Shown here: one piece after another, positions 1 through 60,895 of the stretch
Layout: each line of letters opens with the position of its first letter
Numbering within the stretch: position 1 is the first letter of the stretch
IMG/VR virus record: IMGVR_UViG_3300049432_000039
Coordinates: 1 to 60,895 of that record
Source of the DNA: a virus
Lineage: Duplodnaviria; Caudoviricetes
Length of the DNA: 60,895 nt
Direction: 5' to 3' (one strand)
Notes under the pieces: generated by a model
Databases searched by the model: none
The model's input: the letters and a program-made list of their open reading frames with translations, nothing else
What the model was told of the DNA's origin: nothing
Translations under genes and position numbers: made by a program

Positions 1-17
1 GGGGCCCGCCGCCCCCC

Positions 18-143
18 CCGGCGGGGGGTCGTCGCACTGGGAGGTCGTGCTGCTGGACGGTGAGCCCGTCACGCTCGATGGTTCATGGCTGTACATGGAA
101 GTTTTGGACTGATGAGGAGGCGTGCTCGTGGCAACCCTGGCTG
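18..143. repeat. Terminal direct repeat (126 bp), left copy; circular genome or assembly overlap
   Basis: Identical to 60770-60895; the first 17 nt of the window are a noisy version of 60753-60769. Confidence 0.95.
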
Positions 144-1741
144 AGGCGATTATGCGCGGGCTGCTGGCCGACCGCCCGGCATTTGGGTCGGCCGGACGGC
201 TCTACTACGCGACCGACGAGCTGATCCTGTACCGCGACTCTGGGGCCGCCTGGCAGGTCGTCGGGACCGGGCTCGCCTTCGATGACGGGGCGACACCGGC
301 CGCCCTGGCCGGCTCGGCCGCCACCGGCGACGACGTCTACCCCGCCCGGAGGGACCACGTCCACTTGGACCCGGTCGTCGCGCACGCGGCGGCCGGCAAC
401 CCCCACCCAACCTACACCACCGACGCCGAGGCCGGCACGATCGCCGATGCGTCCGTTGCCACCCATGCCGGGCTCTCCGATCCGCACACGGGGTACGTCC
501 TGGAGTCGTTACTGGACGCCAAGGGCGACCTGATCGCGGCCAGTGCCGACAACACCCCGGGCAAGCTTGGGGTTGGCACCAACGGTCACGTGTTGACCGC
601 TGATTCTGGTGAAACGCTCGGTGTGAAGTGGGCGGCAGCCAGCGGTGGGGCAGCGCTGACCGTTCAGGAGGTCGACGGCACCCCCATCGACACCGCTGTC
701 ACGATTATCCGGGTCACCAATGGCAAACTGACCGACAACGGCGCGGGAGACGTGACCCTCGACCTGAGCGGCGGCGGCGCGGCGTTCGACGACGGGGCGA
801 CGCCCTCGGCGCTGGCAGGGGCAGCCGCCACGGGCGACGACATCTACGCCGCGAGACGGGATCACGTCCACCTCGATCCGGTTGTGGCGCATGCGGCTGC
901 CGCCGACCCCCACACAGGCTACTTGCTCGAATCGCTGGTTGACGCCAAGGGCGACATCCTGGCGGCGACCGCCAACGACACCCCCGCCCGACTGGCGGTC
1001 GGAGCCAACGGACTCGTCCTGACCGCCGACTCCGGCGAGACGACCGGCCTCAAGTGGGCGGCCGGCGCCGGTGGCGAGGCGACCGACATCGACGTCTCAG
1101 ACTCAGCGCTCACGACCACCGAGGGCAAGATCCTCTGGCGGACCACCCGCAAGGTGCTCGATCTCTACGACGGCAGCCGTGAGCGGGCGATGTCGGCGGT
1201 CGGGTTCGCGCCGGTCGCCTTTGTGCATGGCTTCAACGCCCAGACCTCGGCCTCGGCCACGACCAACCTGGCCGCTGTCGGCGGGACGTTCCTGGTCGCG
1301 ATGCACGTCCCCACCCATATGCTGCTGCGGTCGCTGACCTGGCGCAACGCCGATACGACGCTGGCCCGGTCGATGGAATGGGCGCTCTATGAGGACCGCA
1401 ACAACGCTGCGAACGCGATCGACGCAATCACTGGAGCTGCCGGCTCGGCGTCGTGGACGGCGGCGGCTGCCGCAATCCGGGTGGAGGCCGCGACGGGGGC
1501 GCCGGTGTACCTGGGGCCGGGCCTGTACTGGCTCGCGATCAGGAACACCCATGCCACGAACACGCTCGGGATCTCGACGGTGGCGACCGGCATCCTGGCG
1601 GCGCAGATCAGCCAGACCAAGACCCTCGGCTCGGCCTTGGGCAGCACCCTCGATATCGTGGCGGCGACCTGGAGCAAAGGCACTACCGCGCCGGTCGTAG
1701 AGCTCCACGGCTCGATCGCGGGCCAGAGCACGGTGTTCTAA
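128..1741 (+). CDS. Tail fibre / receptor-binding protein with internal repeats
   Basis: GAGGAGG at 114-120 favours GTG at 128; duplicated [24 protein letters not shown] and ESL.DAKGD..A..D.TP.RL.VG.NG.VLTADS modules; follows the last tail gene across the circle junction. Confidence 0.75.
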
Positions 1742-1813
1742 GGAAACCCATGATGATCGGGGGATGCGCGGCGGGGGATCGGGGGCAGCACCCGTTCACG
1801 AAAAGTCGGTCCG

Positions 1814-2374
1814 ATGCTCCTCTCACGACTCTCGATGAGGAAACTCCACCAGATGACAAACTTCCGCGTTGCCGTCCTGGCGACGATTGCGTTTCTCGCG
1901 GCACTGATCGCCCTCGTGGGTGCAGTAGCGGCAATCTTCGTGTCCTCGGACCGCGGCATGACGATCGTCTCCGTCGTCATCACGGGGCTACTGTCGTTGC
2001 TGCCCACCGTCATCGTCTACCTCAAGACCGATGCGATTGAGAGCAAGGTAGACGCTGCTGCCGATACGGCTATCACAGCAGCCAGACACGCGGCCCGAGC
2101 TGAGCGGAAGATCGACACCGTGCAGGAGTTCGTGGAGAACGGGGGGCTACGGCGCAACGTCGTGGGCGCCATCAAGGAGGCCGGCGATGACCCCGAGATC
2201 CGACGTCGGCGCATCGAGACAATCGCTGAGGGGGTGAAGGAGGACCGTCACGAGACGGGGAGCCGAGAGGCCGCCGCCTACGCGCGTGGTGTGGCTGACG
2301 CGATGAAACGGTGGGGTGGTGAGCACGGGGAGCCGGTAGAGGGAGAGGACGCAGATGACCAACGAGACGCTTGA
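1814..2374 (+). CDS. Membrane protein with two hydrophobic helices (holin-like)
   Basis: Two long hydrophobic segments; located in the lysis region; start codon uncertain. Confidence 0.55.
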   Translation: MLLSRLSMRKLHQMTNFRVAVLATIAFLAALIALVGAVAAIFVSSDRGMTIVSVVITGLLSLLPTVIVYLKTDAIESKVDAAADTAITAARHAARAERKIDTVQEFVENGGLRRNVVGAIKEAGDDPEIRRRRIETIAEGVKEDRHETGSREAAAYARGVADAMKRWGGEHGEPVEGEDADDQRDA

Positions 2375-2693
2375 CCTGACACTGAAGGCCGTCATCGCAT
2401 TGGCTACTGTGGTGGCCGCGCTGCTCGGCGTGCTGAACAACCGCGCTATCAAGGCCAATACGTCGGCCGTGCAGAAGGTGGAAGTCAACCTTGACGGACG
2501 CCTGAGCCAACTCCTGGAGCAGACGGCGCACGCCTCCCGCGCTGAGGGCCGCGACTCCATGCGCGCGGGTGACGGACTCGACGCGGGGTCTATCGGCCCG
2601 GCTGGACCGGCTGGTATCCAAGGCCCCGTAGGACCACAGGGTCAGGTGGGGCCGGCGGGCGTCCAGGGCGCCACTGGTGAGCACTCGTTGTGA
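2355..2693 (+). CDS. Membrane protein with short collagen-like (Gly-X-Y) tail
   Basis: N-terminal TM segment; GPAGPAGIQGPVGPQGQVGPAGVQG; GGAGAGG RBS. Confidence 0.6.
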   Translation: MTNETLDLTLKAVIALATVVAALLGVLNNRAIKANTSAVQKVEVNLDGRLSQLLEQTAHASRAEGRDSMRAGDGLDAGSIGPAGPAGIQGPVGPQGQVGPAGVQGATGEHSL

Positions 2694-2885
2694 ATGCCCT
2701 GAGCCTGCTCGACGGCTTGGCAGAGAACGTCAAGCGCCTCCACTCGGTCGCGTTGGCCCGCCTCCAGCGCCTGATGGAGCCCCGAAAGATGAGGGCGACA
2801 GCGTGACGAGATGGCTGCTTGGACCCGGGTTGTTGCTGCTGATCCTCCTGTGGGTCGCTTTCGTGGTGTGGTGGATTACGCCGTC

Positions 2886-3089
2886 ATGAACAAGATCCTG
2901 AGCACCCGAACGCAACTCATTATCTCGTGGGTTTTGCTGATCGGTTCCATCGTGGGATGGCCCGTCACGTCGTTGACCATCTTTGCTACTGAACCGCAGG
3001 GGATTCTGGGGCTCAGTTGGTTCGCGATCATCCTTGGCGCCTTCAACACGATCGTGACCGCCACAGTCAACGATGAGGTGACTCCATGA
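2886..3089 (+). CDS. Small two-TM membrane protein (holin candidate)
   Basis: Hydrophobic 67-aa ORF with ATGA coupling. Confidence 0.55.
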   Translation: MNKILSTRTQLIISWVLLIGSIVGWPVTSLTIFATEPQGILGLSWFAIILGAFNTIVTATVNDEVTP

Positions 3090-3109
3090 TAAACCTGCGT
3101 ATCGTCACC
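3086..3109 (+). pseudogene. Stranded N-terminus (MINLRIVT) of the 3478-3783 gene
   Basis: ATG overlaps the upstream stop; resembles MVNLRIIS at 3478. Confidence 0.6.
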
Positions 3110-3118
3110 GCTGCGCGC

Positions 3119-3388
3119 TCATGTTCGGCGCGCAATGATGTGGCTGACCGTTGCCTGCGTAATGCCGTATTCAGAAGCAAGGCGGCGCTGCGTGATACCG
3201 CCGACCGAGCGCTTCAGGCAACCACACGACCGCGCACGGCCATGCTTCAAGGCCGATCCCTCGGCGGATCGAGTTGCCCCACAATCGCACTGACACAACC
3301 AGTACGCAGGGACAGTTGGGTCTTTTTCCAGAACGACCAGTCGGCCAAAACGCTGGCCCGGTTCGAAGCTGATAAGATTCGCTCGCAT
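3119..3388 (-). pseudogene. Internally deleted HNH-type homing endonuclease (N-terminal Cys domain and C-terminal HTH, no nuclease core)
   Basis: GQRFGRL..WLCQCDCG..SCGC joined directly to TQRRLASEYGITQATVSHI; ends RRT* where the paralogues read RRETW or GESW. Confidence 0.7.
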
Positions 3389-3459
3389 CGAGCCACACCT
3401 CGGTGTCGCCCCAGCGTGTTAGTCGCACGACTGGGGCATTCTTCTGCTCAGATTATACC
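3389..3459 (-). promoter_or_regulatory. HNH leader 1: TATAAT promoter, bulged hairpin and RBS
   Basis: GGTATAAT..AGAAT GCCCCAG T CGTG CGACTAA CACG CTGGGGC GACACCGAGGTGTGGCTCG ATG. Confidence 0.7.
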
Positions 3460-3477
3460 ACCCACTCGGAGGGCGGC

Positions 3478-3783
3478 ATGGTGAACCTTCGCATCATCTC
3501 CATCGCTGTAGCCGTCTGTCTGGGGATGCTCGGGGCTATCCAGCTCGCCTCGCCTGAGTCGCTCGGCATCTCGGCTGTTGCAGCTCGCTGGCTCGGGATC
3601 ATAGCCACAGGTCTGGGCATCCTTGCCGGCTTCCTGCCGAGAGTGCAGGGGCCCTCTGCCAATCCTGAGACCCTGGCCGACCGCGTCTGGGCACTGCCAG
3701 AAGATGAGCGGCAGCAGGTTGCCACTGATCTCGCGGCACGTGCTGAGCGCGCAGCTAGAGGGGTGAGCGTTCCGCATGGCTGA
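3478..3783 (+). CDS. Holin-like two-TM protein
   Basis: GGAGGG RBS; two TM segments; directly upstream of the endolysin. Confidence 0.6.
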   Translation: MVNLRIISIAVAVCLGMLGAIQLASPESLGISAVAARWLGIIATGLGILAGFLPRVQGPSANPETLADRVWALPEDERQQVATDLAARAERAARGVSVPHG

Positions 3784-4831
3784 TCCGAAGACCCGCGCCG
3801 AAGTCATCGCTATCAGCAACACGGTTGCCGACGAGTTCCGCATCCCTCGGCTACTCCTACTCGCGTGCGGCATTGCCGAGGGTAATCTGGTCTGGAACGC
3901 ACGACGGCCAACCAGCGCCGCTCAGGACGCCGCGTTCTGGCCTGACGTGTCGGGAGGACCGTGGCAGCAGACCGTCAGATACGACCCCGACTATCACGGC
4001 GGGAGCGCGTATCCTGGCCCCGGTGAGGTTGCCCGGGTACTGGAGCTCCAGTACGACACGCAACGATCGGCACAACTAGCTGCCGGCCAACTCAAAGCAA
4101 AGTGGAACGGGCAGCAAACCGACGACGAAATGCTGAAAGCGATGTTTTTGTACAACTGGCCGGCGGGTGGCGGCAAGCCGTACACGCCGGCCCACGAGGC
4201 CAACTACAAGCGTGGCCTGACCGAAGCATGGGCCATCCTGGGAGCGACTCCTATGCCGACGATCAAGCTCTCCGACGTGCTCGCCCGTGGCCGCTCACGC
4301 ATCGGTGACCTGTACGTCTGGGATGGCGAGGTACCCGGCGGCTTTGACTGTAGCGGGTTCATCCGCTGGACTTACAACGGCGCCCTGACATCGTTTACGG
4401 ACTCGATCCTGGGGGAGACTGAACGGGTCGAGAAGCCAGCACCCGGCGACATCGTGCTCTACGAGTACCAGGATGCGAGCCAGCCGGGCGTCAGATTCCC
4501 GCACGTCGGCCTGTTCCTGTCCGACACGAAGACGCTGGATGCCAGGTTCGGCGCCGGCGTGGGCGAGCACGACCAGCTCTCCCGATCCACGGCGACGCGC
4601 TACTACCGCCGGATGCCGGGCGTCATCGTGGACACGGCCGGCGCGCCACCCCCACCATCGCCGCCACCTGACGAGCTGGCGACCCTCCGCGCCGAGAACG
4701 AACGCTTGAAGACTGTGCTCGGGTACGCGAGTCAAGATATCGGCGCCGCGCTCCAGAAGGAGGCCGATGCCATCGTCGCTCAGGTCGGCGCGCTGACCGC
4801 CGCCATCAACACACTACGGAGCCAGAAATGA
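3776..4831 (+). CDS. Endolysin: lysozyme-like N-terminal domain plus NlpC/P60 peptidase
   Basis: GFDCSG..PGDIV..HVGL NlpC/P60 motifs; IAE..SGGPWQQ lysozyme-like motif. Confidence 0.8.
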   Translation: MADPKTRAEVIAISNTVADEFRIPRLLLLACGIAEGNLVWNARRPTSAAQDAAFWPDVSGGPWQQTVRYDPDYHGGSAYPGPGEVARVLELQYDTQRSAQLAAGQLKAKWNGQQTDDEMLKAMFLYNWPAGGGKPYTPAHEANYKRGLTEAWAILGATPMPTIKLSDVLARGRSRIGDLYVWDGEVPGGFDCSGFIRWTYNGALTSFTDSILGETERVEKPAPGDIVLYEYQDASQPGVRFPHVGLFLSDTKTLDARFGAGVGEHDQLSRSTATRYYRRMPGVIVDTAGAPPPPSPPPDELATLRAENERLKTVLGYASQDIGAALQKEADAIVAQVGALTAAINTLRSQK

Positions 4832-5000
4832 CCGTTCTGACGATCACCGTTGACGAGATCCCGGATGTCGAGACGCGCTGCCGCCTCAAGGCTAGTCTGG
4901 CCACCGTCTACCGTGCGATTACGGGGACGGACGCAGATGTGGGAGTCGATATAGTCCCGTCACGCTGACCCCCGCGCTCCCGGCTCAGGCGGGGTGAGGG

Positions 5001-5303
5001 TTAGCGGTCCTCGTACTGGTGACACTCGATGACCCACTCCAGCACATCGGGGCGGACCGCGATCATCCGATACGGGGCAATCGAGGAAGGCATGCGCCTG
5101 GGGAAGAACCGCGTCGCCTCCTGATTCTCTCCGTGTTGTATCCAGAAGCCGTCACGTTCGATGTCATCCCAGGAGAAGACCTTGCAGCCGCACTCGATGC
5201 AGAATGACGATAGCGGCTGATGATAGAAATCCTGCGCGCCAATGGTGATCTTCACCGCGCCGGGATGCTTGTGTGGCACCCGCTCGTCGTCGTGCGTGGT
5301 CAT
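5001..5303 (-). CDS. Hypothetical protein
   Basis: GGAGG RBS, ATGA coupling. Confidence 0.55.
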   Translation of the reverse strand: MTTHDDERVPHKHPGAVKITIGAQDFYHQPLSSFCIECGCKVFSWDDIERDGFWIQHGENQEATRFFPRRMPSSIAPYRMIAVRPDVLEWVIECHQYEDR

Positions 5304-5722
5304 CCTCCTGCCCCAGGATCGACGGTCACCGCCGTCGCCGTGTGTGACTTGAAGTGCTCAGCAGCCGTTGAGTCCTCGACGCACTCTGGGCAGACCGCTG
5401 GTGCGCTAGGCGACGGTGGGGCGGCGGCACGGTCGGCGGCGGCGAGGGCGGCATCAATGGCTGCGTTGTGCTTCACGGCGACGCAATTACACTGTGCATC
5501 TGCATAGTCTTCGGGATAGTCACTGTCCTCGCGCTGAGCGATGGGGCAGTCGAAATAGGGGTCACCCAGAACTCGAAAGTGTGGAATCCGCGCTGTTTCG
5601 AGCGCTGCTATCAAGACTGGCACAGCGCTCGCCACAGTCACGACATCGTCCTCGAAGTCGAGGAGCGATCCTTCGTTGCTCAGCAAGCGCTCTGCCGATG
5701 CTCTAACATCTTCCATGCTCAC
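5300..5722 (-). CDS. Hypothetical protein
   Basis: Its GTGA start is the TCAC insertion target of the adjacent IS element. Confidence 0.6.
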   Translation of the reverse strand: MSMEDVRASAERLLSNEGSLLDFEDDVVTVASAVPVLIAALETARIPHFRVLGDPYFDCPIAQREDSDYPEDYADAQCNCVAVKHNAAIDAALAAADRAAAPPSPSAPAVCPECVEDSTAAEHFKSHTATAVTVDPGAGG

Positions 5723-6103
5723 AGAAATCGTCCCAGGAAGCTGCCTGCTTTAGCTGGCAGAGGAATGGGACAGCCGATCTTGGATCGGCCCCGGATTGAG
5801 AACCGAGAATCAACCGCCACTCGGTACAATGAAAGGGATGAGTCCAAAGGCACCCACTGGGTCAAACAGTTAGGACTCAGCACCTTGACAACCAAATCTT
5901 GACGGTTGCTGGCAGGACTCTTTGCCAGCGTAAAAGGTTTGAAGCGGGGTCGGAGCATGTCTCTGGCCTGTCCTTCGGAGTAGCCTCGGGGCTACATGCT
6001 GGGGCGTCAGTCAATGCGCCTATGGTTGGGGTCGTTGATGTTGGAGATCGAAGCCCAACGGAGATCACTGACAAGCTGCCTGCTTTAGCTGGCAGTCGTT
6101 GAC
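5723..6103 (+). mobile_element. Non-autonomous IS200/IS605-family element (381 bp, no tnpA/tnpB) retaining the TnpB-type right end
   Basis: Follows TCAC; subterminal hairpin AAGCTGCCTGCTTTAGCTGGCAG at both ends; ends TTGAC; tnpB-like C-terminal remnant ASVNAPMVG; removal restores a GTGA stop/start overlap. Confidence 0.75.
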
Positions 6104-6342
6104 TCTCTCCTCTCGCGCCTCTCCCACTCCCTCCGCGCTCGGCGGTAGGCGTCGCAGCGGATGCACATACCACCAGCGGCGCTGAGTGGACAGGGGACGC
6201 CACTCGATCTGGCGTAGCACTCGCCGTAATCAACCCGACGCGGCGGCTGATTAGGATCACGGTATATCCGTTGTTCGTTCATCGTCTCACAGACCACCCG
6301 TCCCAGGAAGCTGCCTGCTTTAGCTGGCAGTCGTTGACTCAT
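6085..6342 (-). CDS. Small Cys-containing hypothetical protein modified at both ends by IS-derived sequence
   Basis: GGGAGG RBS; without the elements it reads MSETMNEQRIY...RRE*. Confidence 0.55.
   Translation of the reverse strand: MSQRLPAKAGSFLGRVVCETMNEQRIYRDPNQPPRRVDYGECYARSSGVPCPLSAAGGMCIRCDAYRRARREWERRERRESTTAS
6291..6338 (+). mobile_element. 48-bp collapsed IS605-type mini element (left and right ends fused through one hairpin), inserted in frame
   Basis: TCAC|AGACCACCCGTCCCAGGAAGCTGCCTGCTTTAGCTGGCAGTCGTTGAC. Confidence 0.75.
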
Positions 6343-6401
6343 CGTTTCCTCCCTGCCCGCCTCGCGTCGTGCCGCTCAGGCGGCGTGGTTGGTGGTGGTG
6401 G

Positions 6402-6590
6402 TCAACCGTTCCAGTCGTCACCGTTCCGAAGGCGACGCTCAACATCGTTCAGTAGATTGACGGCGTTTTGGACTTGCTGCGCGCTCACGCGCCATCCATC
6501 CTCTCGAAGCTCGTGTGCATCGGTACTGAGGCGCGTAGCCATATCGGAGAGGCGGTTGGCGAGTCGTCGAGCGGACATGATCTCTGGCAT
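6402..6590 (-). CDS. Hypothetical protein
   Basis: Member of a leftward small-gene operon. Confidence 0.5.
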   Translation of the reverse strand: MPEIMSARRLANRLSDMATRLSTDAHELREDGWRVSAQQVQNAVNLLNDVERRLRNGDDWNG

Positions 6591-6641
6591 GCGTTCTCAT
6601 CCCCTCGTGCCCGCCGCCAGTGATGGCGGCGTGGTCAGTCG

Positions 6642-6809
6642 TCAGTCGTCGGATTCTGGCTTATACGGGTCCAGCAACGCGGCGTGCGTCGGGCAGAAGT
6701 CGTCGTTGTCGATGTTGATCCCCCAATCAGCGGGAGGACCGTCCCCCTCGTCGGTCTCGACTTTGGCATCACAGCGATGACCGTCGCAGTACCAGATCTC
6801 TTTCATGCT
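6642..6809 (-). CDS. Small Cys-rich (Zn-finger-like) protein
   Basis: CDGHRC..GW-like..DFCPTH; resembles 8909-9121. Confidence 0.55.
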   Translation of the reverse strand, partial: SMKEIWYCDGHRCDAKVETDEGDGPPADWGINIDNDDFCPTHAALLDPYKPESDD

Positions 6810-6868
6810 CATGGTGCTCTCCTCCATGCTCGCTCAGCGCCGGCCGTGCCTGCCGGACGGGTGGTGGG

Positions 6869-7072
6869 TCATTGTCCGAAAGTCTGGACTCGCTTTGCCC
6901 CACAGATGGGGAGTTCTGTAGTCGAGCCGAGAGCGATCGTCACGCCGTATTCGGCCTTGCAACCGTATTCGCAAATCAGCAGCAGTTCTCCGTCATTGCT
7001 GAGATACATCAGGCTCATCGGCTTATCGCAATGCGGGCAGACCATGCTGTTCCGTTGCTCAAGTTTCTGCAT
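6869..7072 (-). CDS. Small Cys-rich protein
   Basis: CPHC..CEYGC; GAGGA RBS. Confidence 0.5.
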   Translation of the reverse strand: MQKLEQRNSMVCPHCDKPMSLMYLSNDGELLLICEYGCKAEYGVTIALGSTTELPICGAKRVQTFGQ

Positions 7073-7351
7073 CTTCTCGCTCTCTTCCTCGTGCCGTTCG
7101 CCACGGATGATCTAGGCCAACGATTCGTGTAGCAAACTCCACAAGCCCTCTGGACGGGTGCCTGTGATCGAGGCACTGGAGGATGGCGTCTACGGTGGAA
7201 GAATCGCCGCGTCTCTCAGCAAGCATCGCGAGTCGTTCTACGACGGCGATGTCCTCGCGATTCCAGCACGGGATACACAGGCCGCGTACAACCGTCCAGT
7301 CCCGAAGGGCGCAGGACCGGCAGGGCTCAGGATTCTCGGCCGCTAGCGCGC

Positions 7352-7549
7352 TCATCGAGCGCGCCCGACCGTGGTCCAGGAGATGTACTCGGCCTCGACG
7401 TAGTGGCCAGTTGCGATGCCGAGTTGTGCGTCTAGCATGTTCATCCTGACCCAACGGAGCCGCGAGCACATGAATGACGAGCGGTACGCTATTGGCTTGC
7501 CGTTCTTGTCGGTCGTGAACGCTACTGCGGTGCCCTGTCGCCATTCCAT
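7352..7549 (-). CDS. Hypothetical protein, first gene of the leftward operon
   Basis: AGGAG RBS downstream of a leftward promoter. Confidence 0.55.
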   Translation of the reverse strand: MEWRQGTAVAFTTDKNGKPIAYRSSFMCSRLRWVRMNMLDAQLGIATGHYVEAEYISWTTVGRAR

Positions 7550-7595
7550 GTCCGTCTCCTGTGCGCCGTGGTGCTTCGTTGTCTGCTCTGAGGTA

Positions 7596-7679
7596 ATCTT
7601 ATCAGTTCTTGTAGTTACTGTCAAGCGTTTTCAGGCAGGAATTTGACGAATATTAGAAAGTCATGTATGATCTTGTAGT
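7596..7679. promoter_or_regulatory. Divergent sigma70-like promoters
   Basis: Minus strand TTGACA-17-TAAGAT; plus strand TTGACG-17-TATGAT; TCTTGTAGT repeated. Confidence 0.65.
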
Positions 7680-7686
7680 CGGAGGC

Positions 7687-7869
7687 ATGATGGAGGGTGA
7701 ACGCATGTACACGGTGCCGGAGGTGGCCGAGCGGCTCCGTCTGCACCAGCAGACCATCCGCGAATGGCTACGGATCGGGAAGATCAAGGGCATCCGTCTG
7801 GGCGGGACGAAGGCCGGCTGGCGCATCCCGGATAACGAGATCGCGCGATTGTTACGGGGTGAAGAATGA
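7687..7869 (+). CDS. Excisionase-type HTH DNA-binding protein
   Basis: YTVPEVAERLRLHQQTIREWLRIGKIKG..WRI. Confidence 0.8.
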   Translation: MMEGERMYTVPEVAERLRLHQQTIREWLRIGKIKGIRLGGTKAGWRIPDNEIARLLRGEE

Positions 7870-8192
7870 CGGCCGGCGTCTACGCGATCAGGAACCGTGC
7901 AACCGGCAAAGTCTATGTCGGGACGTCGCTTGATATACCCACCAGGGTGCGCGGCCACCTATCAATGCTCAAGACCGGCTGGCACCACAACAGACGGCTT
8001 CAAGAGGATTGGGTCGCATTCGGGGCGTCGGCTTTCTCATTCTGCCTCTTGAATGCTACGTCTGCTGATGCAGACCTGATCGCAGCGGAGCGGCACTGGA
8101 TCGAAGTCTTACGGGCTCGCACGGGCGGGCTCTATAACATGATGTCACCCAGGGGCGGCCCGCGTGAAGCTCGACGCCGCAACTCCCGATGA
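7866..8192 (+). CDS. GIY-YIG nuclease
   Basis: GVYAIRN..KVYVG..R..H..E..LYN. Confidence 0.8.
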   Translation: MTAGVYAIRNRATGKVYVGTSLDIPTRVRGHLSMLKTGWHHNRRLQEDWVAFGASAFSFCLLNATSADADLIAAERHWIEVLRARTGGLYNMMSPRGGPREARRRNSR

Positions 8193-8415
8193 TGGATGCA
8201 GAGACGTTCAAGGACATGCGATTCCGTCTCCAGATGAGCCAGACGACGCTCGCCAAGGCGCTCGGGGTTCATCCGTGACGGTCAACAAGTGGGAACACGG
8301 CGTGCGACCTATCACACGGGTCGTAGAGCTGGCGATGTGGGGACTCATCTTCTTTGACGAACGCGATCCCAGTCGCCGCCGCCCGCCATCGCCAGCCGCG
8401 CAGGAGGGGCCGTGA
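8189..8415 (+). pseudogene. XRE-type HTH gene with an apparent 1-nt frameshift near 8273
   Basis: MSQTTLAKALGVHP continues as VTVNKWEHG in another frame. Confidence 0.6.
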
Positions 8416-8708
8416 TGAGCGATCAATCCGACTATGCCGCCTACCTCATGCGTCACCTGGGGAAGTGCGTCGTCACCATCACGTTTGCGGGAATGGGGGT
8501 AGGATGGTTTGCTGCTGATATGCTCCGCTTCAGCGAGACGGGACAGTCCTACCTTCATCCGTGGTTGGCGTTCGTGATCCTGCTTGCTTGCGTGGGGCTG
8601 TTATTTATCGCAATGACAGCCGTCTACCAAGTCCAGGTCAACGTTGGCCAGATCGAGGCCCGCACGGCCCAGGCCGCTACGACGACGACGGAGGGCGAGG
8701 ATAGGTGA
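8412..8708 (+). CDS. Two-TM membrane protein
   Basis: Hydrophobic segments, GTGA coupling. Confidence 0.55.
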   Translation: MMSDQSDYAAYLMRHLGKCVVTITFAGMGVGWFAADMLRFSETGQSYLHPWLAFVILLACVGLLFIAMTAVYQVQVNVGQIEARTAQAATTTTEGEDR

Positions 8709-8908
8709 GCAAGAGCCACCGCGATAATCATTCCGCGCGCGTGAAGCGAGGACCGTCGGCTTTTGCTAAGAAGGCTCGGCGCCGTGCCCCCCCCGTCTGG
8801 TTATCTGTAACCTCTGTGGCACTCATGCTCGCCCAAAACTGATTGAGAGTGGTCTTTGTGAACGATGTAGACATCAAGCCGCGCTAGCGGTCGGAGGGGA
8901 GAGAGGGA

Positions 8909-9121
8909 ATGAGTGAGTACAGCACGCTGCGGTGCGATGGTGGATGCGGCGTGGAGATCACCGAGCTAGGGTGGGCGCGCGTAGAGTTGCCCGCCGGCTG
9001 GACTCGGCATCCGTACGAGGTCGAGGATTATTGCCCCGGCTGTTCGGCCGACGATGACGCCCCAACCACGGCCACGGAGCAGGACCAGGCCCGCGCCGCT
9101 GCACAGCCTGGGGGCGAATGA
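8909..9121 (+). CDS. Small Cys-rich protein
   Basis: CDGGC..GW..DYCPGC. Confidence 0.55.
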   Translation: MSEYSTLRCDGGCGVEITELGWARVELPAGWTRHPYEVEDYCPGCSADDDAPTTATEQDQARAAAQPGGE

Positions 9122-9517
9122 TGCGTGAGACGTATCTGGTCACCGGAGTCGTCCCCGCTGACGGGAGATGCTCGGTCTGCACTGGCGCGGGTACACGCTG
9201 GCTCTGGCCTCCGCGTGGGCCAGTCTTGCGATACTGCGCTGATTGCCTGGACCGACTCAGGGCTACCGACCTGGCCGCTGGACAAGGACATCTGTGGCAG
9301 CAGCAGCCAGCCGCGCAGACTGTGGAGGTGACGGATGGCACCTAGAGGCGAGCAAATCCCCAACAATCAGCGATGCCGGCACTGGTTTACCCCGTTTCGT
9401 CGTTGTGCTCGCTATGTCGCAGTGCTCAATGGTGTCATCGTAAATGGCTATTGCCGGTACCACCGCGAGCCCCGTGCAGCACAGGCCGCGCAGGCGAAGG
9501 ACGGCGAGGGATGAGCC

Positions 9518-9829
9518 ATGACAGAACCGAGTAAGGTCCAGGCACTCACGCTGCGTACATTGGCCGAGGGCGGCGAACTGCGAACTGCCCGCTGGAACGA
9601 ATCGCGAGGGGGCGATCTGAGGCGAAATGGCTCTGTCTTTCGGCTCGTGCCGCGCAAGTCGATTCAGATCATGCAGTCACGCGGGTGGATCGCCCATGAG
9701 CCCGTTGCGTACGGCCAATCGATGATCGGATGGCACCTGACGGAGAACGGGCGCGCCCTAGCGGAGGCCGCCCAGGAGGCCGACAGCCGGCCAGCAGTGA
9801 CGAGCGACGAACGGGAGGCGAGGGGATGA
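9518..9829 (+). CDS. Hypothetical (winged-helix-like) protein
   Basis: SRGWI..WHLTENGRAL. Confidence 0.5.
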   Translation: MTEPSKVQALTLRTLAEGGELRTARWNESRGGDLRRNGSVFRLVPRKSIQIMQSRGWIAHEPVAYGQSMIGWHLTENGRALAEAAQEADSRPAVTSDEREARG

Positions 9830-10060
9830 AATCTTCGAGCGCGGGGACATCGTTATCGCAAAGGCATACGGGGGCGAGTTGATTACTCGCCGCGTCTGGC
9901 AGGACGTTGGTCGCGGAGTCATGATCTGCACCGAAGAGACCTATCAAACTGCCATCCGTGACGGCTACGAGGTGTTCGCGGTGGGCTTTCCAAAGGAGGA
10001 TGTCGAACTGGCTGACACCGCCCCCGCAGCGGCGACCACGGGCGAGGACTAGGAGGACTG

Positions 10061-10354
10061 ATGCCGCGCCCCCAGCCGGTCAATAAAATCGTCTGGGCCA
10101 CTGGGGCGAATTATGCTCGCGCCCGAGAACTCTTCGAGTATATCGAGGCGGGCCACATCGATATACCGAGTCGGTGGGGACAAGCCTACTTCAACCTTGA
10201 AGACGACGGCGTCACCATCGTGGGGTTCACAAACATTGGCTGGGAGCGCCTCGAAATTGCCGCATATCGGCTCGGGTGGGTACACATTCGATCGTTCATC
10301 GGAACGTATCTGCGCTGGGACTCAAAGCGGCAGAAGATCGTCATATCGACCTGA
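10061..10354 (+). CDS. Hypothetical protein
   Basis: AGGAGG RBS. Confidence 0.6.
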   Translation: MPRPQPVNKIVWATGANYARARELFEYIEAGHIDIPSRWGQAYFNLEDDGVTIVGFTNIGWERLEIAAYRLGWVHIRSFIGTYLRWDSKRQKIVIST

Positions 10355-10417
10355 CCCGCCAGTCCACCGCCAGCACCGGCGCTCGCTGTGGGACGGGTGG
10401 TTTATACTGTAGGTTCT

Positions 10418-10619
10418 CACGCCGCGTGTAGTGGGTACCGCCCGTAACAAGGTCAAGCTCGCTGGACGCATGGGCATCGGAGTCAGGGCACGCCCCGTGC
10501 GCACGGGGACCAACCGGGATAATCCAGTGCTCTGGCTCCAGGGTGCGACAGGCCACTCGGACGCCTGCGGTAGCGGGACTGGGCAACCCCGCGGTGCCCT
10601 ACTCAGCCAGCCAACGGCG
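10418..10619 (+). ncRNA. Candidate structured ncRNA (about 200 nt)
   Basis: Follows TATACT at 10403; stems 10428-10441/10591-10602 and 10479-10491/10527-10539; no convincing ORF. Confidence 0.5.
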
Positions 10620-10708
10620 CCAGCTGTGGGACGGGTGGTAGAATCCTGATGCCTCGCGTACACTCAGATTCGACCATGGATAGCGATCTGTGGGTGCGCG
10701 GGGCTCCA

Positions 10709-10782
10709 GGGCCGCTAGCTCAACTGTGAAGAGCGCCCGCCGTATGCGCGGGAGGTTCGAGAATCACAAACTCGGTGGCCCA
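10709..10782 (+). tRNA. Degenerate tRNA / tRNA-like RNA (nominal anticodon TAT)
   Basis: Acceptor GGGCCGC/GTGGCCC, D stem GCTC/GAGC, anticodon stem CCCGC/GCGGG, variable loop AGGTT; lacks U33 and the canonical T-loop. Confidence 0.6.
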
Positions 10783-10985
10783 CCTTCGCTAGTTGAGACG
10801 CACGCACTCAGCTACCGGAGTGGAGGTTCCGGCAACGGGCCAGGGCCGGTCTCAGTAATGGGGCCGGTTTCTCTTTGCCCTGCCCCGTTGGCCTTTATTA
10901 CGCGCAACTGCCCATCGGCAACATACAGCCGCCCCACAGTCCCCGGTATGCCGCGAGCGCGTACTATGGCCCGTTGGCCGGCGGC

Positions 10986-11255
10986 TCAGATGGTGCGCTC
11001 CAGACGCTCCAACACGGCGCGTAGGGTGTAGTCCGTTGGCCTTGTCCGGTCCTGCTCCCAATTCTGGAGCGTCGGGCGAGGAATGCCGATCAGCTTCGCG
11101 GCTTGAGCCTGAGAGAGACCGCGCAACCGCCGCGCCATCTGGATCTGCCCAGCTGGGGTGAGCGGCTCCTCCGGGGGTACCTGACACTCTGGGCACCCCG
11201 GATCGTACGCGCCGGCCGCGCCGCAGGCGCCGCATGGAACGCCCCGACCGCTCAT
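10986..11255 (-). CDS. XRE-family HTH regulator with N-terminal CxxC motifs
   Basis: RRLRGLSQAQAAKLIGIPRPTLQNWEQDRTRP. Confidence 0.8.
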   Translation of the reverse strand: MSGRGVPCGACGAAGAYDPGCPECQVPPEEPLTPAGQIQMARRLRGLSQAQAAKLIGIPRPTLQNWEQDRTRPTDYTLRAVLERLERTI

Positions 11256-11494
11256 CGGGAAGACCCTAGCGCGATAGCGATTGTCGCCATTGTCGCTGAC
11301 GTGAGCGTCTTGCCGCCGTGCTGCATCGTCTCGCCAGAGCGGACCCGCGCTGCCAGGGTCTCCGCGATCTTGAGCTGCTTCGACTCGGGAGCCTTCGATG
11401 CCAGGGCGACAAACTCACTGACGACTGCCTGATCGATCTGTCCAACTGCTGCGAAGTTCCGCATCGCGCTGATCTCTCGTGCTTCGAGTGCCAT
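11252..11494 (-). CDS. Hypothetical protein upstream of the HTH gene
   Basis: GAGGGGG RBS, ATGA coupling, own promoter. Confidence 0.6.
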   Translation of the reverse strand: MALEAREISAMRNFAAVGQIDQAVVSEFVALASKAPESKQLKIAETLAARVRSGETMQHGGKTLTSATMATIAIALGSSR

Positions 11495-11521
11495 GTCCGT
11501 CCCCCTCGCTGGTGTACCCTC

Positions 11522-11550
11522 ACTATACGCTATCAGCGTATACCTGTCAA
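11522..11550 (-). promoter_or_regulatory. Promoter with overlapping palindromic operator
   Basis: TTGACA-17-TATAGT; TATACGCT-N3-AGCGTATA. Confidence 0.7.
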
Positions 11551-11632
11551 TAGGGTAAACGGCAATTCAGGCACCAATCCGGGAAACTCATCACCAGCTC
11601 GTTGGCCGGCGGCTGGTGCGCGGTGGTGGGTG

Positions 11633-11811
11633 GGGGTGACCAAAACCAGATGTCACCCTAAAGGTCCGAAGATGGCACCCGATTGGTACCGTTCGCGGCC
11701 GTCTGCGAAAGACCCACCAGATAGCCCAGGAGCCGACCCGATTTTGCATCAACTCGCTGAGTCTCACCCTCACTCGGAAGGACGAGTAGCCGAGTCACCC
11801 ATAAGTCACCC
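11633..11811. other. Putative attP region with arm-type repeats
   Basis: TCACCC motifs at 11633-11640 (inverted), 11652, 11763, 11794 and 11805; non-coding; downstream of the integrase. Confidence 0.5.
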
Positions 11812-11843
11812 GTAGCGCGCTAGAATGTTCCCCCGGAGGCCAT

Positions 11844-12374
11844 ATGCGCTACTGGTTTGACACTGAGTTCATCGAGGATGGCAAGACCATCGACCTGATC
11901 TCCATCGGCATCGTGGCCGAGGACGGTCGCGAGTTCTACGCCCAGAACCTAGACACCCACTTCGATGGGGCGAGCGATTGGGTGCAGAAGAACGTTATCG
12001 CCCATCTGTCTAACATGGAGTATTGGCATCACCGTGACGGCGACCCGGTCGGATGGTTCACACGGGAGTCGATCAGTGCCGGCATACGGACGTTCTGCGA
12101 CCCGGTGGCCTACGGCAAGCCCGAGGTGTGGGCCTACTACGCTGACTATGACTGGGTTGTGCTCTGCCAGCTATTCGGGACCATGATGGATCTCCCAAAA
12201 GGCTGGCCGATGTACTGCCGGGACATCAAGCAGTGGGCCGACATGCTCGGGAATCCGAAACTTCCGAAGCAGGAGAGCGGCGAACATCACGCACTCGCCG
12301 ATGCTCGGTGGAACCGTCAGGCTTGGGAGTTCCTGCGCGATACGGCATCCTCATCGGATTCGCCAGATAGATAG
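11844..12374 (+). CDS. DEDD 3'-5' exoribonuclease (Rv2179c-like)
   Basis: FDTEF..YDWV..HHALADA. Confidence 0.85.
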   Translation: MRYWFDTEFIEDGKTIDLISIGIVAEDGREFYAQNLDTHFDGASDWVQKNVIAHLSNMEYWHHRDGDPVGWFTRESISAGIRTFCDPVAYGKPEVWAYYADYDWVVLCQLFGTMMDLPKGWPMYCRDIKQWADMLGNPKLPKQESGEHHALADARWNRQAWEFLRDTASSSDSPDR

Positions 12375-12427
12375 GCGTCAACAGCACGCCTCACGGTCTG
12401 CTGGTCACCACTGGGCATGGAGTGAAC
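12317..12427 (-). pseudogene. Stranded former integrase C-terminus
   Basis: VHSMPSGDQQTVRRAVDAYLSGESDE.. resembles the current tail IHASAEGREEVGKLIDQYLSDTSE. Confidence 0.55.
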
Positions 12428-12428
12428 T

Positions 12429-12495
12429 GGTATAATTGACGCAAGAATGCCCCGGCACTGCTGAAACAGTCCGGGGCTCACCGAGGTGTAGCTCG
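12429..12495 (+). promoter_or_regulatory. HNH leader 2: TATAAT promoter, bulged hairpin and RBS
   Basis: GGTATAAT..AGAAT GCCCCGG C ACTG CTGAAA CAGT CCGGGGC TCACCGAGGTGTAGCTCG ATG. Confidence 0.7.
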
Positions 12496-13215
12496 ATGCC
12501 TGTTCAGTGTACCTGCCTCCAATGCGGCGGCGCCTTTACTGTTCGGCCAAGTCGAATTCGCGTGGGGACTGGCAAGTACTGCTCCTATGCGTGCAGCGAC
12601 GCCGCGAAGTTGACGCTGGTAGAACGCCCGTGCGTCATCTGCTCCACGTCGTTTATGGTACGAGCGGCGAAGAAGCAAGAGTGTTGCGGCACGCGATGCG
12701 CCCTGCGACTCGTTCAGAACCGGAAGCGCACGCCGCTCAACGTTCGGTTCTGGTTGAAAGTCAGCAAAGACGGTCCGGTCCCCGCGCATCGCCCGGAGCT
12801 CGGCCCATGCTGGCCCTGGACTGGCAGAACGGGCAGCCACGGGTATGGCCTGATCCGCCGAGGCGAAGGGGACTACGCTAACCTTGAAGCCCACCGCGCA
12901 TCATGGGAACTCCATCGAGGGCAGATCATGGACGGACTCTGGGTGCTTCACCACTGCGACAATCGCCCCTGTGTCAGGCCGGATCACCTGTTCCTTGGTA
13001 CCTCGCCGGACAACCATGCCGATATGGTCAGTAAGGGTCGGCAGGCACGAGGCGAGAAGACGAACACGGCCCGACTGACTGAGTCTCAGGTATTAGAGAT
13101 CAGGCAGCGGCGAGCATCAGGTGAACGGCAGACGGATCTCGCCCGAGAATTCAGTGTCAGTGTCAACACCATCGGGAACATCTTCCGTCGAGAAACTTGG
13201 GCACACCTGCCTTAG
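12496..13215 (+). CDS. HNH homing endonuclease with Zn-finger repeats and C-terminal HTH
   Basis: RFW.KV..CWPWTG..AHR..VLHHCDNRPCVRPDHLFLGT..DN. Confidence 0.9.
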   Translation: MPVQCTCLQCGGAFTVRPSRIRVGTGKYCSYACSDAAKLTLVERPCVICSTSFMVRAAKKQECCGTRCALRLVQNRKRTPLNVRFWLKVSKDGPVPAHRPELGPCWPWTGRTGSHGYGLIRRGEGDYANLEAHRASWELHRGQIMDGLWVLHHCDNRPCVRPDHLFLGTSPDNHADMVSKGRQARGEKTNTARLTESQVLEIRQRRASGERQTDLAREFSVSVNTIGNIFRRETWAHLP

Positions 13216-14369
13216 CCTGACTGTTGCTCTTGCTCGCTCGTGTCGCTGAGGTACTGGTCGATAAGTTTTCCGACCTCCTCGCGACCCTCTGCTGAGGCAT
13301 GGATGTAGGTTTTGAGAGTGACCCCGGGGTTGGAGTGCCCCAAACGTTCGGCCACGGCCGCCGCCGAGGCGCCGCCTTCAAGTAACGCGCTCGCCAACCC
13401 ATGACGGGCGGCATGGGGAGTCAAGTCATCCAGTTTCAACTCAGCAACGAGTTTATGTAGGTCGTCGGTCACGATGAAGGCTGACCATGGCTGCGTTTCA
13501 CCCGTTCGCTTGCGCGGATAGGGTGACTGCATGACCAGAGTCGATCCCTCCGGCTGACTGTTACGGTGACGGATTAGGGCGCTGATCACCATTGGGGGAA
13601 GGTCTACCCACCGGGGAACCCTGGACTTCGGGAGCTCTCGCCATGCCGAACCTGTCCACTGCCGTTGAATCCAGGCCCGGCGTCCGGCCAGGTCAACGTG
13701 ACTCCACGACAGGCCGAGCACTTCCCCAATTCTTAGACCGCACCCTAGCAAAAGAGCGTAGGCAGCCTCGAACCTATGCCCGACGATGGCAGCACGCAAC
13801 AGTGCCGCCTCGGCTGGTGAGACGTGACGACGTGCCGTGCGGGGCGGGGTCTTTGGAAGCGTGAGCCGGCGCGCGGGGTTACGGGCGAGCCGCTCGTCAT
13901 CGACTGCGGCTTCCAGGCAGGCCCGCCAGACACCGACCGCCTGATGCACGGTGGCGGCGCCAATACGGCCACTCAGCGCTCCCACGATGCCCTGAAGCAT
14001 GGACGGCCTCACTTCGGCCAACAGCGCCTCGTACAGGGGCGCGAGCTGCTGAAGCAGATACAGATAGTGTCGGCTGGTGTTCGGCGCCAGGATCGGCGCG
14101 ACGTAGGTGTCCCACCAGGAGCCGACCCAGTAGCCGAGCGTGACCGTGGCCGGCGCGGGTGCAGATAGTATCTGCGGAAAAACGAAACTATCGAGCCACG
14201 CGATGGCCTCGTCTTCACAGCCGCGCGGAAACTCGCGCGCTGTCCGCTTCGGATCGACGGCCGCCGGTAGCCGAGCGCGCACTGTCCCCGTGGCCGGATC
14301 GACGCTGATAGATCCGGTGCCACGGCGCCGGCGTAGTGGCTTCTCGGGTTTCTTTCGACGGGGCATCAC
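13212..14369 (-). CDS. int: Tyrosine integrase
   Basis: GLRIGE (R), H..RH, LGH, KTY catalytic motifs. Confidence 0.95.
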   Translation of the reverse strand: MMPRRKKPEKPLRRRRGTGSISVDPATGTVRARLPAAVDPKRTAREFPRGCEDEAIAWLDSFVFPQILSAPAPATVTLGYWVGSWWDTYVAPILAPNTSRHYLYLLQQLAPLYEALLAEVRPSMLQGIVGALSGRIGAATVHQAVGVWRACLEAAVDDERLARNPARRLTLPKTPPRTARRHVSPAEAALLRAAIVGHRFEAAYALLLGCGLRIGEVLGLSWSHVDLAGRRAWIQRQWTGSAWRELPKSRVPRWVDLPPMVISALIRHRNSQPEGSTLVMQSPYPRKRTGETQPWSAFIVTDDLHKLVAELKLDDLTPHAARHGLASALLEGGASAAAVAERLGHSNPGVTLKTYIHASAEGREEVGKLIDQYLSDTSEQEQQSG

Positions 14370-14750
14370 TCACACCAGAAGAGATACCCGTGCGCGCCTT
14401 CGGCCACGCGGGCGAGCGCCCATGCAATGGCTTCGTACTCGGCAGCCGTTCCAAGCAGTAACCGATTGAGCATGACCACCGGCGCGCCCTCACCGATCAG
14501 GACGGATGCCCGCACCGCTGGGTCTCCCTCGGCTACCCAAACCTGAATGCCGCCGGCTTCTCCAAAAAGCCAGGTAGATGGACGGGTTGGCCTTACCTGC
14601 GCAGCATGACTCACGGCCGCCTCCCCCGGTGGGCACCTTAGTCGCCGCATTGCGACGAAAAGCAGACGGTAGCACGATGATGCGTCCCTCGTCTAGAAGA
14701 AACGCGCAACACCGGCAACCGGATGCACCGGAGTAGTTACCCCTGTTAGG

Positions 14751-15191
14751 TCAATTCGTGCGCGCCAATCGCGCAGTGCGCGCAATCCCGACCGATTCGC
14801 GCAGCCATCGCAGAATCGTTTCAGCGACTTCAGGCGGCTCGTCGGCCAATTGACCGAGGATATCGGCACCTTCAGCAATCCGAATTTCCCGGGCAGCAAC
14901 GTCTCCGCAGATACCAAGACGGCTCGCGAGGGCGCCAGGTTCCATCCGGAATGCGACAGCCAGCGGAGCGAGAGCCGGCAGTGGCAACGGCGTTTCGCCG
15001 CGCTCCCAGGCAGAGATGGTCTTTGAGGACGACCCCGACTCCATCCCAGCCGCCTGAAGTCGAGCCGCAAGCTCAACCTGTTTTAGCTCATGGGATTCGC
15101 GGATCGCTCTCAGCTTAAGGCCGACCGACTTCACGATGTCAACGAATGGTCCGCTCGCTGTCATTCTTTCCTCACGAGAGTTACCTGACAA
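14751..15191 (-). CDS. XRE-family immunity repressor
   Basis: LRAIRESHELKQVELAARL..ISAWERGE; upstream of int and divergent from the early operon; start uncertain. Confidence 0.8.
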   Translation of the reverse strand: MSGNSREERMTASGPFVDIVKSVGLKLRAIRESHELKQVELAARLQAAGMESGSSSKTISAWERGETPLPLPALAPLAVAFRMEPGALASRLGICGDVAAREIRIAEGADILGQLADEPPEVAETILRWLRESVGIARTARLARTN

Positions 15192-15294
15192 AATCCTAGC
15201 ATGGGTATTGACAGGTGTGACGCCGTGTGCATAGAATAGGTTCCAGGAATCCGAGACTTGGTGGTATCATGGCCGCTGAATCCAGAAATCCTAG
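15191..15294 (+). promoter_or_regulatory. Early promoter and candidate operators
   Basis: TTGACA(15208)-18-TAGAAT(15232); AAATCCTAG at 15191 and 15286, variant GAATCCGAG. Confidence 0.55.
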
Positions 15295-15460
15295 AGATGA
15301 ATCTTCCGATGCTGGAATGGTGCGGTCGTCGATCACGCTACCGCAGTGGCTCATTGACGAGATTGACCGGATCGTAGACCGCCGCCTGACCAATCGGTCC
15401 GCTGTGATTCGTGAGGCCATTCTGGCGTGGCTGCCGAGCCAAAAGGAGGAAGCAGCGTGA
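15269..15460 (+). CDS. CopG/ribbon-helix-helix regulator in the Cro position
   Basis: SITLPQWLIDEIDRIV..NRSAVIREAI. Confidence 0.8.
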   Translation: MAAESRNPRDESSDAGMVRSSITLPQWLIDEIDRIVDRRLTNRSAVIREAILAWLPSQKEEAA

Positions 15461-15768
15461 CTACCGACACCCTCCTGACCGCGAAAGAGGCCGGCGCCAT
15501 CCTTCGGTGCGGCCGGACCTTCCTGACGGTCCACGCTGCCGAGCTGGGCGGGATCAAAGTAGGGTCGCGGCTCAAGTTCCGGTCTGACCGGATCGAGCGT
15601 TACATCGCTGAACGCAGCATCGTGGTGGCAGTACGCGGCGCGCAGACGGCGCCCGCTCGGCACCCCGTAGACATCGCGAAGCACCGCAGTCCGATGAACC
15701 CAGTTACGAAGGCTGCCTGGGGCGCACCCGCCGCCGTGTCATCGGGCAGGGAGGGACGGGGACGGTGA
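15457..15768 (+). CDS. Excisionase-like HTH protein
   Basis: LLTAKEAGAILR..GGIKVGSRLKFR. Confidence 0.7.
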   Translation: MTTDTLLTAKEAGAILRCGRTFLTVHAAELGGIKVGSRLKFRSDRIERYIAERSIVVAVRGAQTAPARHPVDIAKHRSPMNPVTKAAWGAPAAVSSGREGRGR

Positions 15769-16525
15769 GCGGACGACTCGCGTGCTCCGACTGTGGCCGC
15801 AACTCGCCGCAAGGCCGTCATGCCAGCTGTCACGTGCTTGCCGAGCTGAAGGCAGCCCGCGAGCGTGGCTTGAGTGGCGTAGGACGCGGATTCCTTGTCC
15901 GGTCTGACTGGCTCAGCGGCGAGGTGTTCGGAGTTCACGACCTGACGCACGGTCGGCTGCATCGAACCATCGCGGCGCTACGGCGAGCAGGCCATGTGAT
16001 CGACACCATCGGCGGCGGCTGGTCTGGCTGCTCCTACCGTCTGCATCGGGAGGCCACAGCATGATCTCCCCCGCTCCCCGCCCACGGACGGCCGTGCTGG
16101 AGGCGGCACGAGAGGCGCAACGTGCCTACGTGCGGCATTTCGCGTGGTGTCAGGCAGCGGCCTATAGGCGTCCTTGCCGCGAATGTCGTGCCCTGGACCT
16201 GACTGTTTCAGCGCTGTACGCGCGGGCCGATGCCCAATGACCCGCCATCCGCCCCTCGCTGCCAGGCGTGCCACGGGAATGAGGAGGGAAGTTGACACAG
16301 CCAGCCAATCGCGTCACCCGATGGTGTCCCGTCCACGAGGACGAGATGGTCAAGCGGGGTACGGCACGGTGCCGGCGCTGCAAGGTCGATTTGAGCCTGC
16401 CACGACGACGGCGCATCGGCGTGCCGGCCGACCGACTCAAGCCGATGCGAAAGAAGGGGGAATCGACCCAACGCGCAGTGGAGCGATGGAAGAAGGGCAC
16501 GGCCCGCTAGCCGAGAGGACCACGA

Positions 16526-16756
16526 ATGGAACCCGACGAGACTCCGGAGATTCACGAGGCATTTGTCTACCAGCAGCCGAACGCCGAGCACATCGCGGCG
16601 ATTCAGGCTGTGCGGAAAGCGCTGGGCCACGCGGCCAACGTCATCAAGGCGAGCGTGCCGGGATGCGCGGAGCAGACGCTAGCGATTCGGAAACTCGAAG
16701 AGGCGTCGATGTGGGCGAACAAGGGCATCGTGTTCGACGGCCGGCGCTACCTGTAG
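16526..16756 (+). CDS. Acb2/Tad1-like nucleotide-signal sponge (anti-defence)
   Basis: F.Y..P..R..EQTLAIRKLEEASMWANKGI. Confidence 0.75.
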   Translation: MEPDETPEIHEAFVYQQPNAEHIAAIQAVRKALGHAANVIKASVPGCAEQTLAIRKLEEASMWANKGIVFDGRRYL

Positions 16757-16881
16757 CCGAACCCGACTGCCCGTCCACGCCGGCCAATCTCGCCTACCCC
16801 GAGTGCGGCCGGTGCGGCGCGGGCAGACATGAAGAGACGACTGCCAGTCGTTAGCTAGCAGCCGTCAAGAAGGAGACGCAC

Positions 16882-17187
16882 GTGACCAACGAATCTGCGC
16901 CACCCGTGAAGAAGACTACCACACTGCGCGACGCCCACATGGCGTACCTTGACCGACGCCTCGACATCGCCGAGCGCAACCTCGCGCTGCGAGAGCGGGA
17001 GCTGGCGCTCAAAGAGCAGGCGTTCGCCTTCCACCAGCAGCAGGCCGCCGACGAGAAAGAGGCCCGCGAGAAGGCGATGGCGGGCATGTCCGGCCTCCGC
17101 GAGCTGATGGCGACCATCCACGAGGACCACGAGGAAGAGAACGAGTTGTTGGACGCGGTCGCTCACCGCAAGGGAGGCCGGGCATGA
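16882..17187 (+). CDS. Coiled-coil hypothetical protein
   Basis: AAGGAG RBS, heptad pattern. Confidence 0.6.
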   Translation: MTNESAPPVKKTTTLRDAHMAYLDRRLDIAERNLALRERELALKEQAFAFHQQQAADEKEAREKAMAGMSGLRELMATIHEDHEEENELLDAVAHRKGGRA

Positions 17188-17591
17188 TGGCCCACGCCGC
17201 AGATCCGCGACAGGCGGGGCCGTTGGGAGAGGGGGCTGTGGTGGCGAACTTCACCCCCGGCCCGTGGTCCTTCTACCTAGACCCCGAAGGCTACTACGCC
17301 ATCAAACACGAGTCCGAGGCGCACGAGCCGGGCGACGTTGCGCACATCTACATCCCGGGCAGTACCGACCCTGAGTACGACGACGGCAATGAAGGGCTCG
17401 CCAACGCTCAGCTGATCGCCGCCGCTCCGGCCATGTTCGAGGCGCTGAAAGAGATCGACCGTCTCGTCTCGGGCGGGATCTGCGTAGTCGGTCACAAAGG
17501 CAAGGACCGCTATATCCGTCTGATCGGGCAGCAGGTTGATGCTGCTCTGAACCCGCTCCCCGCTCCAGACACCAGCGCGGAGGGGCAGTGA
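17184..17591 (+). CDS. Phage hypothetical protein (TPGPW..ANA.LIAAAP family)
   Basis: FTPGPW and ANAQLIAAAP motifs. Confidence 0.65.
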   Translation: MMAHAADPRQAGPLGEGAVVANFTPGPWSFYLDPEGYYAIKHESEAHEPGDVAHIYIPGSTDPEYDDGNEGLANAQLIAAAPAMFEALKEIDRLVSGGICVVGHKGKDRYIRLIGQQVDAALNPLPAPDTSAEGQ

Positions 17592-18057
17592 CGATGGCGA
17601 GTAAGCGCGGACTCAAGATCACGGTCGAAGACCTGGAGACCGGCGAGATCGAGACGGTCGAGATGCCGATGGGCGAGTACTTCATTTTGGCTACTGAGCC
17701 GTGCCACGTGTCTCACACCCAGGTGTTCGGCGGTGGCAAGACCGTCCAGCTGACGATCAAAGGGCGGGTATTGCGATGACGCTCATCCTGAACTTCGTCT
17801 CCCTGATCCTCGCCCTGCTCCTGCTCACCGTCGCGCTGATGCTCGGTGGGGGACTGGGATGAAAGTCATCCGAGCACTCGTTCAACCCGCCCCGTACTGG
17901 CAGTCCGAAGCCAAGCGACTGTCACGGCACGGCTACTCGGGCAAGCGCCCCGATCTCGCTCAGGGCAGCGCCGCTGAGGCGTGCCGTCAGGCTGCTGCCA
18001 CCGCTCGGCTGTGGGGATTGCCAGTGGGTGTGGTGACCACGGTGGAGGTGCAGTCAC

Positions 18058-18588
18058 ATGGTACTCAGTGACCGCCAACTCTCCCTCATGTACCCCGATT
18101 CCAAGAGCATCGGTCCGGCCAGCATCAACCTGCACATCGGTAGCGTGTTGTGGTTCTGGCCGTCCAACGTACCCCGTGATCCACGATGCGATCAGTCAGA
18201 CATCTGGCAGCGAGTCCCACTGACGAGTTCGAACGGCACAGACCCGAACTGGATTCTGATACCCGATCTTCGCTATCTCGCGGCCACCCGCGAGCGTATC
18301 CGCATCCCGAACGACTGCGCCGGCCAGATTGGCGCACGGTCGAGTTGGGGACGTGACGGATTGGCCGTGATCTGCGGCCCTGCCGGCTGGTGCGATCCGG
18401 GCTACGTCGGGAATCCCACGCTTGAGCTGTCGGTGATCGGGTCCGAGTTGGTGCTGTGGCCAGGTGCCGCTATCTGCCAGTTGATCCTGCACCGACTGGA
18501 GACCGAGTGCGTGCGCCCGTACGCGGGCAAGTACAGCGGAGATACCGAGCCAACGCCGAGCAGGTTGTTTCAGGAGGCCCGGCCATGA
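18058..18588 (+). CDS. dcd: dCTP deaminase / dUTPase-family protein
   Basis: PASINLHIG, RSSWGRDGL, DPGYVG..TLE, ICQL, YAGKY. Confidence 0.85.
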   Translation: MVLSDRQLSLMYPDSKSIGPASINLHIGSVLWFWPSNVPRDPRCDQSDIWQRVPLTSSNGTDPNWILIPDLRYLAATRERIRIPNDCAGQIGARSSWGRDGLAVICGPAGWCDPGYVGNPTLELSVIGSELVLWPGAAICQLILHRLETECVRPYAGKYSGDTEPTPSRLFQEARP

Positions 18589-18931
18589 TCGAAGGCTTCT
18601 GCATCTCCGAGAAAACCGATGTGACCATCGACGCACATGGCCGCTGCCTCACGGACGGCTCGCTCGCCATCCCGCCGTCGTGGGGCAACAGTCAGCAGAC
18701 ATGGACGGGTACTGGCTGGCTCCCCGAGATCGCACGACCCGCCAACTACCAGTACAAGCCGAAGCAGTACGCCGTCGCTCAGGTCATTGCCGAGCCCGTC
18801 TCGGCCGAGTGCCAGCACTGTGACCTGACGTTCTCGTACCAGCCGAAGGGTGGCGATGCTCCGCGCTACTGCCGGCCCAAGTGCAAAGACGCAGCGGCAC
18901 GGGCACGGCGGAAAGCTGTGAGGTCGGCGGC

Positions 18932-19594
18932 GTGACAGTGCAACTGATCGACCACATGGGCACCGACGAATCCGTTGCCCGAGCCGCCTGGGTGTCCACG
19001 CAGCGGGAGCAGCGGGAGGCGACGCCGGAAGCCGTCGAGAAGCTGATCCGCTTCCTGCTGTCGAATCGGCCGGCGCACGCATCCCCGTTCGCCCATCCAC
19101 ACCTGACCGTCCTGGTTGAGTGCCCGATCTTCGTCTCGCGGGAGTGGATGCGCCATCGAGTGTGGCAGTTCTCCGAAGTCAGCAGCCGCTACAGCGACAT
19201 GAGCGGCGAGGCGTACCTGCCGCCGATTGAGGACTTCCGTACCCAGGTCGGACGACCGGGCGACTACCACATGGAGCCACTACCAGACTCGCGTGCGCGA
19301 GAGGATCGCGACACGATGGCCGATGCGTATGCCTACTCCTACAGGGCGTATGAGGAGATGCTGGTCGCTGGCCTTGCTCGCGAGGTCGCCCGCAACGTCC
19401 TGCCGCTCGGGACCATGACGCGGTTCTACGGGACCGTGAGCCTCAGAAATGCGCTGGCGTTCCTGGTGCTCCGCGACAGCCCTGCTGCCCTGCTGGAGAT
19501 CAGGAGAGAGGCCGTGGCCCTCCGCGCCATTCTGAACGATCTGTTCCCGATCACGATGGCCGTGTGGGCGGAGCAAGGAGAGCCATCGCTATGA
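18932..19594 (+). CDS. thyX: Flavin-dependent thymidylate synthase
   Basis: HASPF, REWMRHR..SEVSSRY, REVARNVLP. Confidence 0.92.
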   Translation: MTVQLIDHMGTDESVARAAWVSTQREQREATPEAVEKLIRFLLSNRPAHASPFAHPHLTVLVECPIFVSREWMRHRVWQFSEVSSRYSDMSGEAYLPPIEDFRTQVGRPGDYHMEPLPDSRAREDRDTMADAYAYSYRAYEEMLVAGLAREVARNVLPLGTMTRFYGTVSLRNALAFLVLRDSPAALLEIRREAVALRAILNDLFPITMAVWAEQGEPSL

Positions 19595-19944
19595 GCGTTG
19601 AAGCGATTTCGCCTGCCCTGCCGGATCTTCTTGCATGGGCCGAGTTGGACCCCGAAGACCGCATGTCGCCCATCGCGCAGCAGGCGTTCCGAGCCGGATG
19701 GGAAGCTGCCGGTCGCAGTGCTGAGCCGGTTCCCGCATACGAACAAGTCAATCACCCACAGCACTACCAGATGCCCGGTGGTATTGAGGTCATCGACGTG
19801 GCAGGACATATGTCTTTCTCTTTAGGCAACGTGATAAAATATGTATGCAGAGCTGACCTAAAGGGAAAAGACATTGAAGACCTCGAAAAAGCCGCTTGGT
19901 ACCTCCAATGGGAAATCGAGCGAAGAAAAAGGGTGCTTGGTTGA
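19591..19944 (+). CDS. DUF3310 protein
   Basis: VNHPQHY..IEVID..GNVIKY..R..EDLEKAAWYL. Confidence 0.88.
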   Translation: MSVEAISPALPDLLAWAELDPEDRMSPIAQQAFRAGWEAAGRSAEPVPAYEQVNHPQHYQMPGGIEVIDVAGHMSFSLGNVIKYVCRADLKGKDIEDLEKAAWYLQWEIERRKRVLG

Positions 19945-20458
19945 TGGATGCCAACGGAAGCACTACGGCAGGGGCTTTTGTAATGCCCACTACCAGCAGG
20001 ATAGAGAGCATCGGTTGCGCCCCGGTATTCGATACAACCGGACGAATGGGGCCACCCTGCTCCGAGACGAGAACGGTAACAAGCAGTGCATCGCTTGCCG
20101 ACTCTGGCTACCCGAGAGTGCCTTTTCTACGCACAGTAAGACTAAGGATGGCTTCCAGGTTCGATGCCGCCCTTGTGTCTACGTTGCTCTCCGATTCACT
20201 ACCTACCGTCTTCGGCCCGAAGATATTGCCAGGATCATGCAGGAACAGAATCACACCTGCGCTATCTGTGGCAGTGACATCAGTGGTCGATATGTTGTTG
20301 ACCACGACCACGCCTGCTGCCCCAGCACGAAGTCATGTGGTTCGTGTCGTCGGGGTTTCTTGTGTGACTTCTGTAATCTCGGCCTTGGTGCCTTCAAAGA
20401 CTCTGAAGAACGTCTACGGCACGCCATCGAGTACCTCAAGCGATGGCGACGCGACTGA
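19874..20458 (+). CDS. Endonuclease VII-family homing endonuclease
   Basis: CAIC..VDHDH..RGFLC..CNLGLG.FKDS; start uncertain. Confidence 0.85.
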   Translation: MKTSKKPLGTSNGKSSEEKGCLVDGCQRKHYGRGFCNAHYQQDREHRLRPGIRYNRTNGATLLRDENGNKQCIACRLWLPESAFSTHSKTKDGFQVRCRPCVYVALRFTTYRLRPEDIARIMQEQNHTCAICGSDISGRYVVDHDHACCPSTKSCGSCRRGFLCDFCNLGLGAFKDSEERLRHAIEYLKRWRRD

Positions 20459-20459
20459 T

Positions 20460-20504
20460 AGGTACATCGCTCGTGAGATCGAGCGGATCGGCAAGCAGCC
20501 ATGA
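20460..20504 (+). pseudogene. Stranded former DUF3310 C-terminus (RYIAREIERIGKQP*)
   Basis: Matches WYLQWEIERRK; its stop overlaps the next ATG. Confidence 0.65.
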
Positions 20505-21575
20505 CCACCACCCCACCAGTCCCTCACCTCACCGACCGCGACCGAAGGCTCGCGCTCTACGGCGAGCCAGCCGAGCGGCCCGAGTACGTGAGCCCATTCG
20601 AGCGCAACATGCAGGAGTTGTTGGATCGCGGCGACAGGCTGGCACGTGGGCAGGAGGCGATGCGCCCATGATCGACCTGGACCGCACACCACTGACCGAC
20701 TCGGAGACTCTGGTCGAACGAGCGAACCACGTCGCGATGGCCGTGCAGGCGTTACGCGAACGATCCGTCTGGGACGACATTGGCGACACCGGCCGCCGGG
20801 TGCTGGCAAAGAGATTGTTGTTCGCTCGCTTCCGCTGTGCAGATCGCATCGCTATGGAGCGGCAGGCCAACGCAGCACGGACCGGACGTTGGTGGCCCCG
20901 CTAATGAGAACCATTGAAGAGTTGGTGTTCATTCGTGACCGTGTCCTCACCTGGATGGCCGAGAACCCGCCTCCACTCGGCTCCCTGCTCGGTGAGCCGG
21001 CACCACGGCTGTCGAAGCCCTGCAAGTGGGGGCACACCGAAGGACGACGGGCCGATTCCCACTGCATAGGCTGTGATGTGGACCGGAAGCGGAGGCAGCG
21101 CAATGGCCTGTAGTCACAGCGAAGACTGCGACGGTCGTTCGGCCACGTGCTCGGTCGTCCCCACTGGTGTGCCCATCAGGACGCGGGCCATCGTCGGGCC
21201 AGTCCTCACGATGCCCTGCAGCAACGACGACTGCCCCGGACTTGACGTGATCGAAGAGGACACCAGCCTTCAGCAAGTGCTGGCGGTTTACGAGAGGCGC
21301 CGCGTACGGATCACGATTGAACTGCACGAGGTCACGAAGGCAGCACTCGCCTCGCACTTCGAGCACTGCTCGTATCTCTGCACGACCAACCACATCAAAT
21401 GCCTGATTGGCCGGCGTCTCGTCACCATCGAAGAAACCGCCTGGTTTGCGGCGCGGATAGAAATATCCGGGACGAACGGGTCAACGGTGACCGACCCCCA
21501 ACCCGTTCCGCATGAGCCGTGCTGCACGAACGCGCGCGCCCCCGTGCCGCTGGTCGCGGATGGGGATGGTGAGCG

Positions 21576-22070
21576 GTGAGTATCTACGCCACGCTGTTCA
21601 ACATCCAGGTTAAAGACGAGGATCACGGCGGATCGTGGGAAGACGCATGGATCGAGGTCTGGGGTCAGGGTGTCCCGAACCACATCAACGAAGAGAATGG
21701 CTACGGCGGCCCCGCGTGGGACGAGTGGCTGCCGGCGTTCGTCCACAAGCCTGACTGCAAGCGCTCGGAGTACGTCTACTTCATCAAGCCGGATCCTGAG
21801 CACGCCATGTTCTCGCAGCCATGTGAGTGCGACGATCCGGAGGCCCGTCGCCGGACCCAGATCACGTGCGACTGCGGCATGCGCGCGGTGTTCATCTGCG
21901 ACGACCTGACCAAGAAGGCCACCGAGCGCAACGGTCAGGAGTACGTCAACCCGGTGCTCGTGCTCACGGGGGCGGAGTATGACGCGCTGTCGTTCCCGGA
22001 CCTGTTGGAGCGCATCGAGTCGTCGGTAGCCGAACGGCGAGACCGCCCCGCGTGGTGGAGGAGACGGTGA
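21576..22070 (+). CDS. Hypothetical protein
   Basis: GTGA coupling, strong GC3 bias. Confidence 0.6.
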   Translation: MSIYATLFNIQVKDEDHGGSWEDAWIEVWGQGVPNHINEENGYGGPAWDEWLPAFVHKPDCKRSEYVYFIKPDPEHAMFSQPCECDDPEARRRTQITCDCGMRAVFICDDLTKKATERNGQEYVNPVLVLTGAEYDALSFPDLLERIESSVAERRDRPAWWRRR

Positions 22071-22263
22071 AGGCGCGAGGACACAGTGCGGTTCCACTCG
22101 GCAAGCGGCGAACGTCCCACTGGACCGTCTGCAACCGATGCGGACTGCTTCGATTGAGGAACAAGGCCAGCGAGCGCGAATGGCAGCAAGGCTGCGCCGC
22201 CGATCGAGACCGGAGCCGCCCATGACCGCGCAGACCAGCCAGCACGGCCGAGGGGGCGCGGGG

Positions 22264-22455
22264 TCAGGTCTTTCGAGGTCGGCCTCGGTCTCGCGGGATC
22301 GCCTTGAAACGCTCGAAGTCCTCGCGCTTGATGCGCCAGTCGCGGCCGAACTTCTGAGCCGGCAGCCGGCCAGCTTGAATCTGCCGCCATACCACGGTCT
22401 TCGAGACGCCCATCTCGGCAGCAGCTTCGTCGGTCCTCATCCATTCCTCCGGCAT
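22264..22455 (-). CDS. Excisionase-type HTH protein (antisense, possibly leaderless)
   Basis: TDEAAAEMGVSKTVVWRQIQAGRLPAQKFGRDWRI..GRP. Confidence 0.8.
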   Translation of the reverse strand: MPEEWMRTDEAAAEMGVSKTVVWRQIQAGRLPAQKFGRDWRIKREDFERFKAIPRDRGRPRKT

Positions 22456-22577
22456 TCGGCCAGTGTAGTCAATCGTAGTGTACGACAAAAGTTATTCTTG
22501 GTTGACGTTACTGGTGAAAAACGTTATTATTCACTAGGTGTTGTCATAGAAGACGACGCCGAGGAGGTGAGAGTTCC

Positions 22578-22871
22578 ATGCCCGACCCACCGATCTCTGA
22601 ACGCGGCGTTTGGATCGCCTGGATGGACCGTGGGTACTGGTTGCGTGAGGAGGATGAGCGAATCCTGCTCTACAACGCGAACGGACGAAAGAACCCCAGC
22701 TTCCAGTTGTGCGGCATCGGGACTACGCCGACCTGCGACTTTGCCGCGTTCTCGCTCCGCACCGGCAAACGGATGCCGGGCGTCTTTCATCGCTACATGG
22801 TGCAGCAGAAAGGACCGCATCGATTCCCGAAAGTGCCGCGCTGGTACTCACCTGCCAGCTACCGAGACTGA
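22578..22871 (+). CDS. Hypothetical protein
   Basis: GGAGG RBS after TTGACG-17-TATTAT at 22502-22530. Confidence 0.55.
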   Translation: MPDPPISERGVWIAWMDRGYWLREEDERILLYNANGRKNPSFQLCGIGTTPTCDFAAFSLRTGKRMPGVFHRYMVQQKGPHRFPKVPRWYSPASYRD

Positions 22872-22931
22872 TTCGTAACGCCTGGGCTACCGCCCTTTCA
22901 TCTGGCCTGACCTGGCCTGGAGTGACCTGAG

Positions 22932-23561
22932 ATGTTTGCACCTGTCACGAACATGACTGGCTTTATGCCCGACGAGGGCAAGTACACCGCCGAGTGCCTG
23001 CGGATCGAAGAGGCGCCCGACAACGGCTTCGGCGTTGGCGTCCGCTGGGTGCTCGCGTTGTACGAGGGGAACGAGCGCATCCTCCAGGGAGACGGCACTC
23101 CTATGGAGTTCTGGCAGACCACGTCAACCAATATGGGGCCGAAGGCCCGTGCTCGCGCCTACGTCGAGGCGTTCCTCGGGCGCCCACTTGACGAGGGCGA
23201 ACGGATCAACCCGAACGACATCCCCGGCAAGCGGCTGACCGGCATGGTCATCCACGAGGACTCCACCACGAAGGTGGGGCAGAAGGTCGCGAAGCTGGTC
23301 AGTGTCAAGCCACTGACCAATGGCGCCGCGAAGGTGGTCCCGCCACAGCGTCCTACCGCCTCCTCGGTCTCGGCTGACGCATCTGATGCGGATATCGACC
23401 GGGCCACCGTCGTCCTGTCCGTCGAGAAAAAGATCCGACAGGCCGAGCTGCTCGGTACCGCCAAGCATCTGGACTGGCTGGCGATGGACCTCACGTCGAT
23501 GGACGTGGGCGAATTGCAGGCGATCAAGGCCGCCGTGCAGCAGGACATCGACGCGGACTAG
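22932..23561 (+). CDS. Putative phage single-stranded DNA-binding protein
   Basis: PDEGKY..MGPKARAR..FLGRPL..GK pattern; upstream of the primase. Confidence 0.55.
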   Translation: MFAPVTNMTGFMPDEGKYTAECLRIEEAPDNGFGVGVRWVLALYEGNERILQGDGTPMEFWQTTSTNMGPKARARAYVEAFLGRPLDEGERINPNDIPGKRLTGMVIHEDSTTKVGQKVAKLVSVKPLTNGAAKVVPPQRPTASSVSADASDADIDRATVVLSVEKKIRQAELLGTAKHLDWLAMDLTSMDVGELQAIKAAVQQDIDAD

Positions 23562-23645
23562 CCGCGCCACTCTCCCCGTCCCGTCAAGCGGACACCGAGC
23601 GGCAGCGGCTCGGCGGGGAGCCAGAAATCGGGCAAGGAGGCGCGG

Positions 23646-24365
23646 GTGACGGTCCAGTTTGAACCAGCCTGGAACGATGATGGGCGAAGCTATACGCCCT
23701 ATTACGGACGGCCAGCCGAGCCCGTAGTGCCTCGGCGCTACGACACCGAGATCGACGCACGGGCGGAGCTCGAGACCTACCTTGCCCCGTACTTTGACCT
23801 GTACTCAGAAGTTCGGCTACTGGAAACCGGGCAGCCGTTCCAGTTCATCGACTACGTGGCCGTCTTCAAGGACGCCGATGCCCAATCGTCCCTACGCCTG
23901 ATCGGCATTGAGGCCAAGAGCGGATTCGATGAAGTCAAGGACGGCTGCGCTGTCATCAAACAGTGCATGCGATACCGCAAGGCGAAGATCTCCGACTCGC
24001 GCCTGACCCAATTCCTGGGTGACCGTATCCCGTACATCGCGGTCTGGCCCCGTATCGATTTTCAGAAAGACACGAGTTGGTGCGACAGTCGCCCGAACGG
24101 CGAGATCGTCCGCGCTGACTATCTCGGGGCTCGGCGCGGGGAGCAGCGAGCGCTGGAGCTCCTTGCGCAGCATTGGAACATCGGATTTATCCAGATTCGC
24201 CCGTGGTGGTCCCAGGTTCATGAGGAGTGGCACCCGAGCGTTACCCTGATGAACGGGCAGCAACAGGTCTGGACATCGCGGTACATCCAACAGATCGCTG
24301 AGGGCTTTCGTGGCGGCTTGAAGCTGGCGACCGACCCGAATCGCGGGCTCAGGTTTCTCGATTGA
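23646..24365 (+). CDS. PD-(D/E)XK restriction-endonuclease-like protein
   Basis: EV..IDYVA..IGIEAK..Q..RY. Confidence 0.55.
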   Translation: MTVQFEPAWNDDGRSYTPYYGRPAEPVVPRRYDTEIDARAELETYLAPYFDLYSEVRLLETGQPFQFIDYVAVFKDADAQSSLRLIGIEAKSGFDEVKDGCAVIKQCMRYRKAKISDSRLTQFLGDRIPYIAVWPRIDFQKDTSWCDSRPNGEIVRADYLGARRGEQRALELLAQHWNIGFIQIRPWWSQVHEEWHPSVTLMNGQQQVWTSRYIQQIAEGFRGGLKLATDPNRGLRFLD

Positions 24366-26344
24366 TGGCAACCGATCCCGTGAAGGACGAGCAGGAACGG
24401 TTCCTTGACGCCATATTCGGCCGCGAGTCCGGGTATCTGTTCATCAGTACGAAGGATCGTACGAAGGACGGCGGCTGGTCCGACCATGGCTTCGTGTACC
24501 CGCTCCAGATGGGCGACATCCTGACGTTCGCCAATCAACAGGACGCCCTCGGACTTGACGTGTACGTCGCCGCGCAGCTCTACAAAGAGCCGAACCGGCG
24601 CCTTGCGAAGAACGTCAAGACGTGCCCGTCCGCGTGGTCGGACCTGGACACGGCCTGCCCCTGGGGGATCAATCCCGAACCGACCGTAGTCCTCGAGACC
24701 TCACCCGGCCGCTGGCACGGCTTCTGGCGTACGCCCACGACGATGGAGCCGTCTCGAGCCGAGGAGATGTCCCGTCAGATTGCCTATGCCCACCATCGCG
24801 CCGGCGCCGATCTCGGCGGATGGGATCTGACCCAGATGCTCCGAATCCCCGGCACCCACAACCACAAGTACGAAGACGCCCCCGTCGTCCTGCTGAAGCG
24901 CTGCGATCCCAATCCTCTCCCGTGGGATGCATTCAAGGCGCTCCCCCCCGCTCCCAAGCGGGCAGACGGTTCCCGTACAGCAGCAGACGACGAGGGCGCT
25001 TCCCCGATCCCGCTCCAGGGATTCGACCTCGAGCACTGGATAAAGGAGGACGTATCGGACCGTTCAGCCTGGGCCATGCGTATGGTCTCCATCCTCAAGG
25101 AACACGGGCTCTCTGATCGACTCGTAGAGGTCGCCCTCGCCAACCACCCGATCTACCTTGCTAAGGCCCGGGAAAAGTGGGGGAACAAAGAGAGCCTGAT
25201 CTACGACGATATCCGCCGCTGCATCCAACACTGGCGGGATCACCCAGATCCGATCCTGGACATGAGCGCGCTTCGGCCCCCAGCCAGCGAGGCTGCGAAG
25301 ACGCCCACCGTGGCCGCGAGCACAGGCGAGATCCGGTACCCAATCCAAACGCTCGCCCAACTCGCCGCGATGGAACAGGAAGAGATCAAACACGTAGTGG
25401 ACGGCATCCTCTGGGGTCGCCGTACGCATTGGGTGTTCTCGGACCCGAACTCTGGCAAGACGCTATTCCTGCTGGCCGTCCTCATGCACGTGGCCGCTGG
25501 CCGCGACTTCCTGGGCCGACCCGTGGAACAGGCAGCCGTCCTCCTCATTGAAGAGGACTCACCGTTCAGCGTCATTGCCGAATACGTCGAGATGCTGGCC
25601 GACATTTACGACTTCGACCTCGAGACGATCCCGTTCTATGTGAACAAGACTCAGGGACTTCGGATCGTGAATGCTGAGGCCAGGCAGGCTGTCATCGACG
25701 CAATCAACTCGTGCCCTCAACGGCCCGGAGTGATCCTCCTTGATGCCTGCGAGCGGCTCGTACCGTCTGACAGATTCAACACGAAAGAACTGGACGAGCT
25801 GACGCTCCTGCTTCAGTGGATGTTGAACGAACACATGACGCCGATTGTGATCGATCACACGAACCGAGCGAAGGCAGAGAAAGGCAAGGAGGCCGACTAC
25901 AAAGCGAACCCGATGGAGCGTCTATTCGGTGCTCGAGCGAAGTCAGCTATCACGGACGTGATGATGTACTTCGACGGGTTCCTAAAGGCCGGGCCTGTTC
26001 AGGTCATCTTTGCCAAGTTCAGAGGGCAACTCCCGACTGGATTTACGATGACCTTTGACGCATCTGAAGGGTTCCATCTAACGGATAAGCCAGCCGCCGC
26101 CATTGGAGAGTCGGAGCAGCGTGTCATGCGATTCCTGAACAGCGCTGAGCGAGCCTGGTACTCCCCCGCCGACGTAGCCACCTTCGTCAACGAAGGACGA
26201 CGCGGAAAGGAAAGGGAGTTGCATGACCGCACGATTCGCCGCGCTTTGGCCGCATTGACAGAGCGGCGCTGGCTCCTGGTTCAGGGCTCAACGCAGGCCC
26301 GTGAGTACCGACTGAACCCCGCAACGCCCGGGTTATTCCAATGA
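24362..26344 (+). CDS. RepB-type primase fused to AAA/RecA-like helicase
   Basis: WSDLD, ETSPGRWH, LRIPGTHNHK; Walker A SDPNSGKT; ILLD; IDH. Confidence 0.88.
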   Translation: MMATDPVKDEQERFLDAIFGRESGYLFISTKDRTKDGGWSDHGFVYPLQMGDILTFANQQDALGLDVYVAAQLYKEPNRRLAKNVKTCPSAWSDLDTACPWGINPEPTVVLETSPGRWHGFWRTPTTMEPSRAEEMSRQIAYAHHRAGADLGGWDLTQMLRIPGTHNHKYEDAPVVLLKRCDPNPLPWDAFKALPPAPKRADGSRTAADDEGASPIPLQGFDLEHWIKEDVSDRSAWAMRMVSILKEHGLSDRLVEVALANHPIYLAKAREKWGNKESLIYDDIRRCIQHWRDHPDPILDMSALRPPASEAAKTPTVAASTGEIRYPIQTLAQLAAMEQEEIKHVVDGILWGRRTHWVFSDPNSGKTLFLLAVLMHVAAGRDFLGRPVEQAAVLLIEEDSPFSVIAEYVEMLADIYDFDLETIPFYVNKTQGLRIVNAEARQAVIDAINSCPQRPGVILLDACERLVPSDRFNTKELDELTLLLQWMLNEHMTPIVIDHTNRAKAEKGKEADYKANPMERLFGARAKSAITDVMMYFDGFLKAGPVQVIFAKFRGQLPTGFTMTFDASEGFHLTDKPAAAIGESEQRVMRFLNSAERAWYSPADVATFVNEGRRGKERELHDRTIRRALAALTERRWLLVQGSTQAREYRLNPATPGLFQ

Positions 26345-26377
26345 AGGGACGCATGAAACAGGGTTTTACGGCTCTAG

Positions 26378-26567
26378 CTTCGGACATGGCTTCGGACAAA
26401 TGGCCCCTTTACGGACAAACGCCAAAAATCTTCGGACATGGCTTCGGACATCCGAGTTTTGAGATTCCGAGTCACTTCGGACATCTTCGGACATGGCTTC
26501 GGACAAATGAGCCAGCTTCGGACACCATCCTCCCCCTAAAGGGGGAGGGAGGATGGTCTGTCCGAAG
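26378..26567. repeat. Putative replication origin: CTTCGGACA iterons and inverted repeat
   Basis: Eight exact direct copies (26378, 26390, 26430, 26442, 26475, 26485, 26497, 26516), one degenerate copy and one inverted copy (26559) around the hairpin TCCCCCTAAAGGGGGA. Confidence 0.8.
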
Positions 26568-26597
26568 CTCTAGCGGGTCAGCGCATGAGGGCGCTCT

Positions 26598-27341
26598 ATG
26601 ACTGGCTTCCGCCCTCGCCACCTCTCCGTGTCTTCCGTGGAGCTGTACGCCCGTTGTGCTGCGCAGTGGAAACGGCGCTACGTAAACGGCGTGATCGATC
26701 CCCCGAACCGGGCGATGGCCTGGGGCTCGGCGTTCCACTCGGCGCTCGAGGCCGGGCACAACGGCGACGATGCCGCCGTGGCCTGGCTCCATGCGTGGAA
26801 TGTTGGGCGCGACAAACTAGCGTTGCAGGGGTTGTCGTTCGGGCCAGGGAAGCCGCACGGCCTGGAGCTCCTTGACGAGTACGCGGAGCGGGGTCTCGAC
26901 GTGGAGTGCCCTGCCGAAGTGAAGTTCGTATTGCCGTTCCCGAGCGGCAATATCCCGGTCCCGTTGCTCGGCTATGTGGATGCGTTCGCGCCCAACGATA
27001 CCCGCGAGTACAAGACTTCGGCGGGCGGATGGTGGAGCCAGTTGCGCGCCGATATGTCCCACCAGGCTCAGGTCTATAGCTGGGTCAGGCAACGCATGCT
27101 GAACCACCGAAAGCCTGTCAGGATCGTGGTGTTCGGCACTCGGGCGGTAACGATTGATGAGTACATCGTAGAGACATCTCCGGATGGGATGCGCTTGTTT
27201 GAACGCCTTGCCGAAGGCGTTTGGGACGGCATCGTCAACGAACGCTTTGACGGCTGTGGCGACTGTTTCGTGTGCAAGCCGGGCAGCAAGAAGCGCGCGT
27301 CAAACGAGGCCAGTTTCGATTGGGGGGAAGCAGCATCATGA
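26598..27341 (+). CDS. PD-(D/E)XK RecB/Cas4-like exonuclease
   Basis: LSVSS..C..GSAFH..E..GYVD..EYKT..Q..Y..C..C..C. Confidence 0.8.
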   Translation: MTGFRPRHLSVSSVELYARCAAQWKRRYVNGVIDPPNRAMAWGSAFHSALEAGHNGDDAAVAWLHAWNVGRDKLALQGLSFGPGKPHGLELLDEYAERGLDVECPAEVKFVLPFPSGNIPVPLLGYVDAFAPNDTREYKTSAGGWWSQLRADMSHQAQVYSWVRQRMLNHRKPVRIVVFGTRAVTIDEYIVETSPDGMRLFERLAEGVWDGIVNERFDGCGDCFVCKPGSKKRASNEASFDWGEAAS

Positions 27342-27847
27342 CCACCGCGACCGCACCAGCCATCCACGTCCGCGTACCGCTGGAGGAACAGTTCGGGGGA
27401 GCCGACTTCATGCCGGCCCCTGAGCTGACGGCGCTCTACGAGCAGCTCATCACCGACTACCCCGAGACCCACGGCCATCTTCACTGGGTTGAGGTCAAGT
27501 TGGCCTGGAAACGCAAGGGTGGCAAGAAGAACGGGCAGAACAACCTCGCCTTCTGCCAGAAGCTGAGTGGCGCGGCGAAGTACTACGCCGATGCCGACTT
27601 CCTGATCTGGCTTGCTGCCGATGAAGTCCTGGCGCGAGAGATGACGGATCGGGAGATCCGAGCTTGCGTCTCGCATGAGATGCGGCACGTGGGTTGGGAC
27701 GTGGACGAAGAGGGCAACGGCAAGGCCGTCATCCTCGGTCACGATGTCGAGCTGTTCTTCTCTGAGGTCCGAGAGATCGGCGGATGGAACGAGATGCTCC
27801 GCGAGGCCGCCAGCGCTTTCGAGCAAGCTCCGCTGTTCGGAGAGTGA
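27338..27847 (+). CDS. Phage metallopeptidase-like protein
   Basis: DFLI..HEMRH..HDVE.F. Confidence 0.75.
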   Translation: MTTATAPAIHVRVPLEEQFGGADFMPAPELTALYEQLITDYPETHGHLHWVEVKLAWKRKGGKKNGQNNLAFCQKLSGAAKYYADADFLIWLAADEVLAREMTDREIRACVSHEMRHVGWDVDEEGNGKAVILGHDVELFFSEVREIGGWNEMLREAASAFEQAPLFGE

Positions 27848-28979
27848 CCGCATGAACACCACCGAAACGCCATGCCGCTGCACGTCCACCGACCGCGAAG
27901 ACGATTCGTCGGACTGTCCGCGTCACGCGATTGATGAGCCGCTGATCCTTTCGCTTGCCTGTTTTTGGGACGGACCAGACGCATGACCGGCCAGCATGCA
28001 CCGCCAGGGTGTCTGGGAGATGGGAGAGGGTGATGACACGAGAGGACGCCATCAAGGCACTGAGGCCGTGCGGCGCAGGTCATTGGCATACCGGGGCGAC
28101 GTGTGATTCGTGTTGGGTCAACGAGCACCGCTGCCCGCCCACGATGGTTGCGCTTGTGCCGAAGACCATAGCTGCGCTCAAGCGAGCTACGGAAATCGGG
28201 AAAGAAGCCGAGAAGATGCTCACCGAGATTAGGCAACTTGGCCTTGAGGCCAAAGCCCGATGACCGCCGACAGCTCTGCCAGGTCCGGCGGGGCGGGGGT
28301 GTGGGAGCCGTGGACCTTCGCGCCGGGGAATCACGTCGAGGTCCGCATCAGCACCGAATGCCCGCGCACAGGAGCCGGCCACTGGCTCGAAGAGAGCGGA
28401 GCTACGGGGTACGTCATGGCAGCCACACCGAGCGATGACCGTCACCCTTATTGGGTGTCCTACGACTCGCCGGTAGCAGTGCCAGAGTGTCTGGACGGTA
28501 TGCGGTGGGGATTCTACGCGGGGATCGAACTCTCCCCGCTCACCCAGGCCGCCGCCACGGACGAGGGGAGCCGCTGATGTGCGTGCTTGACGGGGTGATG
28601 ATGCTGGTGCTCCTAGGCTCGGCCGGCGCTATGGCGGTGTTCGGGACGCTGATGTTCGTCTTGGCCCAACAGACCCGGCGCAAGATCGACCGCCTGATCC
28701 ACGAGGACAAGGGCCGGCATGCACAGTTCTGGAAAGACCTCCGTGCTTCGATGGACGATGGGGCCATTGCCGCCGCCGAGCGCCCTGGGAGCGAGTCATG
28801 AGGGGCGTCACGTGGTCCCACGTCACGGTCATCCTCGCCGGCTGGTATCTCGTTCAGTCGTACTCCCGCTATCCCGATCACACCGGCGTCAACCTGTTGG
28901 CGATGGGCATCGTCACGCTCGGCGTTGCGATGGTCGGATTCGCCTGCTACGCCATTGGCTACGAGCGGGGAAGCCGCTG

Positions 28980-29543
28980 ATGGCGGCCGCGCGGACGGGG
29001 CGAGGGAGTCAGACATCCACCCCAGTGGCTATCGTTGAATCTAAACCGATTCAGCAGGGTCAAATTTTGATCCTAGACGGGTTCCCATCGCCGTACATGG
29101 TGGCCCGACTCGGCCCGAACAGCGGAACGATCAACCGCTACGGGCTAGGACGGCTGCGCAAAGACGTGCAGGGCTTCGTCAAGGTCGCCGTGGATCGGCA
29201 GGGTATCCGTCCGGTGGCCCCGCCGGTTCGCCTGATTCTGCGCTACGTGTTCCCTGACGCGCGGCACAGGGACTCGGACAACTTCGCGGTGATCGGCAAG
29301 CCGGTGGTGGATGGGCTCGTCAGGGCGGGAATCCTGGAGGGCGACAACGCGGCGCGATTGATAGCGACGGTGGAGTTCGTGAAGCGGCCGAAGCAGCGCC
29401 GCCTCGAAGTCGTGCTCAATCCTGTCGACCAAAACGGCCATTCTGCCCCGGTTTCGGCGGCGCTGCCTTCGAGTCAGGGGCACCCGGAACCTGTCGACGC
29501 CACCGCGCACCAGCGACCCGCCAGGCGCGGGCGGGAGGAGTAG
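28980..29543 (+). CDS. RusA-like Holliday junction resolvase
   Basis: RDSDN..K..VDGLVRAGILEGDN. Confidence 0.8.
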   Translation: MAAARTGRGSQTSTPVAIVESKPIQQGQILILDGFPSPYMVARLGPNSGTINRYGLGRLRKDVQGFVKVAVDRQGIRPVAPPVRLILRYVFPDARHRDSDNFAVIGKPVVDGLVRAGILEGDNAARLIATVEFVKRPKQRRLEVVLNPVDQNGHSAPVSAALPSSQGHPEPVDATAHQRPARRGREE

Positions 29544-30253
29544 GGGATGGCTGAGATTCAAGTGATCCACAGTGGGGCGTATCACCACTGGCCGGAGTCG
29601 CCGAGGATCATCGTCATATCGGACAGGTTGGCCGAGGCGCTAGATAACCTGCTCGAGGCCTGCGACGACGTTGCTCACGGTCACTCGCACGACATGGACA
29701 TCGGTCCGGCGCTTGAACGAGTGCGGCGACTCCATGACTGGCGCACGGTTCGGATTGGTGGTGAACTGATCGTGCCTGCTCTTGACCCGCCCGCCGTGGG
29801 CACTGAGGGAGGGTAGGGGTGAGCAGGCTGACGGCTGAACGACTGGCTGAGATCAGGCTGTTGTTGACCGACCGCTCGTATCGAGATCGGCTCCAGATCG
29901 CAGCGGATAGCTGGACGAATACCGCCCGCTTCCTTTCCGAGATCGATGTGTTGACCGCTGAGCGGGATGCCGAACGCTCACGCGCCGATGCCCTCGCAGC
30001 GGAGGTTGAGCGGCTCAAGCGCGCGTGTCTGACTCCGAGTGGCCTTGCGTGTCGGCTTTGCACGGCGACATGGCTGGAAGGCGAGGAGGACCACCACCCA
30101 CGGTGTGTCCTGACCGGCCAGCAGCAGCGGGGAGCGGGGAGGCGTAGTGGAGACGATAGCTCTGATCCTGGCCGGAGTCCTGGCTGTTGAGCTGCTGATC
30201 GCCGCTCAGGTGGTGGGGTGGTATCGGGGGCAGGTTGAGGGGGAGGGAGAGGG

Positions 30254-30451
30254 GTGAAGCGCCAGACCGGACCTGGAGGCGTGGCGTTCAAACGGTGTGC
30301 AGTCTGCCACCGTGAGGTGCTCTCTGCCTATCGCGGTGAGGTCACGGCCGTGGGCAAGGGTGAGATCGTGAGTGTTGCCAGGGACGGGACGGTTATCGGC
30401 AAGTGCAGTTGCGGAAAGTGCGTGACGTGGGAGCGGGAACCGGTTCAGTGA
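30254..30451 (+). CDS. Small Zn-ribbon protein
   Basis: CAVC..KCSCG. Confidence 0.5.
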   Translation: MKRQTGPGGVAFKRCAVCHREVLSAYRGEVTAVGKGEIVSVARDGTVIGKCSCGKCVTWEREPVQ

Positions 30452-30615
30452 GGGTCCGCCTGATCGTGGCGTTCTTGATCTCGTATGGATTCTTCGAGCC
30501 TGAACACCACCTCGGCGTTGACGGATCGCCGGTTCCGATGTGCAAGTTCAGTGAGCCGCGCCAGGAGCGCCTTCGGCATGCGGATCAGGCGCGGGACGAT
30601 CTCTTCTTTCGCCAC
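30445..30615 (-). CDS. Arc-family ribbon-helix-helix repressor (56 aa, absent from the ORF track)
   Basis: IRMPKALLARLTELAHRNRRSVNAEVVFRLEES. Confidence 0.8.
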   Translation of the reverse strand: MAKEEIVPRLIRMPKALLARLTELAHRNRRSVNAEVVFRLEESIRDQERHDQADPH

Positions 30616-30663
30616 GCCGCATCGTAGACGATGCGATCACCCGGATTCTAGTGTGATATCAGG

Positions 30664-30692
30664 TTGATTACTGCATGTAGTCACCGTATAAT
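30664..30692 (+). promoter_or_regulatory. sigma70-like promoter
   Basis: TTGATT-17-TATAAT. Confidence 0.7.
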
Positions 30693-30722
30693 CACTTCTA
30701 GGAGAAATGCACGGAGGAGCCG

Positions 30723-31589
30723 ATGGCGCTTGAGTTTCACCCGGCGGCAAATCTGTTCCCGTTGATTTCGGATGACAGTCAGGCGTTCAAGGATCTGGTC
30801 GAGGACATCCGGACGCAGGGGCAGATTGAACCTATTGAGTTGTTTGAGGGGAAGATCCTCGATGGCCGGCACCGCTATCGCGCTTGTGTCGCCGCCGGCG
30901 TCGAGCCGAAGACGGCCACTTGGAGTGGCGACAATCCGTACGCGTATGTCGTTTCGAAGAACCTCCACCGTCGCCATTTGACGGACGATCAGAGGGCAGC
31001 CGTGGCGTTCGATGCGATGCCGAAGATTGAGGAAGAGGCCGAGGCGCGGAGGCGCGCGAAGATCAGCGAATCTCAGACTGAGGCCAACTCGAAGGCGATT
31101 CAGACGCGGTTGAATTCAACCGCGTCTGAATCTGGAGGAGAGCACGTTTCCCGTAAGGAAGCCGCTGAGCAGTTCCAGGTTTCGCAGGACCGGATTCGGC
31201 GAGCGAAGGCGCTCGGAGCTGCTGACCGGAACGTACTTGAGGAGGTGAAGACGGGCAAGATCAGCTTGAAGAAGGCAGAGGATAAGGTCAAGAAGTCACG
31301 GCGACCGGTGCCGAATCCGAATGTCCATATCCCCGGACAAGTCGTTCAGGCACCACGCCCGCCACGGCAGATACCGGCGCTTCAGGATCGCTTGTACAAG
31401 ACGATTCAGAGCTTCCCGGATGAGCGCACGGCAAAGGCGTTGGCACGGGAGATCCAGACGGAGAATCTGGATCTCCCGCAGGATGCCATCCGAAAACTGA
31501 CTGACCATCTCAAGGAATCAGGCAGGGGCCGGACGGCTTTAGCTCGAGGGCTTATTGCCCTCGCGAACAGGGATAATCGTACAGCATGA
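30723..31589 (+). CDS. ParB N-terminal domain protein with HTH
   Basis: HPAANLFP..LVEDIR..ILDGRHRYRAC..NLHRRHLT. Confidence 0.8.
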   Translation: MALEFHPAANLFPLISDDSQAFKDLVEDIRTQGQIEPIELFEGKILDGRHRYRACVAAGVEPKTATWSGDNPYAYVVSKNLHRRHLTDDQRAAVAFDAMPKIEEEAEARRRAKISESQTEANSKAIQTRLNSTASESGGEHVSRKEAAEQFQVSQDRIRRAKALGAADRNVLEEVKTGKISLKKAEDKVKKSRRPVPNPNVHIPGQVVQAPRPPRQIPALQDRLYKTIQSFPDERTAKALAREIQTENLDLPQDAIRKLTDHLKESGRGRTALARGLIALANRDNRTA

Positions 31590-32461
31590 GCGGATACCAG
31601 AACGGTGCGTGGGGCAGCCTGCTCCAGCGTTCCTCGGAAATGCGAGACCTCGGCCTTGAAGACCTTCGGGTCGATATGCGGTTTCAGCGGGCGATCAATC
31701 CGCATTCGCTGGAGCGTATCAAGGCCGAGTACCACCCGAACGGCATTGGCCATATCCTCGTGGCCGGTGTCCAGCCAGTGAATTCCGGTGAGCCACGGTA
31801 CGCCGTGATCGACGGGCAAACGCGTTATCGCGCGCTCTGTGACTTGATTGAGGATCAGCGCGAAGGGAAAGAAGTTCCAACGGGGCTGAGTCAGACGATC
31901 CGGGCTGAGGTCTTCCCGGATCTTTCGGTGCCCGAGGCCGCGTTGCTCTTCCGCCTGCGCAATACCCAGAAGCCGGTCCCGCCCGTGGATCGGAGCCGTA
32001 TTGCCGTTATCGAAGGCGATCCGGAGATGCGGACCGTCGTTGAGCAGTCACTTGAAGCGGGCTACGTCGTCTTCAGTGACAACGAATCCATCATTGCCAC
32101 GATGGAAAAGGGTGTCGAGGAGGCTCGACGTATCGTGAGATGGGGCGTCAAGTATGATCGCCCAAAACTTCTTGCTGAGGCATTGACGATTCAGGCCGAG
32201 GCGTTCCGGAACCCCGACTCGCCGGATCTGCGCGGTACGATCCACCCGAAGATCCTCCAGGCGACGGCTGATCTCTTGCGAAAAAATCCAAACCTCGTGG
32301 AGGCTGAGCTGTCGCGCGTCATGCGGACGATGAATGACCTCCTCTTCGATTCGGAGAAGATCGCCTCGAAGGATCGGATTCGGTTGCATAAGGCGATTCA
32401 GATCGTCCTCCGCGAGCGATATAACAAGGGCAAGGGGAAAGCGGAGCGCATCAAGGTCTGA
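31586..32461 (+). CDS. ParB/Srx-fold protein (DUF6551-like)
   Basis: LRVDMRFQR..YAVIDGQTR..EAALLF..N. Confidence 0.65.
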   Translation: MSGYQNGAWGSLLQRSSEMRDLGLEDLRVDMRFQRAINPHSLERIKAEYHPNGIGHILVAGVQPVNSGEPRYAVIDGQTRYRALCDLIEDQREGKEVPTGLSQTIRAEVFPDLSVPEAALLFRLRNTQKPVPPVDRSRIAVIEGDPEMRTVVEQSLEAGYVVFSDNESIIATMEKGVEEARRIVRWGVKYDRPKLLAEALTIQAEAFRNPDSPDLRGTIHPKILQATADLLRKNPNLVEAELSRVMRTMNDLLFDSEKIASKDRIRLHKAIQIVLRERYNKGKGKAERIKV

Positions 32462-32523
32462 CCTCGCGTATACTGATCCTGAATTGCATACGGGCGAGCA
32501 TTCGCCCTGCTAGATGAGACTTC

Positions 32524-32563
32524 GAGAGCTCATCGCCGGTTGACGCCGGCGGTGGGCTCTTTT
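32524..32563 (+). terminator. Intrinsic terminator downstream of a TATACT box
   Basis: GAGAGCTCATCGCCGG/CCGGCGGTGGGCTC followed by TTTT. Confidence 0.65.
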
Positions 32564-32580
32564 GCGTTCCTGGAGGCCCC

Positions 32581-32784
32581 ATGGACCAGCACGACCGTCA
32601 CGTCGCCGTCGACTACGCCCGTCTGTTGCTGGGCGTCTCTGCCCTGATCGCCGCGATCTGCTTCGCGATCCTGGTGGGCTGGCTGGTGCTCTCCAAGCAG
32701 GACAGCAAGCTCTACGAGGCGGACAACACGGTGTGCGTCAGCCAGCCGCTCCAGGTCCAGTGCTTCGAGCGGAAGCCCCGATGA
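32581..32784 (+). CDS. Small membrane protein
   Basis: GGAGG RBS, one TM segment. Confidence 0.55.
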   Translation: MDQHDRHVAVDYARLLLGVSALIAAICFAILVGWLVLSKQDSKLYEADNTVCVSQPLQVQCFERKPR

Positions 32785-32963
32785 TCGTCGCCATCCTGGT
32801 AGCGCTGCTCGTGACCGTGATCGTGTACGGACTGACCAGAATGGCCTGCGACAAGGTGATCGCGGCCGAGTACCAGTGGATTGCGTGGCTGGTTGCCATC
32901 GTCCTGATCGTGGTCGCCTGGTGGCGGCTTGTCCTGGGCGAGCTGATCGGCCCGCTCCCGTGA
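32781..32963 (+). CDS. Small two-TM membrane protein
   Basis: ATGA coupling, hydrophobic. Confidence 0.55.
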   Translation: MIVAILVALLVTVIVYGLTRMACDKVIAAEYQWIAWLVAIVLIVVAWWRLVLGELIGPLP

Positions 32964-33033
32964 TGCGCACACTCGCGGCGTTCTTCGCCGGCGCCCTGGC
33001 CGGCGCCCTGGCGCTGCTGGAGGCATAACACCG

Positions 33034-34662
33034 ATGGCTGCACCGCGATCACAACATACCACCCTGGCTGCACGACTGGCCGTCCTGGTCGCTGCCGTGG
33101 CGGTGTCGATCGTGGTGACCCATGCGCCCGACCGCCTGCCGATCGACCACCGCGCTCACGCCGCGCCGGCCGCACAGGCGACGCCCGGCCCCTGGACCGA
33201 GACCTTCAACCAGTACGAGGTCGGCGTCCCGATGCCGCTCACGTCTGGCCCCGGCCAGGACGTGTACGTCCACATGCGCGACCGCGAGAAATGGGCGAGC
33301 GGCCCCGACCCCATGCCGCTCGACCCGGTCGGCGCCCCGCAGTTCGGCATCTCGCACGGCGCGATGTGCCAGGCGCCGCCGGCCACGCACGCGAACCACC
33401 CCGGCACCACCGGCGCGTGGGGTGACTCGGTGTTCGTCTGCGGGTCGGCATCGACGCCGCACATGATGACGGCGATCAACGGCGGCAACTACGGCCTGCT
33501 CTACTACACCCCCGCGCAGATGATCGATTTCGACGGCACCGAGGCCGTTATCAGGTTCGACGTCTCGTCGCTGCATGCATCCGGCCGCGACTGGTGGGAC
33601 GTCTGGATCACGCCGTGGGACGACAACCTGCCGGCCCCGTTGGAGTGGTGGCTGCCGGCCCTGGCCGGCGAGCCGAAGAACGCCCTCCACATCAAGGTGG
33701 GCGAGCGCGGAAACCTGGAGCAGTCCATCTTTCGGGATGGCGTCGAACAGGGTTGGAGCTGGCAGAGCTGGGTACCCGCCGACACGCTGATGACCCCGTC
33801 GGCCAACCGTCGTGACACGGTCGAGATCACGGTATCCCCGACCCGCCTTCGGGCCTGTTGGCCGCCGGGCCAGCAAGCGGTCAATGGCGGCCAGGGCTTC
33901 TGCTACGCCTCGACGCCGGAGACCCCGCTCTCCCCGGCGCTGACCTGGAGCCGTGGGATCGTCCAAATCGGGCACCACTCCTACAACCCGGGCAAGGCCT
34001 GCGAGTGGGACGGGAGCTGCGGCCCCGGCACGTGGCACTGGGACAATTTCAGCCTCTCCCGCGCCGTGCCGTACACGATGATCCGCGCCAACGAGCGCGC
34101 GGCCATCGAGGCCACCCAGGGCGCACCGATGACCTTCACCTTCCCCGAGCCCGCCCCGGCAGACAGCTCCCTGCGCGTCTCCGCGTTCGGCCTGGGCTAT
34201 CAGTACAGCACCGATGGCGGGACGACCTGGGCGCCGTTGCGGCGTCAGCCATCCGGGCGCACGGACACCGGCGGCGAGATGGAGCCGTACTGGCAGGCCA
34301 TCCCGGCCGGTACGACCGCCGTCCAGTTGAAAACGACGGCGGTCAACCCGAACGGCCAGGGCGGGGTCGACTACGCGGCGATCTGGTCGCAGAATCCCCG
34401 GTCGGCGGCGCCGACCCCGGCGACCATGCCGCCCACCGCAACCCTCATCCCGACGCCCGCCCCGACTGAGACACCCATCCTCACCAGCACGCCGCTGCCG
34501 ACGATGACGCCGATCCCGCCCACGACCACGAAGGCGGCGACTGCCGTGCCGCCGACGAGCACCCCGATGCCACCGACCGCGACCGTCATAGCGGCGCCGC
34601 TCGGGGCCTGTTCGGTCACGGTCGCCCCGAACCGCAAGACCGGATCATGGAGTTGCCCCTGA
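33034..34662 (+). CDS. Exported protein with signal peptide and Pro/Thr-rich tail
   Basis: Basic-hydrophobic N-terminus; Trp/Gly-rich core; PTATLIPTPAPT.. tail. Confidence 0.7.
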   Translation: MAAPRSQHTTLAARLAVLVAAVAVSIVVTHAPDRLPIDHRAHAAPAAQATPGPWTETFNQYEVGVPMPLTSGPGQDVYVHMRDREKWASGPDPMPLDPVGAPQFGISHGAMCQAPPATHANHPGTTGAWGDSVFVCGSASTPHMMTAINGGNYGLLYYTPAQMIDFDGTEAVIRFDVSSLHASGRDWWDVWITPWDDNLPAPLEWWLPALAGEPKNALHIKVGERGNLEQSIFRDGVEQGWSWQSWVPADTLMTPSANRRDTVEITVSPTRLRACWPPGQQAVNGGQGFCYASTPETPLSPALTWSRGIVQIGHHSYNPGKACEWDGSCGPGTWHWDNFSLSRAVPYTMIRANERAAIEATQGAPMTFTFPEPAPADSSLRVSAFGLGYQYSTDGGTTWAPLRRQPSGRTDTGGEMEPYWQAIPAGTTAVQLKTTAVNPNGQGGVDYAAIWSQNPRSAAPTPATMPPTATLIPTPAPTETPILTSTPLPTMTPIPPTTTKAATAVPPTSTPMPPTATVIAAPLGACSVTVAPNRKTGSWSCP

Positions 34663-34741
34663 TGCCGCTCCACACCTTCGACGCCCCACCAGCCACCGAT
34701 GCGCCAGCGTTGATTTCGATTGAAATCCGGTAGGGAATTCA

Positions 34742-35131
34742 ATGGCAGGCAAGGGCGGGGCCAGACCGGGTGCTGGACGCAAGCCGAAAGGCATCAAGCG
34801 CGTGATCCACGCGTCCCCGATTCAGGTGGTTGAGGCAAAGATCAGCGAGAAACTGCCGTGGCTGGCAGACAAGCTCTTTGAACTTGCCGAAGGCGTTCAG
34901 GTGCAGAAGACTGACCGTCGCGGTCGAACCAGGATCTACTCCGAGCCTCCCGACCGCCAGGCGATCGAGTACCTGATGGATCGGGTGATGGGCAAGCCGA
35001 CGCAGCCGATCAGTCTGGTAGACAAGGTCCGCGAGATGGCCGCTGCTGAGGGACTCACTGATGAAGAGACCGCCGCCGCTGTGACCGAAGCCGAGCGGAT
35101 CATGAAGGCGCCGACACGTGCTCGCAGTTAG
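34742..35131 (+). CDS. terS: Terminase small subunit
   Basis: GGARPGAGRKP; directly upstream of terL. Confidence 0.7.
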   Translation: MAGKGGARPGAGRKPKGIKRVIHASPIQVVEAKISEKLPWLADKLFELAEGVQVQKTDRRGRTRIYSEPPDRQAIEYLMDRVMGKPTQPISLVDKVREMAAAEGLTDEETAAAVTEAERIMKAPTRARS

Positions 35132-36500
35132 CCCGATCGACGCTCAGGCCGCTGCGCTCCTTGCGGTGCGTACGGTCAAGGCGCGGCGCTCAGAATCCCC
35201 CGTGGCCATGCTTTCACCGCTTCAGTGGGCCGAGCAGAACGCGGTGATTGTCAGGCCCGGAATCGGCACTGAGCGTTGGCAGCCATATCCATTTCAGGCC
35301 AGACTGCTGGACGACACCAGTCCGCTTCGGATCGTGCTGAAGGCCCGGCAGACCGGCCTATCGACGGCGATCGCGCTGGAAGCGCTGTACTACGCACTCC
35401 ACAAACCGCATGATCGTACCCTGTTCGTCTCACGGAGTGAGAATCTGGCAGCGCTCTTGATTAGCTACGTTCGGGTCGCGATTGCCGGCCTGCCGATACC
35501 GATCAAACTGGTCTCTGAGAGTCAAAGTAAACTCGTGTTCTCCAACGGTTCGGAGATCGTCTCATTGCCGGCTAACCCGGCAACCGGACGCGGGTACCCA
35601 TCATCTCGGGTCTACCTCGACGAGGCGGCGTACATGCTGTACGCCGATCTGATCTTGCAGGGCGTGCTGCCGACACTGGCGCCCGGCGGTCAGCTCACCG
35701 TGTTGAGCACGCCGAAGGGTCGCACCAATCTGTTCGCTCGAACCTGGATGGGTTTTGCGGGCGGCGACTGGTCGCGTCACACCGTCCACTTCACGGACTG
35801 CCCGAAGTACGACGACGCATGGGAGGCACACACCCGAGCGACGATGACCGCGCAGGGATTTGCCGAGGAGTTCGGGTGCGACTTCATCGCGTCGAGCGGT
35901 GCGATAACCTGGTTACGTGAGTGGTGTCAGCAGCGGTACGACATCACCGATGAGGCGATGGCAAAGGCTGTGATCGCCCGCTTCCTGTCATATGACACCG
36001 CCTCGAAGGACAAGGATACCAACGCCTATTCCGCATGCGTCGTCGGTGAGCTTCTGGGTGACTACCGGCTGCGGATTCGGTACGTCTGGCGTGAGCGCCT
36101 GCTGATGCCGGAGCTGGTCGCTCGGATCGAGCAGGATGCTGTCGCATGGGATACGGACGAGAAACTGCACGAGGTCATCATCGAAGATCGGGCATCCGGT
36201 ATCGGTGCCTACCAGACGCTCATGGCATCGGGATCTGTGCGTCTACGCGCTGCCCTGCGCGCCTTCAACCCAACGACGAGCAAAGAAGAGCGGTTCGGCA
36301 CGGCCGGCGTCTGGGTAGCGAACCAGTCAGTGATCCTGCCGTCGCCATCGCCGGCGTCCCCCTGGCTCATGCCGCTGGAGTCGGAACTGTTCGAGGAGAG
36401 CGAGTTTGTCGACCAGCGCGACGCCGTGGCCCAGTTGATCCTCTTCAAAGAACCGTACCTCTCGCAGGGCTGGCGTGCCCGGCAAGGACAAGCAGCGTGA
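35118..36500 (+). CDS. terL: Terminase large subunit
   Basis: KARQTGLS, VYLDEAA, LSTPKG, SYDTA, DQRDA. Confidence 0.92.
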   Translation: MLAVSPIDAQAAALLAVRTVKARRSESPVAMLSPLQWAEQNAVIVRPGIGTERWQPYPFQARLLDDTSPLRIVLKARQTGLSTAIALEALYYALHKPHDRTLFVSRSENLAALLISYVRVAIAGLPIPIKLVSESQSKLVFSNGSEIVSLPANPATGRGYPSSRVYLDEAAYMLYADLILQGVLPTLAPGGQLTVLSTPKGRTNLFARTWMGFAGGDWSRHTVHFTDCPKYDDAWEAHTRATMTAQGFAEEFGCDFIASSGAITWLREWCQQRYDITDEAMAKAVIARFLSYDTASKDKDTNAYSACVVGELLGDYRLRIRYVWRERLLMPELVARIEQDAVAWDTDEKLHEVIIEDRASGIGAYQTLMASGSVRLRAALRAFNPTTSKEERFGTAGVWVANQSVILPSPSPASPWLMPLESELFEESEFVDQRDAVAQLILFKEPYLSQGWRARQGQAA

Positions 36501-36612
36501 GCAGATCATGGCGGGATGACTTCGAGGTCTTCATAGCGCTGTATATCGTCATGCCCATCAGCGTCTATCTTGGCTTCAAGCTCTACGTCGTACTGCGATT
36601 GGCAGGTGTTCT

Positions 36613-38257
36613 TTGAGCCTCCTCAGTGGGATCAGCCGGTTCTTCGGCACCAGCGCGCCTGCCGTCAACGGCAGCGCCGTCGATTACCGCGCCCAGGTCA
36701 CCCGGCGCACCCGGCTCGATGCCGCCGAGCAGCGCGACATCTACGCCGTCCTGCGAGCCTTTTACCTGAATTCTGATCTCTACGAGTACCTGCGCTCCGA
36801 GCGGTTCATGGTGACCGCCAACACGCCCAATCTCAAACCCCTGCGCAATCCAATTCCAGCAGCGATTGACTTTTTTAGTGTGAAGTCGTGGCCGGAGCCG
36901 CTAGAGCTCACCTCCCCGAGAGAGACGACCGACGAGACATCCGAAACGACCGACCCCGTGCTGGCCGCCATCGAGCAGGTCTGGCAATGGTCGAACTGGC
37001 CCCGTCGCCGCGAGATGGTCGCGCACTGCGCCGCGTTGTACGGGGAATGCTATCTGAAGGTCGTGGCCGACCCGATCAGGGGCCGCGTCTGGTTCGAGGT
37101 CATCGAGCCACAGTATGTTCAGGATTTCGAGGACGACGAACGCGACTATCTGACATGGCTGCGCCTCGACGTCCCGAAGTGCGACATCAACCGCGAGACC
37201 GGCGAGACGCGCGAGTACACCAGGACCGAGGTCTGGTCGAAGGACGACGGTACCTATCGCGTCTGGCACACGGACGGCGACCAGTACGGCAAGCCATTGA
37301 ACAGCCTGGGCGCGGTCCGGGTTGAAGAGTCCGGTACGCTGGCCGAGCTTGGCATCGACTTCCTACCGTTTATCAGGATCGTCTTCAAGGACGTCGGGCA
37401 GAAGCGCGGGCTCGGCGCTGTGCAGGGTGCCATTGAGCCGGTCGTCGAGGCTGACTTGATGGCGACCCACCTCCACGGGACATTATTTACCTCACTGGAC
37501 GAGACGACCGTCATCACCCGAGATGGCACCGACGCCAACGGCCGCACGTTACCGGCCGTCCAACTGCCCAACGCAACACCCGCCTTCGACGCGCTCGGCC
37601 GAGAATTGCGCAGCCCGGGTGCCAATGCTGATGGCAGCGTCACGATCGGCAATTCGACGCTCATGTCGTTGCCCGGCGGCGCACACGTCGAGTTCCTGGT
37701 GCCGCCGATTGCCTATGAGGCGGCGCTGAACATCCAGCAGGATCATGATGCCCACATCGAGCATCTGGTGCCGGCGCTCGCCTACAGTCGTCTCGGTGAG
37801 ATGGGCACTGCTGAACTGAGCGGTCGAGCGATTCGCTACCGGCTCTCGGCTGCGATTGACCAGATCCTCATGGTGCGTGCGCACCTCCTAGCCGGCCTGA
37901 AACAAGCGGATGAGATCGCCCTGACACTCGGCCAAGTCAACGGTATTTTTCAGTTGCCCGGGTCTTTTGACTCCGGAGCCTTCGAGCATGGTTTCGCCGA
38001 ACGCGACGTCATCCCTATCTCGGATTTCGAGGACAGTCAGACGCTCGCTCAGAAAGCATCGGCATTCTCATCCTTTGCTGCTGCGGGCTTGCCTCTGGCC
38101 GAAAATCTGAAGCTTCAGGGCTACGCCGATGACGTATGCGGCGGTCGTCGTCGACATGGCGGCACAGGAGCAGGAAGCAGCCTTCGAGCAGCAGCAAGAG
38201 TTGGCAGCAGCATCGGCAGCGCCGGCTGAGGGGAACGGGGGAGGCTTCGGTGTCTGA
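36613..38257 (+). CDS. Portal protein; probable 1-nt frameshift near 38134 (ORF as given ends at 38229)
   Basis: Size and position after terL; LYGECY and LSGRAI motifs; alternative-frame tail YAAVVVDMAAQEQEAAFEQQQE. Confidence 0.8.
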
Positions 38258-38883
38258 GCGCGAGCACGTCCTCTCGACGCAGTGCTGGTGCAAACCAGTC
38301 GTTGATAGCTTCGGTCCGAACCGCGTGACCAGGTTGCCGTGCGCAACTGGCAGCCACCGCTTCCACTGGTCCTCCGTGCAGGCTCGCGCATGTCAGGAGA
38401 TCGCAGCACAATCCCCCCAGGAGGATGACAGCGCATGAAAACCTGGGTTGTGCTTGGGGTTGCTGAGAACAACGCGCTCACGAACTCTTTCGTCTATCTC
38501 TTCAGTACGCGGGATCGAGCTATCGATTTTGTCGAGCGCCGTCTCGTTGACCGCGTTTTTACATGGTCGGGAGATGCGACGGAGACCGGCGGCATCTTGG
38601 ATGCGCACCACCACCAGGAGTACGGCGGTCGCAGCGTTTACCAGATTTGGTATGCGCGGATCGACGACGAGGACGACGATGCCGAGTAGATTGGTCGCCT
38701 CTATGTTCAGGATGGCCCGAGCAGAACAGCGTTTGCGTCGCGCGAAGCTCGGCCCGCCGTTGTCACTTGAGGATGCCGCGTTGGCCGCGCTGTCCATCGT
38801 CGACAAAGTCGACCTCCCGATGGTCGAGGCGTTTGTCCGCGACGCTGCCGGACAGAAGGGCGTTGATCTGTTGAGGGCGACCC

Positions 38884-39222
38884 GTGGCTGACATGCCAGC
38901 GTCTATCAAGGTCGGGCCGTTCGTGTACGCCGTGATCCAGGATGCGGCAAAGCTCCAGGCGTGGGAGCGCGAGAAGAAGGGTGCATACAGCGGCTTCTCG
39001 GACCATAGTCTGATGAGGATCGTCATCGGCCCCGATGAGGCGACATGCTCGCAGCGAGAGACGCTCTGGCATGAGGTCAAGCATTGTGTCGTTCACCTGT
39101 TTGGCGAGTACGGAAACCAAGACGACGAGACGTACATTCGCCGTACCGCTCCAATGGAGTTGGCAGCGCTCCGGGAGAACCCCGACCTTGTGGCGTACCT
39201 CTTGGCCGAGGATGTGGCCTGA
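38884..39222 (+). CDS. Small HExxH protein
   Basis: ETLWHEVKH..E..NP. Confidence 0.6.
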   Translation: MADMPASIKVGPFVYAVIQDAAKLQAWEREKKGAYSGFSDHSLMRIVIGPDEATCSQRETLWHEVKHCVVHLFGEYGNQDDETYIRRTAPMELAALRENPDLVAYLLAEDVA

Positions 39223-39839
39223 TGGCCGACATCCGATGGAACGAGATGGCCGGCCGCTTCGTGAACGAGCGAGGACAGTTCGTGTCCGACGCCTCAGTCC
39301 GTGCCGTCGTGGATGCTGTGGCCGACCAGGCCAGTGCCCGGCTCGCTGCATCAGCTCAGGCCATGCTCGACGGGACCAAGAGCTTAGCCAGTTTCCAGGC
39401 CGAAGCGATGCAGATCATCAAGACCTCGCACGTCGCTACGGCCACGCTCGCACACGGCGGCGCTGCGCAGATGACGTTCGCGACGTACGGGGCAGCCGGC
39501 CGATCTATCAGAGACCAGTACGACTTCCTGCGTGGGATGGCCCAGGACATCGCCAGTGGCCGCCAGCCGCTCAATGGTAGCCTCGTCGCTCGCGCCCGTC
39601 AGTACGGGCAGGCCGCCCGTGTGACATTCGAGAGAGCCTACGGCCGAGACCAGCAGCAGCGCGGGTACCGTTTCGAGCGGTCGCTGCTCTCGGTGGCCGA
39701 GCACTGCGCGCAGTGCGTGTCGGAGGCCCGCAAGGGTTGGGCCCCTATCGGGACGCTCATCCCCATCGGCCAGCGCACCTGTCGCGGGCAGTGTCGTTGC
39801 TCGATCCGCTATTCCCGCGCTCTGGAGGTTGCCGTGTGA
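39222..39839 (+). CDS. Minor head / MuF-like morphogenesis protein
   Basis: EHCAQC..CRGQCRC; position after the portal. Confidence 0.65.
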   Translation: MADIRWNEMAGRFVNERGQFVSDASVRAVVDAVADQASARLAASAQAMLDGTKSLASFQAEAMQIIKTSHVATATLAHGGAAQMTFATYGAAGRSIRDQYDFLRGMAQDIASGRQPLNGSLVARARQYGQAARVTFERAYGRDQQQRGYRFERSLLSVAEHCAQCVSEARKGWAPIGTLIPIGQRTCRGQCRCSIRYSRALEVAV

Positions 39840-48830: not shown

Positions 48831-49262
48831 ATGGTCGTGGCTGCTCGGCCCGACGAACTGGCCGCCGTGCTGGCGCATCTGCGCGCCTCGACCGACATCG
48901 CGGCGCTCGCGTCTACCCGGATCACGTCGCGGCTCCAGCCGTCCTGGTCGGGCATGCCGACCTACGCCGTGATCGTCAGGCGGGCAGGCGGGCCGCCCGG
49001 GAAGCGCCAAATCAACGTCATGCGGACCCGGATGGACGTCTTCTGCTACGGCGCCACCGAGGCGCTCTCCGTCGCGCTCTGGCGACAGGTCGACGCCGTG
49101 TTCTGCCCCGGCCAGGAGCGCCTCGTCTCATTCACGGCGAGCGGGTGTCGGGTCTACAGCGTCGATCCCGAGGCGATGCCGGCGAGCGACCTGGAGCCGG
49201 GCACCGAATGGCCCAGGACGACCTGCTCCTACATCGTCTCCTGGTGCGGAGTAAGCGTATGA
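48831..49262 (+). CDS. Putative tail terminator
   Basis: RRAGG..MDVFCYG; position. Confidence 0.6.
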   Translation: MVVAARPDELAAVLAHLRASTDIAALASTRITSRLQPSWSGMPTYAVIVRRAGGPPGKRQINVMRTRMDVFCYGATEALSVALWRQVDAVFCPGQERLVSFTASGCRVYSVDPEAMPASDLEPGTEWPRTTCSYIVSWCGVSV

Positions 49263-49834
49263 ACGGGAAACTGATGCTGCCCCACTGGCTGCCGACGCAC
49301 GCCGAGCGCGACGATCGCGAACGCTGGCTGTCCAAGAGCTACCTCCTGGTCAAGATCGGCGGCAACGATGGGTACGACATCATGCGCTGCAAGCGGTGTC
49401 GCCAGAAGCACCCGTACTTGACCCTGATGTGCATCGAGCAGCCATTCGACGGCGCGACTCGCGGGATCTACGCCTTCTACCATGCCCTCGGTGTGGCCGG
49501 CGCGGAGATGTGGCTCTCGCCCATCGAGCGCGCCCGCTTCAACAAGGCGGCGCGGCTGTTCGGCCCGTCCAAGGGTCTCCCGCACCTCGCCACCAGCCAC
49601 CCGCAACTAGCGCGGTCCCTCAAGACCGAGGAGGACGCGGCCGATATCGGTGCCTTCCCTTTGGGCAAGCTGGAGCCGATCCCGCGCACGATGGCCCAGA
49701 AGCTCCTGGACAAAATCAACGCTACGGGCCTGCAACCACCGCTGGTGGTGCCGGGCCTACTCACCAACGGTAAGGTCGGCGTCCTTGCGCCGCTTTCAGG
49801 AGGACATAGCGATGCGCTACTTGGGTCCGGCTGA
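49259..49834 (+). CDS. Hypothetical protein with CxxC motif
   Basis: Coupled ORF in the tail operon. Confidence 0.55.
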   Translation: MNGKLMLPHWLPTHAERDDRERWLSKSYLLVKIGGNDGYDIMRCKRCRQKHPYLTLMCIEQPFDGATRGIYAFYHALGVAGAEMWLSPIERARFNKAARLFGPSKGLPHLATSHPQLARSLKTEEDAADIGAFPLGKLEPIPRTMAQKLLDKINATGLQPPLVVPGLLTNGKVGVLAPLSGGHSDALLGSG

Positions 49835-50020
49835 CACGCTCATGCTCGAAGAGGGTGGCAAGGTCTACCGCCCCGGCGACAATGTCCCGATCTCGAAGGC
49901 ATCGGCCGAGCACATGGGCAAGGTCGAGAACGGCGGCCACCTGTTCGAGGGCATGGCCGCACCGGAGCGGCCGGCTGCGTCAGACATCAACGTCGCCAAG
50001 GCGCAGGCCGAGAAGTAGCA

Positions 50021-50119
50021 GTGTCCCGTCCGACGCGCACCTTGCACGAGTCGCTGATCCGACTGGCGAAGGGCGCGATTACGGCGTGGGAGGCATGGCT
50101 CAAGGCCCAGGCAGAGTAG
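50021..50119 (+). CDS. 32-aa amphipathic peptide
   Basis: MSRPTRTLHESLIRLAKGAITAWEAWLKAQAE. Confidence 0.45.
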   Translation: MSRPTRTLHESLIRLAKGAITAWEAWLKAQAE

Positions 50120-50250
50120 AATATCGAGGACAACCGAAGACACGTCAGGCTCGCCGCGAGGAACGCTGGACCGCCGCCCTCGCCTGAACGCCACCCTGGC
50201 CCGCCGACCCGTGCCGCTGAGGCATCGGGTCGAGGAAAAGGGTTTGACCC

Positions 50251-50865
50251 GTGGCGTTCAACGCAGCCGCCGTCTTGTTCGGGAGAGACTTTAAAGTCTT
50301 CAGCGTGGCGTGGTCTTCGACCAACGTCATCCCCGCCAACACCGTCCTCTACGGCACCGACTGGGGCACCCCGGCCGGGCAGACCAACCCCTGGGTCGAG
50401 GTCGGCTACACCGACGGCGGGTTGAACTTCGGGATCGAGATCACGCGCGGCGAGATCCGGGTGGACCAGAGCCTCGACCCGATCGCGCGCCCGGCCACCG
50501 GGCGGAACATGACGCTCTCGACCCAGATGGCCGAGTTCACCGCCGCGAACATCCGCGCCGCCGCCGGCCAGGGCACGGTCAATGCCGTTGCTGCGACAAC
50601 CGCAGCACGTGGATACAACGACCTCGACATAGACCCGACGATTACGGACAACTACCGCTCGATCGGGTACGACATCCAGCACCCCGGCGACTCGGAGGCG
50701 TTCCGCATCATCGGCTGGAAGACCATCCCAAGCGGCGGCGTCACCGGCACCATCAACCCCGAGGACAACGCCACCATCGGGCTCGATGTGACGTGCTTCC
50801 CGGACACGAGCGTCACCCCGAACAGGGTCCTAAAACTGCGCGACATCGTGGCCATCGGCGCCTAA
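50251..50865 (+). CDS. Major tail tube protein
   Basis: WVEVGYTDGG..VDQ; position. Confidence 0.8.
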   Translation: MAFNAAAVLFGRDFKVFSVAWSSTNVIPANTVLYGTDWGTPAGQTNPWVEVGYTDGGLNFGIEITRGEIRVDQSLDPIARPATGRNMTLSTQMAEFTAANIRAAAGQGTVNAVAATTAARGYNDLDIDPTITDNYRSIGYDIQHPGDSEAFRIIGWKTIPSGGVTGTINPEDNATIGLDVTCFPDTSVTPNRVLKLRDIVAIGA

Positions 50866-50935
50866 TCCGCACGAGCGAATTGCAACGGGTGGGCCGGGGC
50901 ACTGAGTCTCGGCCCACCGGGGGAACACCAGCGCG

Positions 50936-51451
50936 ATGAGTGCGAACGAGACGAACGGCACGGGCGGCTTCGTACGCCCACTTCTGGACCTGGGCGACCT
51001 CACGCCGGAGAAGCAGGCCATCGCCACGGTCCTACGCGACGGGCAACCCGTCACGCTCTGGGGTTGGGTCGACGGCCGACGCTGCCCCGGCTACGTCAAG
51101 TCGGCGGTTGCGGCCCATCGGCGCACCTACCGCGACGCCGTCTACCAGCCGGGCGAGCCTGACGAGCTCGGACAGCACGTCGAGGTCTTCACCCACTCGC
51201 CGCTGGCCTACGACGACTACAAGCGGGACGTGCTGCTCGCGGTCATCGAGGGGCTGGAGTACACCGAGGCCGCCGTCCTCGCCGGCAACGACGACACCGC
51301 CATGACGGTGCTGCGCCGTCTTCGCTGGGTCGAAGATGAGGAGGAGGCGACCGACTCCCCGGAAGCCGAGGGGGCGCCGGCGACGCCCCCGACTACGCCG
51401 GACTCTTCGCCGACCTCGCTTCCATCGGCATCTCGCCGGACACGGCGCTGA
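50936..51451 (+). CDS. Tail assembly chaperone (G)
   Basis: Between tail tube and tape measure genes. Confidence 0.7.
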   Translation: MSANETNGTGGFVRPLLDLGDLTPEKQAIATVLRDGQPVTLWGWVDGRRCPGYVKSAVAAHRRTYRDAVYQPGEPDELGQHVEVFTHSPLAYDDYKRDVLLAVIEGLEYTEAAVLAGNDDTAMTVLRRLRWVEDEEEATDSPEAEGAPATPPTTPDSSPTSLPSASRRTRR

Positions 51452-51765
51452 GGCTGCCCGAATGCTTCATGATCGCCCTCTACCACGAGGTGCCACGCCT
51501 GACGGCCGCCCGCCGGCTGGATGCCGCGACGGCCGCCGACTATCCGGGCTGGAAGCCGGCGACCCGCTCGCGCTGGTGGAAGGAGCAGGCGGCGCTGATC
51601 TCCGGCCCGCGCCGCTCCGCGCGGCGTTCGGCCCGTCGGAGACAGGCCGGGCAGGATGTCCCGTATCGGCGGACGGCCGCCCTCTTCTGGAACAGCGCAC
51701 CGATTGGCGGGGGCGGCCTCAAGCGCGAGCTGGCGGGCGCGCTGGGCGGCGGGTTCTCAGCGTGA
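51358..51765 (+). CDS. Tail chaperone -1 frameshift extension (T)
   Basis: -1 frame open from 51340 to 51765; candidate slip site C CCG GAA at 51358. Confidence 0.55.
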   Translation, partial: PGSRGGAGDAPDYAGLFADLASIGISPDTALRLPECFMIALYHEVPRLTAARRLDAATAADYPGWKPATRSRWWKEQAALISGPRRSARRSARRRQAGQDVPYRRTAALFWNSAPIGGGGLKRELAGALGGGFSA

Positions 51766-51770
51766 CGATG

Positions 51771-52106
51771 CTACAGGTCCAGCGCGGCCAGCGTCCAGCG
51801 ATTGCCCCCGGACGGACGGACGGTGCATGCGTAGCGGGTGCGAATCTGCGCACCGAAACCGTTCTGGGAGTCGACGGCGGCCCGGACGGACACGCTGCCA
51901 TCGGCCAGTCTGACCGCCGAGTCCGTCGCCTGGCGCGGGAACACGGCGGTCGATGGCGCCTTCAGGCGCTCGCGCACGAAGTCGCGGCAGACGACCACGG
52001 CGCCCGTCTCGTCCTGTGTGCGTGGACGGCGGTCGTCCCAGGCCACGAGCACGATCGTCGCCAGGATCGCCAGCGGCAGCACCCCAAGCAGCACCACCAT
52101 CTTCAT
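51771..52106 (-). CDS. Antisense membrane-anchored protein (moron)
   Basis: N-terminal TM; LKAPSTA.F..VDSQNGFGA. Confidence 0.7.
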   Translation of the reverse strand: MKMVVLLGVLPLAILATIVLVAWDDRRPRTQDETGAVVVCRDFVRERLKAPSTAVFPRQATDSAVRLADGSVSVRAAVDSQNGFGAQIRTRYACTVRPSGGNRWTLAALDL

Positions 52107-52237
52107 CGGCCATATTCCCCCAAGCGCGGAGCGTACGTTCATCCGCTCGCGCCGCGCCGTAACAGATCCGTACGCCCGGCGTACAGCCCGCCGACCAGGC
52201 GTAACAGTTCCGTACAGACGACACCCGGGGGCGCCTG

Positions 52238-55200
52238 ATGGTGGTAATTGGGAGCGCCGAGTATCAGCTCCTCGTCAACATCCCGGCCCTGAAGGCCGCC
52301 TTCCAGCAGGCCGAGAAGGAGGCTGCGGCCGGCGCGGCGAAGGTCGCCTCGGCCGTCGATGCCGGATCAGCGAAGCTCGACGCCGCCGCCAAGAAAGCAG
52401 CCGATGCGCAGGTCCGCGAGGCTGCCCGTGCCTCGGCCGCCGTCGCGAAAGAGGCCAAGAAGTCCGCCGACGCGCAGGCCCGCGAGGCAGCACGAGCAGC
52501 CTCCGCTGCCGCGAGCGAGGCGAAGAAAGCGGCCGATGCGCAGATCAGGGAGGCCAACCGCGCGGCAGCGGCCCAGGAATCGGCCGCACGGAAGGCGGCG
52601 GCGACGCGGCTCTCGGTTCAGCGCGTCGTGGGCGGTGCGGTTGGATCTGTCGCCGGTGTCGCCGGCGCCGGCACGCTGGCGGGCGCCGGCCCGGCCGGGT
52701 TCGCCGCCGCCGGCGTGCTTGCCGCGACCGCCGGCTTCAGCGAGGCCGTCAAACAGACGACGGAGTTGGAGCAGGCCCAGCGCAAGGTCAACGTCCTCTA
52801 CGCCGAGGGCGCTGCCGCCGTCACCGCGTTCGCCAAGGCGCAGGCCGCCGCCTCGCCCGGCCAGACCACCAAGGACTACCTCGAAGCCGCCGCCGTCGTC
52901 AAAACGCTGGCCGCCAACTACGGCCTGTCTGCCGACCAGCTCAAGCAGGTTATCAAGCTCGGCGCCGACTACGCGGCCGTCACCGGCACCGACGTCGCGG
53001 ACGCCACTAAGCGGGTCTCGGACGCCATCCGGGGCGAGGCCGAGTCCGCCGAGGCACTCGGGCTGACGCTGAACTCCGACGCCATCAAGGCGATGGCGCA
53101 GATGACGGACGAGCAGCGCAAGAACTGGGAGACGCTCGACCCGCTCATCAAGGCCCAGATCATCCTCCGTGAGGCGCTCAAGCAAGGCGCGGTCGTCCAG
53201 GGCGAGGCCGCCAAGGGCGCCGACGGCATGAGCGGCGCCTTCGAGAAACTGAGCAAGGCCGGGAACGAGCTCGGCACCGCCATCGGTGGGAGTGCGACCG
53301 TCGGCGTGGCCGACTTCGTCTCGGGGGTGGCCGACGGCATCACGGTCGTCGGCCGGTTCGTGAAGAGCCTCGATGAGATCCCCGGCAAGATCGCCGCGAT
53401 GAACGAGGCGGTCCGGAACGCGCCGTCCGTGCAGGGCGGCATCCCCCGCGCCGGCAGCTTCGACGACCCGGCCACGGCGCCCCGTCCCCAGTTCGGGCCG
53501 ACCGCCGAGGAGGTCTCTGCCGCGCAGGCCGCGCAGAAGGCCATCGCCGCCGCCGCCCAGGATGCGGCCAACGTCGCCAAGCGCGCCGCCGCCGAACGCA
53601 AGGCCGCCGCCATCGACGCGGCCGAGGCCGAAGTCGCCGCCGCCAAGCGGGTCGCCGATCTCGCCTCGGACGTGCATACCGGGCAGGCGTCGGCCGCTCG
53701 TGAGGCGGCGGCCACGGCGCAGGACGCCATCGAGGCGACCAGAGACAAGGACATCGCCGCCGCCCAGGACCGCAAGGAGGCCGACCTCGCCGCGTTCGAC
53801 GCGAGGGCGCAGGCGTCCAGCGACTACTTCCGGGGGCTCATCGCCGACGCCGAGGCGGCCAGGGATGCCGAGATCGCGGCCGTCAATGCCCGCAAGGAAG
53901 CGGCGCTCTCGGCCATCTCCGCCGAGCGGTCGGCCCAGTCCTCAACCCGCCGGACCGAGGATCGGGCGCTGGCCGACTCCAGGCGGGCCGAGGATCGGGC
54001 GCGCTCGTCGTCCGGTCCCGCCTTCGGCGGCAGTGGCGGCGGGGGCATCGTCCTGGACCCGAAGGCTCACGAGCACGCCGCCGCGTCGGCGTCCAAGGGG
54101 GCTGCCGAGGCCAGAGACGCCGGCCAGGTTGCCGCCGCCGACATCCTGGGCATCGCCGAGGCCACGGCCAAAGCCGCCGCCGACCGTTCGGCCGCCGTCA
54201 TCAAGGGCTTCGAGGCCGAGGCCGAGGCCGCCAGACGGGCGGCCGATGCCACCATCCGGGGGATCGAGCAGGAGGAGCAGGCCGCCCGCAAGCAGGCGGA
54301 CGCCGCCATTCGGGGGATCGCGGACCGCGAGCGCGCCGAGAACGAACGGCACGATCAGGCGACCCGCAACCTCGACGCCGAGGCGCAGCAGGCGTTGGGC
54401 GCCATCGATGACCAGCTCGAGGCGCTCGACGAGGAGCAACGCGCCCGCGACCGCGCCCGGACCGACCGCGACCTGGCCGAGAACCTCCGCTCGGCGCGGA
54501 CCCTCAGGGAGCGGCAGGCGGCGGCCAGGGCCATCGCCGATGAGAAGGCTCGCCGCGCGTTCGAGGACAAGCGCGCCGACCTCCAGGGCCAGAAGCAGGA
54601 CATCCAGGACGATGTCGCTAAGAGACGGCAGGCCGAGGACGAGCGCCACGCCGCCGAGCTCGACAACCTGGCCCAGGAGAAGCAGGCCGTCGCCGACCGT
54701 CTGGCCGCGACCCTGGAGGGGCTGGCCGCCGAGAAGCAGGCCGTCGCCGACACGCTCCAGGCGACGCTCGACGGCGTCCAGGTCCGGATCGAGGCCGAGC
54801 AGGCGCGGTCCAAGGCCGAGATCGACGGCATCGAGCGCGCCGCCGTCATCGCCGCCAGCACGGCGGAGTACGCAGCCGCGCAGCGGGCGGATATCGCCGA
54901 CGCCGAGGCCGCGCACGAGCGGATGCTGGCCGAGAAGAACGCCCAGGCCGCCCAGGGCGCCATTGACGACCGGCGGGCCCTTGAGGACCAGGCTCTCGAA
55001 GACCGGCGCCTCGCCGAGGACCGGGCGATCGAGGACCGCAGGCGGGCCGAGGACGATGCGCTGGACGCCCGCGAGAAGCAGATCGAGGACGAGGCCAAGG
55101 CCCAGATCGACGCCATCAAGGAAGTCTACGACGGCCCCGGCGGGATCATCCCGAGCCTCCGCCAGCGCGAGCAGGAGGAGGCTCGCTCGATCGCCCGCCT

Positions 55201-56065
55201 CAAGAAGGCGCGCGAGGACGCGGCCGACGACGAGATCGCGGATATTCGTCGGATCGCCAAGCAGCGCATCGACGACGGCGCGAAGGCGCTCAAGGCCCGG
55301 CTCGACCAGATCAACCGAGAACAGAAGCGCTGGGAGGCATACGTCGAGCGCGTCCTCAAGGATTTGGAGCGGATCAGGCGGGGGCAGTCGGCGCTCTCCG
55401 GCACCGGCCTGCCGCCCGGCACCGGCGCCCTGGGCGGGCAGGGCGGCCTCTCCGGCGGCCGCAGCTACCCGCTCCCGACGCTGCTCAGGGCGCAGATCCC
55501 CGGCGCCCTCGCTGGCGCCTGCGGGGGCGGCAAGTGCTGCTGCTGCTGCTCCTGCGACGAGGGCGGGGGCGATGCCGACCCCTCGCCGCCCGGGGGTGGC
55601 ACGGTTCCGACCGTGGCCTGGTACAAGAACGTCAACCCCACCATAGGGCCGGTCGGGACCTGGACACGGACCCTGCCGGACGGGACGAGGGAATGGGGCG
55701 GCACGGGCCCGAGCTCCCCGCCCGAGACGTACGCGCGGGGCACCGACTTCGTGCCGCGCGACCAGCTCGCCTATCTGCACAAGGGCGAGGCGGTGCTGAC
55801 CGCGACCGAGAACGCCGCTCGGATGGCGCGGGCGCCAGCCCTCCGCCTGGGCAGCGTAGCGGGCGCTCGCCCGGCCGTGATGACGATGCCGGGCGCCAGC
55901 ACGAGCAGCAGCCACATCGGCCCGGTCCACATCACCATCAACGGCGCCGACAAAGACCCGATAGCGATAGCGACGGCCGTCATGGACGAGTTCGCGACCG
56001 TCCTGGATAACGCCGAGCGGAAGGCTCCACGCCGCGCCTCCCCGCGATTGGCGGGCGCCCAATGA
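52238..56065 (+). CDS. Tape measure protein
   Basis: 1275 aa, Ala-rich helical; YARGT..LHKGEAVL near the C-terminus. Confidence 0.9.
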   Translation: MVVIGSAEYQLLVNIPALKAAFQQAEKEAAAGAAKVASAVDAGSAKLDAAAKKAADAQVREAARASAAVAKEAKKSADAQAREAARAASAAASEAKKAADAQIREANRAAAAQESAARKAAATRLSVQRVVGGAVGSVAGVAGAGTLAGAGPAGFAAAGVLAATAGFSEAVKQTTELEQAQRKVNVLYAEGAAAVTAFAKAQAAASPGQTTKDYLEAAAVVKTLAANYGLSADQLKQVIKLGADYAAVTGTDVADATKRVSDAIRGEAESAEALGLTLNSDAIKAMAQMTDEQRKNWETLDPLIKAQIILREALKQGAVVQGEAAKGADGMSGAFEKLSKAGNELGTAIGGSATVGVADFVSGVADGITVVGRFVKSLDEIPGKIAAMNEAVRNAPSVQGGIPRAGSFDDPATAPRPQFGPTAEEVSAAQAAQKAIAAAAQDAANVAKRAAAERKAAAIDAAEAEVAAAKRVADLASDVHTGQASAAREAAATAQDAIEATRDKDIAAAQDRKEADLAAFDARAQASSDYFRGLIADAEAARDAEIAAVNARKEAALSAISAERSAQSSTRRTEDRALADSRRAEDRARSSSGPAFGGSGGGGIVLDPKAHEHAAASASKGAAEARDAGQVAAADILGIAEATAKAAADRSAAVIKGFEAEAEAARRAADATIRGIEQEEQAARKQADAAIRGIADRERAENERHDQATRNLDAEAQQALGAIDDQLEALDEEQRARDRARTDRDLAENLRSARTLRERQAAARAIADEKARRAFEDKRADLQGQKQDIQDDVAKRRQAEDERHAAELDNLAQEKQAVADRLAATLEGLAAEKQAVADTLQATLDGVQVRIEAEQARSKAEIDGIERAAVIAASTAEYAAAQRADIADAEAAHERMLAEKNAQAAQGAIDDRRALEDQALEDRRLAEDRAIEDRRRAEDDALDAREKQIEDEAKAQIDAIKEVYDGPGGIIPSLRQREQEEARSIARLKKAREDAADDEIADIRRIAKQRIDDGAKALKARLDQINREQKRWEAYVERVLKDLERIRRGQSALSGTGLPPGTGALGGQGGLSGGRSYPLPTLLRAQIPGALAGACGGGKCCCCCSCDEGGGDADPSPPGGGTVPTVAWYKNVNPTIGPVGTWTRTLPDGTREWGGTGPSSPPETYARGTDFVPRDQLAYLHKGEAVLTATENAARMARAPALRLGSVAGARPAVMTMPGASTSSSHIGPVHITINGADKDPIAIATAVMDEFATVLDNAERKAPRRASPRLAGAQ

Positions 56066-56418
56066 GCAGCAGTTTCGGCAGCCTCGCCTTCCGCCCGTCG
56101 CGCGAGGACGTGCTGGTGCCGCTGCCGGCCCAGGACTATCTCGCCCCGGAGCGCGCCGTCCCGTACGCGCCGGGCGGGGGCCTCCTGGTGGTCGACCTGG
56201 GCGGCCTGGGCGCGCGCCACTACGACGACGTCATCTACGTTCTGCCTGCCGACGCCGCCAACTGGCGGTCGGCGCTGGGGACGACCGCCGCGCTGACGGT
56301 GGCCGACGTCTCCTACGGCTCGGCCGTCCTGGTCACCCTGGCCGACGAACAGGTCACGTTCGGGCGCGATCTGTACGCCTTTTCGGCTCGCTTCGTGATC
56401 GGTGCCGTGGCGGCCTGA
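56062..56418 (+). CDS. Distal tail (Dit-like) protein
   Basis: Directly follows the tape measure gene. Confidence 0.55.
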   Translation: MSSSFGSLAFRPSREDVLVPLPAQDYLAPERAVPYAPGGGLLVVDLGGLGARHYDDVIYVLPADAANWRSALGTTAALTVADVSYGSAVLVTLADEQVTFGRDLYAFSARFVIGAVAA

Positions 56419-57908
56419 TGGCATCATCGTTTGGCGCGTTGGCCTTCCGGAGCGTCCGCGACGACGTCTGGGTGGCGCTGCCGGCCCGCGACTCCCTCGC
56501 AACCGAGCGCCCGGTGCCGAACGGCGGCGGCGGCGGCTTCGTGGCGGTCGACGCGGCCGGCCTGGGCGCGCACCACTACGACGCCCTCATCACCGTGCTG
56601 CCGGCCGTCGTCGCCGCGTGGCGCGCAGCGCTCGGGACCATCGATGCCCTGACGGTCGCGGACGTGGCCTACGGCGACGCCGTGCTGGTGCAGCTCTCCG
56701 ACGAGCAGGTATTGCTCGACCGCAGCCTGCACACGCTCCAGGCCAGGTGGTTGCTGGACGCGGAGGCCTACGCCCTGACCGACGGGGACGGCGGCGGCGC
56801 CGGCGGCGGGGCCGGCAGCGGCTTGACCGGCGGCGGGGGCGACGACGGGACCGGGGCCGATGGCAACGCCTCGGACGGCACCTACTCCTTCCCGTGCTGG
56901 CCGGCCGAGCCGATGGTCCTGCTGCACGCCGACACCGGGTACTACGGCTACTCATCAGCCGGCGACTGGCTCTACCCGGCCGGGATCCGCCTCGGCACGC
57001 CCCTCCAGCAGAGCCGCTGGCGCTACGGCCGCATCGAGGGCGCCACGACCACGGGCGCCCACGTGCCGACGATCGTCTGGTCGTGGGAGAGCGGCTGCAA
57101 GGTCTATTCGAACGACCCCACCGGCCAATGGCCGGTTGGCGTCCTGCCCCTCGACTCGATGCAGACGACCGCCCGCACGCTGTTCTACGCGGCCCCGGCC
57201 GGGGTCGGGCTGTCCCTGCACGGGCTCTATCGGTGCGGGGCGCACGGCGTCTGGCTCAAGATTTGGGACGCGCCGTCATTGGGCGCCTTCTCCTTCGGGG
57301 CCGGCGGGCTTGAGTTCGACGGCCTCGGCGGCTTCTTGTCAGACGACACGGTCTGGGTCGCCATCGAGGACGGGAGCCTGATCCGCGTCTGGATGTACAA
57401 CCCGATCCTCCCTGAGTCGCCGTCCGGGATCGGCACGTCGGTCGCCACCTTCGCGACCGTGGGATCGAACGTGCCCGCTGTCGGCCTGATGCGGGGATCT
57501 GAGGACGGGACGTTCTGCGTCGTGGTCGCCCGCGTCGACGCCGTCTGGGGCATGTACGTGGTCACGGCCTCGGGCGCCACGGCCGCGACCGGAGCCGCCT
57601 TCTCCGCCTCCATGACCGAACTGTTGCAGCGCGGGACGACCTGGGTCGGGATGGTCCCCGGCGACGGCCTCTATCGCTCGTCGGACGACGGCGCGACCTG
57701 GGCGCAGGTCTACACGGGCGACTGCCTGCGCGCGACGCCGGGCGACACCGACGAGTGGTGGTCAGCTCGGGCCGACGAGGCGACCCTGCTGCGCTCGACC
57801 GACGACGGCGCGACGTGGACCGAGATCCCGTACGCGACGGCGCTCGGATCGAGCCCGCCGACCCCGACGACGTTCGACGCCATCCTCGGACAGGAGATGG
57901 TGTATTGA
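56418..57908 (+). CDS. Duplicated Dit-like domain fused to an Asp-box beta-propeller
   Basis: N-terminus paralogous to 56062-56418; S.DDGATW repeats. Confidence 0.6.
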   Translation: MASSFGALAFRSVRDDVWVALPARDSLATERPVPNGGGGGFVAVDAAGLGAHHYDALITVLPAVVAAWRAALGTIDALTVADVAYGDAVLVQLSDEQVLLDRSLHTLQARWLLDAEAYALTDGDGGGAGGGAGSGLTGGGGDDGTGADGNASDGTYSFPCWPAEPMVLLHADTGYYGYSSAGDWLYPAGIRLGTPLQQSRWRYGRIEGATTTGAHVPTIVWSWESGCKVYSNDPTGQWPVGVLPLDSMQTTARTLFYAAPAGVGLSLHGLYRCGAHGVWLKIWDAPSLGAFSFGAGGLEFDGLGGFLSDDTVWVAIEDGSLIRVWMYNPILPESPSGIGTSVATFATVGSNVPAVGLMRGSEDGTFCVVVARVDAVWGMYVVTASGATAATGAAFSASMTELLQRGTTWVGMVPGDGLYRSSDDGATWAQVYTGDCLRATPGDTDEWWSARADEATLLRSTDDGATWTEIPYATALGSSPPTPTTFDAILGQEMVY

Positions 57909-59950
57909 GCCCGCGAGTACAGCGTGGGCGGTACACCATCGACCTCGACTGGACGCGGGAGGTCGATGGTGTCTGGTCGACGGCGGTGATCCGGATCGAG
58001 AACGCCCTGTCGATATCCGTGTCGCACGGATTCGACCAGGATATCTCGCAGGCCACCATCGTCGTGCCGTACCCGATTGACGAGCGCATCACGCTCCGGA
58101 TGAGCGGCCGTATCTACATGGGCACGTCCGATGTCGGAGGGGTCGCATACGACGGCCACTGGTATCAGCTCTCGCGATTCTCGGGCTACATCACCGAGAT
58201 CGACTACGCATTCGCCCCGGGGACGGCGGCGATCACGTTCTCGGACACCCTGGTGGTCGCCCAGTATGTCTATCCCCGCAATGTGCTGAGCCGGCAGATC
58301 GACCCGAGTTGGCCGAGCGAGGACTTCGCCGGCCTGACGGATCAGGAGGTCGTCGTCGCCGTCCTGCAAGACTGTAGCTTCTTCTTCGACCCCGCCTTGA
58401 TCCAGGGCACCGGCGCGGTGATGTCGCCGGACCCGCTGATCTGGCCGGAAGTGGAGTCGGCGTTCGACGTGATCCAGGAGACCGACGCCTGGGCGTTCCT
58501 GGAGGACGGATCGGGCTATCGGACGTTCGTGACCGCCAACGGCGACATCGTGCGCCGGCTCCTGACGCCGCTCCCGCCGGCCGACGCAGTGCCCGACTTC
58601 GTCTTCACCGAGGGCGTGGACATCTTCGACGCCGCCCGCCAGCACGCGGTCCCGCCGCCGACCGACACGGGAGCGCTGACGGCATCCTCCGAGGAGCTCG
58701 ATCCGGAGTCGCCGCCGGCCTTCGTCTCGAATCCGTTCTACGACCCCGAGACCGACCACCCCAGCATCCAGCAGGCGACGCTCACGACCTACCGCGAGGA
58801 GCTGTTCCCGCCGAACAGCGTCGTTGCGATCACCAGCACCCGCCTCGACGTCACCACCACGACCCTGTTCTGGCTCCAGGCCGTGACGACCGCGATCGAC
58901 GAGCAGGGGGCATTCACCCAGCAACTCCAGTTGATTATCGGTGAGGAGATCTCCGGCACGGGCGACACGGGCACGACCGCCGACGTCTTCTACATCGACA
59001 ACTTCGGCCAGTGGTGGGGCATCACCGCCACCACGCTCGGCAAGCTCGGCACGAGCCCCTACTTCACCGGTATCCACTCGTTCGACGTGCCGTGGGCGAC
59101 GTCCGAGACGGCCTGGCACGTCCTGCCGTTCGACGTCACGCTCGGGCAGGATATCCACGCGAGCGCGGATGCCGGCGCCGCCTGGACGGTGCCCGGTGTC
59201 ACCGGCGGTACCGTCGCGGTCCAGACCAACAGCGAGATCATCCGGCGCTCGGGGGGGCTGTACTACCAGGCCGAGGGCGGCATCTACACCTCGGACGACG
59301 GCGGGCTGTCGTTCTCGCTGTTGACGGCGACGGACGCCGGGGCCAACCACGCCCAGTCCGGCACCATGTCCGGCACGACGCCTGTCTGGCTGGTGGTAGC
59401 AAGCGGCGGGCGACTCGAGGCGCACTGGAACAGCGGCACCGGGATGGCCCTGCCGTGGAGCGATCCGCTGCCGCCGACCGGGGCCATCACGACCGAGCAC
59501 CTGGCCGGTGCCGTCGTCGGGGCCGTCGCCATCGCCGTGGTGAATCGCAACTGGACCGGTGGCCGGCACCTCCTGCGGATCACGGCGTCGGGGGTGACCG
59601 ACCTCGCGATCAGCGGCGTTTCGCCGACCGACGATTCGGATTGGAGTCTCGCCTACAGCGCCGACGGGACCACCTGGCTGCTCGGCTGGACCGACGGCGA
59701 CTTCACGACCTCGCGGATCTACCGATCGACGGACGGCGGCCTTTCCTGGTCGGTCGTCCGCGAGTGGAGCGGCAGCGGCGGTCGGACGGCGGAGTTCGTG
59801 CGCTCGTTCACCGATGCGACCGCGTTCTATGGCATCGCCGGCGACCCGATCATCTCCGTCGACGGCGGCGACACCTGGACGGTGCTCACGCTCGACGACG
59901 ACCTGTCGCCGGCGTCGGCGTTCGCCAGCATGGCCGGGGCGGGCTGGTAG
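57905..59950 (+). CDS. Tail hub / tip protein with Asp-box repeats
   Basis: RFSGYI hub motif; S.DGG..W repeats. Confidence 0.65.
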   Translation: MSPRVQRGRYTIDLDWTREVDGVWSTAVIRIENALSISVSHGFDQDISQATIVVPYPIDERITLRMSGRIYMGTSDVGGVAYDGHWYQLSRFSGYITEIDYAFAPGTAAITFSDTLVVAQYVYPRNVLSRQIDPSWPSEDFAGLTDQEVVVAVLQDCSFFFDPALIQGTGAVMSPDPLIWPEVESAFDVIQETDAWAFLEDGSGYRTFVTANGDIVRRLLTPLPPADAVPDFVFTEGVDIFDAARQHAVPPPTDTGALTASSEELDPESPPAFVSNPFYDPETDHPSIQQATLTTYREELFPPNSVVAITSTRLDVTTTTLFWLQAVTTAIDEQGAFTQQLQLIIGEEISGTGDTGTTADVFYIDNFGQWWGITATTLGKLGTSPYFTGIHSFDVPWATSETAWHVLPFDVTLGQDIHASADAGAAWTVPGVTGGTVAVQTNSEIIRRSGGLYYQAEGGIYTSDDGGLSFSLLTATDAGANHAQSGTMSGTTPVWLVVASGGRLEAHWNSGTGMALPWSDPLPPTGAITTEHLAGAVVGAVAIAVVNRNWTGGRHLLRITASGVTDLAISGVSPTDDSDWSLAYSADGTTWLLGWTDGDFTTSRIYRSTDGGLSWSVVREWSGSGGRTAEFVRSFTDATAFYGIAGDPIISVDGGDTWTVLTLDDDLSPASAFASMAGAGW

Positions 59951-59952
59951 CC

Positions 59953-60864
59953 GTGCCGCCGACGCCGCCACCGGGCCGGGGCCTCGGGAAGAGGGGCGCA
60001 TCTCCCGAGGCCGAGCGGGTCTTAGAGCGAATGTTTATGCGCCTCCAGCGCCGCATCTTCGACGAGGTCGCCCGGATGATCGCGCGAGCGCTCGGACAGG
60101 TGACCTCGGTCCCGCAGCCGCCCCTCGGCGTGGCGGTCATCCCGCCGCTCGGTGGTGACGTCACTGGCAGCATCAGCGCCACCACGGTTGAGCATCTCCA
60201 GGGCATCCCGGTCAGCGCCACCGACCCGACCGAGGGCCAGGTGCTCAAGGCCGTCTCCGGGACGTGGATGCCGGCCGCCGATGTGGGATTCGCCAACCCG
60301 ATGACCACGGCCGAGGATCTCATCAAGGGCGGGGTGAGCGGAGCGCCCGCACGGCTCGCGGTGGGAACTACCGGCACCGTCCTGAAGGTGGTCGCCGGCG
60401 TCGTTGCCTGGGCGGCCGAGATCGTCTCGGCGCTCGCCTCGTCGGTCGTGACCGAAACCGCGTTCGGGCAGTCCTCGGCGGTCGGTGTCGCAACGACGGC
60501 AGCCCGAGGCGACCACACCCACGGCACGCCGACGAATCCGATCACGGCGCACGAGGCGGCGGCCAACCCACACCCAGATTACACGACGACGGCCGAGCTG
60601 GCGACGGCCGTGGCGCTGTTGCTCGCCAAGTCCCTGATCGACGCGAAGGGCGACCTGATCCTCGGTACGGCCAACGACGTACCGGCCCGCTTAGCTGTCG
60701 GCACGGACGGGCAGATCCTCTACGCTGACAGCACCCAGGCGGCCGGCGTCCGCTGGGACGACGCGCCGACCGGCGGGGGGTCGTCGCACTGGGAGGTCGT
60801 GCTGCTGGACGGTGAGCCCGTCACGCTCGATGGTTCATGGCTGTACATGGAAGTTTTGGACTGA
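59953..60864 (+). CDS. Tail fibre protein (start at 59953 or 60031)
   Basis: Shares DAKGDL..PARLAVG and AH.AA.NPHP.Y modules with 128-1741. Confidence 0.7.
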   Translation: MPPTPPPGRGLGKRGASPEAERVLERMFMRLQRRIFDEVARMIARALGQVTSVPQPPLGVAVIPPLGGDVTGSISATTVEHLQGIPVSATDPTEGQVLKAVSGTWMPAADVGFANPMTTAEDLIKGGVSGAPARLAVGTTGTVLKVVAGVVAWAAEIVSALASSVVTETAFGQSSAVGVATTAARGDHTHGTPTNPITAHEAAANPHPDYTTTAELATAVALLLAKSLIDAKGDLILGTANDVPARLAVGTDGQILYADSTQAAGVRWDDAPTGGGSSHWEVVLLDGEPVTLDGSWLYMEVLD

Positions 60865-60895
60865 TGAGGAGGCGTGCTCGTGGCAACCCTGGCTG
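60770..60895. repeat. Terminal direct repeat, right copy
   Basis: Identical to 18-143. Confidence 0.95.

Follow-up and report, generated by a model that had tools for sequence, protein, structure and literature searches.

A probable guide-RNA-bearing, protein-free IS200/IS605-family element at a gene junction of a phage genome

Within the IS200/IS605 family, elements that have tnpB only are of the IS1341 type and those that have both tnpA and tnpB are of the IS605 type, and in IS608 recognition of the cleavage sites depends on bases lying 5' of each hairpin. The insertion of IS608 of Helicobacter pylori 3' of a tetranucleotide, without duplication, is outlined in Meers et al. (PMC10055086), and the sections of the same paper that deal with the ISGst elements of Geobacillus stearothermophilus note palindrome-associated transposable elements (PATEs) of this family that encode omegaRNAs. 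According to a passage in Altae-Tran et al. (PNAS 2023, PMC10691335), which cites the authors' own 2021 paper, stand-alone omegaRNAs work in trans with compatible effectors. The use in trans of a stand-alone guide RNA carried on a PATE is a concept already in print and is not new; among the papers retrieved on TnpB, PATEs and phage, no title or abstract opening describes a phage element of the kind reported here.

The locus under study lies in a stretch of 60,895 nucleotides (the window; positions 1 to 60,895 of the IMG/VR virus record IMGVR_UViG_3300049432_000039, Duplodnaviria, Caudoviricetes), of which 5723-6103 is very probably a non-autonomous IS200/IS605-family transposon, that is, a PATE or stand-alone omegaRNA element (Table 1). 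Like the ISGst PATEs as described in those sections of Meers et al., it has no protein gene, it has left and right ends of the IS605 type with a guide-RNA region at the right end, and it needs both a transposase and TnpB in trans; unlike them, in so far as those sections describe them, it lies in a phage record without any tnpA or tnpB, and its predicted RNA is about twice the size of the region shared with tnpB-coding relatives and includes a 64-nt module not found in those relatives. It resembles the stand-alone omegaRNAs of OMEGA systems, as that passage of Altae-Tran et al. presents them, in being a mobilised guide-RNA locus with neither effector nor transposase, and it differs from them in that its replicon has no effector. 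It resembles IS608 of H. pylori in its apparent insertion 3' of a tetranucleotide and in hairpin-adjacent bases that match the cleavage sites, but its motifs are TCAC and TGAC and it has no transposase gene. Its 21-nt right-end hairpin is identical to that of the elements at loci L007, L010 and L052 (IS1341-type/IS605-type) and L215, and the TTGAC/TTTAC end, the loop-GTCAA hairpin, the left-end layout and the -10 box are likewise those of tnpB-coding relatives, which differ in encoding a TnpB of 375-450 residues where the window element keeps about 34 codons. The case illustrates published ideas in good detail and contributes clean comparative evidence on the DNA-guide rule of IS200/IS605 ends; what may be new is the RNA module specific to this lineage, and also a replicon wholly devoid of the nuclease.

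Table 1. Coordinates of the element, its parts and the adjoining features in the window
Feature	Position	Strand	Remarks
Whole protein-free IS200/IS605-type element (PATE)	5723-6103	+	381 bp; start and end read from the sequence
Target/transposon-adjacent motif (TAM) TCAC	5719-5722	+	Left-end flank, directly 5' of the element
Left end	5723-5774	+	DNA-guide GGAA 5736-5739, hairpin 5740-5760, then AGGAATGGGACAGC
-10 box TACAAT (GGTACAAT), putative former tnpB promoter	5825-5830	+	Same box in L010
Structured RNA gene, omegaRNA-like (predicted)	5847-6103	+	AAGGCAC to right end; ~260 nt; module-by-module match to relatives
PATE-lineage module	5880-5943	+	GCACCTTGACAAC, P2, GGTT, H2, GTAAAA; 64 nt
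Stem P2	5893-5898 with 5936-5941	+	Within lineage module
Hairpin H2	5908-5929	+	Within lineage module
Remnant of the last ~34 tnpB codons	5995-6096	+	tblastn with L010 TnpB
Hairpin with loop ..GTCAAT	6003-6020	+	Common to tnpB-coding elements
Long variable hairpin P3 before CAA	6031-6072	+	Predicted fold; paired in relatives by eye
Right end	6075-6103	+	Hairpin 6075-6095, tail TCGTTGAC 6096-6103, cleavage motif TGAC 6100-6103
Would-be guide (flank) TCTCTCCTCTCGCGCC	6104-6119	+	Placed by analogy with TnpB systems
48-nt one-hairpin mini-element	6291-6338	+	Follows TCAC 6287-6290; hairpin between left-end arm and right-end tail
Phage ORF hit by both insertions	6085-6342	-	No Pfam match
Downstream phage ORF	5300-5722	-	GTG overlapped upstream stop before insertion; no Pfam match

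An IS605-type element had been placed at 5719..6125 in a first-pass annotation of the window; an element is present there, but its right end is at 6103, 22 nt of flank having been included. The TCAC that the annotation saw before the element is at 5719-5722, and the matching end hairpins and TTGAC end that it described are the same 21-mer, GCTGCCTGCTTTAGCTGGCAG, found twice on the same strand as the subterminal hairpin of either end, an arrangement that belongs to PATEs, with TTGAC as the final bases at 6103. This 21-mer has three matches in the window (5740-5760, 6075-6095 and 6310-6330, all on the + strand), compared with none in 100 shuffles. TCAC and AGAAATCGTCCCAGGAA stand before the copy at 5740 and AGGAATGGG stands after it; the copy at 6075 lies between ...CTGACAA and TCGTTGAC, beyond which the sequence is ordinary phage DNA. 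The GC content of the element is 55.4%, compared with 64.8% for the whole window. The element and a second, 48-nt copy each lie directly 3' of CTCAC with no target duplication around either, and the site that they have in common is CTCAC followed by TC. When 5723-6103 is excised in silico, the upstream minus-strand ORF terminates in ...RRERRE, and its TGA shares bases with the GTG of ORF 5300-5722 (GTGA, with GGAGAGAG ahead of it), which is the stop/start overlap that the first-pass annotation had claimed; judged by its sequence, the restored junction looks typical of those between phage genes. The genes surrounding the element are on the minus strand, so that its + strand is antisense to all neighbouring phage genes. 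The TACAAT box (5825-5830) and the four stems named in that annotation are all present in the interior, which it had called non-coding; neither of its ORFs, 5719-5958(-) and 5899-6102(+), matches a Pfam family. An Rfam 15 scan of 5000-7000 at E<=10 gave two chance-level matches, both outside the element, and ARAGORN, run on the whole window, found nothing inside it.

The exact end hairpin occurs in 12 IMG/VR loci, 17 bacterial MAG loci and 61 metagenome loci, the MAGs including one of the Roseiflexaceae (ten loci) and two of the Rubrobacteraceae. The left end of the window element (5723-5774) is homologous to that of the tnpB element L010 and to 21 other left ends. TnpB ORFs (PF07282 and PF01385) run into the identical hairpin in L007 and L010, and, from one locus to another, the reading frame that crosses the hairpin changes or the stop codon comes before it, which argues that it is conserved as nucleic acid and not as protein. 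The first-pass annotation had staked its reading on the existence of tnpB elements that share these ends, and tnpB elements with the same right end are thus on record. A related-locus search with the TnpB of L010 matched only L010 itself and L034.

Comparison of the ends reveals a consistent relation between the hairpins and the sites next to which they lie. Among right ends (75 distinct contexts), sequence conservation ceases exactly after TTGAC or TTTAC; CAA before the hairpin goes with TGAC (53/53) and AAA with TTAC (20/20), a rule obeyed in 73 of the 75 contexts, the exceptions being L019 and the 48-nt copy in the window. All 22 distinct left ends of the family have YCAY 17-21 nt 5' of the hairpin, and the first base of YCAY covaries with the third of the four nucleotides before the hairpin (14 C/G and eight T/A combinations). 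In the window element, TCAC pairs with GGAA at the left end and TGAC with ACAA at the right, as DNA guides would. By analogy with IS608, this covariation is the pattern expected if the bases 5' of the hairpins read the cleavage sites. All three hairpin-bearing bacterial MAGs that were tested have Y1 tnpA, and no match to it was found in two phage records. In L215, from a Rubrobacteraceae MAG, a Y1 tnpA adjoins a tnpB element whose right-end hairpin is the exact 21-mer of the window; the right end of this tnpA/tnpB element terminates in TCAC, and its left-end hairpin is unlike that of the window element and identical to that of a PATE in the same genome (L221). No tnpA element with both window-type ends was present among the relatives found.

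The first-pass annotation was also correct in stating that the window has neither tnpA nor tnpB (no match to PF07282 for TnpB or PF01797 for Y1 TnpA at E<=10) and that the last ~110 nt of the element resemble the C-terminus of tnpB. A tblastn search of the record with the L010 TnpB gave a single match, 5995-6096, to residues 375-408 of 409 (62% identity, E 1.7e-7), and a DNA alignment of this region includes a compensated stem, TTGG/CCAA versus CCGG/CCGG. Beyond this C-terminal remnant the record contains no cognate TnpB; thus any use of a guide RNA must be in trans. CheckV rates the record as 63% complete, though its ends overlap by 137 nt (7-143 and 60759-60895, 97% identity), and, to judge from this repeat, the genome may be complete in spite of the estimate, with terminal redundancy or circular permutation. 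In L010, GGTACAAT is found just ahead of the tnpB ATG, and a TAnnnT hexamer occurs at the equivalent place in 10 of 12 family members. In its sequence, the window element is the shell of a tnpB element that has kept the old promoter box, now ahead of non-coding sequence. A consensus promoter and terminator scan identified no full -35/-10 (sigma-70) promoter and no terminator.

The interior of the element, which the first-pass annotation had described as structured cargo, is indeed structured, but this description understates it, as the interior belongs to a single RNA gene that is conserved and covaries. The first gene-less relatives to be found are those at L012, L038, L044 (partial), L040, L072 and L153, and the structured interior is common to gene-less relatives in at least 12 other loci, with compensatory base changes. 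L038 (377-775(-)) and L044 (partial) are two metagenome contigs that have the same gene-less element at a common site. Whole-element MAFFT aligned the interiors poorly, and the modules were compared by anchors and a covariance model instead. The shared order of parts begins with the -10-like box, AAGGCAC with a hairpin, and ..GGTT followed by GCACNTTNNNAAC; it continues with stem P2 around GGTT, hairpin H2 and GTAAAA, and with variable hairpins; and it ends with the loop-..GTCAAY hairpin, the long hairpin, CAA, the end hairpin and the tail. The stems of H2 vary in sequence, and their cognate arms pair over at least 5 bp in seven of seven members, compared with 2 of the 42 non-cognate combinations obtained by mixing arms between members; between L038 and L044 the stem is wholly rewritten, TGATCG/CGATCA versus CCGGCA/TGCCGG, with pairing kept. 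RNAalifold finds compensatory changes in 14 of 16 pairs of the 64-nt block. In ten sequences aligned without the window, 89.5% of cells pair, as against 64.8% when shuffled (0/500 shuffles as high), and pairing drops to <=57% once the partners are slid, counts that are favoured by the fitting of this alignment (A5) to the covariance model. Folding energy is modestly better than that of shuffles (z -2.0 and -2.5), and G.T pairs in several stems assign the fold to the + strand, that of tnpB and its guide RNA.

A covariance model built from the ten sequences with the window row left out (R2) has one match in the window, 5880-5943 (67.9 bits, E 1.1e-12). Among 89 other loci, which include tnpB-coding ones, R2 matches only L063 and L022, both gene-less, and did not find the 64-nt module in any tnpB-coding locus. 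Further lineage members can be found by such a model: another model of the block, R1, recovered L220 and L221 (Rubrobacteraceae MAG) as well as L222 and L224 (G224). A loose pattern scan matched at least 116 loci, and among those listed L153 passed the filter as real; a stricter scan matched L153 and L212, the latter rejected as a chance match in AT-rich coding DNA. The module is combined with six or more different end hairpins, and the ends are of the TGAC or TCAC type. The loop-GTCAA hairpin and the end hairpin are common to the window element and tnpB-coding elements, and in 25 tnpB-coding right ends RNAalifold finds compensatory changes in four of five pairs of the former. The tnpB ORFs of L039, L048, L050 and L052 contain ..ACCTTGTCGGTT and a hairpin ~110-130 nt before the right end, which may be the coding-embedded counterpart of GCACCTTGAC..GGTT and its hairpin in the module, the match being short. 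As in an omegaRNA, the structured region is positioned at the right end over the 3' end of tnpB, lies on the sense strand and has a covarying secondary structure; on this comparative evidence the interior is one conserved RNA gene and not loose cargo. Protein-free elements with the same end type and with interiors not matching R2 are present at L003 (5361-5641), L081 (353-867) and L086 (~2200-2585), indicating that several gene-less lineages have these ends in common. On the contig of L063, the gene-less element with the lineage module (1-270) lies ~1.2 kb upstream of a tnpB element (1509-2781).

Mobility of the family can be seen at L220, where a PATE of 382 nt, inserted after TCAC, sits behind ...AATCTCAC; a related genome, L233, has the precise empty site, in which ...AATCTCAC is joined directly to CCTAACATACC... 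(reading CCTAAC... after the junction), and other relatives are likewise empty at this site. The distribution of the lineage module is patchy: it is present in one of 151 sampled genomes of the phylum and in three of 101 sampled Rubrobacteraceae, one of them (G175) unpublished. For the phage itself, near and distant DNA searches of GenBank phages gave no match, nor did protein searches of them with the flanking ORF and a lysin-like ORF, and a search of IMG/VR with the flanking 140-aa ORF gave 29 pattern matches, none confirmed, and no sibling phage; an empty-site allele of the window's own copy was found neither in GenBank phages nor in IMG/VR. The Rubrobacteraceae were considered as hosts and set aside, the lysin-like ORF having weak domain-level matches only, in 10 of 101 genomes.

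The 48-nt copy, missing from the first-pass annotation, lies ~190 bp from the large element and holds the third copy of the hairpin (6310-6330) between a left-end arm, AGACCACCCGTCCCAGGAA, and the tail TCGTTGAC. Its left arm is unlike that of the large element, which indicates a separate insertion. To the minus-strand ORF that both have entered (6085-6342), the insertions add 16 residues near the N-terminus and five (STTAS) at the C-terminus; the 48-nt copy is in frame, the ORF starting MSQRLPAKAGSFLGRVVCETMNEQ with the copy and MSETMNEQ, behind GGGAGGAA, without it. We infer that this copy is what a full copy became after deletion between its two identical hairpins. Contrary to the right-end rule, it combines GAA with TGAC; because the two do not match, its right end should no longer be cuttable, and from its sequence it is probably an immobile deletion remnant.

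Such a remnant raises the question of whether the large element is itself an inert decay product, a tnpB element that has lost most of its ORF and merely occupies space. The lack of tnpA and tnpB in the record, the survival of just ~34 tnpB codons and the more reduced copy 190 bp away would all suit this explanation, but it is improbable, since random deletion products would not have a 64-nt covarying module in common; the interior architecture has been kept, with compensatory changes, in unrelated contexts and with different end hairpins, the promoter-like box is retained in 10 of 12 members, and the presence of a family member at L220 and its precise absence at L233 are recent. We give little credence, too, to the idea that the folds are only signals for single-stranded DNA transposition, or belong to an RNA that acts independently of TnpB (antisense to ORF 6085-6342(-)) or as a TnpB decoy, the last being a suggestion of the first-pass annotation that no result here favours. 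In IS608, TnpA acts on the strand of the predicted RNA, the + strand of the element is antisense to every neighbouring phage gene, and the lineage module was not seen in tnpB-coding relatives, all as this idea would have it. Known recognition by TnpA, however, needs just the subterminal hairpins and adjacent bases, whereas the conserved modules reach 220 nt from the right end, directly after the promoter-like box, and the 3' 100 nt recur at the right ends of tnpB-coding elements, the location of the guide-RNA gene.

The hairpins could also be thought a phage regulatory repeat that precedes genes as an operator, terminator or translation signal, given that, on the minus strand, the copies at 5740 and 6310 are just upstream of the start codons of two consecutive genes and have CTTCCTGGGACG...CTGTGAG in common. 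This is ruled out, as nearly as such a comparison can rule anything out, by the occurrence of the hairpin at three places only in the 60.9-kb window and by the identical 21-mer at the ends of TnpB ORFs in unrelated phages and bacteria; moreover, the U-tract of a terminator is absent and the IS200/IS605 end rules are satisfied.

The preferred explanation taken as a whole, a guide-RNA-bearing PATE inserted 3' of TCAC at a phage gene junction, is likely. The end rules and the empty site in the family argue that a Y1 TnpA supplied in trans would have moved the element as single-stranded DNA. The TACAAT box would direct transcription of the + strand through the scaffold into the flank, yielding an omegaRNA with the guide TCTCTCCTCTCGCGCC..., and a compatible TnpB, from the host or from a co-resident element, would load this RNA and cut TCAC plus flank; transcription, TnpB loading and cutting are here extrapolated from published TnpB biology. 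The only occurrence of the guide sequence in the window, with up to three mismatches allowed, is the element's own flank, which leaves an element-free allele in some other genome as the sole predicted target; cutting of that allele would favour retention or copying of the element. The odds that this RNA is produced and that a TnpB uses it are about even: the module was not found in tnpB-coding loci, and acceptance of the enlarged scaffold by TnpB is accordingly offered as a proposal only. Were the RNA to be transcribed and a host TnpB to accept it, an element of 381 bp with no protein gene could bias its own inheritance among co-infecting phages, a minimal form of RNA-guided homing, and the additional conserved RNA domain of the lineage would reveal the requirements of a guide RNA that no longer overlaps the nuclease gene. 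The cutting of element-free sibling phages by a host TnpB, as the first-pass annotation proposed, is plausible and extends the published model outlined in Meers et al. (PMC10055086); actual homing of the element between phage genomes is unlikely on present analysis.

A broader reading, which we regard as doubtful, joins these proposals into a self-standing lineage of guide-RNA-only transposons with its own RNA domain and a homing drive in phage. The domain would consist of AAGGCAC...GCACNTT..AAC, a stem, GGTT, a hairpin and GTAAAA, absent from TnpB-linked guide RNAs, and the lineage would keep this RNA core while swapping end hairpins and cleavage motifs to suit the local TnpA/TnpB pair. A phage member of the lineage would be a homing drive with no protein of its own: the host TnpB would cut element-free siblings at TCAC plus flank, and repair would copy the element in.

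Elsewhere in the window, a 23-nt repeat, ATCTTCGGACATGGCTTCGGACA, itself an internal duplication, occurs three times in 26376-26505 at a spacing of 52-55 nt. Three tandem 66-nt units (76% identity) at 52388-52573 are probably a coding repeat, and a 276-nt repeat pair at 56101 and 56457 is 73% identical. The 108-aa ORF 7866-8192(+) has an N-terminus, ..GVYAIRNRATGKVYVGTS.., that resembles what we take to be a GIY-YIG nuclease motif.

Follow-up and report, generated by a model that had tools for sequence, protein, structure and literature searches.

A repeated promoter-like element and a candidate small RNA in a gene-free stretch of a temperate soil phage

The window is the whole stretch of DNA that we analysed, the 60,895-nt IMG/VR virus record IMGVR_UViG_3300049432_000039 (64.8% G+C). 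The phage is temperate, siphovirus-like, uncultured and from soil. PHROGs and Pfam scans of the window gave the following gene layout.

122-4831: tail-fibre and minor-tail genes
reaching to 10354, plus strand: run of small genes
7866-8192: GIY-YIG endonuclease gene, within the run of small plus-strand genes
10355-10985: gene-free stretch with units 1 and 2 (described below), the only long gene-free stretch of the phage
10986-11255, minus strand: 89-aa zinc-ribbon and HTH protein (Pfam HTH_3, E 4e-12), convergent neighbour of the stretch and second gene of a leftward two-gene operon
11252-11494, minus strand: 80-aa ORF of no family, partner gene in the leftward operon
11844-12374: Rv2179c-like 3'-5' exoribonuclease
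12436-13215: HNH endonuclease
13212-14369, minus strand: tyrosine integrase
14751-15191, minus strand: cI-like HTH protein, facing the RHH protein across a strong promoter
15227-15460: RHH protein
beyond 15460: replication, terminase, capsid and tail genes

The stretch at 10355-10985 thus borders accessory genes on one side and integration and immunity genes on the other. Its convergent neighbour encodes a CxxC...CxxC zinc ribbon with a weak match to the MqsA antitoxin family (23.8 bits, below the 61.8 cut-off), and the leftward operon (11494-10986) has a strong, near-consensus sigma-70-like promoter at 11550 to 11522 in a consensus scan. From its sequence, the leftward pair at 10986-11494 may be a toxin-antitoxin module. 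CheckV estimates the record to be 63% complete. Tail genes lie at both ends (1-4831 and 52238-60895), with tail fibres on the left and the tape measure and minor tail genes on the right, so the record may instead be a nearly whole, circularly permuted genome. Elsewhere in the window, about 2.3 kb at 5300-7660 hold only short, weakly supported ORFs. A 542-aa ORF (33034-34662, plus strand) has a very high third-position GC of 0.90; it belongs to no Pfam or PHROG family, and tblastn finds nothing like it in GenBank phages.

Judged by its sequence, 10355-10985 holds no credible gene and is non-coding, in agreement with an earlier note on this DNA. The two ORFs over unit 1, of 72 aa (plus strand) and 113 aa (minus strand), belong to no Pfam family and have no homologue among 5.8 billion proteins. 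GC content by codon position hints weakly at coding in one frame from 10370 to about 10520, and over 10460-10900 it is flat.

What sets the stretch apart is a short element that occurs three times, each time next to a hexamer resembling a bacterial -10 box, together with a hairpin resembling a terminator.

10374-10401, plus strand: 28-nt direct repeat, copy 1 (repeat search), with a 14-nt motif at 10386-10399
10403-10408, plus strand: -10-like hexamer TATACT, 3 nt past the motif (read from the sequence)
10612-10639, plus strand: 28-nt direct repeat, copy 2 (repeat search), with the motif at 10624-10637
10639-10644, plus strand: -10-like hexamer TAGAAT after TGG, an extended -10-like arrangement (read from the sequence)
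10843-10876, plus strand: terminator-like hairpin of 8 to 12 pairs, followed by TTTCTCTTT (fold probability 0.97)
10920-10939, minus strand: third motif copy, inverted (10939 to 10926, 2 mismatches), with TATGTT (10925 to 10920) immediately after it

The two copies of the 28-nt repeat (n=2) are 89% identical and 238 nt apart. They share an exact 17-nt core and differ in their surroundings. All three motif copies, of which two are on the plus strand and the third is on the minus strand, have a TANNNT hexamer beginning 0-3 nt after them. Since such a hexamer lies within 0-3 nt of a random site in this genome with P 0.0097, its presence at three of three copies is not accidental. With up to 2 mismatches the 14-nt motif has 4 copies in the window, against 0.85 expected, and 3 of these fall within 555 nt. 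The fourth (two mismatches) is at 6850 and has no -10 box.

We read the three copies as putative promoters that would share one operator-like or specificity element. On this reading, transcripts would start near 10415 for the first box and at G10651 for the second. The earlier note had proposed that unit 1 has its own promoter. The TATACT box that it named is indeed at 10403-10408, behind a motif that recurs twice nearby with -10-like boxes, but none of the three copies has a -35 element, and the consensus promoter and terminator scan called nothing within the stretch, including the hairpin at 10843-10876. That hairpin is nested in a 14-nt inverted repeat (10833-10846/10877-10890). The signals for an independent transcription unit are thus three -10-like boxes behind a repeated motif, lacking a -35 element, and one terminator-like hairpin common to units 1 and 2. 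No terminator-like feature lies between unit 1 and the second promoter copy, and copy 2 of the repeat lies inside any transcript begun at copy 1. A transcript from the first promoter would therefore extend for about 460 nt, to the hairpin near 10876, unless processed. A free unit 1 RNA of about 200 nt, the size proposed in the earlier note, would need processing.

Unit 1 was folded by minimum energy and by maximum expected accuracy with pair probabilities, which gave the following predicted elements.

10415-10620, plus strand: predicted RNA body of unit 1
10430-10441/10591-10603, plus strand: closing stem, 12 pairs with one bulged U
10456-10478/10560-10580, plus strand: long irregular stem
10479-10491/10527-10539, plus strand: 13-bp helix with wobble pairs U10483-G10535 and G10487-U10531 (pair probability 0.99)
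10493-10498/10503-10508, plus strand: inner hairpin, 6 pairs and a 4-nt loop, enclosed by the 13-bp helix
10541-10558, plus strand: hairpin
10581-10590, plus strand: 'GCAA' hairpin with a weak 2-3-bp stem (probability 0.55)

In the minimum-energy fold these elements form an extended, irregular rod with a branch point at the 13-bp helix. The stems that the earlier note had drawn by eye all occur, at slightly shifted coordinates. The 13-bp helix with its two G-U pairs is recovered in full. The inner hairpin was written as seven pairs with a 2-nt loop, and only six pairs around a 4-nt loop can form; the GCAA stem is present but marginal.

Taken as a whole, the fold of unit 1 is statistically no different from that of shuffled sequence. 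The segment 10405-10625 has a z score of -0.68, with 46 of 200 shuffles at least as stable, and the body at 10415-10620 has a z score of -0.55 (150 shuffles). The segment bounded by the closing stem reaches -1.9 (150 shuffles). A helix of at least 13 pairs arises in 35 of 200 dinucleotide shuffles (17%) of the 631-nt stretch 10355-10985. The sole outlier is the 65-nt inner element (z -4.0 to -4.6), which was chosen after inspection. Given its GC content, unit 1 ranks 79th in stability among 1214 200-nt windows of the genome. The multi-stem fold that had been put forward as the mark of an RNA gene therefore does not rise above shuffles (z -0.55 to -0.7).

The preference of unit 1 for folding on the plus strand is real, as the earlier note had suspected from the G-U pairs. 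The minus-strand fold is worse than its own shuffles (z +0.93). After regression of the plus-over-minus stability difference on G+T, the windows at 10351 and 10401 rank 5th and 17th of 1214. The plus strand of unit 1 has slightly fewer G+T than C+A, so the strand bias does not come from composition. Two other regions of the genome stand out in these stability and strand-bias scans. Windows at 5351-5700 rank near the top of the genome both for stable folding and for strand bias. The 200-nt window 26401-26600 leads the stability ranking on both strands; it contains a long perfect hairpin at 26515-26588, between a primase/helicase-like gene and a PD-(D/E)XK nuclease gene.

Unit 2 (10651-10876, plus strand) follows the second promoter copy and is predicted to be clearly structured in comparison with shuffles (z -3.07, with none of 200 shuffles as stable; z -2.25 in a separate set of 150).

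10651-10704, plus strand: 5' hairpin, 11-bp outer stem with an inner extension (pair probability 1.00)
10709-10784, plus strand: cloverleaf-shaped segment, stems 7, 4, 5 and 4 bp long, D and T loops of 9 nt each
10782-10827, plus strand: interrupted 16-bp hairpin (pair probabilities 0.85-1.00)

The cloverleaf at 10709-10784 folds at -30.5 kcal/mol, 0.7 above the minimum of -31.2. We rejected it as a canonical tRNA: it has no canonical D and T loops, and the Rfam tRNA model (RF00005) has no match at E≤10, with controls matched in 14 of 14 genomes. ARAGORN finds 0 tRNA or tmRNA genes in the whole window. With its threshold lowered to 80% on 10300-11000 it finds no plus-strand tRNA, and its tmRNA mode finds nothing; no Rfam tmRNA family matches at the locus. 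Only the metazoan-mitochondrial mode of ARAGORN draws the cloverleaf. That mode makes 9 calls in the window and 4-16 in each of ten shuffles, a rate equal to that of shuffled sequence, so the call carries little weight. The earlier note had placed unit 1 beside tRNA-like genes, an adjacency that these standard detectors do not confirm. The suggested context of the phage RNAs GOLLD and ROOL lacks a basis beyond presence in a phage.

We also asked whether units 1 and 2 could be paralogues built on one structural plan, in which a long hairpin ends in a 10-mer common to both and an acceptor-like stem and a tRNA-like module follow, and rejected this too. Folding unit 1 on the plan of unit 2 costs about 4 kcal/mol (-88.8 versus -92.7). 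Against a covariance model of unit 2, unit 1 reaches 6.7 bits (E 5.7) and is the 30th of 53 hits, and shuffles align to the other body as well in 125 of 500 local and 79 of 300 global comparisons; both results speak against paralogy. The fourth-best match of the unit 2 model is at 7300-7413 on the plus strand (15.6 bits, E 0.06), among doubtful small ORFs. It starts with the same bases as the acceptor stem of unit 2 and can be drawn as a cloverleaf.

Searches for known families and for relatives were largely silent. At gathering thresholds, Rfam 15 yields nothing anywhere in the window, in line with the earlier note, which had not recognised the RNA. Relaxing the threshold to E≤10 over 10200-11100 returns only mir-1225, a plant-virus pseudoknot and CC2171, all far below threshold, and a search of 4800-16500 at E≤1 returns nothing in the locus. 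Identities as a 6S-like RNA, SRP RNA or RNase P RNA were considered and have no Rfam support. Unit 1 has no blastn match in GenBank phages. A 20-mer from its internal loop has 0 matches in the viral and genome collections, and two further exact patterns for the RNA have 0 matches. The 16-mer and 17-mer forms of the motif occur at 8 viral and 84 metagenome loci, all of them chance matches without flanking similarity. Nine metagenome contigs with a chance 17-mer match share conserved, nearly identical flanks that belong to an unrelated conserved element. We found no literature description of such a cassette. A published IMG/VR catalogue of candidate structured RNAs (PMC10690425) may or may not include this locus.

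Protein relatives are distant. The upstream 97-aa protein has no relative in IMG/VR, and the large terminase has no pattern match there. Relatives of the exonuclease occur at 80 loci with at most 65% identity; none of these loci has another gene of the region, and none has the RNA by blastn or nhmmer. A profile search for the integrase in genomes and IMG/VR finds relatives with at most 35% identity; closer integrases (55-69% identity) exist only in metagenome protein sets. Across 160 exonuclease or integrase loci there is no synteny and no unit 1 match by BLAST, nhmmer or covariance model. The unit 1 covariance model, run over 161 sources (the window and these 160 loci), returns the self hit and one hit at E 0.98.

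Public sequencing runs gave one partial view of a relative. Two soil runs contain the whole stretch and may be source samples of this DNA. A third soil run, from a different study (X3), has contigs over 10350-10461 (8 differences in 112 positions), 10471-10593 (3 in 123) and 10783-10942. These contigs are small, at depth 2-4, and the relative is known from them by difference counts only. There is no contig over about 10594-10782, a gap that is uninformative at depth 2. In this relative unit 1 is 93-98% identical, among the highest values for 55 aligned pieces of the run. Contigs of the same run join 9508 to 10352 and 10047 to 10368, so at least one relative without the upstream 97-aa gene keeps the cassette from about 10352-10368 onward. 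The cassette thus looks like a conserved block whose left edge is defined and falls a short way upstream of the first motif copy. Two homing-endonuclease genes flank the region (GIY-YIG at 7866-8192 and HNH at 12436-13215), which fits the mosaic gene content of the relative.

We conclude that 10355-10985 is probably a transcribed non-coding cassette and a new singleton candidate for a phage small RNA locus. In the mechanism that we propose, one phage-specific promoter or operator element, made up of the 14-nt motif and a TANNNT -10 box, would be used three times. Two copies, ahead of unit 1 and ahead of unit 2, would drive transcription to the right; transcription from the inverted copy would run to the left, antisense to the 3' end of unit 2. 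Both rightward promoters would share the hairpin near 10876 as their terminator, so that an RNA begun at the first of them would be about 460 nt long and include both units. Processing might release a unit 1 RNA of about 200 nt from it. As for function, the cassette would most likely supply a small RNA with a regulatory or decoy role, an accessory ('moron') trait controlled by a common phage regulator. A scan for base-pairing targets of the RNA at phage translation starts found duplexes no better than those of reversed-sequence controls. Our leading account is a promoter-bearing cassette whose small RNAs serve an accessory function and answer to a common regulator; we hold it tentatively, at slightly less than an even chance.

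The cassette reading is supported by the lack of a coding explanation, the repeat with its -10 boxes, the hairpin with its U run, the strand bias, the relative in run X3 and the temperate context. It is weakened by the chance-level fold of unit 1, the missing -35 element, the silent consensus scan, the lack of a homologue in our searches and the shallow depth of the X3 contigs. Unit 1 would be the first and least well-supported product of the cassette. Going by the predicted folds, its multi-stem RNA is a reasonable but unproven singleton candidate, not evidence of a new RNA class.

Among known systems, the small RNAs that prophages carry as 'morons' (e.g. the base-pairing small RNAs of E. coli prophages) are similar in having a stand-alone promoter and terminator, both putative here, around a non-coding body of about 200 nt, and in lying in a temperate-phage accessory region beside immunity and integration genes. 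They differ in that the locus has no sequence or Rfam relation to them, no target above reversed controls, and a promoter with a private 14-nt motif that occurs three times. The immunity RNAs c4 of P1 and CI of P4, families of proteobacterial phages, are cut from longer transcripts by RNase P at tRNA-like shapes, and short repeated elements, some of them complementary, lie around them. At our locus, in contrast, there is no Rfam C4 match, processing is conjecture and the cloverleaf call is at noise level. GOLLD and ROOL are also phage-associated non-coding RNAs, found near tRNA genes, but they are several times larger, and our locus has neither an Rfam match nor true tRNA genes nearby.

Bacterial Y RNAs, including YrlA, are a further comparison. 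They are about 100-200 nt long, their 5' and 3' ends pair to close a stem, and they contain a tRNA-like module with conserved D and T arms as well as a Ro-binding stem motif (PMC4201824); they also occur in phages and are RNase P substrates. The predicted RNAs of the locus resemble them in size, end-closed stem and tRNA-like module. The locus differs in having no Rfam match and in lacking the conserved nucleotides of the D and T arms. A Ro60/TROVE gene has no match at E≤1 in the record (estimated to be 63% complete), which leaves a Y-RNA reading without its partner.

One alternative is that the stretch acts only as DNA. The motif copies would then be protein-binding sites, either integrase arm-type sites of an attP or operators; the cloverleaf would be the remnant of a host tRNA target, and the stems would be incidental. 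The locus does occupy the attP position of lambda-like maps, between late or accessory genes and the integrase, and the motif copies flank the cloverleaf-shaped segment in a direct-direct-inverted layout; the chance-level fold of unit 1 is as expected for incidental stems. However, 2.3 kb and four genes separate the locus from the integrase gene, and the spacings of 238 and about 300 nt between motif copies are wide for an intasome, with the attP sites of lambda and L5 as yardstick. The cloverleaf lacks canonical D and T loops and so would be unable to regenerate a tRNA gene of the host. Neither the -10-like hexamer at every motif copy nor the strand-biased fold is accounted for. We consider this explanation unlikely, if still worth weighing.

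The stretch could also be decaying, non-functional spacer, such as what is left of duplicated promoters and a former phage tRNA gene, with any transcription functionless. The bodies of units 1 and 2 are no more similar than shuffles, the unit 2 model fails to recognise unit 1 (6.7 bits, E 5.7), the cloverleaf is degenerate, and conservation is poorly documented, relatives being scarce. Decay sits less well with a 17-nt core that is exact in two copies whose surroundings differ, with a unit 1 that is 93-98% identical in a relative with different flanking genes, and with a unit 2 that is clearly more stable than its shuffles. We doubt this account to the same degree as the DNA-level one.

An elaboration of the cassette reading goes further. 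Units 1 and 2 and the antisense unit would make up a three-promoter RNA module of soil temperate phages, new to the literature, in which the private motif or operator co-regulates a multi-stem RNA of about 175 nt and a tRNA-shaped RNA. Host tRNA-processing enzymes would separate the two RNAs, whose role would be that of decoys or regulators, either against the defences of the host or in the choice between lysis and lysogeny. We regard this as a long shot.

Another possibility is an anti-defence RNA, in one of two forms: a solitary-repeat RNA anti-CRISPR, with the inner hairpin and the bases after it imitating a CRISPR repeat of type I-E-like form, or a decoy for tRNA-targeting defence nucleases, made up of the cloverleaf and its partner. 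The inner hairpin (6-bp, G+C, with a 4-nt loop) and its 3' tail may resemble type I-E repeats, and the cassette has its own promoter-like signals in an accessory region. Racrs are promoter-driven solitary repeats in phages (PMC10651486). The predicted RNA would be like Racr in being a promoter-driven small phage RNA with a short G+C, repeat-like hairpin; it is unlike Racr in that no matching CRISPR repeat was found in Rfam or the sampled genomes and its hairpin is buried inside the larger 13-bp helix. No Rfam CRISPR-DR family matches at E≤10. The 25-nt hairpin and tail, with up to 3 mismatches, has 1 match, outside any array, in 401 sampled Actinomycetota genomes, and the reversed control has 2. 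A 25-mer shifted by one base has 0 matches in 5 other genomes; the relevant host repeat may lie outside this sample. We think an anti-defence role very improbable. Least credible of all is a small protein across unit 1, either the 72-aa plus-strand ORF at 10431-10649 or its 59-aa ATG version: a frame is open and its GC order is weakly coding-like over 10370-10520, but the predicted product is Arg/Gly-rich with no hydrophobic core and has neither homologue nor Pfam family, there is no convincing ribosome-binding site, the frame crosses the second promoter copy, and the periodicity is gone after 10460.

At this locus the repeated promoter-like element and the strand bias stand firm; the fold does not. 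The element is genuine, as is the non-coding character of the stretch, and both are slightly unusual. The locus mainly shows how readily a G+C-rich spacer yields convincing-looking stems. If the cassette is transcribed and structured, it would be an orphan RNA gene family in an uncultured soil phage lineage that has no close relatives among the IMG/VR contigs and GenBank phages searched. In that case its three co-regulated promoters would offer a tidy system in which to study how temperate phages use RNA for accessory functions.
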